A DNA stretch of 63,988 nucleotides, filler included, from Dimargaris cristalligena (lineage: Eukaryota), in NCBI GenBank assembly GCA_003614675.1. It is 6 parts of 6 records of this genome, joined end to end, with 100 filler letters (N's around TTAATTAATTAA, not from the genome) between each part and the next. Parts side by side here need not be neighbours in the genome. Positions count along the whole stretch, not along the records: positions 21,629 to 32,336 come from ML003163.1; 5 more parts are not named here. One strand, written 5' to 3'. The notes beneath the pieces are model-generated. The model did no database searches. It worked only from the letters and a program-made list of their open reading frames with translations, and was not told where the DNA came from. The position numbers and the translations under genes were made by a program. Every line of letters begins with the position of its first letter. Position 1 is the first letter of the stretch. This document shows positions 1-63,988 of this stretch, piece by piece.

Positions 1-551
1 AGTTTCTATACACTAGCTGCAAGATTATATATAAAAGAAAGTTTAGGTTTATTGTAATTAAATTTAGTGTAGGAATAATCCTTCAAAAAATAGTAGAAAA
101 TAGCTTAAAAGTATTAGAAAATAGTGGAAAATAGTTAAAGAAAGCCAATTTTCTGCTAGTCTGGTTGCCAGACATCAATTTACATAGTATAGTTTTTTTT
201 TTTGGTTTTTCTGAGTTATTATTCATAGATTTATTATAGGTCTTATGATTAATCACAGGGTCAGTGATCATTTTTCCCTCATTTTAAGAAAAAGTCCTAT
301 CAATGTACCTATCTTCCATTTTAATAAAAAAATAGTACTGCTACATCATTTGGAACTTTCATCTAAATCGTTATATAGTTACATTGAACTTCACCCATAT
401 AGTAAAGGCTAGAATATAGTCCCAAGTATAGGATGAGCCAATCATAGAGATGGAATCAGTGGGATGGGGGAAATGAATTTCCAACATAATTTACTTATTG
501 TTTTGGCCTTCTTACCTACCCTTCCCCATCCCCACTTCCTGACTAATCACC

Positions 552-1020
552 ATGTCTAAACTCTATGTTGGAAACCTGGCCTTAAGTACCACTGATGACA
601 CACTCCACCAAACCTTTGTGTGGTTTGGTATGGTTGTCGAAGCTATGGTTGTGAGAGGCCATGGTATGGGTAAGTGCATTGTAGAATAATTTAAGACATA
701 CTCTACTAACCATGGCTATTTTGGTTCTTACCAAAAATTCATCATACCCATACAATGTCCTATTGTACTGTAAATGAACCTCTCATTTTGCTTGGAATGG
801 TACCATTTCTTCTTTTTCTTCTTCTATCCACAGGTTGCAGCTGTGGCTTTGGTTTCATAACTTATAGTAGTGTGGAGGAAGCCAATAGTGCCATGACTGT
901 TCTTAACAAGATGGAACTGGAAGGCAAAATAATTAAGGCCAGCCATGTCAGTGATCATGGTCAATAAACTGGCAGCCATTGAAACAGAGGCTACATGGGG
1001 GGTTACAGCAACTACTGCCT
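552..1020 (+). pseudogene. Hypermutated glycine-rich RNA-binding (single RRM) gene
   Basis: Exon 552-669 reads MSKLYVGNLALSTTDDTLHQTFVWFGMVVEAMVVRGHGMG (RNP2 LYVGNL). GT-AG intron 670-833. Exon 2 reads GCSCGFGFITYSSVEEA (RNP1, normally GRSRGFGF). The G/Y-rich tail is interrupted by TAA (965-967) and TGA. Substitutions are CpG-type (R>C, R>H, R>W, T>M, A>V relative to family consensus). Confidence 0.85.
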
Positions 1021-1795
1021 AGGTGCATCTGATTGGGAGGCTTGCTTACGTCAGCAAGAGGGAGGATACCTGGTTATTACATTCTTACACTTTAAAACCT
1101 AACCAGTCACAGTTTGGCACCAGTAATGTGACTGAAATGCCAAGGTCAAATCTATTGTAATGACATTCTGGCCCCATGTCTCTAATCCAATTTTTCCCCT
1201 ACCACCCACTTTTGAGTGACTGCATTCAATGCAACTATTTACACAGCCATGTCTCACTGGAAGGCTGGTCATGTTTGTGGTATAGACCCTAGCCCATGCT
1301 TTTCTTGTTCCCCTACTTCTCACAGTATTATTGAATCGTGTATTTGGGCATACTGTTCTCTCTATCCTTTGGCAGCATATTCAATACCTGCTCTTGTTTC
1401 ACATTTTCTCTATAAAACCAGAATCTAATGGTGGATTTTATAGATATATGATAATTATTGCCTTGTAGAAAATGCCCCATTGTGGAAATATTTGATTAAT
1501 CTCCATGAATCAGATGGTTTAGAGGTTAGCAAATTAGTCGGAATTCAACGAAATTGCTCACAGGCGGCCCTTAGCACTTAATCGAGCAGCTGGGTATCGT
1601 GGTGCATCGCAGGTAGTAGTGTTGACCTCCACCTGGCCGAAGATTTGAATCAAAAAAGCAATTACAATATCCCCAATCACCGCCAATGAACGTATATTGT
1701 CAGAATTAGCCATGGAATAGGGATATCTGGTATTCGTTTATTCATTTTTCATTAATTGGAAGGCATAGCCGGAGATTACTTCGGACACTATCAAA

Positions 1796-4096
1796 TTACT
1801 CGGATGGCCTCATTATAGGGAAGGTCAGCGTCTCCCGCAAATGTTTGACGTTGGTCAGGATGGCGCAAAGGCGATCGATACCCATGCCCCAGCCGCCGGT
1901 AGGGGGGAGTCCGTATTCCAAGGACTGGCAGAACCCCTCATCTAAATTATGGGCTTCTTCATCTCCCACCGCTCGATCCTTTAAATGTGACCGGATGAAG
2001 ATGGCATAAAACAAAAAATTAGCAATGCGGCAATAAGAGTGAGAGCAGGTGATCGTGAGATGCTTGTCAGAAAGTAACGGACTACACAGCAGTATCGCAA
2101 ATTTGCTGACACCTCCAGTCTTGGCTAAAAAGCAAGAGCTCACAAGTTGTATCAGCTGGCAGTTGCAATAGTCTAAAAATCCGGCGTAAAAGGGAGGATT
2201 GAGCAACTTACCTTAAGCTGTTGAGCGAACCGGGCCCGTTGATCTTCGGGATCATTCAATTCCTCGTAGGCATTGACAATTTCCTTTCCTAGCATAAACA
2301 GTTCAAATCTTTGTGTCACAGAGGTATCCTTATCGTTGGATTTGGCCAATGGGCTCATTATTTTAGGGTGGCCATAGAGGAATGTGGGCTGGATACAGTT
2401 AGGTTCCAGATAATGCCCGATCAACGTATCTAGTACTCGGGGTAAAGTAACAGGGGAGCATAGACGAATCCGGTGGCGCTGGCAGATTTGGGTAAGGGCA
2501 GCCAACGCGAAATCTATTTGGTGTAGTTCGACAAAGCAGGTTAAAGATCAAGATGGTTGTGGAGGTAAGCATATAGACCCAGTAGTTGCAGCATTAGAAA
2601 ACCCATTACTGCATTAGTGGCCCACCCATAGGAGGAGAGGGGGGTGTATCGGCTGGCTTCGTTCCCTAAATCTACTGGAAGGCCTTTGCTATATTAAAGA
2701 ATGATATTCCCAACGACTATAAATGTCCGATGGTAAAAACAGATCTAGTAAGAGTAAGCGACTACGCTGCTATCTGACCCAGCAGTAGCGTTGATGCTTG
2801 GTTACCGATTCGTGTCGAAGACAAGTATAGACTGGATTACAACTTACCGGGATCGTCAAGGTTGGGCAACGACTCGCCCAGTTTACGCTCTAGCTCCTCC
2901 ATGACGTGGATCCGTTTAAACGGTGGTTTGAAATCGAGCAACACTGGCTCGGTTCCCGCGGCCGAATAAGTCACCTGGGCCGATCCCGTTACAGCCACAG
3001 CGATTTCGCGCAGCAATTCCTCGGTGGTCTTAATGAGACCTTCCATATTCGTGTACGCTTGGTAAAACTCAATGGTGGTAAATTCCGGGTTATGGTCGGC
3101 ATCGATACCTTCGTTGCGGAACTGTTTACCGATTTCGAAGACCCGGTCCAAACCACCAATGACCAGCCGTTTTAGGAACAATTCCGGGGCCACCCGCAGT
3201 TGGAGGGGCAGATCGCTGAGGGCGTGGGCTTCGGTGCGGAACGGACGCGCGTTGGCCCCTCCGGCCTGGGGCCATAAGATTGGCGTTTCCACCTCGGTAA
3301 ACCCCCGCTGATCGAAATATTGACGTAAAGTCCGGATGAGTAAGGCCCGTTGCCGTAATAGCTGGCGGGTGTCCGGATTAAGCAGCATATCGAGGTAGCG
3401 CTGCCGGTAGCGGCGGTCGTAGTTACGCAGTCCCGTTCGGAAGGGCAAGTCATGGAGGCAGGGGGATAGCAGTCGAAGGGGCTGGGTCACAAAGAGACTG
3501 AGTTCACCGGTTTTGGTTTTACCTACATAGCCCCGCGCCTGGATAATGTCCCCTTTGCGGAATAATTTATGGTGGCGGCCGAATTCAGGGGAGCCGGTTG
3601 GTTCAAGAGGGCCTCGGGACATATCCACGGTGGCCTTGGAAAGCACTAATTGGAGGTGCTGATTGTTTTCGAGAAGCTCAATGAAAATAAGTTTAGAGCT
3701 GGCTTCCCGTCGGCTAATGACCCGGCCATTGACCATAAAATCAGTATCCTTGCGTCGATTGCCCGGTTCAAGATGGTCATGAAATTGCGTATGGAGGACC
3801 GATATGGGTGTATGAGCAGTCGGCAGTTCAGTCGGTGCATCGGGAAAACAGGGGTATAGGGGTAGGCCACTTTGGTGGAGCTCGGCCAGACGCTGTCGTT
3901 TATGCTCCAAGTCGACGTTTTCGGCCGGAAGCTCGGCCAGGCCTTCTTCAGGTTTGCTACTGACAGACGGCTTGGTTGTATACATCCGGGGGACTGGCTG
4001 TGGTGGGTTTCGGGCAGCGTTAGTGCGACCGGAGGACACGGCAATTTGCCGACCGAGGGTCCGAAGCCGAAGTGACCGGATAATGAGAGAGGCCAT
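1796..4096 (-). CDS. MSK1: Lysyl-tRNA synthetase class II, probably mitochondrial (3 exons: 4096-2848, 2513-2212, 1978-1796)
   Basis: OB-fold (GKTKTGELS), GGANARPF, motif 2 [15 protein letters not shown] and motif 3 [16 protein letters not shown]. Arg/Ser-rich N-terminus ([17 protein letters not shown]) resembles a mitochondrial presequence. GT-AG introns keep the frame. Confidence 0.93.
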
Positions 4097-4521
4097 GGGG
4101 GTATTGGATTCAAGGAGCAACGAACGAAACGAATCAAATAAATGCAAGCGCTGGTAAGTGAGGGTTCGGGTGACGAGCTCAATCCACAAAGATGTTTAAT
4201 ACTAAATGAAAGTTAGTCCGAAGTACTATTAGTACCCAAAGGAGCTGGGGCATGTCCATAAAGTGAAGGAGGAGGAGGTCTCACTATGTACTAGTCTGAT
4301 CAGAATAACGTGAACCATTCCTTTATAGGAATCCCGCCGCCTTGACAATTTGGCCTTCTTAGTGTTATAACCCCGCCTTGTCCGCTACGTTGACTCCAGC
4401 TGCTTGTTTTGTCCCCATTGCCCCAATTTGTGAAACGAGTGGATGCCTTTATAGCCTTTCACAAACGTTAACCTTTCTACTTGTCTTTTGCTACCTTGAG
4501 CCCCACTTCCCCCTTAGCGAT

Positions 4522-6677
4522 ATGGCAGTCCTACACAACGCCACCAACTTATACTTCGCTCCGGAGCCTCAGTCAGCCTCCCCGCCGGTTCCTTTATACC
4601 ACTCCCTACCTGAGGGTCAAGCCCGTATTTCCGATACTCAAGGGGTGGTACGCCTAAGTCACCGCCAAGGGACCTATTCTGATTCAGCCAGCGCCACTAC
4701 CTCGCCCGCCGATACGACCATTGGACTTACCTGGCCTACCCTACTTGAGACCATCGAATGGACCCTTAGCGATGGCTATCGCCAACTGCTAAACTCCAAC
4801 ACTGTTTTGCCCAAGAGTGCCTGGTTTAGTCGTTGGGTGGCTCAACCCGGTCTTCATCTTCGCCTAACCCTTAACTCCGAAAACCCCGCTCGTACGCTGG
4901 ACCGGCTTATACTTAACGAAGTGCTTGGTTTTGTCGGACACCATACTGGCCTCCCGATTACCGATTTTCAACCTAGACCAGGTGTCGTAGTTGATGAGTT
5001 CATACAGAAAGCCGGTCAATTAGTCACCAACCCCGATGCCTGGATTACGCTTGGGGATGACACCCTCTATCTGTATGTAGACAGCTACAGGATAGCTGAC
5101 CTGTACCGCCACTGGTTGCTTGCTAGACCAGCTCCTTTAAAGGATTCCCTTTGGAACCAAGTAAGTATCTTCTTGGAGTCTGACGGTGAGGCCCAAGGGT
5201 CAGTTCGCCATGCCAGTATGGTCGCGTCCCGTTCCGACCAGGCTCTTATGAATTGGACGGCTTGGGTATGGACCGACATTATATCCGATTATGCCGTCGA
5301 ATCACCCTGTGCCCGCGAAGAATCCTCCGGGCCCCATTGTAACCGTGTTGGGATTTTTCGACTATCCGCAGCAAAATCCACTCTGGACTATCGCGGATTG
5401 GAATTGTACCGAATGGGTTCTAAATTAGAAGGTAAGCCGCCCTTTTTTACAATATCATACGACATATACATACGTGCTACACTGGTTTGTGTTGGATATT
5501 TGGTAACCGGTCATAGCGACTGGACCTAGCAATCCTGATGCCCTAAATTGAGCACCATGTACATTCCACAGCTGATTATTGCTCAAACATTATCGTATCA
5601 CTTCATTTGAGATACCTACCTGGATTATAGATCAATCGGTTCAATTTAGCGAACCATTACCCCCCGCCGAGTCGTTCCGCTTTGAGGTTGAGCCCCCAAT
5701 GTCGCTTCACCCGAATCTGGTTCTAACCTTTCATCGCCACGGTCAGGCCTCTATGCCACACCACGATTCGTCCGCGGCGGTTCAAGGTGTAATGACTGAC
5801 GATCACTTAGCCGCCGCCCCCTTAGTGATCAGTACATTGCCCCGAACTCTCTTTGCGGATCCGTATCAACTGGCGGACCACGAACCCCTCATGGGAACCT
5901 GGCAGTACTGGGGGCCAATCGAGCTCGAGTTGCCCGCCGATGTGCTGTCAAATTGGGGCAGTTTGTTGATTAACCGGCCCCGGGTGGAACGCGACCTACC
6001 GGAATTACAGAAATCGGACGACAAACGCACTAGACTCGGCAGGGTTGACATCCCCCTCCATACCCGGTATATCCTTCCGCCTAATACCGGCCTACCCCAC
6101 GCCCATAGTCACGCGGCTGCCCTGGTACACGAACCGATTGTTTTCCAACCCTTGTCCCCTAAATGTAAGCATTACATACCTAACTCGGTTTTAAGAGAAT
6201 CGGCAACCTATAGTATTGCCAACCACTAGATCGATTATGTATAACTGTATTTACCATTTTATGCCTATCTTCTGAACTACACCGCTTTCAGATTATGCAT
6301 TTGACTACCCGGATAATTTCCAGCATGTACTACTGGCCGGACATCGACCATTATTGTGGCTACCCAAAACTACGTCTTATACGGCCTATACCCTGGTTCA
6401 GCCGGCTTCAGGGGAGCCGGGCCGCCTTTTACCTAACGCGACGAGTCACTACTCCCCTACGGCCCACGTTTCCTTAATCCGCCTGGGCTGGCAGCCCTCC
6501 GATAATGCGCCGCCTACCTCTTCCAGCCTAGCCGATGGGTCGTATACGGTCAAAATACCCATCGCTGATCCGAGCCACGGGGCTTTGTTGAACTTTGTGA
6601 CCCAGAATATCGTATTTTGGACATTTTTGATTGTCGCCATCAAAATTTGGCGGCTTAATAACTCAAACGGACTATGA
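4522..6677 (+). CDS. PBN1: PIG-X/Pbn1-like GPI-mannosyltransferase I subunit (exons 4522-5431, 5631-6164, 6292-6677)
   Basis: Motifs SLHPNL, LPRTLFADPYQL, ELELPA and IPLHTRY resemble the PIG-X family. Single C-terminal TM helix. Splice phases join the three ORFs. Confidence 0.75.
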
Positions 6678-7322
6678 GTGCTAGGTCACATCCAATCGCA
6701 TATATATAATGATCCAACTACATTTCCCTATTATATTATAAAGTCGCTCACACTTTCCATGAATACAATTTTGATACCTATTCTTGGACCGTTCCTTAAC
6801 TTTCGATTAACCGTCACTAAGATACCACTGCAAAGCAACCTTGAGTATACCAGAGATACATTATTTAATTTAGGGAATAGGGCATATCGGCTTCGTCTTT
6901 TTATGTATACGCTCCATCGAATGAATGGTAGAGGTCGTTAGTGAATATTGTCTGGCACACTAGTCGGTTGTTGGTTAGTGCGACCCTAAGAATATGGAAA
7001 CCGTCAATGGAATAAGATTGCCATAACCAACGCATAGCCTACCGATGCAGATTCAATACTACGTTTACTACTGGCCAGCAACCAATCTTGCAAATCTATA
7101 TTGTAAATTTATTGTTTATTATCTAAACTTTACTATCATTGGGAAATGGATAACTGGATGAAACCGAACATTACTAGAGCCTGCAGCTGAGTAGCTCAGC
7201 TTCGAGATGTAAGTTGTATAGATTTGATAAGCGGTCAAAAGTGTAGGCATGCCAAAGAGAAATGGTACAGTGACGGGTAGACATGGCTAATGGGTCGAAG
7301 GATTTATTGGTATGGGGGGAAA

Positions 7323-7610
7323 CTATTGGTTGTCCCATTTGTCTATACCGGCCTCGGCCTTCGCTTCCTTTGCGTCCTTTCTTTTCTTTCGTTCTTCGGG
7401 AGTTTCATTGAGCCTGGTACTGATGTGTTCTTTCCAGGCATCGTACACGTAAACCGCCTTGGGAATGTGCTTGGAGAGCCAATTCCGGGTTTTTTGACGT
7501 GTTTCACCAGTCGGGGCGGCCTGGACTTGTTGCATTCGACCGGTTGAGGTTAGTACGACTGCAGAGGCCAGGGCCAGAAGAGCTATGTGGTGACCGAAAA
7601 AACGAACCAT
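7323..7610 (-). CDS. Small secreted basic protein of unknown function (95 aa)
   Basis: Hydrophobic signal-like N-terminus (IALLALASAVVL...AAP), charged mature part with RKKRK, TATA-like TATAAAAA on the minus strand near 7880. Confidence 0.6.
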   Translation of the reverse strand: MVRFFGHHIALLALASAVVLTSTGRMQQVQAAPTGETRQKTRNWLSKHIPKAVYVYDAWKEHISTRLNETPEERKKRKDAKEAKAEAGIDKWDNQ

Positions 7611-8438
7611 GATTATGCAGTGCCGGTGGCGGTGGTGTCGGTAGAAATTTGAGCACAGGGGGGAGCGAAACTGGGCAACTTTGGAGTTTTAAAATGAAAA
7701 TATAGGTGGTAGGATTGGTGCGAAGAGGGGTAGAGTAGTCAATAGGCGGGCGGACTAGTTCGGCGGCTACTTGGTATCGGGTCCGGCGGTTGGGTTGGAT
7801 GGTAAAGAAAACTGTGAATGTCTAATTATTATTATGATTTGGCAATGCAGGTCGGGGAAGCGGATATGGACACCTTTTTATATCAACTAGCCTTTCGGAC
7901 AAGACCTTGAACAAAAGCTATGATGTCATGCCGCCAATCAACGTACCCTTGAGATTCCGTAGTCCAGGCGGGCTGTCTGGTGCATCTCTTTTTGGGTTCT
8001 GTACTAAAACTATAGCGGCGAAGTGTACGTACTACACTGTGAGTAGCCGGAGGTGGCACAGGGAAAGTTTAGAATACCCACCCTCTCCCCCTCTAGAATT
8101 ACGCTTGACGGGTACACTTGTGTATTTTCGAAGATTCGCTTGAATAGAAAGGATTAATGTTTAGCTTGATGCTAGGGTGAAATACCCATTCCCTTAGGCT
8201 AACGGATGGGCTAACTAGCTGGTATGGGCTCGTATTTTTGAATAGTGGATTGGCTATTACCAAGTGGTACTTGTGAAAGGAAAGAGTCCATGGGGGGCCC
8301 TACGCTTGGGACAGTCCGTGTGGGGATACATGGGTAGCACAATAGAGAAAGGAAAAATGACACCGGCCCTTGAAAAATTGGCCATTATTCACCTTAAGGA
8401 CTCTAGCCGGTTGACTTTCTAGGTTGGAAGCTGTATTC

Positions 8439-8582
8439 ATATGGGAGAAGTTCATCCAAGCTGTATAACGAAAAATTCATTAGATTCGGCCAATATTACT
8501 AGTTAAAAATACATTTCCCATATATTTTCCCATACACGTATAATGTAAACCCTTATATAGCTGGGCCGAATTTTACCCATAT
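8439..8582 (-). mobile_element. ~145-bp inverted-repeat (MITE-like) element, copy A, reverse orientation
   Basis: Reverse complement matches the copies at 23223 and 52121. Ends ATATGGG...CCCATAT. Confidence 0.8.
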
Positions 8583-8870
8583 TCTACAAATCTAGTAGTT
8601 AATAACGGCTGCCAGGTCTGAGGTCCCGGACTTTAGAAGTAAAGCAGGGACTTCAGTCAAATGGCCCACAATAATACGTTTATCGAAATTGATAAAACGT
8701 TGTAACGTTCAAAATTAAGCGGCCGTTCACATGATCTAACCAAAACCTCCTGTCCAATTATCTAGATTCTTCTAATGGAAAAACATACCATAGCCATTGT
8801 GTACGTGTTTCGCTTAATTCGAAGTTTCGGAGGTCTTTAAATGCAAATCAGCCAACAATAAAAGACTTAG

Positions 8871-9087
8871 TGTAACTATCCCACTGTGCCTAGTCCAAGC
8901 CCCCTCTCTCACTCTCTGCCTTGGTGCGACCTACGCCAACTCTCTCCTATTCCAATTAGAACGGGGACCATTGGGCACTCTTGTATTCGGCTATTTTATT
9001 ATATTCATAATTCCCTCTCACTCCCTGACCTTGTACAATTGGGCCATATCCAGTGCTTGCTTGGCCATGGTATCGGGTATAGTTGTA
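8871..9087. repeat. Possible short solo-LTR or TIR relic
   Basis: Starts TGTAACTATCCC and ends GGGTATAGTTGTA (degenerate inverted termini). No TSD and no second copy in the window. Confidence 0.25.
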
Positions 9088-9430
9088 ATGGGCAATTATA
9101 CCAACTCAGTCCAATTTAGCTGAGTTCGATTGTGAAAAAAAATAGCATGTTAGGGAAGGGTGATTTTAATGGGTATTCAAAATCAAGGAAAAAGGTGAGC
9201 CTAGTCATAATACGCAAAACATTTCCTAATAGAATATCAATTCGAACTGTGGACTTTAACTTAAAGGATTGGACTGCTATGTCAAAAGAATCAATTTCGT
9301 CGAATATTATCGTGTGAGTTAGTTTGCAATGGTCGACGACGGTATAACCAATATATGTGTGGCCATAATGTATCGATTCATTTAAAAAATAGAGCAAAAG
9401 GTAGGCCCTAGTGTATACTATTAAAGGATA

Positions 9431-9805
9431 TGTAAATACTATAACACCATGGGGTACCCGGCGCCAGTCAGATAATATATTCAGCCGGACATTCGGTCAG
9501 GCCACCGATGGTTTCCACTCCGCCCTTATCCACAACACATCCTAGAGATTCTACAAGGATACTAACGGGCCCGACCAGGCCGTACGAATAACACAGACCA
9601 TACAGGGGGCCCTACTCGAGTCTATATGCACCTAACCGATTCTTGAATTATCCTAGTATAGAAGGAACGGCTGGCCAACCCAAACACGAGTCCTCAGGCG
9701 ACTATCCCTCCCACTCGACCTCCCTCGTTTTTGTAATCGCTATTTTAATCATCGTGCCCTGTAAGGGCTATTTTTAATGAAACAGACCTTCCAAAGTTAT
9801 CTACA
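9431..9805 (+). repeat. Possible solo LTR
   Basis: TGTAAATACT...AGTTATCTACA inverted TG..CA termini, internal TATA-like TAGTATAGAAG and AATGAAA near the 3' end. No TSD seen. Confidence 0.3.
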
Positions 9806-10719
9806 CTCGCTCATACTCGTAATTAATAGGGTAAAGTAGAACAGGCGTGAATTTGCAGTAGTGGGGGGAAGTGCAAATATGGGAGAGGTTCAACTAGGCT
9901 GGCTGGTCAGAGTGAAATCAAAGGATTTTATATTACTGCCTCATGAGCTGCGGGACTGTATTACCATTTCACAAATTGTTGGGTTTTTTTTAAAAAATGA
10001 GAATAGGCATCACATTCATAATTAGCAGCCACTGTCACCAGCGTCAAGTTAAAATTATGGCCATTCCCAATGGATAGAGTGACCACCTGCCTAAGGGAAT
10101 TAATTAGTTCTATAAAAGTACACATAATAAGTGCAGATGAAAAGAAAGATGTGGCCAACCACAAAATATCATATAACCCTCCATTTGATATCAATAGGTC
10201 TTCTTGTCAACTTTCTATTATCTCCCCCTTGCCTCTTCCCTTATTTTAGCAGCACTTTCTAACTGGGCATTTGGTCCAGGTGTATCTCCTACATGCCAGC
10301 TATCCTGTATTGATCCCAATAGCCTTTGCTATCTTTAAGCAATTTTAGGTAATTCACACCATATTGTGGTAACTCAGGACTGGTGATTTTTCTCTTAATC
10401 AATTATTTCCTTGTATATTTACCCTCCTTAAGTATCCTCAACATGGTGCCATTCCCTACTTATTTGGCCACCATGGCATTAGTCTGGCTCTTGGCTACTG
10501 AAAAGGGTTTCAGGTTTCCCCCATTTAACCCAAATACCACCAAAAACCACTTCATAGACCTGAGCCAATCATCTTATTCTTTTACTGGCCCCATGGCCAG
10601 CTGTAAAGAACTGAACTTAAATCCTTGAAAACTGAACTTTATTTGAAAAGATAGGTAATAAAAGGGAAAGGTGATGATAGACTTGCTGTTCCAAGAGGTG
10701 GCAGCAAGGGGGAGTATTT

Positions 10720-10819
10720 NNNNNNNNNNNNNNNNNNNNNNNNNNNNNNNNNNNNNNNNNNNNTTAATTAATTAANNNNNNNNNNNNNNNNNNNNNNNNN
10801 NNNNNNNNNNNNNNNNNNN
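10720..10819. other. Artificial contig linker (N44-TTAATTAATTAA-N44)
   Basis: 100-nt spacer with all-frame stop cassette; identical at five positions. Confidence 0.98.
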
Positions 10820-11130
10820 ATATACAGGGATAACTTTAGAGGGAGGTCCCAAGGGGAGGATATTACTAAGACTAAAGTAGAGGTAAATAAGCCAACTGGA
10901 CAGTTATGGGTATCCCAAAGACTCAGATGGTAAGTAAAAGAGTCTGATAGATCAGTGCTGGAGTAAATAGTGTAAATAAGTAGAGTCAAAAAGGTGAATA
11001 ATTATATAATAATGATAATCCTATAGTACTGGGTGTGGCTATGGGAAAGCTACTATGGCACTATAAGGCCTAATATAGTTAGATGTTGAATCTGGCTAGA
11101 TTAAGGAGTATTAGATAGTCTAATATATAT
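10820..11130 (-). mobile_element. Hypermutated LTR-like repeat, truncated at contig start; homologous to ~30378-30690
   Basis: TATACAGGGATAACTTTAGAGGGAGGTCCCAAGGGG...CTATAAGGCCTAATA aligns with TATGCAGGGAAAACTCCAGAGGGAGGCCCTAAGGG...CTATAAGGCCTAATA. Differences look largely like transitions. No CpG seen. Confidence 0.7.
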
Positions 11131-13203
11131 AGATATGTACTGAAGTCCCATAAAAAACATTTATTTACTTACTGTTACTTGTATTTTTTATCTACATTTA
11201 GAGTTTTTTTACATCCTTAAGCCAGTCTCACCTTACCCACAAGGCATAAGGCTCAGTACCCCCACATCCAGCAATTCCGACCTACTGGACGTGGAAATAC
11301 TTGCCGGTGGAGGGCCTACCTTTTCAATGGCATAGTATTCTAAAGAAGAGGCGAAGTTGCCCAGTATTAAGCACGTGTAACCTTACACAGCATGCCCTCT
11401 TCTAGGAGCCGCTGAGTCATTACTCACTACGCCTTTAAATTATATTGATGATCCTAAACACCTGGTCATATTGGAGGGCTATTGAACTGCGTGATTTATT
11501 GGATAGTACCCAAGGTGGGTTAGACGACCCGAGAAATTGGTACCTTTTAGGAAGCCCTGAGGATTGTGGCTTTATCGAACGTTCTTAATCCCAAAGTATA
11601 AAGTGCGGCTATAGTCGGTTACGCAAGAAACAATCCGGGAAAGAGGAAAACATGAGGGGGCGCCCCCAGGTGGTGGTTGATTTTTAGTAATAGGGGCCGT
11701 ACAAACTGACTTCAAATAGCAGAACAATAGTCCCCAATAGTGAAAGTATCCTGTTAGACGTGATATATTCCGACTTATACTTGTTATATTAACTATTTAG
11801 GGAGTTGGAGACTGGGTATAGACATACCGTTATGCTGTAGCTAACTGTAGTAATATACAGTGCAATATACTAGTTCGCTATAAAGTCACAGAATATAGCC
11901 ATTCTAAGTAGAAGTATCAATAGGATATTGCGAGTTGTAGCTAGGTTTGCTAAAGTAGCTTTCACCGGTTGGAGATCTCGAGAAGACCCAATTTGAAGGA
12001 TCGTTATATCCAGAGCTCTTCAGCTCAGTTGTACCACCCATCCGGTGAATAGAGTGTGAAGCTGAGGTACTCTGGAAGACTACTATTATTCCTTTTCGAG
12101 GGCATGCAATATATTTTTTGAGATCGCTTACTGAGAAGTACTGTATTAGTTTTGTTTCGGACCACGTCTGTACGCCAGCGAACCGTGGTAACTCCTACCC
12201 AATACACTATGGATATTGGAGGTATACAACCCTTAGAAAGCAGCGCCAATGGACTATCGGAAACATACAGTTTCCGGTAACGTATTCTTGAGTTAGTCGA
12301 GTATGTTCTAATCTTAGGCATTTAAAGGGGTTGCCTTTGGTCTAGACAAGCAGTGCGCCTCGTTGGTTGCAGGGTAGGTGTAATACTGGAAAACATCCTA
12401 GCACCAGCATCATCACTGATTCGTAAAACTATGCATCGGCCAACTTAGGAAGGTACCAGGCGATGTGTGAAAGGCATTGGGAGATAGAGAACCTTCAAAA
12501 GAATTTGACTTGTGCTTCCCAATGTACTGACCATTATAGAGCTACGGAGTCAGTATCACGGCACAAAATAGCACTAGTTAAATGCTGGCTATTTTATTAT
12601 TGCTGGTTCTGTGTGTAATCAATATTTCATGCCATGACCAACATACTGTCTATGACGACTCTGATACCTTCGCACTCCCTTTATCTTCTTCACACCCTTT
12701 ACCAGTCTCCCCGTCTGGGCCGCAATTTCCGATTTTAGCGCCTTGTTTTTCCCTGGCCCATTACCCATGGCCTTTATTAGCTGATACCTATTGGATTTAA
12801 AATGGAAGGTGGCACTAGGGCTCACCAAGTGGTTCGCTCTCTCGAGACCACCCAATATACGCCTCTGTAACATTTAAGCACTGTCTTGTACCGCAAGCTC
12901 CGTGAGTTTCTTTACAGCGTTTGTCATTGGAAAGGGAAACCTCGAGCTGTATATAGAGGCGGTTACTCGAATGGGCTGGCACGGTTGGGGGAAGGGTCAA
13001 GAGGGGAGGGGGCTCTCGGTTTTGAATAAAAGGCCCTAATCTAAGCCTAAATGTTTTACTGTCGCTGTATGCTATGCTCGTTTGCCACTAGTTGAACATC
13101 CTTAGCAGCCCACGCACCCCTGCATGGACTTGGGCCCAACCAACTTCCCCATTTAGTTTTTCTATTATTATATTTATTCACCCCTGCCCAACTATCCGAA
13201 AAC

Positions 13204-14671
13204 ATGCACTATTGGAGGTCTGTAAGTGTCCTGGTATTTGGTCGGATACTTCATCTCACCTATGCTGCCCCTAGTTTAAATATGGACGGGGTAAGTCAAG
13301 CAGCCCCACTTTCGAATCCCCCGGTTGACTTTACCAAGTCATTACCAAAGGAATTAGTCAGTATAATCATCGGATTATCGACCTTCCCAGACCACCTGTC
13401 ACTGCGCAGTACCTCACGATACCTGCAGAGGGAGGTCGACGATAACCCAGTACACCAGAAATTAAAGGCAAGTGACGCGAACCTCGCACCCCAGTACATT
13501 TACTGTCCCTCCCCTCCATCGCCCTCTCCTTTAAAAATATATAAAACTAAACATTATACTGTAGTCTGGGTCAATTATCCACCGATACTCGCCCATTCCT
13601 TTATTTACCTCAATGTACTGCACCACGGTATTCCGGGATGAAAATTGCGTAACCCATCTGACTCCATACTGGCGATAACCCTTTCAATAGCCCATGAGGA
13701 AAATCATGATTATCAATGGGGAAAAACTCACTGACGAACCCACCAGCGTTGAACAAAGGGCCGGGGCTTTAGTGGATCTCCTCTTGCCTAGTATCGACTT
13801 GTACCACATTGTCGCTGCTTTGGACCACTTCCGTATAAACGGGCTTACCCGCCACCAAGTGCTTATACCCGGTCAGTTTACCAACGACACCCCTCCCCGA
13901 CCTGTGGCGTTCAATCCCCATCGCTTCCTAAAAGGGTTAGCAAGCCTGACGATGCCCTATATGGATATTTTAAAACTCGACGATAAGCAAATGGGTGACC
14001 TGTTCCCGGCCTTGTATGCAGCCAAGCTGGGCCAGTGGGCCGAACTACGGGCGATGTTTCAGACGGCTACGCAGCCGAATATCGAAGCCACTGCCCAGCG
14101 TAATTTTCAAGGTCGCCGGCTGGTTTCCTCGGCTTTTTTGGATTTCCAGGGGGACTTGGATATGCGCACCGACGTAGTGGAGACGGTCATGGTGGAAATG
14201 ACGATGGTCCAAATCGTGGCGTATTTAGTGGCGGAGGGTCAGATCGGTGCCATGTTTGCCCTTCTGGAACAACTGAGACCCGAGTACCCTCAGTGTATGG
14301 CCTACTGGTTGCGCATAGCTGTGCTTCTGACGATGGAAACTGCGCAATACCACCAACCTAGCCATGAAACGTACGCCCGGGAGGGGGTGGAAGATGCGGT
14401 CGAATTCTATCGGGCTTGTGCCACACTATTCGGGCTGACCAAGGCGGCAACCGCGCTGGAGGCATTATTAGTGGATGGGGCGACGGAAACCGATGCCTTC
14501 GATTTAACCGAATGCTCTGACCTACTATACAATCCCCGACTAACGCACTTTGCGAGCTCACCCCTGACCCTTTTGTTTCGGTTCCCCACCTACCACTATT
14601 CCTCAGGTTCAGAGGCATTGGGGAATCTGCCAATCGTGGATAGCACCACTATACCCTTGGGTTCGCTTTGA
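13204..14671 (+). CDS. Signal peptide + F-box-like protein (exons 13204-13467 and 13691-14671; GC-AG intron), about 414 aa
   Basis: Signal-like MHYWRSVSVLVFGRILHLTYA-AP; F-box-like SLPKELVSIIIGLSTFPDHLSLRSTSRYLQREV. Donor AAG|GCAAGT and acceptor CTTTCAATAG|CCC are both phase 0. Helical C-terminal region with a degenerate ankyrin-like PALYAAKLGQWAEL. Confidence 0.7.
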
Positions 14672-15167
14672 ATCAAACTTATTTAATTGTTTCAACTTTA
14701 TCTCAGCTTTTACTTTCGCCTCGCGTCTTCATTATTCATAGCTATTTATTAAATTATGCCCTTTGGTACACCTCCAATATTTAGTCAATTGAAAAAATTA
14801 TGCCAGTGTGTAATGGTTGGAGCTAGAGTGGCGGTGATATATACATTGGTGGGACTATAGTGATGTACATAGAGCCAAAATCACTGCGTATATTTTTTTT
14901 ACTATAGTGAAGACAGGTCGCATTCAGTGCATTTCAAATAAATTCTCTCCATTTCTATCAAGGAATTCTCTTTGAACACTAAAAGTCACTAGTATTTTTT
15001 TTTCGCTTTCAACCTTCACCTAGTCTAACCTGGCTGTATATTTTCTCTTTTGTGCCGTTGGTTCCCCCATTCGTATTCTTTGTCGACGTAGCTTTTTCCG
15101 CCTTCCTACTGCTTGGCCCTCTCCCTCCTTCTGGCTCTCTTCCGCACCCTTATATTTTATTGACGCC

Positions 15168-16321
15168 ATGGGTCGACCCCAAATCAATCGACAGGAAGCT
15201 AAAAAGCCTGCAACTAAAGGCTCAGCCCAGGACAAGAGTCGGCCGAAGGGAAAACCAATGAAAAAAAGGAGTGTCGAGTCCACCAAGTCGTTATCGGATA
15301 TTAAACGGCGTGTCCGGGACCTCAACCGATTCCTAAGCCGACCTAACCTACCGACCGCCCAGCGCGAAGACCTCGAGCGTCAACTCCGGCCCCTTAACAC
15401 CCAACTCCGGGTCTTACAGTTCTATGCCGCCGAGAAGGCGAATGCTACAAAGTCCCACCGGATTCGGTTTTTGGGTAAGTATTTCCCATTGCATAGTATC
15501 CTTTATATGGCACCGGCTTAGTCTGCTAACGGGCCTCCCTGGACACCCGGGGTCGCTGTTCCTTCTGATGTATGCTATGTATGATATAAATCTAACTGCG
15601 TATCTACTGTATCTATAATGGGTGGGGGGATATCCTGGAATCGTTGAATCTCAATAGATCGCAAGAGAATCAACCGCCGGATCAAACAGCTCAACGCTTC
15701 AATCCAGGAATGCCAGGAAAGCGACGAAACCACCCAGAATGAATTGGCCTTGCAGCGCCAAGAGCTTGAGTTGAATTTGAAGTATATTGAAGTAAGTTCG
15801 GTCGCATCCATTCACGCCAGCCTGTCTTTTACGAACTTCCGTCACTAGCGACTGCCACATATGGGCTAAGTAGTGGCGATGGGCTAGTTCATTATTATAT
15901 TCATCTGCCTGATAGTTATTGGAACCTACTAGCCGACAAGCTCCGTCTCACTCATATCTACTTCCATCGGGACTATTCCATTATATAATTTACTACCAAT
16001 TAGCACTATCCCCATAATTTCCCGTATAAATCCATCAATACTGACGCCCCACTAGCGAAAAAACAGCAGGAAATACGGGAAGAGATTCGCACCGCCATCG
16101 AAAAGGGCGAAGTGTCCCTCTTGCCCGACAAACGCCTAGCGGCCTACCTTAGCCAAACCACTACCGCCACTACCCCAATCGATGCTCCGAGCAATACCAA
16201 CGACGCTGAATCCGGTAGCGGATCTGAAGAGCCCCTGCCCAAGGATACCCAAAAGGCTGCACTAAAAAGCTCCAATTTTTTCGCCACAGGATCTGACGAT
16301 GAATCTGATGACGATGCCTGA
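15168..16321 (+). CDS. EFG1: rRNA-processing protein Efg1 (exons 15168-15474, 15658-15791, 16004-16321)
   Basis: IKRRVRDLNRFL, HRIRFL-DRKRINRRIKQL and LNLKYIE-HYPHNFPYKSI match Efg1 motifs. Acidic tail. GT-AG phases consistent. Confidence 0.85.
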
Positions 16322-16717
16322 GGGATCTTCAATTGTAAGATTGGTATCACTGCCTAATTGTTTAAAAAGCGACCTATAATATCGTTTGCTTAGTCTCAAA
16401 ATCTACCCTAAAAATAAATCACAATGATGGCCTAGCACACACCAGATAGCAAAACTCCAGAGTTCTTTATCATGTTTCGCGCTAGAGTATATAGGTATCC
16501 CTGTATTTATTTCAGGGGATGAGTAGAAGTCTGAGATTGAATACAAAATTAAAGAAAATCAACGAAATAGGCGAGAAGCGTAGTTTATTACCGGTAGGGG
16601 TGAAGCGGGGGAACAGCCCGAAAGACCCATGTAATCTACTCTAAATAGAAAGAGGGGATGCCCGTAAACCCAGTATCTAAGGAACAGGTGATCGATGGCG
16701 GCGGCGAAAACCGGAAT

Positions 16718-17185
16718 TTATAGTTCATCCCGAGCCTTCTGTCTCTCGAGGCGCTTCTTCTCTTTTTTCATGTTGACGCGGCGCATAAAACTGATTCCGC
16801 CGCGAGTAGCAGGGGGTGGGAGATGGGCCGTAATAAGGTGTAAATATATCAACGACGCATAAATTAGAAATGACCCATAATACAATGACTTAGGGGTCGT
16901 TGCTGATCTAACTATTGCCCTAGGCGAACCGTCGATGCACATTTCTCGTCAATAAATACCAGTATTCTACTGGTATATAACTTACTCGTTGTGTTGGCAC
17001 AGCTCGTATTCGTGCTTCTCGTGCTTACAGGTCCAGGCCAGGAAGAAGTTGTCGTAGCGGCACCGGTTGAGGGGCACGAGCAGATGGGCACAGTAGTCGC
17101 GAACCTCCAAGGGGATGCGGTACTCGGCCAACTGCCGCTGGGTCATTTTCATCTCGGGTTCCTTGAAGGGATCTTCGGCCAACAT
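16718..17185 (-). CDS. NDUFB7: NADH:ubiquinone oxidoreductase B18 subunit (exons 17185-16986, 16790-16718)
   Basis: IPLEVRDYCAHLLVPLNRCR...CKHEKHEYELC twin CX9C motif; spliced continuation DFMRRV. Confidence 0.95.
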
Positions 17186-17952
17186 GGTGAACTAGATTGG
17201 GAGAGAAGCGGGGCAGGGTAGGGCCCATTGAATAGATATAAAACAACGTTAAGAGCCGGCGCTTTGGATTAGCAAATACGAATAGGGGCTGTGTACTGGG
17301 CTGACTGTGGGGTGCGATCCAGGGAAGTAGTTCGGAACTAGTCAACTTCGCCTACCTAGTACGGTTGGGGTCGGGGGTTAAATGCTACCGAAGGAAAAAA
17401 GACTAGAGACAAGTCACGTATAGGACAAGGCTAGAAAGGAAGGAGATAATACAAGGGTTAAATTAAATAATAGTGCTTGGATTGAGGGAGACCATGTGTG
17501 CATTGGAATCCCAATCCCTGAGCTTGGTCACTTTGAAACGGTGGGCGAGCTGTTCGTGAATCCGTGCAAAGCAGCTTCGCTGGTTCAACCAAATCCCTCG
17601 CATACAAAGGCTCATAAGCACTCCATGTCTCCCCCCCCCACCCACCCACACCTGTTCCATAATAATATTATCCCAGAGACTCAAACCTCCCTCCCCCTCA
17701 TTCATAGCTTTATCATGCTCGGGCTGGGCGATCAAGCGGAGAGACAGCACGCCAAGTTGAATTCAGTACCACGTGACATTTAGGACCTGGCCTCTGCCCC
17801 ATTTGCCTCCCTTCCCAACTTGGTTCTGGCATTATCAAATTAGCACAGTCTAGACTGGAATATGTTATTGAACTATATATAAGATATTCTCAAAGACTGG
17901 TATAAAAGTAGTAGTGACATTGGGGCCCAGGTTGGAGTTTGATTTATGGCGC

Positions 17953-20345
17953 CTAGTCGTCTTTCTCTGGATTGGGTAGCTGGTGTTTAATCGGTGGAAT
18001 GTAAAGATATTGATCATGAAATGCCCGGTCGTGCTTGGTTAGTGGCGGCAACTTAATAATTTTAAAATAATCTTCGGCGTGTTGGTTCAAGGCGATGGAG
18101 TATGGGGGAGGAAGATGCACAATAGAGAATCAATAATATCATAAGGAGTTAAGGATTACACACACGGCATGGGCATGTCATCGGAAACAGTACCCACTGG
18201 GTAAAGAGCGTGGATATATGGTGATATAGGAATAGCATGGGGTAACGTCCAAAGATACTGGCATTGCCCCCATCCCTCACTTGTCCGGATGGACCAGCCA
18301 AGTGAATAGAAATAGGGGTTTCCAAAAACATGGTCGATTAGTGTTAGCAAAAAGGTAGGATATTTTCTGGAATAACGGCCATTTTTGTAGCTCGGTGTTG
18401 CTCATTCTAATTAATATATAAGTTTAAACATGCAAGTAATATATAGCCGAGCATGGGTTAATGCCTACGATTAGTTAATTAGCCTCGTACTACCCAAAAT
18501 ACGTCGTATGCATGTATCCGGTAATTGGCAACATAATGGTCTATTCAACTATACCTATCAATGTAGCGCTGCAGGTTATTGCCAATGAACGCCACATGCT
18601 CCCATTTGTCGTCAACCAGGTTGGCTTCTAAGAGGTTGTGGTACATGAACCCTTCGCAATGAGGCATGTAAAATAGTGTAAGCCGATCTACTATCTGGCG
18701 ACAACTCTAAAGGCGGGAAAGAGGAAATGTATTGGAGGTACCCGGTTGCATAAAAATCGGTCGGCTCAGTTGAAGTGCGAATCGAAGTATCGAAGGGTCT
18801 TGCCGTACATATGTATGGTATTATCAATCGTCTCAAGTATGCATGGACTTGTGGGTCGCTTAATACCCCCAAGCTGTACTGAAAAGCGAAACACTCTTAC
18901 ATTGTTTTCCGTAATTACAGAATAGCCATACGACTTAATCGCTGCTTTTTCGATATTAGTGAACACGGGATCAAATGCGGACACCGAGCCTTGGATCTAC
19001 AAAGGGAATAGGGGAGGGCAGTAGAATTTGCCGCAGAGTTTGCTATAGGCTGGATTGAGTGTGCGTTTATTATGACTATGCTTTTTATAAATTCTTATAT
19101 AACCCAACACCAGCAATTACAAAGGCAATACAACTGTGGGCTCCAGTGTCCCATTCATATAAAACAAGTAAGAGTACATTCCGATATGCTTAGTATAAAT
19201 CAGAAATATTTAAACTGTCCTACCTTAGCGAGTGTTTCCAAGTGCCGAAGCAAAGCCATTTGCAACTGCGAGTCTTTGGAACTCCATAGACTACCGATAC
19301 CGAAACAAATAATATCATGAACCGGCAGTACTGGTGGGTCGTCCACAGCACCCAGGCCCGCTACTTTGAGTGCATCTATAAATCAGTAAAATCCCCCGTA
19401 GTAAACGAGCAGTTTAGTGGTCGACGAACTTTGTATATGATGGGTGCCATAATGGGGATGCTAATCCCGCGAAATAAAAATAGACAGTCTAACAATATGA
19501 CAATTATCTACCATACAATGTTAAAGTCCTTCTAGCGAAAGTAATGTCAGAGCTAAAAAAAGTGACAGTTTAATCGTACCTGTTATTTTTCCAAAATACG
19601 CACCGAGATCCTGTTCTTGACTAGTGGGATATAGCGGAATACCAACAATACACGCTCGGAGGTGGGGTTGTTTAATTCGACTATTAGGCAATGGGTATAA
19701 ACAATCTCTCCTAGAGAACGTGGGCGAAAGAATGCATAGTAATGTTTTAAACAAAAGATGCTTCACTCCCCCATTAGTTTTGAGAGACAGTGTCGTCTGA
19801 CTTTAGTCTCAGCAGAAATCAACTTACATTCGATTTATCATAGTTTCCCGGATATGGTTTACCGCCAGGTCGATTTGGGTTGGATCAGTCGTTTCGGGAT
19901 CTAAATCCAGCAGCTGTCGCCGAGCAGGGTCTAGTCGAAACCGATTTCCGCGCCGCTTGGCCGAACCGCGTGGTTTCCGGGAGGGGGAATTCGTGGGGTG
20001 GGAGGTTGTCCCCTGTAACGTAGGCAGAGGTTTGGTCTCTACGGTAGGGCTGAGTGTCTCTGCTAAACTCAACGGAAATGCAGCAAAGGTACGTAATAAC
20101 ACCGATGGTTAGTTAGACAAGGCCGAAAACATGTGAATGTGCGTAGGGGTGAACATGGGTATGTCCACACTGCACAGGGTTTTGGTATTTCAAGTTAGGA
20201 ACTCCGTTGCCGCTGTTGCTATTTCTAGGACCGCGACTCTACCTGATTGACCCGCGCATGGTGGGGTGCTTAGGGAGCCGGGGTTGGGTCGCCGACCAGG
20301 CCGTCGGCTACGTCGCCCAACCAATTTGAATCCGTCGTCTTCCAT
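17953..20345 (-). CDS. SRR1/Ber1-like (SRRD) protein, about 8 exons, mostly missed by the ORF track
   Basis: Manually joined exons give MEDDGFKLVGRR..., IICFGIGSLWSSKDSQLQMALL, AFDPVFT, TLFYMPHCEGFMYHNLLEAN, FIGNNL and AFHDQYLY, which are hallmark SRR1-domain motifs. The small exon near 19552-19512 is less certain. Confidence 0.85.
18079..18363 (-). other. Probable AT-AC (U12-type, minor spliceosome) intron
   Basis: Donor AAA|ATATCCTACCTTT, U12 branch TCCTTAAC at 18155-18148 plus CCTTGAAC close to the end, acceptor CAACAC|GCC. Phase 0 on both sides restores the SRR1 C-terminus. Confidence 0.75.
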
Positions 20346-21482
20346 TAGGGATCGTTCTAGGAATGACTCAATTGTCGAGCGAGGAAAATGTACTAGTGTA
20401 AAAAAGACAGTGGGATTTCAAAAGCGTTAGACGGGAAAGTCAGCTAGTAGTGGGCCTATCCCAGACACTGAGGGCGACAGGAATAGAATTCACTATTGTT
20501 ACAGGCCAGCTTGGAAAAATTAAAAATACAGCTGGCTGTAATAGTATCCCCTGGTGGGTGGTGGCATAGTACCTGAGGAGTCTCTCGCTTGTAACCCAGT
20601 AAAGTATAATGGCAGACTACCTAGCTGCATATTTCATGCTGAGGGCAACAAGCGTTAAGGGCCATACATGCTAACATAAATTCTACAAATAGAAACAATA
20701 GCAGGACTTAATTACCATTAGCTCATTCAATTAATATCTCAGTTATGCATGGGTTTTTTTTGGAAAGGAGGAAGACATAGTTTGGATACAGGAACAATAG
20801 CCTAGAGAATCAATAGGGATGGATTGCCCTATTTGGGCTTAGTTGATCGAGAATGTCATTTGGAACATCTCTCCAACAAGCCCGCTCTAGGCCACGGCAT
20901 ATCTGGGCAATCGCCAACCCGTTATTGAGAAACACATTGTTTTCCAGTCAGTGGTGAGCCGGGGTTCCTTTTACAGCCCGATAGTGATGGATCCAAGCAC
21001 ACCAAGCGTGCGGTATTGTCTGAGCTACGTTTGCCTGAAATTAGAACGACCTATAATGCCTTAGGCTATCTAGTTGGCCATTGTCTAAATGAGTGAATAG
21101 TGCGGATGGATTCTTCCGAGTAAAGGTGGCCTGTAAAGCAATTCTCCGAAATAGGGTCGAGGGGACAATAAGGCTAGCATGCCTGACGTGAATGTTGTCT
21201 ATTGTATACTAATCCTGACTAGTTTGCTTGATTCGCTGTACACCGCGATACGGTGAAGGGTGGACAATGCAATCCATGAATTAATCGATGTCTGCCATAT
21301 TCCCCGAAAATGTATAAAAGAGACTTCCTTGGTGTCTCCTTAGCTACTCATCAAATTATCAGCAACCTGCCCATTCGCAATACCGAGCCATACACCACTT
21401 ATATCATCATCTTCTACCACTTCCCAGTTCTTCTCTTCTCCGCCTCTTTACCAAATTACCAACCCCCCCTTCACCACCAACC

Positions 21483-21528
21483 ATGCTTACCAACTGGATT
21501 TCTCTTGTCACTTTGGCCTTGGCCACGC
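21483..21528 (+). CDS. 5' fragment of a probable secreted protein, cut by contig end
   Basis: TATAAAA near 21313, pyrimidine-rich leader, ACCATG and a signal-like MLTNWISLVTLALAT. Confidence 0.5.
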
Positions 21529-21628
21529 NNNNNNNNNNNNNNNNNNNNNNNNNNNNNNNNNNNNNNNNNNNNTTAATTAATTAANNNNNNNNNNNNNNNN
21601 NNNNNNNNNNNNNNNNNNNNNNNNNNNN
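21529..21628. other. Artificial contig linker
   Basis: N-TTAATTAATTAA-N, 100 nt. Confidence 0.98.
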
Positions 21629-21811
21629 ATTATAAAACCTTCCAAGGCGGCCACCCAAGGATAAGATATTTTCTTTAGATATTTACGACCACCTGCTAGC
21701 CCAATTCCTATTTCCTGTAATCCCCCAGCCCAGTCATCCATCATCTTCAAGTCTTCGACTTTCGGTTAATTTCCCTTCTCTCTCACCCCCCATATTATCC
21801 ATATTGTCAAA

Positions 21812-22294
21812 ATGAAGGTCATTGCTGCCGCCGCCTCCCTTTTCCTCTTCGCCGCTTCCGCCGCTGCTCTGACTGACGAGCAAATGGCTTGCCTGGGCGA
21901 GTCCGTGTGCGACCGCAAGGGTCAGACTTGTCTGGCTGGTTGCTTTGGTATGAGCGACGATGTTTACAAAAAGACCCAATCCTGCTTCCTGAAGTGTAGC
22001 TCCTCCACCGACGACTGCTCCAAAAAGTGTAACCAGGATATGGAAGACACCATGGGTGCCACGATTGACGAAATCGACGTTGCTTGGGATGATGTGCACA
22101 GTGGCAAGTCCTCCAACAAGGGTGCCAACGCCTCGACCGCCAGCACGGCCGCCACCAAGACCAACTCCGATGGCACCACCCCTTCCGCCGATGAGTCCGA
22201 TGACAGCTCCAGTGCTGCCGCTGCCGGCTCCGCTGGTGTCCTGACCGGTTCTCTGGCCGTCGCTGCCCTGCTCGCTTCCCGCTACATGGCCTAA
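21812..22294 (+). CDS. Secreted 8-Cys domain, Ser/Thr-rich, GPI-signal surface protein, paralog 1
   Basis: Signal peptide; C-x5-C-x6-C-x3-C-x13-C-x3-C-x6-C-x3-C; S/T/D linker; hydrophobic C-tail; TATAAAA near 21631; strong codon bias. Confidence 0.9.
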   Translation: MKVIAAAASLFLFAASAAALTDEQMACLGESVCDRKGQTCLAGCFGMSDDVYKKTQSCFLKCSSSTDDCSKKCNQDMEDTMGATIDEIDVAWDDVHSGKSSNKGANASTASTAATKTNSDGTTPSADESDDSSSAAAAGSAGVLTGSLAVAALLASRYMA

Positions 22295-23222
22295 ATATTT
22301 ACTCAACTTAGAGTGTAAATGTCCATATTTCCGCCTTGCTATAGCCTGTTCTTCTCCCCACCTAATAAATTATTATTATAACTAATCCCCCGAAAACCGT
22401 GTCTATAATACGATCTGTGAACGGGGTATTATGTTACAGCCCGTATTTCCATCGTGGGCAAAAAGGGGTTTGACCAAGCCCCTCATAGAATAACGTTGGA
22501 GGTTTTGGCAATGAGTGACCTACTTCCAAACCTAGTTTAAATGAGCAAGTCCCTGGGGAATAAAAAACTACAGTCTCCCTTCCTGAATTTGGGGGGATCG
22601 CATAGGATGATAGTTGGCAAGTCGTGGGCTTTTGTCAATCAACTGTATGAAGCTTTTCCACTTGATAATGCAGTCAATCCCAAAACTGAACTGGGAAAGT
22701 GCGAACAAGAGGTAGCGGGGTCGATCAAACGAATCAGTGAATGGGGGAAGGGGAATGGGGAAGAGGCAAACCAGTAGCGGATGAGCCGGGCCAATGGTTG
22801 GATGCCACTGTAGGGAAAATGCCATCCCAATGACCCAATCGCCCACTGCTATTCGATTATACATTCTCCGTTTGCTTAAAACACCACTCGAAGGGTGGGT
22901 TAATCGCTAGTGACGGTACCCCTTTCCCATATTCACCTTCTCTGGTGTTTGGGGATCACTAGGTCTATCGGAATTGGCCAGCGGAGCTAGGCTAATCATC
23001 GCCCATGTCACTCTACATAATTTGGAAGGCAGGGGTTTGATGGTTTGATTGCTGTGGCCAATAACCTTCTTCGTCCTCAGCACTCAAGCCAAGTTTCCTC
23101 TACAGAAGTGATGTGCCACTCACTCGGCATCTGCTAGTGCTGGGGGGTGATTCAAAGGCATGCTTGAGAATTCATCTGGTAATACAGCTCGACTTATCCG
23201 TAGGCAGATATACCGTATATAA

Positions 23223-23350
23223 ATATGGGTAAAATTCAAACCAGCTGTATAAGGTTGTACATAATATATGTGAGAATAGCTTTTAACCAGTAATATTGGC
23301 CGCATCCAATGGATTTTTCATTATACAGCCTGAATGAACTTCTCCCATAT
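23223..23350 (+). mobile_element. MITE-like element, copy B
   Basis: ATATGGGTAAAATTCAAACCAGCTGTATAA...TTATACAGCCTGAATGAACTTCTCCCATAT; 23 of 30 positions of the inverted ends match. Confidence 0.85.
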
Positions 23351-24354
23351 GATTTTCTTTTATATTGCAAAGTGGTAGGTATGCATTTAAAAATGCTACA
23401 ATTGCCCATCGCATATACGAGGTAGGTTAGATAGTTCCTATCCTTCAGCAGGGCGCTTTGGTCTGGTTGATCAGGAGATCCCGTCACCTAGTCAACCATT
23501 AACCCGTTCTTTGACCGTGGGGAGGTGCGGCTCGCGTATAGGTTGTTCAATACTCTGCCAAGCCACGTATCCCTCGAATATTTTGTAAGCCAGCTTTCTA
23601 GAATAGCTTGGCAATCGGGATTAGCCAACCCCAATACCTCCCTACATGTATTTTTAACTATCTATTTTATTCGTGGAGAGGAACAATTGCGGCTGCAATC
23701 CACTGTAAACATAGCCGCTTCAGTCACAAAACAACCGGATACCCGGCTAGTTCTATTACAATACTTACAGACTCTTACTATATACCCTACTCAGCAATTC
23801 CCAATGATGTATTCTCAACCCGACATGCACACTGGTCCACACCCATAGTTAAGTACGATTGGTATCCGTATCTTTCACGAAACGACACTTGCCGTACGTT
23901 ACTATTCCCACCACGAAGCGGCCATTTCGATGGAAGGAACTCAAGGGGAAATCTTGCGGTGGAACACCACGGAAAACAGTTTGGTTGGGAATATTTATGA
24001 ATAGTACTGTATTGTACATACGAATTGTGATGGAATGGAAAAACCATCGCCCGAATGTCTGGGCATTGTAGATCCAGCGTAAAGATATAGCCGGTGATGG
24101 TAAATGTTGGAACAAGTCAGGACTCCCCGAGCAATACGTTACCAAAGGAAGGTATGGCTTGGCATACATGGTAGTCCAGTATATATATAGATATCAAGCA
24201 GGAGGCCGGGATACAACATACCACTGTTCGATTGTTTTCCGCTACATATCACCTTCTCATTTGTCGTGTACTTTGGCTCGTTCATTCGGAACATATAGCA
24301 CCTCTACACTCTACATTATATCCGTCCACTTTACCACCGCCTAATCTATTGAAT

Positions 24355-25005
24355 ATGAAGCTGACATCTACTACTGTTGCCACCGCTGCCGTGATGGTCG
24401 CAGCCTTGGCCATCCCCACCCAGGCCGCATACACGCAGGACCAGCTCGATTGCTACGTGGCTAATGACTGTATCAACAGCAGTAACTATTGCTTAGATAC
24501 GTGCTTCAACATGACCTCCGACCAGATCACTACCATCCAGAATTGCGCCCAGGACTGCGAATCTGGGGATACCTCCAGCCTTCAGTCCTGCGCGGAGTCT
24601 TGCGATGATCAGCTTAAGGGTTACACCGGGTTGGATTCGGCCGATTTTGACGCGATGGCACTGGCTGCCGAGTCTGGTCTAAGCAGCAGCATCGCCACAA
24701 CCACCAGTTCTTCTACTACGGATGCTACTGACACTGCCACCACCGATGATTCTAAATCTACCACTACTAGTGATAGTTCCATTACCATGAGCCCGGTCTC
24801 CTCCTCCGTGACAAGCCATACTAGCTCATCTGGCTTTGTAACCAGCAAGAGTACGACCACGTCGAAGTCAGCCAGTACTACGCTTACGTCCGACGATGAC
24901 AGCACTGACGACAGCGACGATATCTTTTCAGATGGAACTAGGGTTGCGACTATGATGCCTGGTATCCTGACATCCGTTGTCGTCCTGACTTACTATATGC
25001 AGTAG
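24355..25005 (+). CDS. 8-Cys GPI-type surface protein, paralog 2
   Basis: MKLTSTTV... signal peptide, AYTQDQLDC, same Cys spacing, long S/T linker, hydrophobic tail. Confidence 0.9.
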   Translation: MKLTSTTVATAAVMVAALAIPTQAAYTQDQLDCYVANDCINSSNYCLDTCFNMTSDQITTIQNCAQDCESGDTSSLQSCAESCDDQLKGYTGLDSADFDAMALAAESGLSSSIATTTSSSTTDATDTATTDDSKSTTTSDSSITMSPVSSSVTSHTSSSGFVTSKSTTTSKSASTTLTSDDDSTDDSDDIFSDGTRVATMMPGILTSVVVLTYYMQ

Positions 25006-26825
25006 GATATGCAATTTTTATAGTTTACCGAAACTTCATCAAGTTAAGGCAGCCCCCTATGTCTACGAACACTCTCTTTTAAATTATGATCTGACTATAG
25101 CCCTAATTGCTTTATTCACATGGCAGACCTCCCAATATTAGCAGTACATTAAACACCAGATCCAATAAAAATAATGATTCGAGGGATTTATACAGTACAT
25201 CACTGAATGTCTAGTTTGAGCATCATACTTTTGATTGTATAGTTAAAAAAAATTTCTGATGTGCGTTGTTTTGTAAAGCAGAGAAGAATATGTCCGGAGG
25301 TTATGTTTTGAATATGGTTACCTACATTTAGATGGTTTTCATGTTGATACAGCGTTCAACAAGAATCAGTCATTGCAACCTCCCCCCCCGTATTTTTATG
25401 AACATCACACTCGGGAATTATACATTCTCTCTGGGACATCTCCGCATAGAATTGGTCCTTAGAATTGCTACCTAGCTTTCCCTTACAATCATATTTGTTA
25501 CTGAACAATATACATAGATAGCTGTTTACTTCAAAAATGGACAACAAATCAACTATATATGAAGTTTAGGTGCTTATACTAAGGCCGAGTCAAAGGTATA
25601 CTATATTTGGGTTTTGAAAATTGAAAACTGCCCAATTTTGGGGAAGCCATTGGCTATCGGAAATTGCAGGATTTTTTTTTCTTGATCGGTAAAAAGCTCG
25701 TAAGACATCAATGTTTACTAATACACCATTTTGGTTATTTTCGGCTCTGTCGGTACCACATATTGTATGTAATTATCCCAAAGATTTTACTTTATGTTGA
25801 TTTGAACCTACTCGCGGAACATCACCATTCTCTCTTTAGAGTGGGGATTTAGATAGTCAATGTACCAACCGCTTTACGAAAACACCCTTAATTGGGCCAC
25901 CGTATTACTTGGTTATTCACTACATATGGTTTGAATCAGGGGTTTTCATCCTAAATAATGCATTTGCATTTTTGGATATTCCTTAGTGGACATCCTATTA
26001 ACGATTACTATTCGCTACATCTTGTAGTGCCTCTCACAAGTGGATCCGACTACAATTTTGTGAATCAAAACCTATCGTTTTCGTAAATGAGCCTCTGTAC
26101 TCCCAAGTATGTCTCTTTGCCATATTATTATCCCACCTGCTACCTAACCGGCATTATAGATACCAGCATTCCAGTAAATAGCGGAATCATTCTATATCCT
26201 TTTCTCAATCCCTTAATGAACAGTCCTGGTGGGCCAACTATTAGATACAGTTTACTGGCTGTAAGATGTAAAAGAATTTGATACCCGATGCAACAGGTCT
26301 CTTATACCTGCAAATAATCCGCGTTTAACTTCAAAGGAATGCTCCGGTTTCCTGGTTGTTAACGCTTCCAATATTGTCTTAATTGATGATGATTAATCCA
26401 ACATCCACCTAAGCAGAAATTGCCCCCTTAAAAAACACCACCATAAGTGACCATTGAACTGTCAGGGTAGATGCAACTTGCTGATTGGCCTCATAGTGAA
26501 TATAGGATCGGCAATGGTTGTTCATCTGTCCCAAATGGCCTGTGTGAGTTATTATGTTGAGCTGGGAGACTAGTAGACAGGACGAAACCACCATGCTCAG
26601 TAAATCCTTAGACTGTGAAGCTATTGGTGACACTGCAGTGCTCGTTGCCAATATATGAAGTTAGACTAAAGCCAGCATTTCCGCATTATTATCCGATACT
26701 ATATTTATACATGCCCCCTCCCAGCTTCATTAATTGCGCACTTACCTACTTCCCTCTTCCTTAGCTGTTATCACTGCCCTACACACAACTCTGCATCCTC
26801 TTGATATCTACTTAGTTTACCCAGT

Positions 26826-27395
26826 ATGAAGCTTTCTACCACCGTCGTTACTGCTGCCGTGTTTGTCATGGCCTCCGCTATGCCCGCCCTGGCCGCTTAC
26901 ACGCAAGAACAACTCCAGTGCATTACAGGGGACGGCTGCTTCGACACGGAGGATTTTTGCAGGGAGAAGTGCCTTAACATTAGTCAAGATCAATTTAACG
27001 ACTGGACGGTTTGCTCCGATAAGTGTACCGACGATATATCGGGTCCCTGCACCCAAGCCTGCAACTCTCAATTTGAAAAAGCCACTGGCTTCTCCGTTAA
27101 CGACCTGAGTAAATTATCGGAGGCCGCCATGAAAATCTTTCTTGGGGACGAGGAGCCGCCCTCCGTCTCCGTCTCCGCCTCACTGACTACCGCCAGTACC
27201 AACGCTCCTTCGACATCGGCCCATCCCAGTAGCTCCAGCACCCCTCCCTCGGCATCGAAAACGGGCAGCAGTGTTCCTTCGTCCAACCAGTCCAGCGATA
27301 GCAGTGACGACGACGAATCTAGCGGTGCGAAGGCCCTGACCGTTATTCCCGGTACCCTGATTTCGGCTGCTCTTCTCTCTTTTTATTTGCAATAG
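26826..27395 (+). CDS. 8-Cys GPI-type surface protein, paralog 3
   Basis: MKLSTTV... signal peptide, AYTQEQLQC, 8 Cys, S/T/P linker, ESSGAKAL...hydrophobic tail. Confidence 0.9.
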   Translation: MKLSTTVVTAAVFVMASAMPALAAYTQEQLQCITGDGCFDTEDFCREKCLNISQDQFNDWTVCSDKCTDDISGPCTQACNSQFEKATGFSVNDLSKLSEAAMKIFLGDEEPPSVSVSASLTTASTNAPSTSAHPSSSSTPPSASKTGSSVPSSNQSSDSSDDDESSGAKALTVIPGTLISAALLSFYLQ

Positions 27396-28718
27396 ATAAT
27401 TTTTTATTGAACACAAATACTCCATCCATTAGACGGGCCGCCTCTATTTCATTATAGCATGCTTGACCTGTATTCAGGCTGCTATCTTACCATCTATTAT
27501 CATACCCCCCTTTTTAGACATTCTAATGAATAAATGCCTAATTGTATTGGTGATGAACAGATTAGAAGCCGCATTTTAATTATATAATGGTCGTGTAATG
27601 AATAGGGCTGAGACGACATCGTTCACAGGAGCTGGGTGGCCCTGTCAAATTCAAATGGTTCAGCGAACCATCATTCCCTGTAAAGTGCCTAATTCTGGCT
27701 TGTGAATTATGTACAATGTGATGAGAAAATACTAGACACCGCTCATTCTAAGCTGGCTTGGTATGATTCACACCATATTATATATTAGCCGGTGGAGCTG
27801 TATGGGTCAGATAGTGGGGGTGGCTCTTTTGAGTGAACTCGGCCGCAAATCTAAACCTGGGAGTGAGGGCGGGAATATTATAGCCAGGTCTGTCCAAATA
27901 GAGCTGAAATCTTACCTTTACATGTGAGTGGGGCTTAAACATGACTATATACAAAACAAGTGAATGGTATATGGAAAGATAGACAAGAACCTCATTTTAT
28001 TCCAGGCATATTTGACTCGTCAAGCGGACTTTGGCCATTCAGTCGGACCGAGCTCCTTCCATATCAAGCCATCAGTGAGCATCATAGAGTCACACGCATG
28101 GAGTACCATCTCTCTGCAATGGGCCACTAACAACTCATCATCCTTGGCCGCAGGCAGGAATACAGAGTTGATCGCCACTCACATTCTATCCCTCGCGAAT
28201 CAGAACATAATTATTCGCGGTGAAGGATACGAGCAGCAGGCAATCCACGGATTTGAAGACGACTCGAGGATTGGTTAACGCTCCTACTGTTACGTTTGGT
28301 CGTGGTGGACTAGTATTTAGGGGAGCCGAGTAGGGCGTAGGGTTTTTTAAGATATATATAGTTATTTTATTAGAACATAAAGAACCCACGTTATAGCGAG
28401 CTAATCCCTATTTTATACTCTGGGCACATTAGTATTGATGGTAAGTCTTGTAACTGTTCGCTCTCCGCTTGGCGGTGCGCTCTCACTGAGGGAGTCAGGT
28501 GACCACTCTAGTTCAGGGGGACCGATTCCCTCTGATGGTGGCACTACTGTGAGTCATGTACAATGCATAACAAATGGTATTTATCATGGATATATAAGAA
28601 CCGAAATACCAGCCTTATATTGCCAATCCAAGTGCCACTTCTCCTTACCTTATTCCAACTCGTGTTAAATCCGTGACCTACTAATTCTCGCCCATCGATT
28701 ATACTTCGGTGATTCACC

Positions 28719-29354
28719 ATGAAGCTTTCAGTTGCCGCCATCGTCCCCTTCATTCTGGTCGCAGCCGGTCCCGGCCGGGCCAGCTATACCCAAGACCAGC
28801 TAAACTGTACTCTGGAAAACGCGTGCATCAACGACCCGTACTTCTATCTGGATAAGTGTTTCGGTCTAACCAGCGACCAATACACCACGCTCACCGATGG
28901 CATCAATAAATGCGATACTCTCACTGACTCTAGCAAGCAGCAGTCCTGCTATGACGATAGTGAGAGCCAAGTTGAGGACTTGACGGGGGTGACACCGGAT
29001 GAACTTAACGAGATGGTTAATATCGGCATGGGAAAAGCAGCGTCGGAAAATATTAGCACTTCCTTGAACTCAAGCGTCAATAACCAAGCCACTTCGCCAT
29101 CAGTCGACTCGGGCAATACCACCAAGTCGGGGTCCAGCGCTGAGCCGACTGCCACTCAAACGGCCAGTGGGTCGTCGTCGTCCAGTCACGTGGTCTCGAG
29201 GTCGTCTGTGTCCAACCAATCGGCTACCCGATCTTCTTCAGCGAGCCAGACGGGTACTGACGATAGCGAGGACCAGTCCGGGGGTGCTGCTGCCCAAGCT
29301 ATGATGCCTGCTTTGTTGGTTTCGACTGCCATCCTATCCTATTATCTGCGATAG
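28719..29354 (+). CDS. Cys-domain GPI-type surface protein, paralog 4 (5 of 8 Cys retained)
   Basis: SYTQDQLNC start of domain; C3>Y, C5>G, C8>S; S/T linker; GPI-like tail. Confidence 0.9.
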   Translation: MKLSVAAIVPFILVAAGPGRASYTQDQLNCTLENACINDPYFYLDKCFGLTSDQYTTLTDGINKCDTLTDSSKQQSCYDDSESQVEDLTGVTPDELNEMVNIGMGKAASENISTSLNSSVNNQATSPSVDSGNTTKSGSSAEPTATQTASGSSSSSHVVSRSSVSNQSATRSSSASQTGTDDSEDQSGGAAAQAMMPALLVSTAILSYYLR

Positions 29355-30103
29355 TGGGTTGTACCATGCCTAGTTCCGCCACACCTCTAGCTATATGTAG
29401 ACTCCAACAGCCATAGTCCTTGTTGTTCATTATTTTTCAATCACTAGAATACGTGTTATCCCCCAATAAAATCATGTCTCTTGGAATAAAACATGAGACA
29501 TTTAGTCATCAATATTGCTTATTGCAGCTCCAATTAGAAGAGAGATATTCGACGTGTCTTGGTAACTCAGGGTAAGCCTCCAGCTAATATCATTTAAATG
29601 TATTATATGCTGCACCTTGTGTATATATGGGATTTATTGAGACCAATTTGGAACGTTCCCACAACCCTCACCCAAACTCCATTTTTGAGGCGCTGAAACG
29701 AAATTATGTGCTTTTGTAACAGTGTGGATTTATCGAGTTCAGGTGAGCAGTGTCCAACATTTTTTGGTTATCAACCATTTTATGGAATAGTAAGACAGAG
29801 CCCAAATAATGCTTCACTGACTTTTCTTTATTGGGGTTAACTAGAGCTAGACCTTTCTAGGTTTTTTTAAACTGCCAAGGGACAAGGAATAAGTTGGAAA
29901 ATTCTACAGTAAACAAATTTAAATATTGTCTACTACTGCACATTTTTATTTTTGGGGTGATGAGCAATTACTTCAAGTACCATTACATACTGTGTCCTCT
30001 AAATGTTTATGAGGTTCAGTATGGAAATTGCTAAATTTTTACCAAGCTGGAAAAAAAAATAGATAGTGAGATAACATCAGATTTTACATTACTGATTTCA
30101 TAA

Positions 30104-30694
30104 TGTTACCCAGGTTTACCACTCTTAATCTACCAAGAGTCCCGAGGATAGGCTTCTAATGGTAGATGGGGCTTAGGCTCAGCCAAGCAGGTCCCAAGAT
30201 TAGGTGGGGCACAGTACTAACCAATAAATTCTTAGGTAATCTGTTATGTAAGGGACATACAGCAGGCACACTTACTGGTCAGTATGAAGGGGTGAGTATA
30301 TATAGAGTTTATTGGGGTAAACTGGGGAGTAAGAATAAGCTAAGGCATCTAACCAGTCCCAAGGGGGCCTAGTTATATATATGCAGGGAAAACTCCAGAG
30401 GGAGGCCCTAAGGGAAGACTATGGGTAACTAAGGTATAAAGTGAGAATAGGCCAGCCAGATGACTACTAGTATCTGGAAGACTCTCATGGTAACCAGAAG
30501 AGTCTTTGGATCAGCATGTTGAGTGATTAGTGTAAAGAGCTGGAGTCCAGAAGGGGGAGGGTTATATGATATATGGTGATCCCATAGTACCAGGGGGTGA
30601 TTATGGGAAGGTTAATATGGTGCTATAAGGCCTAATAAGGGTAAACAATTGTAATGTCCAGATTAAGTCAGATTAGGGGGGCCAATATATAATA
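30104..30694 (-). mobile_element. Hypermutated solo LTR-like element
   Basis: One end is TGTTAC; the other is ATAATA, compatible with mutated GTAACA. Minus strand has TATATATAA (~30380) followed by AATAAA (~30310). Second copy at 10820-11130. No TSD recognised. Confidence 0.6.
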
Positions 30695-30894
30695 AAAATT
30701 ATCCTGAAAGCAGTTTATTATAGCAGTTCACATCCTTGGCTTGCTAAACCTATCCAAAATTTATTGGAATCCCATTAGTAGATTTAAGCTCACTATTTAA
30801 AATATGAACATCAAATGAAAATAAAAGCAATCAGATTTATCAATAGATGCGGGTGATATTGATTATGCCCATTTGATAACACTGGTGAGCTGGT

Positions 30895-31440
30895 TTAAGG
30901 ATGAAGCAATAGAGTGATACTGATTATTGCCATAGGCAGCACCATGATGGGAATATTAGTGCCCCCAGAGTTGAAGTCAAGACCTGAGGAGGATACTTCA
31001 TTACCCATGGGTGTGGCTGGCTTGGCTGGTTTTAAGTCAGTATCTATTGCAATAGAGTTGCCACCACCCAATGAGGGACCAGAGGTATTAGCCAATACTG
31101 TACCAGTTGCTTTCATTTTTGTCATGGCTGAAACAGATAAAGCTACACCTGGAACTTCAGTTTGGAGGGTAGTGATATCAATATTGAGAACCTCATAGAG
31201 GTCATTCAGACATTGCCGAAGGCAATTATGCTGGTCAATTAGGGAAGTCTTAAGCAAACACCCTTCACCACACCTGTTTTCCTGGTCCAGTTGATTAGCT
31301 GTGGCACCATAGCAGTTGACAAGGCATTTCTCAGAGTTGACTTCACAGTCAACCTTCTGAGCACATTGGGCCTACTCAAAAGTGAGGGCAGACATGGTAG
31401 TGAGGAAGGCCAAGAGGGTAATTAGCAATGCTGCCTTCAT
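30895..31440 (-). pseudogene. 8-Cys GPI-type surface protein, paralog 5, with premature stop
   Basis: MKAALLITLLAFLTTMSALTFE*AQCAQKVDCEVNSEKCLVNC...CGEGC...CLRQC...hydrophobic tail. TAG at 31374-31372 replaces the family-conserved Gln. Only one CpG seen in the gene. Confidence 0.88.
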
Positions 31441-32281
31441 AATTAAGCTATTCAGTGAGGGGATGGAAGGGAGTGCCAGAGGAAGGTGTGTGGTACAGGA
31501 AGGTGGCCACCAAGTTCAAAAAATAATGGAAAGTAAAGTAACTGTTGATGTTTAATCAGACTTGGGGGGTAAGGACTGGTCATTTTATTGGACTGGTTGA
31601 CCTACATGGCTATCACCATGGCTAAAAATGGATGAGAATGCTGAATGCCTCTTTAGCTGACCATACCAGTAGGCTACTGCAAAAAAAAACTCAAACTATT
31701 TGGGATTATCATGGTGGGATTCACCTCAGGCCTCATTTTACATTGTACTCCATTACATTAATCAGTACATTTTACCTACATAATGATGATAACAGTTTGC
31801 ACAGTGGTTTTTACCATTCTAGGTAGTATTGTGCATGGGGATCATAGGCCAACACTATAGTGTTCAAAGGGCATTACTTGCATCACTGGATTTAAAATAT
31901 GGGTAAAACTGAAGGGCAATCCCACTCCTGGACTAAAAGAAGCTGGAGGTGGTTGATGAAAACAACATATACACCATGTCCCACATTAGAAGTCTGCAGG
32001 GCCTTGAATTGCATCAAACTTGAAGTCCAGTTGAATATATCAGTATTGTATTTAGACTATATAACAGAGCATAATAAAAAAAATACATATACAGACTACA
32101 GAAATTCCTGGTGCAATTGATACTGACAATGTGAGAAGAAGGGCATTTCCCAAACGAATTTTTAATAATTGAATAATGTATGCAACTAAAATTCAATCCA
32201 AATGACCAAAAATAACAGCATCAACAAAAATCTGATATTAGACCACTATTGCCCAATAGTTTGACAAAAAAAAAAGTTAAG

Positions 32282-32336
32282 TGCCTATTTCCAGAATCGA
32301 ACTGAAGACCTTCTGCTTACTAGGCAGACACTCTGC
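32282..32336 (-). tRNA. tRNA-Thr(AGT), 3' part only (cut by contig end), possibly a pseudo-tRNA
   Basis: Minus strand: TCTGC-CTAGTAA-GCAGA anticodon arm, TTCAG-TTCGATT-CTGGA T arm, followed by a T10 run (32275-32266). Confidence 0.8.
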
Positions 32337-32436
32337 NNNNNNNNNNNNNNNNNNNNNNNNNNNNNNNNNNNNNNNNNNNNTTAATTAATTAANNNNNNNN
32401 NNNNNNNNNNNNNNNNNNNNNNNNNNNNNNNNNNNN
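32337..32436. other. Artificial contig linker
   Basis: N-TTAATTAATTAA-N, 100 nt. Confidence 0.98.
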
Positions 32437-32500
32437 CTTTTAACCAGTAATATTGGCCTCATCCAATGGATTTTTCATTATACAGCCTGAATGAACTTCT
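32437..32500 (+). mobile_element. MITE-like element, copy C (partial; contig begins inside it)
   Basis: CTTTTAACCAGTAATATTGGCCTCATCCAATGGATTTTTCATTATACAGCCTGAATGAACT is identical to the corresponding part of copy F. Confidence 0.85.
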
Positions 32501-33328
32501 TTCCAACCTCATGATCTAACAATATTGCTCCGTTTTCCCGCACACTTGACCTACAGAATACAACCAGTCTCAATTATGTAGCTCCTGGCAGGCTCTATGC
32601 TCTTTTAGCCCCTTCATCGATTCACTGGCTGTATTCAATGCAGCTCCCGCTCCCCTCCTGGTGCTTTCTTAGCCACCCTAACACGTTAATAATTTATTCG
32701 GATTCAAAAGAACTGGAACCCTTCTCCCTCCATCTCTTAATTGATGTGTCCTAATTTACCATTTCTTGTAACTTGCGCAATTGACATCAATAGCTTAGTA
32801 TGTTTGCTTTTAAATAAGGGTGTGGGGAAGTGCATCATGTGACGGTACCTTATCACCTTTGTCAAGTCCTTGTGACCCGTATATAAAGCTTCAGGGGAAA
32901 TTTGAAGTCGCGTTGTTCGCAACTTACCATCACCCCCTAGCCTTAACCGGTTGTCAATCATATATACGTACCCAGCCACTTTTGACACTAGCCTAGCGAA
33001 TAGTACTGTAACCTAGGGAATTGCCTTCAGGTGACCATCTATGCATAAATATGGTGTATTTTCCGTCTTAATTGAGGTGCCGTTCACCTAAGTGGGTCCG
33101 AACAGGGCTAGTCGTTAGCGATTTATACCGGTGGTTGTCCGTTTCCGTAGGTGTATCACCTACTAGCTTGTGACCCCTCATTCGCTCCACTTTGGCCTTT
33201 AGCGCGGATCCACTAATGACCTATGACGCATTTATTTCCTAAATTCTACTATTAGCCTCTAATTTATCAATCACACGTATAGCTAATTTGCGATGAAACT
33301 CAAGGTATTTGGCACCCGTGTAAATATC

Positions 33329-33477
33329 ATATGGGTGAAGTTCAGCTTGGTTGTATAAGGTTTTAACCGATATGTGTATGGGAAAATTGGTGGGATGTTT
33401 ATATTCAATCAGTAGTACTTTACCTGCCTTATCAAATGGTTTTTTCGTTATACAGCCTTGTTGAACTACTCCCATAT
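33329..33477 (+). mobile_element. MITE-like element, copy D (diverged)
   Basis: ATATGGGTGAAGTTCAGCTTGGTTGTATAAGG...TTATACAGCCTTGTTGAACTACTCCCATAT. Confidence 0.8.
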
Positions 33478-33630
33478 TGACTAACAGAAACGTACAGGGC
33501 TATCGCGGGCTCATGTCTACAATACTAAATTATCTTAAATATGAAGCCCCATGAACACTAACTAGCCTCATTATCCTTGCGGTATTTTATTTTAAATCTA
33601 CCTTCTGGGTGGAATGGAGCTCCGTTCTAG

Positions 33631-34849
33631 CCGTTCATTTTTTTCAGCGCTGTTTTACTTCTCATAACCCCCGCTACCTTGGCTAGACCACAGGTAACTC
33701 CCGATGCTCAAAAGACAGAACTTACAGCTTCCCAGTTGACCGATATTGAGACCCATGCCTAGTAAGTAAGACCCTGTGGTACGGAGCCTTGGACAGCCGG
33801 CGTGAGTGTGCCATATCCAATGGGCAATTCAGCTAATAGGCTGCCATTTATCTAGCCCATCCCAGCTACGCTAGACCATCCTTTCAATAGTGCAATTAAA
33901 GTAAAACTAATTTTATTACACATCCAACCCCACTGTCTCCCCGCACATAGCTATGCAATGGCTGCCTATGAGGATGCCAGCAAGTGGAACTGTAAAAATT
34001 GCGTAAGGGGTACAGAGGGTACCCAATTCATACGTGAGTTTTCAAGGGCACTTTCGTCGGTGCGGTGGTTCGTGGCCTTGAATATACGGGACAAATCCAT
34101 CATTTTGAGCTTCCGTGGCTCTACCCAAAACGATATTGGAACATTTATCACCGACTTAAATTTCGAGTTTAAACAATGGCCGCCGAACGTACCTGCATCG
34201 AAAGTGCACGAAGGCTTCATCGAATCTATGCTAAAGGGCATCCTTCCGGCGATGACTACTGTTAAGGAACAGCTGGCCGCCCACCCAGACTTCAAAATAA
34301 CAATTGTGGGGCACTCGCTCGGTGGAGGTAATTGATTGTAAACCGTTCTAATTGTTTGAATTCGGACACGGTTTTGCATTCTCACTTACCCCCTTTCATT
34401 ACCGAATGAGTCCATTGGCCCTAATCATTCATTATTGACCTGTCTATCCTACTCCTATTACATTATTGATTTTTGAATGTTCAATAGCCCAGTCTGTGCT
34501 CGCGGCGACCTATATATGCGTCTATAGTCCCCATTGGAAATCTAGACTCCGAGTGTTTACGTACGGCGAACCGCGCGTGGGCAACCTGGTGTTTGCGCAA
34601 TACTACGACTCTCTTGGTATCCCCACCCAGCGCGTGGTCAATCGAAACGACATTGTAGCCCGCGCTCCGCCCAAGGCTCTGGGCTACCGCCACCACGGCT
34701 CCGAGGTATGGCTTCGAGCATCGGATGGGCTCGCCATCTATTGTCCCGGGCAACTGCCCCTGGAAAGCAAGGAGTGTAGTGACGGGGTGGAGACCCTCAA
34801 ATACAGTATGACTGACCATTTTAACTACTTGGGTGCCACATCTCGCTAA
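33631..34849 (+). CDS. Secreted class-3 lipase (exons ~33631-33761, 33951-34327, 34488-34849; start codon not located)
   Basis: SFRGS, VHEGF, GHSLGGA, TYGEPRVGN, NRNDIV and DHFNY motifs; signal-like FFSAVLLLITPATLA. Confidence 0.88.
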
Positions 34850-36283
34850 CGAAATTAAGCGTTCTGTTAGGGGCATCCTGGGGTTAAAATGCTCCACCTT
34901 TATCATTTGTTAATGCGGCACTGTCGGCTATTCCCGCATTTATTTAAGAGAGAAATTACCGAAATTCACGAATATTTACATCTATCCCACCCAATAACTG
35001 TTTTGGGTATAATTATCTAATTTATTTACGCTGGTTCCTTTTGAACCACTTGTGCCCAAGGGCGTTGTTTTAGTCTATATAAATATTTATTGGGGACTGC
35101 TTTAAATCTCAATAAATTATTGATAATGTTGACTGATAGTATTTTCAAAGGTATCTCAGTTGGGGTTTGATTCCGGCCCGCTATTTTTGACGATGGGGAA
35201 TGAGTTTGTCGAGAAAGTGCTACACCATAGACTTGTAAGTGGTGGTGGATATTATGAGAGAGGTTCAGTCGGACTATATAACGAATACTCCGTTCAAAGA
35301 GGCCAGCATTGTTGGCTGAAAACACCAACTCACCAACCCTCTCATACATATATCATTCGGAACATAATATAATCGTAGGAGTCTCCAAAGTGGGCCAGGT
35401 TCCCCGTTGATCACTCTTGGCCTAAAGGAACCAATTGGCTACGCCCCTAAAAGTCCATGACCCGTCCAACTCTCCTCGAGTTTCCAAGTCGAAGTGGGAG
35501 GCCTGCCCATAGCTAGTCACAGGAAATACGTTGCCCATGTTATTGTGGCCTCAGCAACTTGAGCACCCAATCATACCTTTTTCTTCGTATTCCCATTAAG
35601 GCTGGTCAAGCAGCTATGCGTAGGGGGGGGGGGTGGTCTTTTGGTGCCTAATGGGTTCAACGGGCAATTCTCAAATCCCATTGTTGAATCTTTTCTCAAT
35701 GGAGTCCCCTGTCTATGCCCATTAGTCCAACTTGGGCCAAAGGGAGCCAAAGGACGGCCGTTTCTTTAGTTTAACCCCCCTGCTGGGGCCTGTAGACGAG
35801 ATGCCCCGGTCCAATACTACGAGATGGGGCCGCTGTAGCATCTTTCCCCTTCCCGCCCTTGACTCCCCCGTCGGCGCATTGATTTTAATCCCCTCAACCT
35901 ATGAAACGGCCACATTAAGGTCGCTTGGCCATTTTTACTAACCCACTTATTTTTTGAGCCGTTTTGACCATTGGCCTTGAAGTTACCGGTGCTAATTTAA
36001 ATATATAGGCATACGTGCCCCTCCAACACTCAAGTATTTTGTTTTCCAACTTCATAATATCTTAATATAATATCCCCTACAGCTCGCTCTTTTTTGTGTT
36101 ACTTTCCATTACGCCGCCCGACTAGCGTAAACCAGTAGTTGGCTTTACGTCCCCTCTCTATACGATTCGATTCTCTACCGCCAATTCTCCCTATGAATTA
36201 TTATTTTTAAGTTACTTAAAGTCAATTATACGTACGGTGTGCTGGAGGGATTGCTTAACCAGTGGGCCGCTTTTCCTTCTGCC

Positions 36284-37861
36284 ATGCGGGTAAGTATACC
36301 TCGTCAAGTATGTTATCAGACCCTGTATTTCAAACCCCAATTCCATTGCAGTAATTAACCCCACCACTTTTCGGTGACCCGTCCAGAGTAAAGCCCAGGT
36401 TCACAAGTCATTTCCTAACTCGCCACGAGCATAATCAATTGGATATGGTCTGTATTTCATCTTTTTATTCTCCATAAATCCACTTTTGTAGAGTCTTTGC
36501 CGTATTATATTCGTGCTCTTCAGCTTGACTTGGCTGGTGTCCAAGGAAATGAGTGCTGCTCCTACCAATGTCATCACCACTGCACCTGCTCCTTTAGACC
36601 CAATTACCAGTACTACTGTCTCGACAGACTCCGCGGCGACTGGACTTCCTCCGGCCTCGAAAAAAGTTGTCCCGGTGATAAAAACGGTTACAGTCCGTGC
36701 AGCTCCAACTCCGACCCCAACTCCGGCTACACCCACCAGTACCAGTACTGCTAGCCCGACTTCGCAGCCAGCCCCTCCACCCCCTACTTACCCGCCTCCT
36801 GTTGTAACTTCCAAGGGACCTGGTACACTTACTCCTGAAGATATTACTAAGTTAAAAGACTATGTCGAGTAAGTATTCTGGTTGAATGAGGTAGTCAACT
36901 GTTCATTTTTTTATAATGTAGCCTGTTCCGGAGAGAATAGATTCAACTATACTATGGCCTGACCTAGAATATATATATACCATATTTTGACCTGAGTCTA
37001 ACCACTTGAACTTGGAACTTGGCGACCTTGTTGCACCAACACCTTTATTCTACTCTTGTACTATCTGCAATTTGGCCATCCCCGTCGTGAATTACTTAAA
37101 CTGCCAGTTACGTATTTGCGGCCTATCGTATCAACAGTATGGAAAACCGGGACGTCCTCCTCAAAGGAACCGGTACTCAGAGTGCGCAGCTGGAGTACGT
37201 GTTTCATAACGCGGAAGAACCGACCTTCAACGGTTACATTGCAACCGACCCCAAAACCAAGGTGATTGCCGTAGTCTTCAGGGGCTCGTCCACCACCGAC
37301 GACCTGGAGACGGTACTGGACGTCAAGCGGGATAGTTGGCCCGTGGGTACGGGTAGCGAGATTTACGGCGGGCCCCTAAGCGGTTACCAGACCCATGGCG
37401 CTGCCCTCGTCGCTGAGCACCAAAAGCTAGTGACCAAGTACCCGGACTACCGGTCGGTGATTACCGGCCACTCCCTAGGGGGGCTGCACGCCATGATCTA
37501 CGCGTTCGATAACTACGGCAAGTTAGGCCCGGCGCCCTGGGAAGTAATCACCTTCGCCTCCCCCAAAATCGGGAACCCCGAGTTCCGGCAGTTGTGGAGG
37601 GCCAAGGACATCCCCGTGGCCCGGGTGGCCAACCTCAACGATGCGGCCATTCACTGGCCCCTCTTGAGCTACAGCTTTTGCCATACCGGTCCCCCGATTG
37701 TGATTGACTCGGAAAGCAACCAGACTTACGCGTGTGCGGATGAATCAACTCCGGGCTCGCCCAATGCCTGTCTGACCCAGAAACGTAAAATGCGGGCCAG
37801 TCTCTCGGCCCACGGGTCATTCTGGGGCAACGACGGATCGCAGTTCGGACCTAAGGCCTAG
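36284..37861 (+). CDS. Secreted class-3 lipase with Thr/Pro-rich N-terminal linker (exons 36284-36289, 36492-36868, 37108-37861)
   Basis: 6-nt first coding exon ATGCGG|GTAAGT; signal peptide; VFRGS, GHSLGG, TFASPKIGN, NLNDA and SAH motifs; phases consistent. Confidence 0.88.
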
Positions 37862-38576
37862 CGTGGGTTCAACGGCCGAGGGATATCTTTACTATGGTCG
37901 CTGGGCACTTGTATTTTAACAGCGGCAGCCAAAAGACTTAGGCGTATTTGGGCAACTATTCCACCCTTCGGGATTAATGTCTGTTATATCTGTTCCTTTT
38001 TTTGTTTTGATTTTGTTTTAGCATTTAGACATTCCTTGCGTGGACCGCAGGGAATGTTTAATTATTGGTCGTGTCTAATCTGTAGTATAAACTTAATGTT
38101 TAATTTCAATATTAGTTCGTGTACCACTAACTAATCAGTGGCCCATCCAAATAGGAGGAGATGTGGTGTAATGGTCCGCTGTGCCCAGTAAGGTATGGTC
38201 AGTACACACAGGGGTGCATAGTACGTGCCGAAAATGCGGCACCGAAGAAACAGTACAGGCCCCAGGGTTAAGAATAAGATACCCTGTAGGAGGCGATGAT
38301 ACAGGTGGGGCAAAAAGAGGCAATAATAGCTGGTGTCGCTGCTTGTGAACCACCCCATACGAGTTGTTTTTGTTTATCATTTTGAAGAGCGATTATTCTC
38401 AGAAACAGCTGTGAATTCGCCAGCCTTGAAGTTTGTCCATTGCCACCGTCCCCGAGCCCGCCCTGCAACCATTACTATTAGCGAGTTGATCCGTTTGGTT
38501 GACTTGCACGTATCCCTTTTAGACCCGTTTACCCACCTTTACACTCCTCCATTCGTTCCTCTACCCTACGACCAAC

Positions 38577-40162
38577 ATGTTCGCCCGACCAAATCCAGCC
38601 TTCAAGAAGCTGGGCCATAAGTCCTCGTTCGACCACGGCCTCGAGCGCAAACGAGCCGCCAATCTCTCCTCGGCAACTACTTCCACCGAATCCGTGGTCT
38701 CCACAACCACTCTGTCCCGCTCCGACGGCCCCCACGGCCTTACCAGTCCCCAACTCGAAGCCAAACTCTTGGGACTGACCCAGCTGGTGAACGATGCTAC
38801 TTACAACAATTGTTCTGCGGCGCTCACTTTGTATAATTCGAGTTTAGCCAACCATATTCAGTCCATCCTCACGACGCCGCACCGTACCGATCACCAGCGT
38901 CAAGAAACGCTCCGGGCCCTTCGTTGGTTATTGCTCCAACAGTTCCAGGGCGAGGCGCTCATCAATGACGCCAATCCTTGCCGGGCCCTTCTATGGAAGC
39001 TCACCCTGGCCATGGAGTCGGTGTCCGCAGCGGATTATATTCGGTGGGTTCAGACCGGGCCCTCGGCCCTCTATTCCAAGATTAAACATGATGCGGCGCG
39101 TACACTTGCTACCGACGAGAATTTTTCGGCCCGAGTGGACGAGGCCATGCTGAGCCGTGTTTTGAACGCTTTTGTGTGGAAAAGTGAGGGTAAGTTGACT
39201 ATTTTTCATTATTGACGGCTTTGATGGTGGTCAGAGAGTATTCACCAATGTCAGACTCGTCCACCATGAAATATCATTTCACTATCGGCTATAATATAGC
39301 TGTACCGTTAATGGTCTAGTCCGGGTTACTTGACGTGTCCCTCCGATTATATATTTATATATATATTTAAAATGGGTGTACCTACATACTGCCACTTGCC
39401 TTTCTCCCATTTAGAGCAAAACCGTACCTTGGCCCAGTCCCAGTTTACCTACGTTCAGGGTATGAATGTCCTCGCCGCCCCCTTTCTCTATACTATGCAC
39501 GAGCTAGATGCATTTTATGCTTTGAATACTCTCTTACATCGACACTGCCCCACCTACGTTCAACCCACCCTGATTGGCGTCCACGCCGGCCTGAACCTCC
39601 TAGACATTTGTCTGAAATTCCTCGATTATCCGCTGTATCAATATCTGCGCGGGAAGGGTCTCAAGGCGGAGCTTTACGCTTTTCCGTCAGTCCTCACCCT
39701 GTCGGCCTGCACCCCGCCTTTACAGCAGGTTATTCATCTCTGGGATTTCCTGTTCGCCTATGGGGTACATCTTAATATTCTCTGTATTGTCGCCCAATTG
39801 ATTGAAATGCGCGATACATTGATGAAATCCGCTAGGTAAGTTGTGGATACCAAATCATTATAATAGTTCGTGGTGTCGCGATTTCGCCCCTCCCTCTTTC
39901 AATGAGCCTCCGGTGTACTAAATTCTCCTAGACTTATCGACCTCTTGTATGCGTCTTTGCCTACCAATATAATTGCAAAATTATACTATATAGTCCCATT
40001 AGCCATCTTCGGTCCTTACCTCTCCTTAACGCACGTAGCATTGTGCTTCGGACCCTAACTCTGCTTAAGCACCTGCCCAAGAACCTCTTCGATAGTTTGG
40101 CCCAACACACGGTTGACTTCAGTTACGCGCAGCAGTACGGCCAAAAAGCCACCGCCCGGTAG
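38577..40162 (+). CDS. BUB2: Bub2/Cdc16 TBC-domain GAP (exons 38577-39189, 39415-39835, 39994-40162)
   Basis: KIKHDAARTLATD, YVQGMNVLAAPFLY, AELYAFPSVLTLSACTPPL and LWDFLFAYGVHLNILC motifs. Confidence 0.92.
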
Positions 40163-40511
40163 GCACTACACCTCGATTTCAGTCCAGAAAAATATGGCTG
40201 GATTGAGTCATTACACCTTATACATCAAGTCCCCATATTCTTTACAGAATGCCCTTGTAATTTTAGATACACTTAGTTTGTATGAATTGCCTTTAAAGTA
40301 AATCCCCGATATATAAATTTAGTGCCAAAGCATATGCGGGTAGGAGCCTGAAAATCCCACAATGCACCGTCGATCATATACCACCTTTAGTGTGAAATAT
40401 AGTGGTTGAATTATATATTTCTGAATAATACATTAAAGATAATTAGCAGGCCAGATAATTGTGCTTCCAGTACTAGTGTGGATGAATATTCAAGTGGACC
40501 GATGTACATGA

Positions 40512-42563
40512 TCACTCGGAGGTATCCTTCGCAAGCCAAGGAAACAGATCCACTCGTTGGTGCCGCAGAACTGGCAATTCCGACCGAACACCGGCTAGAT
40601 ACTCTAAATCAATATCAGCTATTGCCAGCGAAGGCTGGGTAATGTCTGAGCACTGGGCGACTATGGCTCCCCACGGATCAATGATCTGGAGATATTAAAG
40701 ATGGTGTGCATACTACTTGCCAATTGTTAGGGGAGGTTATACAAGTGCCGAGGTGTACCACCAAAATGACATATATCGGGGTGGGGATAATACCCGCTGC
40801 TATTGATTAGCCATGCCAAAAAAGCACCATATGACATGTGGCCCGTTTGGGAGACCGGTGGGGGTACCTACCATGGCATGTCCATAGCTGGATCGGGTTG
40901 GGTGATGCTTGCCTATTTGGGCCGCTGCAGCAACATAGCACTGGTTTTCAATGGCTCGAGCTCGTAGTAGAGGCTCTATCGAAAGGTTCATTGTTGTAAA
41001 AGCGGGATACACCTAAGGTCAGTTATCTCATGCGTGTATGTGTTTATATGCCATTAAGCCACGTATAACGACAGCGGCTACGGGTCTGGCCTGGAAAAGG
41101 GCCAATATAAGGGGATATTAAAAGGTACTTTACCCCAATGGGCAGCGCCAGTTCGTAAGGTAAAGGCCGATGGGTAGGTAAGGATTTGGGCCCCTTGGCG
41201 AACCAGCTCGGCAGATAAAGTTGGAAAGCGCAGATCATAGCACTGAACACGACGAGGTGACAAGTATATTCAAAGTCAGTGAGTTAGCGCAAATGGGATT
41301 CCCAATTGAGACTGTGGGTAATTTGGAGGATATCAATTGCCAGCAGTAGTGTGTTTAAAACACCCCGGTAATAGACCCAGGCGTGACCGAGGAATAGCTA
41401 GTAAATGGTCTAGACAATGAATAATATATATATATATATTTCTTACCGTACTCAGGCCAACCCGGCCGGCTGGAGTGGGCACAGGTGCCACAACCTCCGA
41501 ACCAGGTCTAGTGCTAGCACTTTCCACAAGCCTGGGCTGTTGATCCTTTTTATACTGTTGTATGAATGTATGGCCATACCAGTGGGCCAGATGAGAGTCA
41601 CAATTAGACAGTGGACAAGTCATGCAAATTAGCCCACACGCCATTGTTTTTCTAGGCGGTGGTGGCTAGGATCGGAATAACAAACGGGTTGTCTTGATGG
41701 TAGGATGGGCCAGTTATGACTATAAAGTCAACATGGCCTGTTAGTTAACCCCTAGGCAAAATGAAATAAAACGGGTAATTACCAGATCGAACAGATGGAG
41801 TTTCCGGTACTTTGCACACACATTGCCCAGTGAATCAATTATCAGGTGGGTGTTGTAGACTTTATCCGTATCCGACGCCTAATAAATATAAGGGTCATTT
41901 CATAGATACAGCATTCGTGCGATGATCAGTTCAGTGAGCCATCATTCCCAGCAACCATCTTAGGTTCGTCATATATATGCAGTAATGTGCATAGAGGAAA
42001 TGCATTCTTATCGGACACCCTATATCTCATTACCTCGTGTACGCCAACGGATATATGCAAATCGTGCTTGGCAGCCTCGTTGGCCAAAGGACGGACAAAA
42101 TCGGTATCGGTCCACTGGGCCAGGCGGGGAATATCCTTCGGGTCCCCGGCGATAAAATCGGACGCTTCCGGCAAAAATAGTACCTGGACACGATTGGGTA
42201 AAAAAAAATTAAACAGTATAATATATACCAACATTTAACACCTCTAGGCCTACTAGTTCCATTCACAATGGAGGGAAGGAAAGCAGTCCCCATAACATAG
42301 GGACCCAGCCACAGGATTCATAGGAAAAGTGCGGCATACAGGTGAAAGGTTTTAGTAGTTCACACCGTCCCTAATTCGCCGGTACTCTATTCTATAAACC
42401 CTCCTAAATCCCAGCCTAATGCTAGAAGCCTAACAGTGGCTACTTGTTGCTAACTCACCTTCGAACCCAAATGGGCCGCTCGACGAATGAGGGTAAAGCA
42501 GGCCTCAAGGTTTTGGGACACGGCTGCTGTTCCGCAAAACTGTCCGACGGCGACTAGAACCAT
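40512..42563 (-). CDS. Nitrilase-family Nit1-type (deaminated glutathione) amidase, 7 exons
   Basis: [14 protein letters not shown] (Glu), YRKLHLFD (Lys), CYDLRFP (Cys), [25 protein letters not shown] and IIDPWG; all GT-AG introns. Confidence 0.92.
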
Positions 42564-43131
42564 GGCGAATTCGAGCTAGATGGGGAAGTACTGGTTGTAA
42601 AGAGAACGGTAAGCAAAGCATGGGTCGACAAGAATTGAAGGTCCTAGAAAGCGGAATTCCGTAGTCACAAGCCTGAGTCCACTACCCAGGGGTTAATGTG
42701 CGGCGATAGGTTGGTGGACGCGATATAGTGGTTGTTGGCAAAATCTAACCCTCTCTAAGGTGGAGTTTAAACTGTGGCTTGCTTGAATGGGCGGGATACG
42801 CCAATGAATGGTGTATCTTCTATAACATCGTTGGCCATCTTTGCATGTGCGGCGGTTTCCCTACCACCTCAGTCGGCCTCCATTACCTCTATCTATCAAC
42901 ATGTATGCCCCACTGTTAATTTTAAAATGCGAATATGTATTAGCCACAAACTTGAATACTGGCATGGCTAGGATAAGGGATATACAGAATATATATATAT
43001 AGTATTATATATAGAATGAGGGGGTGGAGTAAAGTCGGTCAAAGGGAATAGTCGTAAGAGGCGTAAATAAAATAGTAATAAAAAGGCGTAAAACACATAA
43101 GGTGTGGTGCGTATAGATATATACGTACAGG

Positions 43132-43231
43132 NNNNNNNNNNNNNNNNNNNNNNNNNNNNNNNNNNNNNNNNNNNNTTAATTAATTAANNNNNNNNNNNNN
43201 NNNNNNNNNNNNNNNNNNNNNNNNNNNNNNN
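43132..43231. other. Artificial contig linker
   Basis: N-TTAATTAATTAA-N, 100 nt. Confidence 0.98.
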
Positions 43232-43304
43232 AACTTTTGACCAGTAATATTTACCTCATCAAATGGATTATTCGTTATACAGCCTGGATGAATATCTGCC
43301 ATAT
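43232..43304 (+). mobile_element. MITE-like element, copy E (partial; contig begins inside it)
   Basis: CTTTTGACCAGTAATATTTACCTCATCAAATGG...TTATACAGCCTGGATGAATATCTGCCATAT. Confidence 0.8.
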
Positions 43305-45819
43305 CAACGACGATATAATTTTTTTACACCCTTATATGCTGCCAATACCATTGCCCAACTCTATACTGGAAGCCCTTTATTAAGCGGATCGATCCACTTT
43401 TGTAATAACTACACCACTCTCTCAGTGACGCTCGCTGATCTGCCACATTGTCTGGGTTCATGAGTAGGGCCTCAAATGAACCAGTTCAATGTTACGTAAT
43501 GTATATTACCAATCAGTTATTTGAAAATGGGTATAGGATTATGTGCGTGGTTTAATCGACTCTATCGCCAAAGTGTAAGCATTGATGCGTAAAATCACCT
43601 AACCAGAATAATTATGGTCTTTAACATAGCAGTATTCCCCTGGACCCTGACAACAAGTATTGGCTGGAATCTAACCAGGATTCATTCCACAGTACCCTGA
43701 CCAGCTAAACCCGAGCGCCAACAGCTCTCGCTTCCCCTGAGCCTCTTCGGGCAAAACACGGCAGCAATCAACAGGGGCATCATACTGAGACTTGACTGTT
43801 ATATTGCGCGGCCATCGGAGACCCTGCCCACAATTAATAATATAATTGTGACCTTTGTATATCATGAACTTATATTGATATATCACCTCTTGATGTATCA
43901 CCAGCGGGATATTTCTTGCATTACAGGGTTAGCGCGAGGTGAAACTCGACACGATTTGCCCAATAATTTTATGCGAGTTTGTCTAAATTCCACTCCCTCC
44001 CCGCTTGCTAGACTATCATCAGGTTCCCCGACCGTCGACCAAGACTAGCGTGATGTATCTTGATGGCTAAGTATTAGGATTCGGTGTCGATTGGATGAAT
44101 TGGGAAGCACCACCCTAGTCACACCACCTCTGCCTGTAGCTGGATAATGAGGCCAGTTTTGCCTCTTTTCACAAATGTTTGAGCCTGCCCAATCATGGTT
44201 GAAATTTAGATGGTCCATTCGGCGGAGTTGATCCATCCAAAGGAACCGATGTAATCTTTGCCGACAAAGAAAGAGAGCCGTCAATGGATCCACCACAGCG
44301 CTGCTCTTTCCCCCAGTCCCTTCCCTCCTTCCGCCCCCGCCTTTTGGTGGTCCTCTTTAATACTGGTTCAGCTGGCCATGGCATTGCCCATCAGGTAGTT
44401 AGGTGGGTTGGTTAGTTGGTGGGCGCTATTTTCGGACACTATGGAGTGTGACCACCATTTCTGACTCTTAAATTACCTATTGGTTTACATTATGATATTC
44501 AAAGTCTGCCCAGCGGCTATTAATATCCGCGAATGATATGTAGGGGGGGTTAAGGGTGTTCAAGAAAGGGTATTTTCTATGGGCACCCGTCCCTCGTCCT
44601 TGCCCGCCACCTCCCTCTTTCTTGACCACAGCAAAGACCAAGGTGCTGCGTATCAATTCCAATTGAGGGAGTTGTCAGCCCTGATCTATGCTTCCGTTTC
44701 CACCACTGCCACCACCACCGGGAGAACTATATAGGTTCTCCTCCCTGCTCACTCCATAACACGGTTTATTTTGCTCCCTGGGCGTATACAATCGAATCCC
44801 GGTATTTTATTTATTTATTTGTGTTATCCTCTGCTTTTTAATACAATTCTCTATTCCAACTGAACCTGCCTCGTTATTACCCTCCCTACCTCGTTTATAA
44901 TTAATATTTTCGATAATTCACCCTAAAAGTTTACGTGCCTCCTAGTACCGAGCCCCTTTTTAGTATTATATATCACTGGAGTGCGACCATTTTCTCCTTC
45001 CGTTTTAATTGCATAGGAAGGCCCGGCCTATCTAAATTTGCTTGTTACCAATAGTGCCATCTAGGAAACTCTTACCCCTCTTAGTTTGCACCATTCCTGG
45101 ATTTCTAGTACATTAGTTTACTCGTCATCTGACTGTTGTTCGCCCGGCTTCATAACTGAGCAGTGCCCTATTGGAGAGCACCGAAAACTATTTGTTTACA
45201 GAGTGTGTCACTTCTCTGCATCGATTCGCTAGCTGTAGCCTAACAACGCCGTAATCAGTCAACGTTGCCCGCCCAACCCCTGAGTGAATGGTAGGATATT
45301 AGTCTTTTATAATCGATTGATGAACCCTGTTCGAAACCTTGCCCCCTATTTTAACAGCCCCTTAATATGGGTGTAAACCGTGGGGTATAAATCTTTAACC
45401 CGCGCGCCTTCGCTGTAGGCCATGCTCTCTTTTGTCTCGACTTGCTTCGTTAACACTTCGTTGAGCTACGTTAGTGCTAAGATCCCAATCTAACCCTTTC
45501 ATTTATCTAGTGTTCTTTAACTCAATTGATACGGCCGGCTATTAGGATCAACCGGCGATCGGTCCACATTCATATTGGCTCGCTCACCACACCGTAGTAT
45601 CTTAGCATCACCTTGCTTTCCCTACTTTGCCTACACCAATCCTTTTGGAGTATCCTACCTTTTATCCCACTACCCACCCCCTCCTTCGATCGCCCCCACA
45701 GACCGCTTCCCTGTTCTCTGAGCAGTCGATTTGGGCTACTTCATTGGTGGGCTTTTGACGTTCATCCCCCCACCCCTTCATTTTCCAACGAAGTCGCATA
45801 TTCGGGGTCGTTTATAATA

Positions 45820-48800
45820 ATGACCTGCCATACTTACGCCCCACCTGTCCGATCGTGCAGCATGAATGGCGGTGCTCCAGACCTCTACAACCGGAGGCAC
45901 GGCCAAGATAACCGGGCATCGAATATCGCGGAGCTAGATTTAAGTGAAAATCTCCGGTCGGCCAATATAACCGGGGGTATTATATCCGCCTGGGGTTGGA
46001 AAACCTCCCTCTTCAACTTTTATAAACGGCCGATTGCCGCAGTGGTCCCGACCGTCACCTTCCAGGTGTACCCGGACTTTGAATCGTGTGTCAGCCTTGC
46101 CTATCCCCTGGAACGGCGGGTTGTGGCGACCATAGTGCAGCCCACCGATGGCGGCCAATCCCTTGGCGGCTCCAGCGGGAGTGACAGCGACCGCGATACA
46201 GGAGCGGCCTTTATCCCTTCGCACCGAGGGTCCCTAGTGACCGCCGCTGCTATCCGGCCAACCATATCCTCTGGCCTGCCACCATCTCGGAACGGGAGGA
46301 CCCTCCAGGTCAGCCTGGAAGAGTGGCTACTGAGTGAAGGAGTCAACCAACCGCCTCCGCCGCGGTTGCGCGGCTCTATAAAATGGTACAACCCCCACAG
46401 TTGTCAATGGCAAACGAAAATAGTGATTTTACAACGCGACACGCTCACCTGCCAGGACTTTGTGCATAGGACCCGAGCGAGGAGGCGCCAACCCAAAGCT
46501 CTACTAGTCTCCCCAACGGACGAGCCCCGTAACCGTAGTAAGGGGGCCCGAATCATGCGGCTATTCCACAAAGAAGCAGGTCAACAAGCCCAACCACTCC
46601 CGCCATCCCCATTATCACCACCAACACCACTACGGCTCCGGCGTCTACGACGACTATCATCCCAGCTACCTCATCAGGCGGCTTCGCCTTCTCTTCCTTC
46701 GGCTTCATTTAATCCAACCAAGAAGCGCGGCGGCGGCGGAGAAGAAGTTGACAAAAAAAAGAATCCCCCACTAGACTCTTCACTGGGTTCCCAGTCCCCC
46801 GACGACTCCAGTACTACTACTACCGCCTCATCATTATCCTCCCCATCCCCGCCCCTACTACTTCAGGACCGTGGCCCTCGGCGGACTATAAAGACCCGTG
46901 GTGGCCCGCCTGGTCCACGCGGCGGTCCTGGCATTCCTTTTCCTTCGGCCGATTCTCTTGCTTCGCCATCAGCAGCTAATATTCGCAATTCTCCTTCTTC
47001 TCTAAATTCTTCAACTACGGACTTGGATCGTTCGGCCACTTCCCCACTTTGGGTCATCCATCTTACGATGATCAAGTCCCTTTCGTTCTTACCTGACGAG
47101 GGGGGACCCCCGCCTTCTTCCAAGGCAACCACCACCACCACTACTAGTCCCAAATCCCGCACCAACCCATATACTATTGATATTGCCACAACGGATGGGC
47201 GGACCGTATCTTTGGCCACCAAAACGAAAGCGCAGCAGCTTAAATGGGTGGTGGCCATTATTTCCAATTGGGACACTTATTTTAAGCTCCGCATGGACCT
47301 GCAGGCCGCCATGCCCGCTTCATTGGACGAAGAGCTCGCCCCCCTCGACCTAGCCCATGTTGCCCCCCGCGCGCCTGCCCAACCCCTACAAGGTCTACTG
47401 GGCGAATTACCGGTAGTCCACGATGCTCACGACATGGCTAATTCGACCCCCTTTCCCTTGCAGAGAGTTTCTTCGCCCACTGCTACGGGTTCAGCCGAAA
47501 TGGCCCATCCCGGCCCATTGAACCTCTCATTCAGCAATATGTGGCGGGAACTGGTCATTGACTCCATCCTTGCGGAAAGTTGTGTACGTATAACCTCGGC
47601 CTGTCCCATGAAGCGCCAAAAACGAGTGGAGGGTAGTAGTAGTGACCACCACCTGTCCTCCCCCGCCACCCTCCAGTTGGAGTCAAAAGGTCCCGTGACC
47701 CATAACAATTCAGAATCAGCCCTCAGGGCCCCGACTGAGGGGTCCAAGCCAGTTTCACTATTTCCTATTTCTGCACCCTCCATTTTACCCAACGCCGTTA
47801 ACGACGACGACCACCACCACCACCATCAATCCCTACGTCTGCAGTCATTTTGCGATCCCTCGGATGTCGTGGATATGTATGAGTTGTTGGGCGTTCCCTC
47901 TCCTGCTTTGTGCCATGAACCCTCCACTCTTTTGGCCTCCTCCAGCTCACCTAACGAACTGTTTGCCTTGGAAGGCCGTCGTTCCGTTCGGCAGGCCCGT
48001 CGTATGAGTCTCCCGGCGGCCGCCCTCGACCCCCTCTTTGAAACGGTGGCCCATGTTACCAAAGATGAGGATGACGACCACCCTAGTCTAAACGACTCTG
48101 AGACAATGCCACGGGCAGACTATACGACCCGTAAATATCCCGTCGGGGCGATTAGTTCTAGCTCCGCCGCTAAGTATGCCGGCGGTCCCCCGGTGACGTT
48201 GGCGGACCTACCCGAAAACGAACTAGTGTACCAGGACATTGTCGTGGATGACGACCTCACTATAACACTACCTTCGCCCATTGATACCTCATTCGCCCAC
48301 CAGGCAGTCACTCGCGGTCCGGCGTCGGCCCGCCCCGCCCTTTCGCGGGATGTGAAACTTCGTACCAAGCGACAGTTCTCTTTACCGGACCGCGGGACGC
48401 CCTTCATTATCCCCATTCTAAAACATTGGGGACCAAGTCTCGACAACTCCGAGGACGGCCACGACCTGCCTTCTCTCGTGGGGGACCTGGAGGGCGAGAC
48501 CCCCACGGCCCTCCAGCATTGCGAAATCGATGACCTGCCGCTCATCCCGAACGGATTTGCCCAGTTCCGCCAGCCTGACGGGAAGGAAGAGGGGGACGAG
48601 GGAAGCTTGGATTGGCGTAACCGGCGCATTCTGGATTGGCAACGGGAGGCCCAGAATCAGACAACTCCCCAACAGTACGCCAACCATTTGGTGCCGACTA
48701 ATAAGGTCGGCGGCCCCAACCCTTTGGACGCCTACCGGGTCATGGTACCGGACTTTCGCGCGATTTATAAAAGTCGACTGGAACACAACCTTAACAACTC

Positions 48801-49776
48801 GCATCGCATCGGAAGCGGCGGTAGCAATGGGAGCCCCCAATACCAGTCGGGTCCCACCACCCACGGAACCCCCGCCCACTTGCGCAAGGGCAGCTACACC
48901 CATTCCGGACCTAAGCCCAACGGCGGCCTTATATCCCGGGTACCGGGTAAGCCCCCGTGTGGTAAAGCCAACGTAGACATACCGGTTATGAACCGGAATG
49001 GAACTTTAGCCCGTGGCCCACCCGGCCCAACCAAACGCCGCCCGGCTAAGCCGTTGCAGTTGGACATGGACTCGCTGAAACAACAGTACCCCACCCCGCG
49101 CTCGTCCGCGCGTAACTCGTACCCGAGTGTCATGTCGCCGCTTTCGTCCATGTTAGAGGGGGGTCTCCATATATCTAACTTATCCTCGGCTTCACCACGC
49201 GGTTCCACCCCCCATTCGCCCCAACGGGGGGGAGTCCGGCCGAGACGGTCGACCGACCCCAAATCGGCCTACTCTGAACGATCGCCAGCGCTGTCGAACC
49301 CGAAAGCTAACCCGGGTCTGCCACGTAGTCCAGGTCGGGAAAGTCCTTTCCGGCCCGTTCAGCCTAGCCCTATACGCAATTCGGTTCGCCCGTTGAGCCC
49401 TCGGACTATAAAACAGTATAATCAGTCGGGAGGAAACCCGACTAACCATCATCACCAGCGCCAGCACCCCCGCCACCAACCCTTGTCTTCATCGGTTGCC
49501 AGCTCGAACCAGGTGTCCGGTATGGCCCAACCCCACAGTCCCCGCTGGTCCGCACCCCAGCAATCCCCGCGGGAGACCATGCACCCGGAGCACTACCATT
49601 CCTATAAAATGCTGTCGGGTCGGGCCGCGGGCGCGGGCGCTACTAGTCATTACCCAAATAATCACCACTTCTCACTTCAGATGTGCTGTGTTGTCGCCCT
49701 GCCCCATTCGTACATACTACTTCAACCTATCTTTAAGCCGCTCCCAATACCTTGCCCCCCTCTCTGTTTTCAATAA
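45820..49776 (+). CDS. Large Pro/Ser-rich, largely disordered protein with a probable split PH domain
   Basis: Open frame of about 4 kb; first in-frame ATG at 45820. RLRGSIKWY...WQTKIVILQRDTLTC and LWVIHL...YTIDIATTDGRTVSLATKTKAQQLKWVVAI resemble PH-domain halves. Ends uncertain. Confidence 0.7.
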   Translation: MTCHTYAPPVRSCSMNGGAPDLYNRRHGQDNRASNIAELDLSENLRSANITGGIISAWGWKTSLFNFYKRPIAAVVPTVTFQVYPDFESCVSLAYPLERRVVATIVQPTDGGQSLGGSSGSDSDRDTGAAFIPSHRGSLVTAAAIRPTISSGLPPSRNGRTLQVSLEEWLLSEGVNQPPPPRLRGSIKWYNPHSCQWQTKIVILQRDTLTCQDFVHRTRARRRQPKALLVSPTDEPRNRSKGARIMRLFHKEAGQQAQPLPPSPLSPPTPLRLRRLRRLSSQLPHQAASPSLPSASFNPTKKRGGGGEEVDKKKNPPLDSSLGSQSPDDSSTTTTASSLSSPSPPLLLQDRGPRRTIKTRGGPPGPRGGPGIPFPSADSLASPSAANIRNSPSSLNSSTTDLDRSATSPLWVIHLTMIKSLSFLPDEGGPPPSSKATTTTTTSPKSRTNPYTIDIATTDGRTVSLATKTKAQQLKWVVAIISNWDTYFKLRMDLQAAMPASLDEELAPLDLAHVAPRAPAQPLQGLLGELPVVHDAHDMANSTPFPLQRVSSPTATGSAEMAHPGPLNLSFSNMWRELVIDSILAESCVRITSACPMKRQKRVEGSSSDHHLSSPATLQLESKGPVTHNNSESALRAPTEGSKPVSLFPISAPSILPNAVNDDDHHHHHQSLRLQSFCDPSDVVDMYELLGVPSPALCHEPSTLLASSSSPNELFALEGRRSVRQARRMSLPAAALDPLFETVAHVTKDEDDDHPSLNDSETMPRADYTTRKYPVGAISSSSAAKYAGGPPVTLADLPENELVYQDIVVDDDLTITLPSPIDTSFAHQAVTRGPASARPALSRDVKLRTKRQFSLPDRGTPFIIPILKHWGPSLDNSEDGHDLPSLVGDLEGETPTALQHCEIDDLPLIPNGFAQFRQPDGKEEGDEGSLDWRNRRILDWQREAQNQTTPQQYANHLVPTNKVGGPNPLDAYRVMVPDFRAIYKSRLEHNLNNSHRIGSGGSNGSPQYQSGPTTHGTPAHLRKGSYTHSGPKPNGGLISRVPGKPPCGKANVDIPVMNRNGTLARGPPGPTKRRPAKPLQLDMDSLKQQYPTPRSSARNSYPSVMSPLSSMLEGGLHISNLSSASPRGSTPHSPQRGGVRPRRSTDPKSAYSERSPALSNPKANPGLPRSPGRESPFRPVQPSPIRNSVRPLSPRTIKQYNQSGGNPTNHHHQRQHPRHQPLSSSVASSNQVSGMAQPHSPRWSAPQQSPRETMHPEHYHSYKMLSGRAAGAGATSHYPNNHHFSLQMCCVVALPHSYILLQPIFKPLPIPCPPLCFQ

Positions 49777-52120
49777 AGCTTTATTTTTATAAATATTTAA
49801 ATACCTATACCTATTTGACGTGGATTTTGTCAATATCTCTTTACTTCTCTGGAAGATACTGTAGTGAAAAACGCAGTATGAGTGTCCGTGGAAGTAGCCG
49901 TCATCCAAATAGGCTAATCTGGCGCTATTTCAAAAGATGATAATACCCAATAGCAAAAATATTATATGGAGTGCCAGGTGATATTTCAAACATTGGGTAT
50001 TATTAATCCAGTTGCCTTTATGAGTTTGGTGTAAAATCCCAAAACCCCGAATTACCATGGCGTATATTTGCTCAGTATTTATTAAAATGTAAAATTTATT
50101 TTTCACCGATACACTAGTGTTATTTTAAAGGATAAAGTAGGTGGTGTTAGAGGATGCTGAGTCAGAGAGGTGGCGGCCAAGTGAGGTAAATTAAATGCCT
50201 TTCATAAACAAGTATGTATTAAAAGGGGATGCCATTCCCAAGGGCAGAGTAGTGGTACGCTTAACTTTTTTTAATCCCCCTCCCCTTTCCTACTGCATCA
50301 ATTTGCGGATGTTGCTGGGGGTAGGTGGCATGCTATGAATATTACAGGAAAATGACAGGCAGTAGAGAAAAGTGAATTGATGACAACCCACAGGAAATAT
50401 GGAGCCGATTTTTTTTTAAAAAATATAAAATATCAAGAATGAATTGTGATTCCTTTTGAATTAATAGTCGCTGAATACTCCAACAATGGGACCTTAAACA
50501 AAAGGGTTCGAAAATATATACATTATCGTCAGAATACAGAAACAGACCGCAAAGACATCGTATTTTATACTGTGTCAGAGTTCAAGCAAGACCGGCTCAT
50601 AAAGATAGTTACTACATATGGTAAATAGAGGCCTGGCGACGAGTACGTTTGGAGGTAGTAGTGGCGGTGGCATTGATATTAGGGGCATAAAAAGGCACCA
50701 CGGGGACTTGGCTGAGTGGCGCTGCATAGAAATTGTAATTATTTGGGTAATGACTAAACGGGCTACAAAAAGGCAAGGTGAAGGCCAAAGGAATGTGGTT
50801 TTGGGGGTTAAATAAGTTGACGTTGCTTGAATGCGGTGTTGGTTGCCATATAAAATAATAATCCCCCTTTTATTTGGGGAGTATAGTCCAAACAATAGGG
50901 GTGGGCTGGAGAAACCTCCCGCCTGTCAATAGGCTGATGTCCTTTCGTTCTCACCCTGATATCTATCTACTCAAGATTCCCCCCACACATGCGAGAATGT
51001 TATTATTAACCCACACTCCCACTTTCTCCCACATCGTACTGTGAGGATGCGAGAGGAAAATGAGCCATTGGCCTAGATATCGTCACGTGCCCGTCCCGCC
51101 TGGATACCATGACGACTGAGAGAGAGAGGGTCTTCACCCCAACCCTTATTTCATGATTAATGTCAGTGTGGAAACCATAACATACAATAATTGTGAATCA
51201 ACCCTGGTCTACCGAAGTAGTCGTCGGATCTAATAGACTGGCTTTGTGTAGGTCGGTAAACGTGGAATCTAAAATACGGTAAAATCAGCAACCCACCCAC
51301 TGGGCGGTTAAGTGTGTCTTAAGAAGGTCTTGGGCCCATGGGGTGGCGGCAGTCAACTAAACCGCCTGGGTAACCAATTTGTATATATTTTCAGGACCCT
51401 ATTCCCACCCTATTGTTATTAACCCAAAAATCACAGGCCTGGTAAGGAGATTAGGGAATCCCCGCGCTACATTCCCCAGAGATGCATTCACATTAATTAA
51501 ATCAAACGGTAGATTCGCCGGTTGCAATACTAGTGGATATGGAGGAGGTTTGGCCCTGCTCTGTAGCGAAGCCCGTATTTAAAAATATAGGTTTCGCCAG
51601 TTGAAAATAACCATCTCTCCTAGCTCACCCCCTGATATGTCCGCCATAATCCTGTACTGTTGCATTGAGTTTCTCCCACATTTCCCACCACCAGATAAAA
51701 TGTCGTTAGTGGATTGATAGAGTAAAATTAGAGCACCCCAGTGAAGGCGGTAAAATGCCATTGGAAGGTTGCTTATTCCATTGAGGACGTGGTTAGACTC
51801 ATAAAGCCGGTAGTTGCTGGCCATGTCCGAACCCACGGACTGTCCCTGTATAGTATTAGAGTCTCCCAAGTAGCTTGGCGACAAGTAGTTTGATTTCTTC
51901 GTATGGGAGGGTCAAGTTGAAATTATAGGCAAATAACCGCGAGTCTAACATAAGTTGTGTAAATATTTAGTACTCTTAGTCCAGGAGACGGGGCTATGGA
52001 AATCTGATTTATCTTTGACAATATAGCTAAAATTGTAAGTATCCAATGTCCACCTTTCTTCATGTTTGGATGAACCCCAGACAAATCCCCTAGCGAGAAT
52101 GATAGATAAACAGCATATAC

Positions 52121-52264
52121 ATAAGGGTAAAATTCAAACCAGCTGTATAAGGTTTTACATAATATATGTATGGGTGAATATATATGAGAATAGCTTTTAA
52201 CCAGTAATATTGGCCTCATCCAATGGATTTTTCATTATACAGCCTGAATGAACTCCTCCCATAT
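52121..52264 (+). mobile_element. MITE-like element, copy F
   Basis: Near-identical to copy B plus a 16-bp internal segment; ends CCCATAT. Confidence 0.85.
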
Positions 52265-52783
52265 CAGCACTGCGGACCAAAGCATTGGGAACTAAGTTGT
52301 TGAGATTGCGTCTCTAACTGATGTGTGGGGGGACTGACTTAATCCTGCTGTATAAGGGATATCTCCTGGCTGGCCTACTTGGTCAATCTATTACAAACCC
52401 AGCTAGTTTGTCAGGTATAGACGACATACCCCTCATTTCAAAGAGGCCAGTCGTTGCCCGCCACTGTACAAGTTCCCAAATGAGATACCCAGAGGGGGAT
52501 TTAATCACGTGTGCATCGGCCTCACTCATACATTGGCCCAACCGCTGTCATCTACTTACCAGTTAATGTGACGTTGGTGGGCTCTGTATTCACTGACTCC
52601 ATAGGCGCTAATGGCCCTTCCATCTGTCAAGCGGACTCTATTCTCTCTGGCTCCTTGGACTCCCTCCATCATCTAGCGCAGTGGCTACTCATTCCCCCCT
52701 TGTTCCGCCGTATTTCTAATAGTGTGTCCATCCTTCTTTATTATTTACCCCGTCCCATCACCACTCCGAACCTCCCCGCCACC

Positions 52784-53896
52784 ATGTCCAACACCCAGTG
52801 CTACTTCCTCGTAGCGCCCGACGACACCCAAGACCAGCCTAGCCTGGCTGAGCTCAAGAAGGACCTCGAGCGCAACAATGAGCACGTCAAAATCAACACC
52901 ATGCGTAAAATCCTCATCATGATGCTCAATGGCGAACCATACCCCGAGCTGCTCATGCACGTCATCCGGTTTGTGATGCCGTCCAAGAACAAAATCCTCA
53001 AGAAGCTCCTGCACTTTTACTGGGAAATCTGCCCGAAAACCAACCCGGACGGCAAACTCCGCCAGGAGATGATTCTCGTCTGTAACGCTATTCGCAACGA
53101 CCTGCAGCACCCCAACGAGTACATCCGGGGCGCTACTCTGCGCTTCCTGTGCAAAATTCACGAAACCGAGATTCTGGAACCCCTCCTCCCCTCCGTGCGC
53201 TCCTGCCTTGAGCATCGCCATTCCTACGTCCGCAAGAACGCCGTCTTCGCCATCCACTCCATCTCCAAGCACTCGCCCCAACTCATCCCCGACGCCGCCG
53301 AGCTGGTCTACAACTTCCTCGTGGTCGAGGCCGATATGGCGTGCCGACGAAAAGCCTTTGTGACCCTTTGCTCCGCCCAGCCCGACCTGGCGGCCCAGTA
53401 TCTCAAGGAGCACCTGGCCCAGGTGGTCGACTTCGAGGAGCTGTTCCAGCTTTCGGTCATTGATTTTATTCGCAAGGACGGGCGTAACAATACCACCGAC
53501 CGGAATAAGTTTATCCGCTGTATCTTTGAATTGCTGGATTCCCCCGCCCATTCCGTTAAATACGAAGCCGCCACCACCTTGGTTAGTCTGACCAGTAACC
53601 CCACTGCGGTAAAGGCAGCCGCCTCCTGCTTCATCAACCTGATTGTGTCAGAGTCAGACAACAACGTCAAGATCATTGTACTCGACCGGCTCGAGGAACT
53701 GCACCGCAATAACAACGGGGTCCTCAACGATTTGGTCATGGACGTATTGCGTGTCCTATCCAGCGCTGACCTCGAAGTGCGTCGCAAGGCCCTCGCCATC
53801 GCCATGGACCTTACCAACCAGCGCAATATCCAGGACGTGGTTCAGTTCCTCAAGAAGGAATTAGCCCGTACCCAGGATCAGAGCCTTGACCTCACT
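52784..53896 (+). CDS. SEC26: Coatomer subunit beta (5' part, cut by contig end)
   Basis: LLMHVIRFVMPS, KKLLHFYWE, EMILVCNAIRNDLQHPNEYIRGATLRFL and LIVSESDNNVKIIVLDRL; adaptin N-terminal family. Confidence 0.96.
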
Positions 53897-53996
53897 NNNN
53901 NNNNNNNNNNNNNNNNNNNNNNNNNNNNNNNNNNNNNNNNTTAATTAATTAANNNNNNNNNNNNNNNNNNNNNNNNNNNNNNNNNNNNNNNNNNNN
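53897..53996. other. Artificial contig linker
   Basis: N-TTAATTAATTAA-N, 100 nt. Confidence 0.98.
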
Positions 53997-54099
53997 TGGA
54001 AAGAATGGGTTAAAAGGGAAGGGAAAAAAACTGGATATACCAGACAAAAAAGCCACTTCATACCTTGTATATAAATATAATAAGTAAATAATAATTGTG

Positions 54100-56806
54100 C
54101 ATACCTGTGGCAATTTAAGGGGACACTTCACCTTGCCACACCGCTGCCCTTCTAGCCCCATTCTATGCCCTTACTGGACTTCACCGATTAACAAAGAAAC
54201 ACTTAGCTGATCTTGAACCCTATTGGGTTAGCTTGAAAAAGGCCCTCCTAGACACCAAATACCTATACGAGCCACAACCAGGGGAACCCCTTACCCTACG
54301 GGTCGATGCAGCAGAGGCTGGAGTTGGAGCAGTACTACTTGCCCATCCAGATGGACAATCTGATCGTGTAGTTGCCTACTTCAGTAAGGCCTTCGATGGG
54401 CAGCAGGGCCGACGACATCCTGGGTTCCGTGAAGCCTGGGGACTAGTTCGAGCAGTCCGACATTTCTACACCTACTTAGATGGTGTGGCTAACCTCCGAG
54501 TAGAAGTTGACGCCACTATAGCCTTGGGACTTTTCAACCATAAAGATACATGCCAAGGTGACGAACTTGCGGGTTTCCGTGCCGAGTTAGCCAAAATGGG
54601 AATCCATTCTCATATGATATATCATCGACCAGGTGAGACTCATCTTACAGCAGATTGGTTATCTCGAGCTCTCCATCGCCAGAGACCCCGTAAATCAACC
54701 CAACCTACCGTAGCCACCATTGCCGCTATAGAGACTACCACCGATACTACTGAGAGTAGTGATGAAGGTGAGGCGATGCATATTTCTCTCTCTTCAGATG
54801 AGGAAGAGGATTGTGACCCTGATCCTAATATCACTAAATGTCCTGGTGAGCTAACAATTATGGCTGCCCTCCCCACCACCTGGAGCTGGACAATATCCCC
54901 TGAAGACCAAAGGAATGATACTCAACTGGCTAGTTGGCTCAAACTCTGCCAGCATCGTGACGATGAGATTGGTAGGGATGATCCCCTATTCACTGAGGTT
55001 AATGGGCTGTCTATCCATAATGGACTTCTCTGCCAAATAGCCCCCGGCTCCTTAGTTGGTACTATGGGGAGCTGGGTACCCTTAGCCCCCACAACTATAA
55101 TGAAGGAGGCCATTAAACAATGGCATATCGAACTGTGCCACCCAGGGCAGGAGCGGCTCTTAGCATTTGCCCAGTCACGCCTAGCCCATCCAGCTCTACG
55201 GGAAACCATTGACCGTTTTACCAGAACCTGTCACGTCTGCCAGATGAATGCTATTTCCACGATTCGTAATACTCCCCAGTCAACCACCTATGGGGACCGG
55301 GACCCAGGTGAACACCTTTACCTAGATATTGGCTATATTGGTCAGGTCGGGCCTGATGAGGAAACCCAGTTCCTCATTATTGCAGATGCTACTAGTCGGT
55401 TTTATCAGGCAATACCACTTATCCAATCCACTGCCCTAGACATTGTGGAAGGCCTACGCGATGGCTGGATTGGGACCTATGGAAAACCACGGATGATTAC
55501 AACCGATAATGGCCCCCAGTTTACTGCAGACACCCTCAGAAGCTACCTAGAAGGCCAAGGGATCCAGCATATATTTTCCTCCCGAAGCCACCCTATCTCT
55601 GAACTAGCAGAACGATATGTAGGTCTACTGAAAAACTCCTTAAGGAAATGTTGGAGCCAATACGGTACCTCTGATGGATGGACATGCTATCTTCCCAAAA
55701 TCACCGCAGCACATGCTATTATCCCTGACCCACATACTGGTATCACCCCTTGGTCAGCCCTTAATGGCATTACCTCCACAGTTAACCCATCATGTTTTAT
55801 CCTACACCCAGATATGGAAGGAGGAGTAGAAGAAGCGGCCCAGTGGGCCATTAACCAAGCAAAGGAACGCCGATCCCGAGTGCGTAAATTAGCCATGGAG
55901 CGGTATAACCAACATGTGACAAGAAGAAGATATCTCCCGGGAGAACTAGTCACAGTCAAAGTTGTACCAAAACCTACTAATTTAGCAAGCCAGCCAGAGA
56001 GAAGAACCGGGCCATTCCGCGTCTTGGAGAGGGCTGGCCTAGCCTACCGACTAACTGATCTGGAGGGTAACCCCCTACCCCGAACAACTCATGGGGGCCT
56101 CCTCCTACCCTATTACACTCGGGAAGATGAGTGGACTGACAATGCACCGACAACTACTGATATTCTAACCCACTCATTACCTATTAACCTTGCGACCTTC
56201 AGTGGGAATAACCCCAATTCAATAGACGATTATTCGAATGATGAATTCCGGGCCAGGTCAGAATACAGAGAAATCTCTCTACCAGAAGAAACACATCACC
56301 CGCCGGAAGAGTCATTGGAAGAGAATAGCAGTGATGAAGGCAGTCAGGACGAAAGCCACTATTGGTCATCATCTGAGTATGAGCCCGAACCCAATAACCA
56401 AACCAGCGACTCCCTGATCCACCCATCATCAGATTCGCCAGTCCTGGGCACTAAACGGCAAGCCTCCTGCTCCCCCCGACCAACAGGCATCACCCAAGTA
56501 GGAAACAAACGATTATGCGACCTACCAAGCCCTACTCTATTAGCATTTCCTCAGCTCCGGGAGAAGTCAAGTCAAGGTATCCAAGAACTAGAAACAAGGA
56601 ACTCTGAGGACGAGGAGTCGCCCTGGAGTATTGTGCAACCAAGGGGAAACTCCGACCTGAATAATCAGGAGGACGACCGAACCAATCATACCCCCCTTCA
56701 GGAGGATAACCCACCGATGTACATGGGAGTCCAATCTATCCCCCTAATGGAGGAGGACGACCCTCTCTCGTCGACACAAGAACTACACCCCGCCCCAGAG
56801 GGATAA
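54100..56806 (+). mobile_element. Ty3/gypsy-type pol fragment (RT connection, RNase H, integrase, acidic tail)
   Basis: AALLAPFYALT; RNase H RVDAAEAGVGAVL...VAYFSK...ADWLSR; HHCC zinc finger (HIELCHPG...CHVC); DDE core (YLDIG, TTDNGPQF, ELAERY); GPF motif (TGPFRVL). RH-before-IN order is Ty3-like. Confidence 0.92.
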
Positions 56807-57303
56807 AACTAGCCACCCGCCCAGCGGACCAGGATTCTATGTCTTTAAATAAAATACTATTATTTACTAATACGCCTACAGTTATTTCGCATCTACCCCG
56901 CTCCACTCAGCGCCGTCTTCTTCACTCTTCATCCTGCCCTACTCGGCACTAGGTTACAGTATTACCACCCTACCTACCATGTTAAACCGTCAATGCGAAA
57001 TTATTGGCTGGCTCTTCCTCATTGGCGTTCAAACACTGTGGCGCATTGCTTTACCCCCACTGGTTAGTTAAACTGTGGGCAAACGCCAATAATAATCCAC
57101 TGAATAAGGTGGTAACACAAATGGTGATACTTATTCAATAATATCGTATTAATTTTTATAATCATTTCAAAGGGCTATAATTGATGGTTAGAGGTCAAAA
57201 TAAAGCTTGGTTGTTTTGAATGTATATATTAAGCCCAACTTTTAAAGGGAAGATTGCCGGAAAAATTTGGATTAAAATTTACACAAGAAAATCCTAACAT
57301 GAA

Positions 57304-57376
57304 GCCCGGTTAGCTCAATCGGTAGAGCGTGAGACTCTTAATCTCAAGGTTGCGGGTTCGACCCCCGCATTGGGCT
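57304..57376 (+). tRNA. tRNA-Lys(CTT)
   Basis: Full 73-nt cloverleaf: GCCCGGT/ATTGGGC acceptor stem, TGAGA-CTCTTAA-TCTCA anticodon arm, GGTTCGA T loop; no intron. Confidence 0.97.
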
Positions 57377-57378
57377 TC

Positions 57379-57388
57379 TTTTTTTTTT
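57379..57388 (+). terminator. RNA polymerase III oligo(dT) terminator
   Basis: T10 run directly after the tRNA. Confidence 0.85.
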
Positions 57389-58294
57389 GTCGACTCTTCT
57401 CGTTCTCACCTAAGTTATGATGGCAACGATGGTCCCTTTTTGATTTAAAGGACTTCGTCGGGGGTTAAATAGCATAGGGGGGTACAGTGGTATTGGCAAT
57501 AACCATGCGACTTACATTTCTTAATAGGCGAAGGTAATTTCGAAAGAAGAGAAATTAGATTAAGCTGCGGAAACATCCCTGGCTTTATAAGATTTTTTGC
57601 CGGGGCATAGCCGCCGAATCTGGCGAGGAAGGTAGAGGGCTGGTGGGTGACGTGGAATGCGGTGCGTGAATGTATTGGTGCAGTGTAAGGTTAGGTAGTC
57701 GTACTTCATTTCAGATGCTCTATCCAGATGGTGTAATGGTCATATACACAGCTCCCCATCACTTGATTTATAGAAAATGCAGGAGTCCCCCCCTGGGTTG
57801 ATTTGGCGACAAGCCAAAGAGGCCCCTGGGCCAATGTAGAAAAAGGTGCGGGAGTCCATGAATCCGGCTAAGTAGCTGACGGACTGAAGTGGCCAATTCG
57901 CCGAAGAATGATAGCGACGTTTTATTTGGTGAGTAATACGAATGACGTGTTTTAAATTTTTATTTTTATATAAAATTATAATGGGATTTGCAGTGATAGC
58001 CTAGAGTTCCAACCCGAATCGAGTTTGGCCGGAGAATAGGCCAGGCCCTAACCCTCAATTACTACCCAATAGCAAAATAGGTCGCTAAAGCAGTAGCTCG
58101 CTGATTTGTAATTATTGCTCCCTCCAATAGTACCAGCCCTTGATTGAACTTATCGACGACCTCATTTGGGACGATATCCATTGCCCCGGAGGAGAGGAGG
58201 GTAGGGCTTTTGGTAGTCAGGTATACGAAATTACTATATGAGTACAATATTCATGCATCATAGGTGTCGCGCAAATCGACCTGGGTATATTCGC

Positions 58295-59101
58295 CTAGAG
58301 CCTCGCTCGCCCCAAGATATGCTGGTCCTCGCCGTCATTCACTTCCTCGATTTGACGATAGTCATTAGTTTGGCGTAGCTCGCTTACGGGCCAGCCGGAT
58401 TTCTGGCGCAGGTGGACATAGAGAACCGCCCCTTGGTAAAGCGCAAAAAGCGACGTGAACCAAATCAAACCCATATAGGCCTCATGATACGTTTCGTGGA
58501 CGAAAGAGAAGCAGGAGCGCTGGTAGCCCAAGTCGGGGTTCAAATGGCAACGCAACTCAGTCTCCCTGGGGCTAGAGTGTGGTATACCTGGGCGGTTATT
58601 AGGAGTATCCCGGTGGGGCGGTAGGACCTTGGGAATATCCTTGTCCACCAGACTACGGTAGCCACAGCAACGGTAGGCCGATTCCAAGTCGCGGATCCCC
58701 TCCGGCTGGGTCCGGTACATTTCCAACCAATACCAGTCCAGCAGCACGTCCTGCCAGTGGAGACCCGCCAGGGCCAGGGTGTCCACGGATATTAGGAGGA
58801 GAAGCAGGAGGACTAGTCCGATAGTAGTGAGGTCCGGCGCGGCGGCGGCGGAGCTCTCGTCAAACGTAATATTAGACGCGGAAGCACGGTGGCTAGCGAG
58901 GGCTTTTTGGCCTAAACTAAACAGGGCCACTAGGCCGAGAAGTAAGAAACCAACTGCTGGTATCAGTTCGCCCCGTAGACGAAGGGCCTGGATGGCGGCA
59001 AAAGCCAGCACGGCTGAGGGGTAAAAGTAATTAAACAGGTGCCAGATCCCCTGGACAGTAGGGATCTGCAGCGGTCCTAGGAACCCCAGACGGTTGGTCA
59101 T
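58295..59101 (-). CDS. Tetraspanin-like four-TM protein
   Basis: Four hydrophobic segments; large loop between TM3 and TM4 carries YRCCGY plus two further Cys. Confidence 0.72.
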   Translation of the reverse strand: MTNRLGFLGPLQIPTVQGIWHLFNYFYPSAVLAFAAIQALRLRGELIPAVGFLLLGLVALFSLGQKALASHRASASNITFDESSAAAAPDLTTIGLVLLLLLLISVDTLALAGLHWQDVLLDWYWLEMYRTQPEGIRDLESAYRCCGYRSLVDKDIPKVLPPHRDTPNNRPGIPHSSPRETELRCHLNPDLGYQRSCFSFVHETYHEAYMGLIWFTSLFALYQGAVLYVHLRQKSGWPVSELRQTNDYRQIEEVNDGEDQHILGRARL

Positions 59102-60724
59102 GTTAGCGAGGGGGATTTGGCGGAGAAAGTCGCGGCACAGGTTATAATAATGTATTATAGGAGTTCGACTAACGGATTGTAACGATATAAGGGTTTAGAG
59201 AGAACCTCACTTCGTTCGACGTCAATGTTGTTGTTAAGACGAAGGTTTAATTCAAAGTATAAGAAAATAATAGGTAAAAATAGGGAAATAAGTAGAAGAA
59301 CTAAAACGGTGATGATGTAGAATGTTGAGGATTATGATGATGGTTGTTTTTCAACGTCCACCGAGGACGTCCTTTTAAAGGAATGGATATAGTTACTGAA
59401 AGCGGGACACGATTATGGCGTGTTGTGGTGGGGCCGGGATACCCCGGAAGGATGCAGAGCAGCGATGACTCAGACTGCTGAATAATAATTAGGGAGACGC
59501 GAAGGGACACATCGATAATATTATGTGCGTTAGACGAGGGGCGTAAAACGTCACACGGATAGACACTAGTGAATGATCAGAAATATGCGGAGTGATGGGA
59601 GAGGGTGGAACCGAATGATTATATACAAGTGAGTGCGATGTGATGGGAGGTGCTGGGGTAGGGGCGTGCTCCCCTTATGGATAGAGGATTTGGCTTGTTG
59701 GGTAATAGGGGCATGGAGAGAGTCGAGTAGCGAACGGTGTGGGCGAGCTTCGGGTGATTGTGTGACTAATGGGTTAAATCTCCCCAGTGGTTATTGATGG
59801 TTAGGGCCGATTCACACGTTTTTTAGCTATTTACGAGGCTAATGGCAGTTCTACCCACTGCAAAGCTGCAAAAGGTCATTGTGTTACCCATGGGAAAGAA
59901 TCGGCTGCAGACTCACACCATTCGCTACCCAGGGATTCCGAAAAAGAGAGGGAGAGCTCCTGGTTCCGCTAATAGTCTAATGAGGAAGAGGCAACAGGCT
60001 TCTAACATAATCTGGTGTAGAAGGGGCTCTGGTTGCATTCAACGTAGCAGCGGCATGTAGGTTTTACGGGCCTTTAGTAACAGTCGATTTATCAATAAAT
60101 GGACGAAATTAGTATTTGGGGTTCGGGAAATATTGAAAATGGGGCAACACTACGCTGCTTATTGGTAAAGAGGTACACACCATTTACATTTAATTCAAGC
60201 ACTGCCATCGCTGCGTGGTAGTATCCCGATTTTCTACCTGCCAGGCAGTTGCTAGCCTTAATACTACCCCTAGGTTAGGTAATAGTTGCTCACCAGCACA
60301 GTCGAAGGGTCATTATTTTTTAGATACACGGGATTTTAAATGCTACAACGCCCCCCCCCCCGTAGCCAAACAAATATTGACGTAAAGAAAAATAGGAGTT
60401 ATGAGAGGAAAATTCAGGGGGTGCGAGACGGTTTAATATCTACTTGCCGCCTTATCAAGAGCGTATAAGTACCCTGAAACGTAATGAACCCCTCCTCCCC
60501 AAGCTCGTTTGTTGCCATTAAACAGCGCTGAACATATCGCTACTTCCCATTGTTGGTACAGCTCTCCGGTTTATTTAAAGTCGTCCACTTTTATTCTTTT
60601 GCACTACACCCATCGATTCCCAAGAGTGGAGAAGTCAGTCTACCCACAGACGTCGCCTACAGAGTTAAGCACCGTTCGATCGATCATCCATAATTCATTT
60701 AAGAATTGTTGTGCCTCCTAAACC

Positions 60725-61951
60725 ATGAAATCGCCTAACTTATCTCTGTGGTTCGCCGGTCTAGTTTCGGCAGGCATTATTAGGCCATCCGAAGTGATGG
60801 GCCTAAGCGGACAGAGTGGTCTAAGGCCCCCCTCCTTGCACCCTCCGGTGGGTCGCACGCTTAATATTCCGCGAACTCTCATACCAGAATTAATGGGTAG
60901 TCTCCGGAAACGGACGTTAAGTCGTCGCCATCCTACCCGCAACAACCAAGTAGACGCCGAGGGCCACCTTCTCTTAACCGACGACAACCTACATTACTCG
61001 CGGCCGGGGGACACCTTTTATTTACCAAGTGGAATCCCCTTCTACGTCCACGTTGACCTTCCGACCCCCATCCGGCGCATCATATTCCTGGGTGACATAC
61101 ACGGTTGCTACAATGAGCTCGTTAGGCTGTTGACCAAAATGGGCTATGAGCAGGGCCGCGACTTGCTGGTCAGTGTTGGTGATTTGATAAACAAAGGTCC
61201 CGACAGTGCCAAAGTTCTAGACTTCGTTATGGAGCACAATATGCTGGCGGTACGCGGTAACCACGAGGATGGGGTAATCCGTATTTGGGACAGTGTCCAT
61301 GCGGTCCGGCGAGGAGAGCCCGCCTCCCAACTGCAACTAACCCCCCAGACCTTTCACGCCCTACCACCCTGCGATACTCCAGCCTGTCTTGACCTGTATC
61401 CTACTGACCCTTTTCTGGCCAAAACATTGTATTACCACAAGGATTTTTTCCCATCTTGGTGGCGGATCGAGCTGGTTCGCCTGGCCTACGATTTAATGTC
61501 CCAGCCCCGTTACGCCGCTCTGCTCCGGAGATTGCCCTACCTGATAAACCTCGCGCGCCTCGACCTGGGAGACATTTTAGTCGTCCACGCCGGTCTGCAG
61601 GCCGAACTGTCCCTGGACCAACAGAACCCCCGTATCATCACCACCATCGACTATCCCCCGCCGGAACTACGTACTCCTACGCTGGCGCTGTATAATTCAC
61701 GCGGCTGGTTCAATGTGTTCCGCGAGACTCTAGAACAAGGTGGGCTCAAATCCCCCTGGCTGAAGGATAAGACAATCATTTATGGCCACGACCCCCAAAC
61801 GGGAGTGGTCAAGGAACGGAATATGCACGGCCTGGACAGCGGATGTTACCTCGATTACTTCCTCACTGGTATGGTGGTCCCGGGGTTTAATATTCGGCAA
61901 ACAAAATGTACGGATATCAAGCGGATAATGGAGGACACCTATAAGTTCTAA
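60725..61951 (+). CDS. Calcineurin-like metallophosphoesterase, Ppn2/ApaH type, with hydrophobic N-terminus
   Basis: GDIHGC, VGDLINKGPDS, RGNHE, VHAG, IYGH and GLDSGC motifs; signal-like LSLWFAGLVSAGII. Confidence 0.9.
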   Translation: MKSPNLSLWFAGLVSAGIIRPSEVMGLSGQSGLRPPSLHPPVGRTLNIPRTLIPELMGSLRKRTLSRRHPTRNNQVDAEGHLLLTDDNLHYSRPGDTFYLPSGIPFYVHVDLPTPIRRIIFLGDIHGCYNELVRLLTKMGYEQGRDLLVSVGDLINKGPDSAKVLDFVMEHNMLAVRGNHEDGVIRIWDSVHAVRRGEPASQLQLTPQTFHALPPCDTPACLDLYPTDPFLAKTLYYHKDFFPSWWRIELVRLAYDLMSQPRYAALLRRLPYLINLARLDLGDILVVHAGLQAELSLDQQNPRIITTIDYPPPELRTPTLALYNSRGWFNVFRETLEQGGLKSPWLKDKTIIYGHDPQTGVVKERNMHGLDSGCYLDYFLTGMVVPGFNIRQTKCTDIKRIMEDTYKF

Positions 61952-63988
61952 ATAGACTCAGATAAAATATAGCGCACCGCCAATTTTGGACTACAAGTCA
62001 ATAAAATTACAGGGATATTGCTGGTGCTATTTTCAACGAGCAATATATAATACACCGCATATTACCAATAAAATAAAGTCGGGAGGTGACCTAAATCATG
62101 TTACGGAACCACGAATGGTAGCCTATGTACCTGAATTAATGCTGTTAACATTCAAAATGGGTAGTAATCAAAGCTTGATATATTATCCGCTCTAATTGCC
62201 GTATGAATGTGTGTTTCAATCGGCATTAAGCGTGAGGGTCTTTCAGACAGTATTGTTTTAAATAATACCCTATATATATATATTGTTTTTTTCAACTTAA
62301 TTTGTGTAATTAAGTTGGGCGAAGCCCTTTGGTATTTCTAATGAGAATACGAGGAGGGGAAGCAGCGATTGACGAAATATTACATCAGTCTATGATAAAC
62401 AAACGCCTGGTTGCGACTGAAACTGAATTAATAGATCGTAATTACTATGTGACCACCCGCGGTATGGTAATGTTGTTGAATTAAGTCCGCAATGGCAAGG
62501 GTGAAAGCATCGAGCAGTAGTACAATTTGGTCCAGTCTATAAAGTGAACCGCATGATCACCATTTGATTACAAAACAGAGGTTTGGGGTGAACAGGATAT
62601 TTATCAAAAACCCCAGGCCCAACACGCATCTGTATATAAACTGGAGATATGAAGCCAGTCCCCACTCAAAGCACGACCCCAAAAATGAGGCGACTCTATA
62701 ATCAAATGCCTTTCATTATAGTGCCTATGAAAATCCCCTTTGGCGTTCAACAATAAAAAGTTGACCAGACTTGGACTTCAGAATCAACCCACTGGCCCCT
62801 TTGGGATGAACTTAACCAAATTGCTACAATATATATCGACTTTAAACCCTTACCATTGCTAAAGCCCGGTAATTCAGAGTAGCTGTGGTCAAAATTATCT
62901 GGCCGGAAAGACGCACGTTTTGGTAGTGACATCAGTTCCATAGTCCGGTATTGGTGTTAAGAGGATGGTTGGGTATTTTAAAGGTTAAATGAGATAATTC
63001 GCAATATCGGGGGAGTATAAATATCCTACTTTATAATATGTTTAAAAATAATGAATGGATAATCAGTAAATTAGCCGGCGCCCATCAGCGAAGACATTAG
63101 GTTGGATACCCACAGCTAAGAAACAGGCGAGAAATACGTCGACATACGGAAATTACGCTCCAATCAATAAGCATGAATGCCTTGCTCGAATGTTTACGTA
63201 GACTACCCATGTCTGGAGAATAAATATAAAAATACATAATTTCTCTCGATTAGATCACGGCCCACAGATTCAAAAACTTAGAAGAAAGATATATTCAATT
63301 GAAAATCGATAGAAAATAAGTTATATTGGTGGTAATTGAACTCTGAATAATATTGATGTTATTCACCATTAGGACGTCATATAGGCTAAGTCTATGTTCT
63401 TCACGATCGGACTAGTGTAGACAATGGTTGATAAGCCCTAGGTAAAAAAGTGCAGGTACTTTGGCATTTTAATAATATATAAAAGAATACTTAAACTGGC
63501 AATCATATGCATTGTCAACATGGTGAACTGGTAAATTTTCCAATGGTTATAATATCACGAAAATATACCATAATAGAGTTGCGAAAAGACTAACAGAAAT
63601 CTCGACTTAAGTCAATGGTGAGACTTGAATTGCCAATGGAACTATCCCCATCCTGTAATACAGTGTAAGACACACGTCCTAAGAATAACAGAGCCGCGAA
63701 TTTCTCAATGGAAAAGTACTAGCTCGGATTCCTACCGCTTGGGATACAAAGCATCCCAGACATAGGCTAAAATAAAAAGTGGCATCGGCCCATTTTGGGA
63801 ACACACTGAAGCCAATCATCCAAGTCGCTGACCATACTCTATTACGAACATTCACTGGGCTCAAGATGTTGGAAGCAGGGCAACTCCTAAGTAATATCTT
63901 TTAAACTAAACTGGCCATATTCAGCCCTTAATAGAAAGAGGCCCTCTGGCGGGGGCAGTCAGAAATAGTGGCGAATAGGGCGAACGAA

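Follow-up and report, generated by a model that had tools for sequence, protein, structure and literature searches.

The first 1537 bases of the Dimargaris cristalligena DNA analysed here (the window, 63,988 nucleotides, filler included) have lost nearly all of their CpG dinucleotides, and the erased stretch, which ends at a sharp edge, encloses a single-copy, intron-bearing RRM gene whose conserved residues have decayed at former CpG sites. The loss is probably best explained by deamination of 5-methyl-CpG in a sharply bounded silent domain spreading about 0.5–1 kb from repeats. CpG erasure is a known kind of decay, found here in a little-studied fungal lineage. The window consists of six contigs of D. 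cristalligena (Zoopagomycota), with N44-TTAATTAATTAA-N44 spacers between them. The protein of the lysyl-tRNA synthetase (LysRS) gene neighbouring the erased stretch is 100% identical to a D. cristalligena protein, in agreement with an earlier note on this DNA, made from the sequence alone, which had pointed to an early-diverging fungus.

CpG erasure and its edge

Four CpGs (at 369, 638, 1049 and 1337) are present in 1–1537 (block 1; observed/expected ratio, o/e, 0.08; GC 0.369), versus 77 (o/e 0.90) in the adjacent 1537 bases. The scarcity of CpG and the abrupt switch near 1538, both judged by eye in the earlier note, were thus upheld by exact count, as was its description of the loss as near-saturating and sharply bounded, the effect being specific to CpG. 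None of 493 background windows of 1537 bases taken from the same window had fewer than 33 CpGs, none of 2000 mononucleotide shuffles had fewer than 34, and the Poisson probability of at most four CpGs with 43.9 expected is 1.4e-14. The change in CpG density was located between 1337 and 1539. Beyond 1337, CpGs resume at 1539, 1549, 1565, 1583, 1598 and 1608, making the edge abrupt, and the probability of 201 bases without a CpG, given the flank density, is 8.6e-6. The boundary between erased and CpG-normal DNA (1538..1539) falls 258 bases past the stop codon (1796–1798) of the LysRS gene (1796–4195, minus strand), which is convergent with the RRM gene, CpG-normal and intron-bearing, and which was used both as flank and as negative control.

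Copy number and continuity were assessed with Logan contigs from four of the five public runs, drawn from two studies (X1 to X4, X2 representing the second study); the read-based copy number covers contig 1 only. At the start of the contig, block 1 opens with a multi-copy repeat rich in AT (1 to about 490; GC 0.28, one CpG). Summed read depth over bins 1–716 was 3400–5400, versus 110–174 (X1–X3) for the single-copy contig, and numerous differing loose ends lie behind 486–492. The remaining part (491–1537), which is CpG-erased (three CpGs, o/e 0.07), is represented by one contig per run at a depth equal to that of the flank and is single-copy at at least 95% identity. The proposal that mutagenic silencing acts on non-TE DNA therefore holds in part: single-copy gene DNA is covered, but the block begins in a multi-copy repeat. 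TG+CA o/e is flat across block 1 (1.39 at 501–1000 and 1.37 at 1001–1500).

The junction at 1537 is bridged by single Logan contigs in all four runs and both studies (X1 and X2, 461–8465; X3, 457–2565; X4, 458–5669), and X2 differs from the window by 6 letters over 8 kb; block 1 is genuine genomic DNA, as the earlier note had taken it to be. A ligation chimera, suggested by GAATTC and a common 9-mer at two block boundaries, was rejected, these sequences being absent at the other two and reads bridging the junction. Short-sided joints, with 20–29 letters per side, were seen at 398>8442, 404>10597, 488>10601 and 8475>9879.

Other erased blocks and repeats

The same CpG-erased state, unremarked outside block 1 in the earlier note, occurs in three further blocks; all four lie at contig ends, accounting for 4 of the 12 contig ends in the window. 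Block 2 (10043–10719, end of contig 1, no CpG) comprises a single-copy part (10043–10601) and a very high-copy part (10602–10719), and its boundary near 10042 is bridged by Logan contigs in three of the four runs. Block 3 (10820–11277, start of contig 2) also has no CpG, and its bases 10820–11075 represent a diverged version of a repeat that recurs in block 4 (29735–32336, end of contig 3; 5 CpGs in 2602 bases, o/e 0.05). The two copies are only about 72% alike, and their alignment, which is poor, has 57 transitions versus 42 transversions, with CA/TG in 4 of 47 adjacent double mismatches.

Block 4 contains a second decayed gene (30898–31440, minus strand), with a signal peptide, a Cys-patterned, Ser/Thr-rich ORF and a hydrophobic C-terminus, interrupted by a TAG stop at 31372–31374 between the signal peptide and the Cys-patterned ORF. 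Its architecture is like that of two intact genes at 26826–27392 and 28719–29351 (5 aligned Cys), with weak similarity to both (BLASTP E 0.03–0.09), too diverged for a substitution table. A Pfam search of the 15 longer of the 36 block ORFs of at least 45 aa gave sub-threshold matches only (Vanabin-2, E 0.075; zf-like, E 0.081). Contig 3 had looked tRNA- or SINE-like by eye at its end, where neither ARAGORN nor Rfam gave a match.

In 308 windows of 400 bases, CpG o/e is bimodal, with 17 windows below 0.1, 5 at 0.1–0.3 and a main mode at 0.6–1.1. The erased state is discrete, and the blocks are linked to repeats. Since a very abundant repeat of about 150 bases (8437–8583) lies within CpG-normal DNA and retains 4 CpGs, copy number alone does not trigger the erased state. 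As the blocks are all at contig ends and block 1 begins in a multi-copy repeat, it is simpler to read the erased state as having spread from repeats.

Mutational signature

The dinucleotide values of 461–1537 (CA 1.31, TG 1.40, CC 1.33, GA 0.83, TC 0.82 and TA 0.87, GC 0.406) are close to those of background DNA from which all CpGs had been erased in silico (1.34, 1.44, 1.40, 0.84, 0.81 and 0.87 in the same order, GC 0.425). More generally, the 15 non-CpG dinucleotides of 491–1537 fit native DNA in which every CpG has become TpG or CpA; with CpG excluded, 97% of 264 erased background windows were farther from the centroid than this segment. The loss is CpG-specific and symmetric between strands, with TG and CA at 95 versus 80 in 461–1537 and at 360 versus 374 in the four blocks, and sites of the two types are intermixed along the RRM gene. 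All four NCG contexts are erased, falling from 9.5–14.3 per kb to 0.19–0.76 per kb (ACG 0.38, CCG 0.38, GCG 0.19 and TCG 0.76 per kb in the blocks). There is no preference for TpCpG, TCG being the least erased context with 4 of the 9 residual CpGs, in a test that is limited by saturation.

RIP of the Neurospora type is recognized by a high TpA/ApT, a low (CpA+TpG)/(ApC+GpT) and a composite index above 0. In block 1 these indices were 0.93, 1.34 and -0.42, respectively, versus 0.95, 1.09 and -0.15 in the background, and CpA is enriched rather than depleted. RIP in this sense, which the earlier note had offered alongside 5mC deamination, was not supported. In total, the blocks contain 9 CpG versus 734 TpG+CpA; at equilibrium, these counts imply CpG transitions at at least about 41 times the reverse rate, whereas the CpG transition excess of the human genome is several-fold lower. 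Depletion of this extreme degree would also suit an enzymatic mutator.

Decay of the RRM gene

The RRM gene, on the plus strand, consists of exon 1 (552–669), in which RNP2 (LYVGNL) is intact, a spliceosomal intron of 164 nt (670–833; GTAAGT...TACTAAC...CAG) with no CpG, and exon 2 (834–967), in which RNP1 is degraded to CGFGFITY and which ends with TAA at 965–967. Pfam RRM_1 (PF00076) was matched by each exon half and, at 55.6 bits versus a gathering cut-off of 20.7, by the spliced 83-aa product, which is identical to an annotated NCBI protein of D. cristalligena (P0121). Retention of the intron with intact splice signals, which the earlier note had described, was confirmed, indicating that the gene is not a processed pseudogene (retrocopy), again as stated there. 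Downstream of the TAA, 968–1075 (plus strand) was probably once coding and appears to be a remnant of a Gly/Tyr-rich tail (...NRGYMGGYSNY...); it carries a second in-frame stop, TGA at 980–982, of the CGA>TGA type, and the TAA and TGA stops previously claimed for the tail are thus both present.

In RRM proteins, the RNP1 octamer begins with Arg or Lys, and RNP2 is a hexamer. The first position of RNP1, here Cys, is Arg in 47% and Lys in 43% of 151 family rows, and Ile of CGFGFITY stands where 91% of these rows have Val; invariant RRM positions other than those with CpG-type changes are all intact. In a gene-level test, TpG or CpA was reverted to CpG and the fit scored against a profile of 151 RRM domains. 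Reversion bettered the family fit at 15 of 24 nonsynonymous sites, compared with 7/60 for other T>C/A>G changes, 9/66 for C>T/G>A and 67/353 for transversions (Fisher p 5.8e-6 for the CpG-type reversions). In the CpG-normal LysRS control, the fit was bettered at 19 of 87 sites (RRM versus control, p 3e-4). The codons that the earlier note had considered converted (C41, C43, H19, H37, W24, M27, M39 and V23) were all bettered by undoing CpG>TpG/CpA. Changes in the RRM gene are biased to the CpG>TpG/CpA type at conserved residues.

It had also been suggested that the gene is a genomic duplicate, which was not supported by our protein searches for a paralog. Word-based searches with exon 2 (among longer proteins) and with the 83-aa protein (among proteins of near lengths) each had the window's own protein as the sole match, and among 5.8 billion clusters of proteins of at least 45 residues none had enough 5-residue words in common with the RRM protein. 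A HMMER search of 1.84 billion representatives revealed no paralog, the best 150 matches being almost all multi-RRM proteins (best single RRM domain, 66.7 bits); six of these matches checked by name were from Mycena, Tribonema or Haplosporangium or were unnamed, and none was closely related.

Origin of the erased state

We infer methylation as the cause of the loss, together with silencing of the domain and its spread from the repeat. An adjoining multi-copy repeat would seed a discrete, sharply bounded domain of silent chromatin in native DNA, the CpGs of which would be methylated symmetrically, and perhaps still are, with 5-methylcytosine turning into thymine on either strand until nearly all CpGs had become TpG or CpA. 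Such a domain would extend about 0.5–1 kb past the repeat into single-copy DNA and halt close to where the neighbouring active gene has its 3' end. The enclosed intron-bearing RRM gene, silenced and released from selection, would gather missense changes of the CpG type (R>C, R>H, R>W, T>M, A>V and V>I) and would also gain a few others, including stops in the tail. Passages of PMC11258239 describe 5mC in Phycomyces and Linderina pennispora as almost confined to repeat-rich regions, and 5mC in Zoopagomycota as scarce, the latter counting against methylation. Our literature search found no paper connecting Dimargaris with cytosine methylation.

Active enzymatic hypermutation directed at CpG, RIP-like or MIP-like, which strikes the repeat and leaks to the single-copy flank, is a less likely explanation. 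For example, a Dnmt1-class enzyme might serve as a deaminase during a sexual or pre-meiotic stage, with the RRM gene as a hit duplicate or as collateral. Hypermutation would suit the adjoining of blocks and repeats, as well as the near-complete saturation (o/e 0.05–0.08; k at least about 41) of a gene that still encodes an RRM domain of 55.6 bits with its other invariant positions intact; PMC4352252 and PMC3318451 describe TE hypermutation with a CpG signature in Pucciniomycotina having only a Masc2-like Dnmt1. However, block 1 has no gradient from the repeat (1.39 versus 1.37) before its abrupt edge, 491–1537 is single-copy at at least 95% identity with no paralog found in the protein searches, TpCpG is not preferred (4 of 9 residual CpGs are TCG), TG-type and CA-type sites are interspersed in the gene, as from many independent events, and the classical RIP indices are negative. 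We are doubtful that Dimargaris has an efficient repeat-seeded, domain-bounded CpG hypermutation system, outside Dikarya and still advancing at the block margins; if it does, that system erases over 90% of CpGs across about 0.5–1 kb of single-copy DNA, killing adjacent genes.

It is improbable that the blocks are fossils of a vanished methylation system or silent state, with an ancient loss of CpG and nothing acting on them now. An old age for the blocks is possible, given that the repeat copies of blocks 3 and 4 are only about 72% alike, and the scarcity of 5mC in Zoopagomycota according to passages of PMC11258239 would fit such a loss. However, after methylation ended a slow regain of CpG would be expected, yet o/e is still 0.05–0.08, and CpG-type polymorphism is present between two strains whose sequences differ by only about 1.4 sites per kb. 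Of the 14 sites at which X2 departs from the window, 4 are CpG<>TpG/CpA changes; one, a CpG/CpA polymorphism at 1374, is inside block 1, and the other three are 85–426 bases from block edges, a clustering in and near blocks that was drawn post hoc from 4 sites. Under the methylation reading, these differences may reflect a process that is still active.

That the 83-aa RRM protein comes from a working gene merely located in CpG-poor DNA is very unlikely, despite its open frame, start codon, intact splice signals, RRM_1 score of 55.6 bits and protein annotation. When only CpGs mutate, CGA is the sole source of new stops, so that an open frame would be expected by default; moreover, RNP1 begins with Cys where 90% of the 151 rows have Arg or Lys, 15 of 24 CpG reversions better the family fit, stops sever the Gly/Tyr-rich remnant, and no candidate protein of at least 45 residues was found by 5-residue words in 5.8 billion clusters. 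Least credible, and already largely refuted, is the explanation that block 1 came from a CpG-poor foreign donor (a host mould, a virus or another source) or is a chimera created in assembly or amplification: there is an abrupt change of composition at a contig end and Dimargaris is a mycoparasite, so that host DNA is imaginable as a contaminant, but single contigs at flank depth bridge the junction in all four runs, one with its own SNPs, the sole inverted joint seen, in X4 only, lies away from the junction (5669/5774), the remaining 15 dinucleotides match erased native DNA, the intron is of fungal type with a TACTAAC branch site, and the loss of conserved residues at ex-CpG codons is decay rather than the codon habit of a donor.

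Relation to known systems

The usual description of early-diverging fungi is of genomes rich in 6mA and poor in 5mC. A 2009 study by Sharpton et al. reportedly found a bimodal CpG distribution in Coccidioides and Uncinocarpus, with repeats nearly without CpG; these genera are Ascomycota with RID, unlike Dimargaris (Zoopagomycota). RIP leakage declines with distance, whereas in the Dimargaris block the loss stays level up to a sharp edge. Neurospora-type RIP (reviewed in PMC13297926) is likewise a repeat-linked C>T/G>A process that can inactivate adjacent genes, but it lowers CpA and raises TpA, whereas CpA is raised in block 1 (composite index -0.42).

According to passages of PMC11258239, Phycomyces blakesleeanus and Linderina pennispora similarly have a repeat-confined methylated compartment in an otherwise unmethylated genome, and Linderina belongs to the Kickxellomycotina, a subphylum common with Dimargaris. 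These passages give methylation maps and no CpG erasure, whereas Dimargaris offers a mutational footprint only, one that is near-saturated, sharp-edged and reaching over single-copy genes. C>T/G>A changes at CpG in silenced repeats are likewise described for TEs of Basidiomycota with a Masc2-like Dnmt1, where a RID-type enzyme is unneeded (PMC4352252), and for TEs of Agaricomycotina, where 5mC deamination is passive (PMC3318451). The TE bias described in Dikarya, however, concerns only 10–40% of copies, whereas in Dimargaris more than 90% of CpGs are gone and single-copy gene DNA is included, over about 1 kb. The 'RIP-like' hypermutation described in Pucciniomycotina (Horns et al. 2012; passages of PMC3318451) shares with Dimargaris a CpG-containing target and an association with repeats, but prefers TpCpG, whereas the Dimargaris blocks erase all four NCG contexts, TCG least.

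Significance

Public databases list the decayed RRM gene as a protein. The block interiors, their margins and the CpG/CpA polymorphism at 1374 are concrete loci for a methylation assay, and, where a fungus is unculturable and its assembly fragmentary, bimodal CpG o/e is a simple genome-wide marker for mapping silent compartments. The footprint indicates that a strong, sharply compartmentalised CpG-targeted process of silencing or mutation operates, or did so recently, in at least one Zoopagomycota lineage and drags neighbouring cellular genes along.

Discrete CpG-erased blocks at contig ends

The window is divided into six contigs (1–10719, 10820–21528, 21629–32336, 32437–43131, 43232–53896 and 53997–63988) by five spacers (10720–10819, 21529–21628, 32337–32436, 43132–43231 and 53897–53996), each composed of 44 N, TTAATTAATTAA and another 44 N. 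The contigs are arranged by size, from 10.7 to 10.0 kb, and features beside a spacer lie at contig ends and are not genomic neighbours. The intron-bearing lysyl-tRNA synthetase gene (LysRS; 1796–4195, minus strand) encodes a product that matches, at 100% identity, a protein named by NCBI for Dimargaris cristalligena, with runner-up matches in Dispira, Tieghemiomyces and other Zoopagomycota as well as Mucoromycota (no more than 54% identity), confirming the early-diverging fungus proposed in the earlier note. The sole RNA gene detected in the window by ARAGORN and Rfam is tRNA-Lys(CTT) at 57303–57378 on the plus strand.

The same note had described positions 1–1537 as CpG-poor with an abrupt switch near 1538, and the counts agree. 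This stretch (block 1) contains exactly 4 CpGs, at 369, 638, 1049 and 1337 (o/e 0.08, GC 0.369), against 77 (o/e 0.90) in the 1537 bases directly following; among 493 equally long background windows, none had fewer than 33 (Poisson P = 1.4e-14 for block 1). The edge is sharp, with the CpG at 1337 being followed by those at 1539, 1549, 1565, 1583 and onward, a 201-base gap with P = 8.6e-6 at flank density. Three further blocks were found: block 2 (10043–10719) and block 3 (10820–11277), each without CpG, and block 4 (29735–32336), with 5 CpGs. Together the four blocks make up 5274 of 63,548 non-N bases (8.3%), and all four are located at contig ends. Since CpG o/e is bimodal over 308 windows of 400 bases, with the main mode at 0.6–1.1, 17 windows below 0.1 and only 5 at 0.1–0.3, mostly straddling block edges, the erased condition is a discrete state and not a gradient. 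Intermediate values of 0.23–0.33 were seen in windows 20420–20819, 26429–26828, 52032–52431 and 54797–55196, and the start of contig 6 (54001–56500) has o/e 0.44–0.59 across 2.5 kb; these may reflect either an early or incomplete form of the erased state or ordinary variation.

Since all four blocks sit at contig ends, chimeric joins were suspected. Of the sampled words of 1–3074, 86–92% are present in five public runs from two studies, and contigs of four of these runs (X1–X4) were aligned over 1–10719. Position 1537 is crossed by a single contig in all four (X1 and X2, 461–8465; X3, 457–2565; X4, 458–5669), and an artefactual join in block 1 is therefore rejected. X2 comes from the other study and shows 6 differences from the window across its 8 kb, which excludes a second deposit of one dataset. 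Contigs of X1, X2 and X3 also span the edge near 10042, a region that X4 does not cover. A strand-switching joint at 5669/5774, with a 112-letter side, is present in X4 alone, far from every block edge; it is the kind of inverted join made by amplification and shows that such artefacts exist here, not at the block edges.

Block 1 and its RRM gene

Block 1 begins with a multi-copy AT-rich repeat (1 to about 490), whose summed depth is in the thousands, against 110–174 in X1–X3, and behind 486–492 many differing continuations (contig loose ends) mark the repeat's end. Single-copy DNA begins at about 491, its depth matching that of the flank. The RRM gene starts sixty bases further on and comprises exon 1 (552–669), a 164-nt intron (670–833; GTAAGT...TACTAAC...CAG) and exon 2 (834–967); the retained intron excludes a retrocopy origin. 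Each exon matches Pfam RRM_1, and the spliced 83-aa product (55.6 bits) is listed in NCBI and UniProt for this species as 'hypothetical protein' and 'RRM domain-containing protein'. A decayed gene is more likely than the listed protein. After the TAA at 965–967 the frame continues with TGSH, a TGA (980–982) and NRGYMGGYSNY..., apparently what is left of a tail rich in Gly and Tyr. The LysRS gene converges on block 1, whose edge lies 258 bases past the LysRS stop codon, a point that would be near the expected end of the LysRS transcript.

Conversion of native CpG to TpG and CpA

Three lines of evidence, i) composition, ii) sequence context and iii) the gene itself, show that block 1 is native DNA in which CpG was converted to TpG or CpA, as in the mutational scar read by the earlier note. 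For composition, each CpG of the CpG-normal background was randomly turned in silico into TpG or CpA. The erased background had GC 0.425 and o/e values of CA 1.34, TG 1.44, CC 1.40, GG 1.38, GA 0.84, TC 0.81 and TA 0.87, and the corresponding values observed in 461–1537 were 0.406, 1.31, 1.40, 1.33, 1.52, 0.83, 0.82 and 0.87. With CpG itself left out, 491–1537 was nearer the erased-background centroid than 97% of 264 erased windows, and blocks 4 and 2 fell within the distribution (20% and 13% of erased windows, respectively, being farther out). Raw windows closer to the erased than to the raw centroid numbered none at two of three lengths and 2% at the shortest. Since the blocks match erased native background, a foreign donor is unnecessary to explain their composition.

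As to context, all four trinucleotides were depleted from background to blocks (per kb: ACG, 10.2 to 0.38; CCG, 14.3 to 0.38; GCG, 9.5 to 0.19; TCG, 12.4 to 0.76), GpC stayed at 0.94, and TG and CA gained about equally (95/80 in 461–1537; 360/374 over all blocks).

For the gene, every single-base change of the RRM coding sequence was scored against a profile of 151 domain rows of at least 30 bits, taken from 382 aligned rows of proteins matched in an HMMER search, leaving out columns with fewer than 60 residues. Nonsynonymous reversions improved the fit at 9 of 13 putative CpG>TpG and 6 of 11 putative CpG>CpA sites (jointly 15/24), compared with 1/23 for all other T>C, 6/37 for all other A>G, 9/66 for C>T/G>A and 67/353 for transversions (Fisher p = 5.8e-6, CpG-type reversions versus other transitions). 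The improving sites include C41R, C43R, W24R, H19R, H37R, M27T, M39T, V23A and I48V, among which the classes of converted codons named in the earlier note are recovered (e.g. C41R, C43R, W24R, M27T and V23A); C43 is the first position of RNP1, where 90% of rows carry R or K. The same test on LysRS, the CpG-normal negative control, gave 19/87 versus 25/224 and therefore has a mild baseline effect, well above which the RRM value lies (p 3e-4). CpG-only mutation would create stops only from CGA, and an open frame with intact GT/AG sites would be its default outcome and not evidence of function.

Block 4 and the interspersed repeats

A second decayed gene, in block 4 (31440–30898, minus strand), with a TAG at 31372–31374 that is not a CpG-type change, encodes a signal peptide, a domain with patterned Cys residues, a region rich in Ser and Thr and a hydrophobic C-terminal end. 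Two intact plus-strand genes (26826–27392 and 28719–29351) for secreted-looking products stand immediately upstream, within CpG-normal DNA, each with a signal peptide, a conserved Cys pattern, an extended Ser/Thr-rich region and a C-terminus that is hydrophobic and GPI-like; they share 33% identity and neither has a Pfam family. BLASTP between the decayed gene and these neighbours gives E values of 0.03–0.09 only. The common build and the five Cys columns aligning across all three suggest that these genes may form a local family of which one member was silenced.

Blocks 3 and 4 have a repeat in common (72% identity), and a scan of 15 of the 36 block ORFs revealed no TE protein domain. An AT-rich interspersed repeat of about 150 bases, MITE-like in appearance, occurs at 8437–8583, 23222–23352, 33329–33477 and 52121–52264 and at the contig starts 32437–32500 and 43234–43307, thus ending two contigs. 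Its copies are 72–98% alike, carry 0–4 CpGs each within CpG-normal DNA, and reach a summed depth of about 65,000–98,000 in all four runs.

Possible mechanism

The erasure affects only CpG, is strand-symmetric and interspersed, forms a plateau with sharp bounds and adjoins repeats, a pattern that fits long-term CpG methylation followed by 5mC deamination. PMC11258239 describes 5mC as restricted to repeats in Phycomyces and in Linderina pennispora, which shares its subphylum with Dimargaris, and as scarce in Zoopagomycota, and PMC4352252 ties a CpG-signature C>T bias in basidiomycete TEs to a Masc2-like Dnmt1. Because of the pattern and these precedents of repeat-restricted 5mC and Masc2-like Dnmt1, we hold with moderate confidence that methylation-driven decay spreads from repeats into single-copy DNA. 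A silent domain under long-term symmetric methylation would have extended about 1.05 kb (491–1537) and 0.56 kb (10043–10601) beyond the repeats, and the RRM gene within it would have been first silenced and then eroded.

An active CpG-directed mutator seems unlikely. It would account for the extreme depletion (9 CpG versus 734 TpG+CpA across the blocks, implying that, at equilibrium, CpG transitions outpace the reverse changes by a factor of at least about 41) and for the otherwise well-preserved RRM fold. Leakage from a homology-triggered process is opposed by the flat plateau and abrupt edge, and since the very abundant repeat at 8437–8583 keeps 4 CpGs amid CpG-normal DNA, copy number alone is an insufficient trigger. 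The earlier suggestion of RIP on a duplicate finds no support. The duplicate itself is hypothetical, the sole related protein in a word-level search being the gene's own product. Neurospora-type RIP is rejected, as the indices of block 1 (TpA/ApT 0.93, (CpA+TpG)/(ApC+GpT) 1.34, composite -0.42) run the opposite way and CpA is gained, not lost. PMC3318451 reports a TpCpG preference in Pucciniomycotina, whereas the Dimargaris blocks lack one, TCG being the least erased context (4 of 9 surviving CpGs).

Between the window and X2, 4 of 14 single-copy differences are of the CpG<>TpG/CpA type, with losses in both strains: position 1374, inside block 1, is CpA in the window and CpG in X2, and 1623, 9909 and 9617 lie outside the blocks, at 85, 134 and 426 bases from an edge. 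All four are thus within a block or no more than 430 bases from its edge, a zone of about 25% of the compared sequence (P ~0.004, for four sites and a zone drawn after the data were seen). This hints that erasure is still ongoing, and such differences may mark the advancing margin of the erased domains. Judged by title or abstract, none of the listed papers that mention Dimargaris together with methylation, cytosine or CpG concerns this subject. In a lineage with no known prior description of it, the process is of a known kind, in a form that is unusually clean, saturated and sharply bounded.

Follow-up and report, generated by a model that had tools for sequence, protein, structure and literature searches.

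The gene at 13204-14671 of the window, as the whole 63,988-nt stretch of DNA analysed here is called, raises the question of whether it encodes an F-box protein and, if so, whether such a protein would act within the fungus that makes it or be delivered into a host. The sequence-only reading had favoured the second view and had supposed a fungal, possibly mycoparasitic source. In a protein word search, the ORF at 13691-14668 was found to be 100% identical to the Dimargaris cristalligena hypothetical protein H4R33_006744 (355 aa), a sequence also deposited as BJ085DRAFT_31764; the two public 355-aa models have the accessions KAJ1974843.1 and RKP34535.1. The gene is real, and this identity bears out the fungal source, while the supposed mycoparasitism agrees with the description of the Dimargaritales as mycoparasitic in the accessible part of PMC9866270. 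The features of the gene are collected in Table 1.

Paired runs of 44 N, 12 bases apart, recur about every 10.8 kb in the window (10720-10819, 21529-21628, 32337-32436, 43132-43231 and 53897-53996), which consequently appears to be assembled from separate pieces of ~10.7 kb and is not one contiguous stretch. Genes on different pieces are therefore not to be read as neighbours. The orphan gene sits in the piece 10820-21528 (10709 bases), and its true genomic context is that piece only. An adaptin ORF is cut at 53896, at the edge of the last pair of N runs.

Table 1. Features of the orphan gene of D. cristalligena, with positions counted from the first letter of the window
Feature	Position	Strand	Basis and remarks
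Signal-like hydrophobic N-terminus	13204-13269	+	Hydropathy measures
Exon 1 of the public 355-aa model	13204-13290	+	29 codons, MHYW...NMDG, ATG at 13204; deposited protein compared with the window
Further perfect GTAAGT hexamer in exon 1, possible decoy or alternative donor	13222-13227	+	Phase 0; enumeration of in-frame single-intron models
In-frame ATG, Met27	13282-13284	+	As start, would yield an F-box protein lacking the hydrophobic segment; sequence and translation
GTAAGT donor of the public models	13291-13296	+	Intron 13291-13690, 400 nt
Putative continuation of exon 1 (59 codons, intronic in the public models)	13291-13467	+	Open and in frame with exon 1; coding-like GC, ambiguous codon usage
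F-box-like domain LPKELVSIIIGLSTFPDHLSLRSTSRYLQREVDDNPVHQ	13339-13458	+	Residues 46-85 of the long reading; Pfam and ESM Atlas
Proposed GC-AG intron, 223 nt	13468-13690	+	Phase 0; stop-free join to exon 2 giving 414 aa
Exon 2, orphan helical domain of 326 codons, and stop	13691-14671	+	TGA at 14669-14671; 100% identity to the deposited protein
Weak TPR-like helical hairpin, sole repeat-like signal	14210-14323	+	TPR_14, 17.2 bits, E 0.0082, cut-off 23.5

The locus had been read as contiguous. The part of this view that stands is that 13204-13641 is open in one frame, translating to MHYWRSVSVLVFGRILHLTYAAPSLNMDG... and then ...SLPKELVSIIIGLSTFPDHLSLRSTSRYLQREV..., and that the ORF 13691-14671 comes next. 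Both public predicted gene models, on the other hand, remove 13291-13690, the very excision which the sequence-only reading had named as speaking against itself, and comparison of the deposited protein with the window places the entire F-box-like stretch inside that intron. Retention of the F-box consequently requires another intron, an unannotated GC-AG intron at 13468-13690.

F-box domains have a consensus with an LPxE(L/I) start, conserved hydrophobic positions and a part of the form ...LR..S+xY/W.... The translation carries LPKEL...I...L...L.LR..SR.Y, and a near full-length alignment was obtained: the 59-aa piece 13291-13467 alone scored 16.6 bits with F-box (PF00646; E 0.0078, profile positions 3-42 of 43) and 15.3 bits with F-box-like (PF12937; E 0.017), while inside the 145-aa ORF the scores were 14.1 and 13.1 bits respectively. 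Both families have curated gathering cut-offs above these values (20.5 bits for F-box and 24.3 bits for F-box-like), so that the piece stays below the score for membership in either. The match was compared with control ORFs consisting of 149 stop-to-stop frames of 70-109 aa, drawn at random from 154 in the same window. None of the 149 matched F-box or F-box-like. Any family at E <= 0.1 was matched by 14 of them, three of which resemble genuine exons belonging to other genes (RRM_1, SRR1 and CN_hydrolase), and a single chance-looking match, DUF4222 at E 0.0037, was better than E 0.0078. The F-box match is above chance expectation and non-random, though below cut-off.

The ESM Atlas features of 13282-13467 gave a first match of 0.93, in a cluster that is 100% F-box and Ascomycota, and a second of 0.91, with 20 of 30 matches in the F-box family set and a recognition of 2660 against a mark of 2300. 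Shuffled proteins reach a first match of at least 0.9 in 4-10 of 100 cases, and the first match has 143 of 256 features in common, a count typical of chance matches or of distant relatives. The Pfam and Atlas evidence rests on the same ~60 residues and is not independent. A single-sequence AF2 model of the first 88 aa contains helices at residues 49-59, 67-79 and 82-86, at a confidence too low for the model to carry weight (pLDDT 56.5). The F-box proposed earlier is upheld as a near full-length, non-random Pfam match with an ESM Atlas counterpart, while it falls short of both Pfam cut-offs. A second F-box-like motif (LLLPSIDLYHIVAALDHF), spotted by eye where exon 2 begins, was without Pfam support at E <= 10 and was set aside.

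It was then of interest whether 13291-13467 has the properties of coding DNA. Past the annotated donor, no stop interrupts the exon 1 frame for 116 codons, which was matched by 67 of 20000 dinucleotide-preserving shuffles of 13291-13690, and the 59 open codons up to 13467 were matched by 1161 of 20000. Of 3752 start points on the two strands of the intergenic DNA upstream (10820-13095), 198 were followed by at least 59 open codons and none by at least 116. Two more stretches are open, namely 57 codons at 13468-13638 and 36 preceding the ATG at 13204; these have to be put down to chance by the GC-AG model and count against it. The GC content of 13291-13467 is 0.48, above that of all six heuristically inferred introns (0.356-0.44), with 0.525, 0.39 and 0.525 at codon positions 1, 2 and 3. 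This high-low-high pattern is shared with exon 2 (0.586/0.405/0.613) and with nine long ORFs of the window (0.58/0.465/0.582), and is lacking in 13468-13638 (0.509/0.421/0.439). By GC at the three codon positions, 13291-13467 is coding-like.

Codon usage was scored as log-odds trained on 4834 codons, and the scores were compared with those of 460 coding windows and 261 open non-coding windows. With 0.004 bits per codon, 13291-13467 lies at or above 10% of the coding windows, and its score is reached by 8% of the non-coding ones, an ambiguous verdict which is not decisive; 13468-13638 is non-coding-like, with a score of -0.091 (2.6% and 29.5% respectively). A THEG4 match (E 0.002) in the Pro/Ser-rich part of 13468-13638 was taken as a compositional artefact. 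On this evidence 13291-13467 quite probably codes, or recently coded, for an F-box.

For the splicing of such a stretch, single-intron models with an uninterrupted frame over 13204-14671 were enumerated (44 in all, 25 of which were listed). Among the 25 models listed, three donors are consensus-like, each of them in phase 0 relative to the acceptor that ends at 13690: TCT|GTAAGT at 13222, giving 332 aa, GGG|GTAAGT at 13291, giving 355 aa, and AAG|GCAAGT at 13468, giving 414 aa. The last is, among those same models, the sole consensus-like donor downstream of the F-box, and its context is that of a textbook GC-AG intron, the chief non-canonical splice class in fungi (PMC7072748, in its accessible part). 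The intron it would open uses the acceptor of the public models, CAATAG ending at 13690, with the branch-like CTGAC at 13658-13662, signals that serve the public intron together with its GTAAGT donor. Introns inferred in the window by heuristic joining of Pfam-supported ORF pairs (seven) measure 56-334 nt and have mostly GTAAG donors; length is non-discriminating, as 223 and 400 nt are both compatible with this heuristic range. Other arrangements were rejected. For a 76-nt intron at 13615-13690 the donor, GTACTG, is poor, and the exon before it would include 13468-13614, which scores non-coding; none of 14 in-frame two-intron models retains the whole F-box with good signals; and removal of 13222-13274 as a 53-nt intron would disrupt the frame, as judged by eye.

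The reading closest to the databases takes the public annotation to be correct: 13291-13690 is the intron, the 355-aa protein consists of a weak signal-like N-terminus followed by an orphan helical domain, and the F-box-like stretch is intronic and untranslated, its likeness being due to chance or inherited from an exon that has since been lost. It has the agreement of two deposited models, a perfect donor hexamer of the GT-AG class to which 98.7% of fungal splice sites belong (PMC7072748, in its accessible part), introns in this DNA that by heuristic joins seem normally long and mostly begin with GTAAG, Pfam F-box scores below cut-off, and a codon usage of 13291-13467 that is not clearly coding. 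The two depositions may not be independent of each other. The accessible main text of the single-cell-genome paper on D. cristalligena describes annotation by the JGI pipeline and contains neither 'transcriptome' nor 'RNA-seq', so that the public models may be pure predictions; predictors that prefer GT-AG would plausibly take the upstream GTAAGT at 13291, which would account for models without the F-box. Against the annotated intron are further the 116-codon in-frame open run (p ~0.003), a near full-length F-box in exactly that frame, which is very unlikely in non-coding DNA (0 of 149 controls), a GC content of 0.48 above that of all six inferred introns, and a length of 400 nt that exceeds all seven inferred heuristically. 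Correctness of the public annotation consequently appears rather unlikely.

Both splicing outcomes would be reconciled if the gene had alternative 5' splice sites, in which case the GTAAGT at 13291 and the GCAAGT at 13468, perhaps with 13222, would be joined to one acceptor to yield a short form without and a long form with the F-box, of which the short one could be a competitor of the long one for substrate binding. The two perfect GTAAGT hexamers (13222-13227 and 13291-13296), separated by 69 nt and each in phase 0 of one and the same frame, may as a pair point to such sites. Over the whole window GTAAGT has a density of 0.29 per kb per strand, which makes two within 90 nt unusual, and the three consensus-like donors of the models listed (25 of 44) all share one acceptor at phase 0, leaving open frames of 332, 355 and 414 aa. 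This coincidence of phase was, on the other hand, noticed after the fact, and such alternative use of the donors is judged improbable.

The orphan gene thus probably carries a divergent F-box that is excised as an intron by the public models. In the reading preferred here, the gene is lineage-restricted and its first exon would be longer than annotated, running from 13204 (or 13282) to 13467, where the GC donor AAG|GCAAGT would close it, and the 223-nt GC-AG intron 13468-13690 would lead to exon 2. The predicted product of ~414 aa, or ~388 aa from Met27, would consist of a divergent N-terminal F-box (residues 46-85) and an orphan all-helical, possibly TPR-like domain. From the observed sequence features and statistics we infer use of the GC donor, binding to Skp1 and the place of action: the F-box is predicted to dock on the Skp1 of an SCF (Skp1-Cul1-Rbx1) ubiquitin ligase while the helical domain would select the substrate, by default in the fungus's own cytoplasm or nucleus. 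F-box proteins are mostly ordinary intracellular SCF adaptors, and an endogenous adaptor is therefore the default reading. The combination of GC-AG splicing with a working endogenous SCF adaptor is given a probability of about 0.5. Weighing against it are the use of the perfect GTAAGT at 13291 by both public models, which drops the F-box; the rarity of GC-AG introns, given that non-GT-AG combinations of every kind account for ~1.3% of fungal splice sites in total (accessible part of PMC7072748); the two perfect GTAAGT hexamers (13222 and 13291) that would be left unused inside an exon; two Pfam scores below their curated cut-offs, with Pfam and Atlas not independent; and the want of homologues in the searches below, the ambiguous codon usage and the N-terminal pLDDT of 56.5.

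In its layout the long product would resemble the fungal F-box only proteins (PF00646 / PF12937), which are SCF substrate receptors: the ~40-aa N-terminal motif with LPxEL is alike, a C-terminal domain of no known family comes next, and the nearest ESM Atlas clusters are those of Ascomycota F-box proteins. The orphan protein differs from them by its sub-cut-off scores, by having no sequence relatives, by the hydrophobic N-terminus before the F-box and by the absence of the F-box from the deposited models. With the GC-AG introns that gene predictors miss, the locus shares the consensus donor AAG|GCAAGT, its use here being putative.

The domain encoded by exon 2 offers few clues to a substrate. 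A helical C-terminal region with one ankyrin-like motif had been described from the sequence. The AF2 model of the C-terminal part is indeed an all-helical chain, which makes the first element plausible, but at very low confidence (pLDDT 37.8). The ankyrin-like motif was not recovered: no ankyrin family was matched at E <= 10 by the whole ORF or by four sub-pieces of it, and the same pieces gave no LRR match in Pfam. No Pfam family reaches threshold in the C-terminal domain. The TPR_14 match of Table 1 (13.8 bits in the whole-ORF scan) is a single stretch at 17.2 against 23.5 bits, where TPR membership would take the gathering score and several copies. In the ESM Atlas, the best match of the exon 2 ORF was 0.82 with a recognition of 1643, which is chance level.

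The searches for relatives are consistent in that the locus is restricted to the D. cristalligena lineage. Among 1.84 billion representatives, phmmer found no relative of the deposited 355-aa protein but itself, and the exon 2 ORF found only itself in the protein word search. Searched against longer proteins, the 88-aa N-terminus matched the deposited 355-aa protein alone, through exon 1, and the 62-aa F-box piece matched nothing at E <= 10 among 17 candidates. The PDB sequence search with the 88-aa N-terminus gave 0 matches at E <= 10. Within the window, tblastn and blastn returned only the gene itself, plus two short DNA matches at E 0.11. No paralogue family or expansion was found in the protein databases or in the window.

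Secretion was examined through the N-terminus, MHYWRSVSVLVFGRILHLTYAAPS, for which a signal peptide had been claimed. Eight uncharged residues (SVSVLVFG) lie between R5 and R14, and the best 15-residue Kyte-Doolittle mean is 1.48. Three neighbouring genes of the window with evident signal peptides have means of 1.95-2.43 and uncharged runs of 17-25 residues. By this short core and this crude hydropathy measure the signal peptide could not be confirmed, and the N-terminus appears only weakly signal-like. The sequence TYA|AP fits the -3/-1 rule. The first 27 residues contain four basic ones (K/R/H) and no acidic one, the first acidic residue being D28, and we infer that such a segment would equally fit a mitochondrial presequence. 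A start at Met27 (ATG 13282) would give a protein beginning MDGVSQAAPLSNPPVDFTKSLPKEL... and organised as intracellular F-box proteins usually are. Upstream of the gene, a 72-codon ATG ORF at 12582-12800 (+) has a very hydrophobic signal-like start (MLAILLLLVLCVINISC), which shows that such N-termini arise easily in this DNA.

Given the normal nature of F-box proteins, secretion is not the default reading. It would require that the long form be made and its signal peptide cleaved, and that the F-box protein be secreted from the haustorium into the Mucorales host, where binding to host Skp1 would lead to the degradation of host proteins. The concept of a parasite-encoded F-box plugging into the host SCF is shared with Ralstonia RipG/GALA, Agrobacterium VirF and Legionella AnkB. 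VirF and AnkB are bacterial F-box effectors, the latter with ankyrin repeats. According to the accessible part of PMC4617103, RipG7 is a type III effector with an N-terminal F-box and a C-terminal LRR domain that interacts with Arabidopsis SKP1-like proteins, and SSGP-71 is a secreted F-box-LRR family of the Hessian fly, whose members typically have LRRs and interact with host Skp proteins, their repeat-like C-terminus being thought to choose the host targets. The likeness to SSGP-71 (PMC4617103, same part) lies in a eukaryotic parasite, a secretion signal, here putative and weak, with an N-terminal F-box, and a repeat-like C-terminus. The differences are that SSGP-71 is a family with LRRs, whereas the D. 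cristalligena gene is a single orphan with no LRR and a weak signal; that RipG7 is exported as a type III effector and not through a eukaryotic signal peptide; and that no counterpart of the LRRs of RipG7 or of the ankyrin repeats of AnkB was found in the D. cristalligena protein. An expanded paralogue family with LRR or ankyrin repeats, as in secreted F-box effectors, was found neither among the 1.84 billion representatives nor in the window or by Pfam.

In favour of a secreted effector it may be said that the organism is a mycoparasite, that the gene is lineage-restricted, as many effectors are, that no other in-frame ATG of the ORF precedes the one at 13204, that TYA|AP satisfies the -3/-1 rule, and that secreted eukaryotic F-box effectors exist in SSGP-71 and an interaction with Arabidopsis SKP1-like proteins in RipG7/GALA7 (both in the accessible part of PMC4617103). 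These points are opposed by Arg14, which interrupts a hydrophobic core weaker than that of the neighbours' signal peptides, by the equal fit of the basic, acid-free N-terminus to a mitochondrial presequence, by the Met27 start, which would dispense with the hydrophobic segment, by the lack of a paralogue expansion like that of SSGP-71 or GALA in the protein databases and the window, and by the intracellular nature of most F-box proteins. Among the results obtained here it is the lifestyle of the organism alone that would speak for the secreted-effector reading, which is considered very improbable. A full-text search of the literature for D. cristalligena together with F-box found nothing, and titles and abstract openings among the listed matches on F-box effectors and Skp1 contained no secreted fungal F-box effector. 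If true, a D. cristalligena F-box protein secreted into the fungal host to recruit host Skp1/SCF would, to our knowledge, have no predecessor among described fungal effectors as an F-box mimic.

At present the firm outcome is a modest one, a probable error in the annotation of an orphan gene. Should the GC-AG model hold, the deposited D. cristalligena proteomes miss an F-box through an assumption about splice sites, domain counts and effector screens made on those proteomes would inherit the error, the gene being hidden from proteome-based effector screens by an F-box annotated as intron, and re-annotation that allows GC donors could uncover further cases. If the product were also secreted, F-box mimicry, known from bacteria and a gall midge, would extend to fungus-fungus parasitism, and binding to host Skp1 would offer a concrete handle on how the haustoria of Dimargaritales manipulate their Mucorales hosts.

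Other genes of the window may be mentioned. Four paralogous small proteins are encoded in a cluster on one piece, at 21812-22291 (+), 26826-27392 (+), 28719-29351 (+) and 30898-31371 (-), those after the first being 18-29% identical to it. They belong to no Pfam family, three have a clear signal peptide, and the architecture common to all four comprises a domain in which five Cys are invariant, a linker rich in Ser and Thr, and a hydrophobic tail at the C-terminus resembling a GPI-anchor signal. As candidates for secreted or surface proteins of this mycoparasite they are better than the F-box-like orphan gene. Tandem class-3 lipase genes (Pfam Lipase_3) are found at 33856-34846 (+) and 36492-37858 (+), the first being split by an intron of ~160 nt. 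An open frame of 895 codons at 54119-56803 (+) with RT_RNaseH, integrase zinc-binding and integrase core domains is an LTR-retrotransposon pol that appears to be intact over that stretch. At 45598-49773 (+), within the most GC-rich part of the window (~0.56), lies an open frame of 1392 codons that matches no Pfam family at E <= 0.001.

Follow-up and report, generated by a model that had tools for sequence, protein, structure and literature searches.

Organisation of the locus

The window analysed here, a stretch of 63,988 nucleotides, is composed of six draft contigs of about 10.7 kb each from Dimargaris cristalligena (Zoopagomycota), a fungus-parasitising fungus, which are joined by artificial N44-TTAATTAATTAA-N44 linkers. 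At the end of one of these contigs lies a domain of 2.6 kb that is nearly free of CpG dinucleotides (29735–32336), and its right limit is the contig end, not a biological boundary. Beside it are four tandem paralogs on the plus strand with open reading frames (ORFs), P1 (21812–22294), P2 (24355–25005), P3 (26826–27395) and P4 (28719–29354), which are CpG-normal (observed/expected ratio, o/e, 0.85–1.03), in agreement with a preliminary description of this DNA, and which served as our comparison set. From left to right, the domain holds single-copy DNA (29735–30103), a high-copy dispersed repeat of 0.6 kb (30104–30694), a spacer (30695–30897) reaching to the 3′ end of a fifth paralog, the paralog 5 pseudogene itself (30898–31440, minus strand), the single-copy DNA upstream of it (31441–32281), and part of a tRNA gene. 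Coverage was taken from contigs of four runs (X1, X3, X4 and X5) belonging to two studies.

Paralog 5 has 180 codons plus a stop codon, and its product has a signal peptide, a helical domain with eight cysteines and a GPI-like tail with a hydrophobic C-terminus. As described previously, the frame is open throughout with the exception of a single TAG, and all eight cysteines align. This TAG is codon 23 (31373–31375, minus strand) and stands where each of five homologues, including the closest relative P0127, has the conserved Gln (P1–P4, P0127). The change from CAG to TAG, read from the sequence, is a C-to-T transition at CpA and not at CpG, which argues against CpG mutation as the event that killed the gene. 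A consensus error does not account for the TAG, as contigs from X1, X3 and X4 cover the codon with 0 differences, while the contig of the fourth run (X5) differs at 1 place, not located, within 1503 bp over this region. The coding sequence contains 1 CpG versus 36–45 in each of P1–P4, and its GC3 is 0.44 versus 0.62–0.70.

In a protein search of 1.84 billion representatives, the secreted 8-Cys family was found only in Dimargaritales, with 17 family representatives, and P0127 was closest to paralog 5 with 31% identity (E=6e-30). A word-index protein search with paralog 5, using X at the stop, returned 82 candidates with none at E≤0.01, and the same type of search with the five-paralog alignment gave, among the 8000 candidates compared, at least two proteins, both D. 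cristalligena's own, a result that does not bear on how widely the family occurs. UniRef names the family relatives CFEM domain proteins; the Pfam CFEM model (PF05730) matched 0/19 family members at E≤1, and 0/4 in a separate search. The structure model of P1 is all-helical (pLDDT 77–89 over residues 21–100), and gave no Foldseek match at E≤0.001 and no significant match in a VIA search (best Z-score 4.7). For P4, a protein atlas returned a best score of 0.89 with CFEM-like names, which we treat as a lead only, with all structure rows at TM <0.3.

The tRNA placed in the domain by the preliminary description is present in part. A tRNA-Thr(AGU) gene, of which the 3′ 55 nt remain (32282–32336, minus strand), matches Rfam RF00005 with 33.3 bits (gathering threshold 29), with a cloverleaf and the anticodon loop CUAGUAA; the match spans model positions 18–71 of 71, as the contig stops before the 5′ part. 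The fragment looks intact and has kept its T-loop CpG, and ARAGORN made no call at this position. All run contigs stop within the tRNA, at 32310/32311. Of the four runs, X1 and X5 show a rise in depth there, which fits a multi-copy gene.

CpG depletion and its products

The domain had been estimated by eye to contain about 5 CpGs, and the count is exactly 5 (positions 30143, 30850, 31217, 32155 and 32298), with the last normal CpG at 29734. This compares with 82.9 expected from the window background (CpG o/e 0.835; Poisson P(X≤5)=3.4e-29), and the minimum among 855 other intervals of 2602 bp was 69 CpGs. The CpG o/e is thus approximately 0.05 in the domain versus approximately 0.84 in the background. 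The 77.9 CpGs missing are balanced by 77.0 TpG and CpA dinucleotides in excess, which indicates that CpG was converted through C-to-T transitions, and hence that the loss is mutational, as had been proposed. The GpC o/e is 0.99 and the GC content 0.39, and the depletion is specific to CpG, as is expected of decay driven by 5-methylcytosine. All four NCG contexts are affected (per kb, from background to domain: ACG 9.9 to 0.2, CCG 13.6 to 0.6, GCG 10.2 to 0.2 and TCG 12.8 to 1.0), and since the loss is saturated, with more than 92% gone from each, no preference for TCG is visible.

Depletion is flat and ungraded over the domain, with 1, 1, 1 and 0 CpGs in the consecutive 500-bp bins of 30001–32000, and its left edge is sharp (29734/29735). 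It extends beyond the repeat, as claimed earlier, into single-copy DNA for 369 bp on the left and 1.6 kb on the right, with one contig over each. The left flank has 0 CpGs versus 8.1 expected, with a TpG+CpA excess of 7.9, and each run has one contig over it. The spacer between the repeat and paralog 5 is likewise single-copy and has 1 CpG versus 5.0 expected, and the DNA upstream of paralog 5, again with one contig per run, has 1 CpG versus 28.6 expected and a TpG+CpA o/e of 1.41; both of these expectations were derived from each segment's own base composition.

Repeats and other CpG-poor or CpG-normal stretches

The preliminary description recognised an LTR-like relic in the domain. The element is a genuine high-copy repeat, with a summed contig word depth of 34,000–226,000 versus 140–350 in the flanks and 935–2023 matching contig pieces per run, but its identity as an LTR is unproven. 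It begins with TGTTAC and has a CA near 30685; no second LTR, internal region or target-site duplication was found for it, nor were terminal direct repeats or a target-site duplication found in 29700–32336. Tandem Repeats Finder returned 0 rows, and the repeat does not resemble the contig 6 gypsy element in sequence. A set of 119 metagenome-contig loci sharing a 15-nt motif of the repeat was rejected as chance matches, as none aligns to the domain at E≤1e-3.

The repeat itself has 1 CpG versus 21.5 expected. It lacks a TpG/CpA excess (−3.3), so that its own CpG-poverty could be native; in other copies, loose-end consensus letters read CCGG where this copy has CCAG. A second copy, 69–72% identical, lies at the start of contig 2 (10820–11144), with similarity stopping near 30692. 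This copy lacks CpGs too, as do the 133 bp beyond it. The window contains four CpG-poor stretches, 4/4 of which abut contig ends, and this points to repeats, where assemblies break. The association with repeats that is predicted for 5-methylcytosine decay was therefore found in three forms: a multi-copy repeat, stretches located at contig ends, and a second copy without CpGs.

Two other elements of the window are less affected. The Ty3/gypsy pol ORF of contig 6 has an intact frame of 895 aa and a CpG o/e of 0.52, a half-depleted state as expected for a gradual process, with CpG-normal flanks (o/e 0.80–0.82). A second high-copy repeat (approximately 28317–28516) is CpG-normal, with an o/e of 0.80. 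Another of the CpG-poor stretches (1–1538) contains an RRM gene (552–967) with 1 CpG and an open two-exon frame with GTAAGT...CACAG splice sites; a Pfam search of the short ORFs in the CpG-poor stretches gave nothing beyond this RRM match. The R-to-C/H and T-to-M appearance of the RRM gene was considered as proof of decay and rejected, since in solved RRMs the first RNP-1 position is occupied by K, N or R.

Tempo of decay and possible selection

The absence of indels in paralog 5 had been read as a sign of fast rather than slow mutation. The residual CpG level implies that CpGs mutate no less than about 27 times as fast as the mean site, and in simulations with a mutability of 20–40 times, a neutral ORF retained no more than one stop and no frameshift in 1.5–29% of cases; at 10 times, such an ORF survived in 0.03–0.4%. 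The intact frame is thus unremarkable at a CpG mutability of approximately 27–40 times background, and no special burst is needed. In addition, the CpG products in paralog 5 comprise 42 of synonymous type (T|G across codons, xCA) versus 37 of non-synonymous type, compared to 94 versus 161 in P1–P4 (odds ratio 1.94, P=0.013, with distant paralogs of 22–29% identity as the baseline). This enrichment suggests that part of the decay of paralog 5 happened under selection, and together with the mutability estimate it speaks against the fast tempo.

Origin of the CpG-poor domain

The published D. cristalligena genome is described as coming from amplified single cells grown with a host fungus (PMC6784888), and this, together with the location of the domain at a contig end, could suggest a chimeric contig, host or contaminant DNA, or consensus errors. 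We regard such an artefact as barely credible, as contigs from four runs and two studies span both the boundary at 29735 and paralog 5 with 0–2 differences. The left boundary is bridged by contigs of X1 (28516–30163), X3 (28514–30132) and X4 (28516–30163) with 0 differences and of X5 (28517–30000) with 2 differences. Contig word depth in X4 and X5 is about half over parts of the domain, a pattern that was considered as hemizygosity and set aside, depth being one figure per contig. Furthermore, the family of paralog 5 was found only in Dimargaritales, and the repeat recurs beside normal DNA in contig 2. Very improbable as well is the alternative trigger offered previously, a segmental duplication that recently copied paralog 5 and, in this case, set off duplication-dependent mutation. 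Nothing found speaks for it; the family is multi-copy and tandem, and no unmutated twin was found: the bins of 30790–32154 carry exactly the depth of a single contig at ≥88% identity in 4/4 runs, while twins differing at CpG sites alone would remain at least about 93% alike, and the nearest of the 17 family representatives is only 31% identical.

A comparison with repeat-induced point mutation (RIP), which in Leptosphaeria is said to leak into avirulence genes, had also been drawn. RIP acts mainly on CpA, makes AT-rich isochores and requires a duplicate, the methyltransferase RID and a premeiotic stage; its usual indices are a high TpA/ApT and a (CpA+TpG)/(ApC+GpT) of at most about 1.03. The analogy is not supported here, as (CpA+TpG)/(ApC+GpT) is 1.38 in the domain and 1.57 in the right flank, with TpA/ApT at 0.95 and 0.79, respectively, and thus neither the classical RIP bias nor a TpA excess in the right flank. 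The repeat part of the domain is duplicated, whereas the part with paralog 5 had no second contig at ≥88% identity in 4/4 runs. An active CpG-aimed process resembling RIP or MIP, which would have leaked over 1–2 kb within one or a few sexual cycles and quickly killed paralog 5, is in our judgement unlikely. It would fit the near-total CpG loss with an intact frame, no indel and one stop, as well as the rarity with which an ORF survived simulation at tenfold mutability, and both the repeat core alone (TpA/ApT 1.33; (CpA+TpG)/(ApC+GpT) 1.05) and the contig 2 copy (1.35; 0.86) reach the range of the RIP indices. Against this stand the uniform depletion over 1.6 kb with a sharp edge and no gradient from the repeat, the failure of the indices in the flanks (ratio 1.57), a nonsense change outside CpG, the enrichment of synonymous-type products, and a gypsy element that is half depleted with its pol frame still open. 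The TATATA motifs of the repeat are common to two copies that are 30% diverged, and so look native. Computational work has reported RIP-like signals in Entomophthorales, which are also Zoopagomycota, although the same source describes RIP as shown experimentally only in Dikarya (PMC11105155). That such a process prunes effector genes, as was suggested, would be drawn from a single case, and the RRM gene in its own CpG-poor stretch keeps both ORF and intron.

The CpG-poor state could also belong to a larger chromosomal compartment in which genes live for a long time, with no nucleation by the repeat. The contig ends at the tRNA before the right edge is reached, so that the repeat at 30104–30694 may not be the nucleator; the right flank of 1.6 kb far exceeds the 133 bp over which depletion spreads from the copy in contig 2, and the stretch at 1–1538 harbours a gene with an open frame. 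We nevertheless hold a compartment to be quite improbable, given that contig ends are where all four CpG-poor stretches occur, pointing to repeats, and that the left edge is only 369 bp from the repeat. Such a compartment might be a methylated or otherwise CpG-mutable region bordering the gene array, or might lie near a centromere or telomere.

From the interpretation originally put forward, the mutational CpG loss, its tie to a repeat and its reach into single-copy DNA are retained, and RIP, duplication and a fast tempo are not. The best explanation, and one we consider reasonably probable, is that a silent domain associated with a repeat has long been subject to CpG methylation, with cytosine methylation as the putative cause, the repeat as candidate nucleator and a presumed order of events. 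The CpG cytosines of this silent domain would have been methylated over a long time, and deamination of 5-methylcytosine would have left TpG or CpA in place of nearly every CpG. Besides the repeat, the domain would take in 0.37 kb or more of single-copy DNA on its left and 1.6 kb or more on its right, as far as the tRNA. An old paralog of the lineage-specific secreted 8-Cys family would have resided inside it, its CpGs decaying mostly at synonymous positions, and would have lost its function afterwards, or already before, through an ordinary nonsense mutation outside CpG (CAG to TAG). Counted against long-standing methylation are that spreading is not general, as seen from the flanks of the gypsy element and the limit of 133 bp or less at the contig 2 copy, that the high-copy repeat at approximately 28317–28516 is CpG-normal, that the repeat inside the domain has no TpG/CpA excess and may not be the nucleator, and that the synonymous bias, measured against distant paralogs, reaches only P=0.013.

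Cytosine methylation is thought to be marginal in the Zoopagomycota lineage. If the split between o/e 0.84 and 0.05 were confirmed genome-wide, it would constitute sequence evidence for strong repeat-targeted methylation in Dimargaritales, it would allow silent chromatin of a hard-to-culture organism to be mapped simply by sequence analysis, and it would tell whether members of the secreted 8-Cys family, which was found only in Dimargaritales, are engulfed by such domains. More tentatively, and with considerable doubt, Dimargaris may run a domain-wide CpG-directed mutator that spreads over kilobases from repeats into single-copy genes. This mutator could be methylation whose sites deaminate very readily or are poorly repaired (no less than about 27 times background), or else a genuine enzyme of RIP type. 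Through such a system, genes at the margin of a tandem array for lineage-specific secreted Cys-rich proteins would be worn down or diversified in a parasite of fungi, which would represent a mechanism for a 'two-speed genome' outside Dikarya.

Comparison with known systems

The kind of footprint described here is already known, while the lineage is little-studied. Our literature search found no paper on methylation, DNMT, CpG depletion or RIP in Dimargaris, and none describing CpG depletion in Zoopagomycota. In Kickxellomycotina, Coemansia and Linderina are listed as carrying CDCA7F, which is almost always accompanied by DNMT1 (PMC10538959).

In transposons of Microbotryum, Tuber and rusts, a C-to-T bias with a CpG signature is attributed to deamination of 5-methylcytosine produced by Masc2/DNMT1-type enzymes (PMC4352252). 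The Dimargaris domain resembles these in that the C-to-T bias is confined to CpG, that repeated DNA is hit, and that the affected unique DNA has no CpA-to-TpA signature. It differs in belonging to a member of the Zoopagomycota, in being depleted to saturation (o/e 0.05), in covering at least 2 kb of single-copy DNA including a gene, and in that this saturation leaves no TCG preference of the Microbotryum type visible. RIP leakage into genes beside repeats is described for ascomycete plant pathogens (PMC12543289), and shares with our locus a single-copy secreted-protein gene adjacent to a repeat, with many transitions, a premature stop and no indels. Unlike RIP, the Dimargaris domain is affected at CpG only, with a ratio of 1.38–1.57 and a GC content still at 0.39, and the stop is the sole nameable event of CpA type.

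CG methylation of transposon clusters is described for Basidiomycota and Phycomyces (PMC13297926, PMC7862722); 5-methylcytosine marks the repeats of Phycomyces, and methylating Basidiomycota silence genes that flank transposons (PMC13297926). A repeat-centred domain, the CG context and effects on neighbouring genes are common to these fungi and Dimargaris, in which, unlike the others, the domain is known here from its mutational footprint alone. Finally, methylated vertebrate DNA and old transposon copies are CpG-depleted (PMC12582260, PMC13297926), with the same chemistry and the same TpG/CpA excess. Vertebrate genomes are depleted overall and retain CpG islands, whereas Dimargaris is bimodal, with sharp depleted islands (0.05) in a background of 0.84.

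CpG depletion at the end of the third contig

Exactly five CpGs (30143, 30850, 31217, 32155 and 32298) were present after 29734 up to the contig end, against 82.9 expected from the base composition of this domain (29735–32336) and the window background observed/expected ratio (o/e) of 0.835 (Poisson P = 3.4e-29), and the poorest of 855 other 2602-bp windows contained 69 CpGs. The depletion, which the preliminary description had put at about five CpGs in 2.6 kb beside CpG-rich paralogs, is real and statistically extreme. GpC was normal (o/e 0.99), and a composition effect is therefore not the cause. The 77.9 missing CpGs were balanced by a surplus of 77.0 TpG and CpA, and all four NCG trinucleotides dropped alike, from 9.9–13.6 to 0.2–1.0 per kb, which indicates that C-to-T transitions, on one strand or the other, converted the CpGs. 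P1–P4, the neighbouring tandem paralogs (+ strand: 21812–22294, 24355–25005, 26826–27395 and 28719–29354), contain 36–45 CpGs each (o/e 0.85–1.03), versus one in the pseudogene paralog 5 (30898–31440, - strand). The depletion profile is flat across 1.6 kb with an abrupt left edge, and looks more like equilibrium in a bounded domain than leakage fading with distance. In all CpG-poor DNA of the window, 9 CpGs are left in 5275 bp, and under a simple model this density implies CpG transitions at ≥ ~27 times the mean site rate.

Dimargaris cristalligena (Zoopagomycota, Kickxellomycotina) is a haustorial parasite of Mucorales. The window comprises six pieces joined by five N44-TTAATTAATTAA-N44 linkers (10720–10819, 21529–21628, 32337–32436, 43132–43231 and 53897–53996), and hence is no continuous chromosome; as the piece lengths descend in window order (10719, 10709, 10708, 10695, 10665 and 9992 bp), these are draft contigs sorted by length. 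The domain occupies the right-hand end of the third contig (21629–32336), and its limit at 32336 is where the assembly breaks. We compared the window with contigs of four public sequencing runs (X1, X3, X4 and X5; four samples, two studies), which possibly include its own source data. In every run, contigs span the CpG boundary with 0–2 differences, which rules out a chimeric join.

At the contig end, the tRNA-Thr previously counted within the domain was recognised by the Rfam tRNA model (33.3 bits, AGU anticodon), but only its 3′ 55 nt are present, from 32282 to the break. Its stems are apparently sound, its T-loop CpG is kept, and the run contigs all end inside it; it may be the border of the domain rather than a member. 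A tRNA-Lys(CTT) gene (57303–57378) lies ~500 bp past the end of a Ty3/gypsy pol in the sixth contig, and the two tRNA genes hint that repeats are situated near tRNA genes in this genome.

A high-copy repeat with single-copy flanks

The element at 30104–30694 is a very high-copy repeat in the contigs of the four runs: 935–2023 contig pieces per run matched a 5.8-kb stretch around it, most of them 90–99% alike, and summed word depth over the repeat was 34,000–226,000, versus 140–350 alongside. A second copy (69–72% identical, with similarity stopping near 30692) forms the start of the second contig (10820–11144); it is without CpG, and the CpG-free state extends 133 bp beyond it. The repeat begins with TG, and we found no target-site duplication, partner LTR or internal region for it, nor any likeness to the Ty3/gypsy pol ORF; it stands as an LTR-like candidate. 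Both flanks (29735–30103 and 30695–32281) have a single contig per run in each bin, and are thus single-copy at the ≥88% identity level. Neither of the two diverged repeat copies (30104–30694 and 10820–11277) has the TpG/CpA surplus seen in its flanks; the copies share TATATA motifs and a TpA/ApT of 1.33–1.35, so that the repeat's own composition may be native, although the repeat family may also have undergone C-to-T mutation in all contexts long ago. Another high-copy short repeat (~28317–28516; summed contig depth 1,200–43,000, versus ~300 beside it), located just upstream of P4, is CpG-normal (o/e 0.80 over 28255–28644), and thus repetition alone does not cause CpG loss here.

Paralog 5 and its protein family

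Read from 31440 on the - strand, paralog 5 spans 180 codons. It begins like a signal peptide, ends in a hydrophobic tail and contains eight Cys and one TAG (codon 23). Alignment with P1–P4 and the family protein P0127, which all have Gln in this column, confirmed the earlier account of an intact frame and Cys set with a single stop at a conserved Gln. The TAG is not a consensus error, as had been considered, since contigs of three runs match with zero differences; the contig of the fourth differs at a single unplaced site over 1503 bp. The N-terminal domains served as query for a full HMMER scan of 1.84 billion representatives, which returned 17 proteins at E ≤ 0.001, ten of them from D. cristalligena (7), D. 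xerosporica, Dispira simplex and Tieghemiomyces parasiticus (1 each). UniRef names these relatives CFEM proteins; none of 19 family members matched Pfam CFEM at E ≤ 1, and no fold match was found for the confident, helical predicted model of P1. Paralog 5 is most similar to P0127, encoded on another D. cristalligena contig, and as the two are only 31% identical over 193 columns (43/94 residues of the Cys domain, counted by hand from the printed alignment), paralog 5 is an old family member and not a recent copy.

Several observations concern the array itself. In P4, Y, G and S occupy three of the eight cysteine columns of the family; the P4 ORF is otherwise intact and CpG-normal. In the 5′ half of P3 (26597–27183), X1 and X3 contigs differ from the window at 69–81 positions over 484 bp; a gap that cannot be aligned comes next, and from 27183 on they are near-identical to it. 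Two D. cristalligena proteins, P0125 and P0126, resemble P3, and the divergent version represents either a strongly diverged second haplotype or a P3 paralog. In another D. cristalligena assembly, the locus tag of P1 (99% identical) comes immediately before those of three further family members on one 18-kb contig (proteins P0123, P0128, P0130 and P0131, relating to the left end of the third contig); the tandem array probably reaches at least three genes left of this contig, placing paralog 5 at the opposite edge. Word depth, one figure per contig, was about half that of neighbours in X5 (30809–32311; 156.9 versus 324.6) and X4 (31614–32311; 138.6 versus 350.7), with no second allele over these stretches at ≥88% identity, and may reflect hemizygosity in a non-haploid fungus. 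The species is described as probably non-haploid, and its published genome as a co-assembly of amplified single cells (PMC6784888, PMC10386755).

Tempo of the decay

We simulated neutral decay of P1–P4 down to ≤1 CpG, assuming 0.05–0.10 indels per substitution. The chance of ≤1 stop and no frameshift was 0.03–0.4% at a CpG mutability of 10x background, 1.5–7% at 20x, 12–29% at 40x and 34–52% at 80x, so the intact frame of paralog 5 needs no burst, although the absence of indels had been taken to indicate fast, targeted mutation. Synonymous-type products (TG split across codon borders, and xCA) and non-synonymous-type products (CA split likewise, and xTG) stood at 42:37 in paralog 5 versus 94:161 in P1–P4 (odds ratio 1.94, P = 0.013); GC3 was lowered to 0.44 from 0.62–0.70, but GC in the first two codon positions only to 0.46 from 0.48–0.54. 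Some of the decay therefore seems to have occurred with the protein still under selection, in a weak test with distant paralogs as baseline. The Ty3/gypsy pol at the start of the sixth contig (54119–56806; RNase H, integrase) is half-depleted (CpG o/e 0.52) yet retains an open 895-aa frame, which fits a gradual process. An RRM gene on the + strand (exon 1 552–669, intron 670–833 with GTAAGT...CACAG, exon 2 834–967) within the CpG-poor contig end 1–1538 has one CpG and an open frame, indicating that genes can lie unbroken in such DNA; H and C occur where basic residues are usual (LHQ, CSCGFGF), and the gene may be either functional or recently inactivated. Elsewhere, an open frame of 1392 aa (45598–49776, +), located in GC-rich DNA (0.55–0.59), had no Pfam match at E ≤ 0.001.

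Origin of the domain

Judged from its sequence, the domain is best explained as a footprint of CpG methylation that lasted for a long time: a repeat-associated domain would have been methylated, would have taken in single-copy DNA and the old family member paralog 5, now broken, and would have lost its CpGs. As for the RIP-like activity proposed earlier, classical RIP fits poorly, since it gives (CpA+TpG)/(ApC+GpT) ≤1.03, versus 1.38 in the domain and 1.57 in the right flank, and the flanks lack a TpA surplus. The depletion does not fade with distance. The nonsense change in paralog 5 (CAG to TAG) is a CpA and not a CpG event. Mutation triggered by a recent segmental duplication is not supported either: gene and flank are single-copy at ≥88% identity, and an unmutated twin was sought in the contigs of the four runs and the 1.84 billion representatives without success, the nearest protein being the 31% identical one. 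The CpG-poor state takes in 1.6 kb of single-copy right flank, but spreading is not general, since the flanks of the gypsy element are CpG-normal and spread beside the second-contig repeat copy is 133 bp at most.

Comparison with known systems

For Dimargaris, our literature search brought up no paper that deals with methylation, CpG depletion or RIP; for Zoopagomycota, it gave only general reviews, a CDCA7/DNMT survey (PMC10538959) and a paper reporting RIP-like signals for Entomophthorales (PMC11105155). Supplementary tables of these papers may list DNMTs for D. cristalligena. RIP beside pathogenicity genes, as presented in PMC12543289, is a functional analogue only. The nearest precedents are transposons mutated with a CpG signature in Microbotryum, Tuber and rusts (PMC4352252), and CG methylation centred on repeats in Basidiomycota and Phycomyces (PMC13297926, PMC7862722). 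The domain is of moderate interest, as a further case of a known phenomenon in an unstudied lineage.
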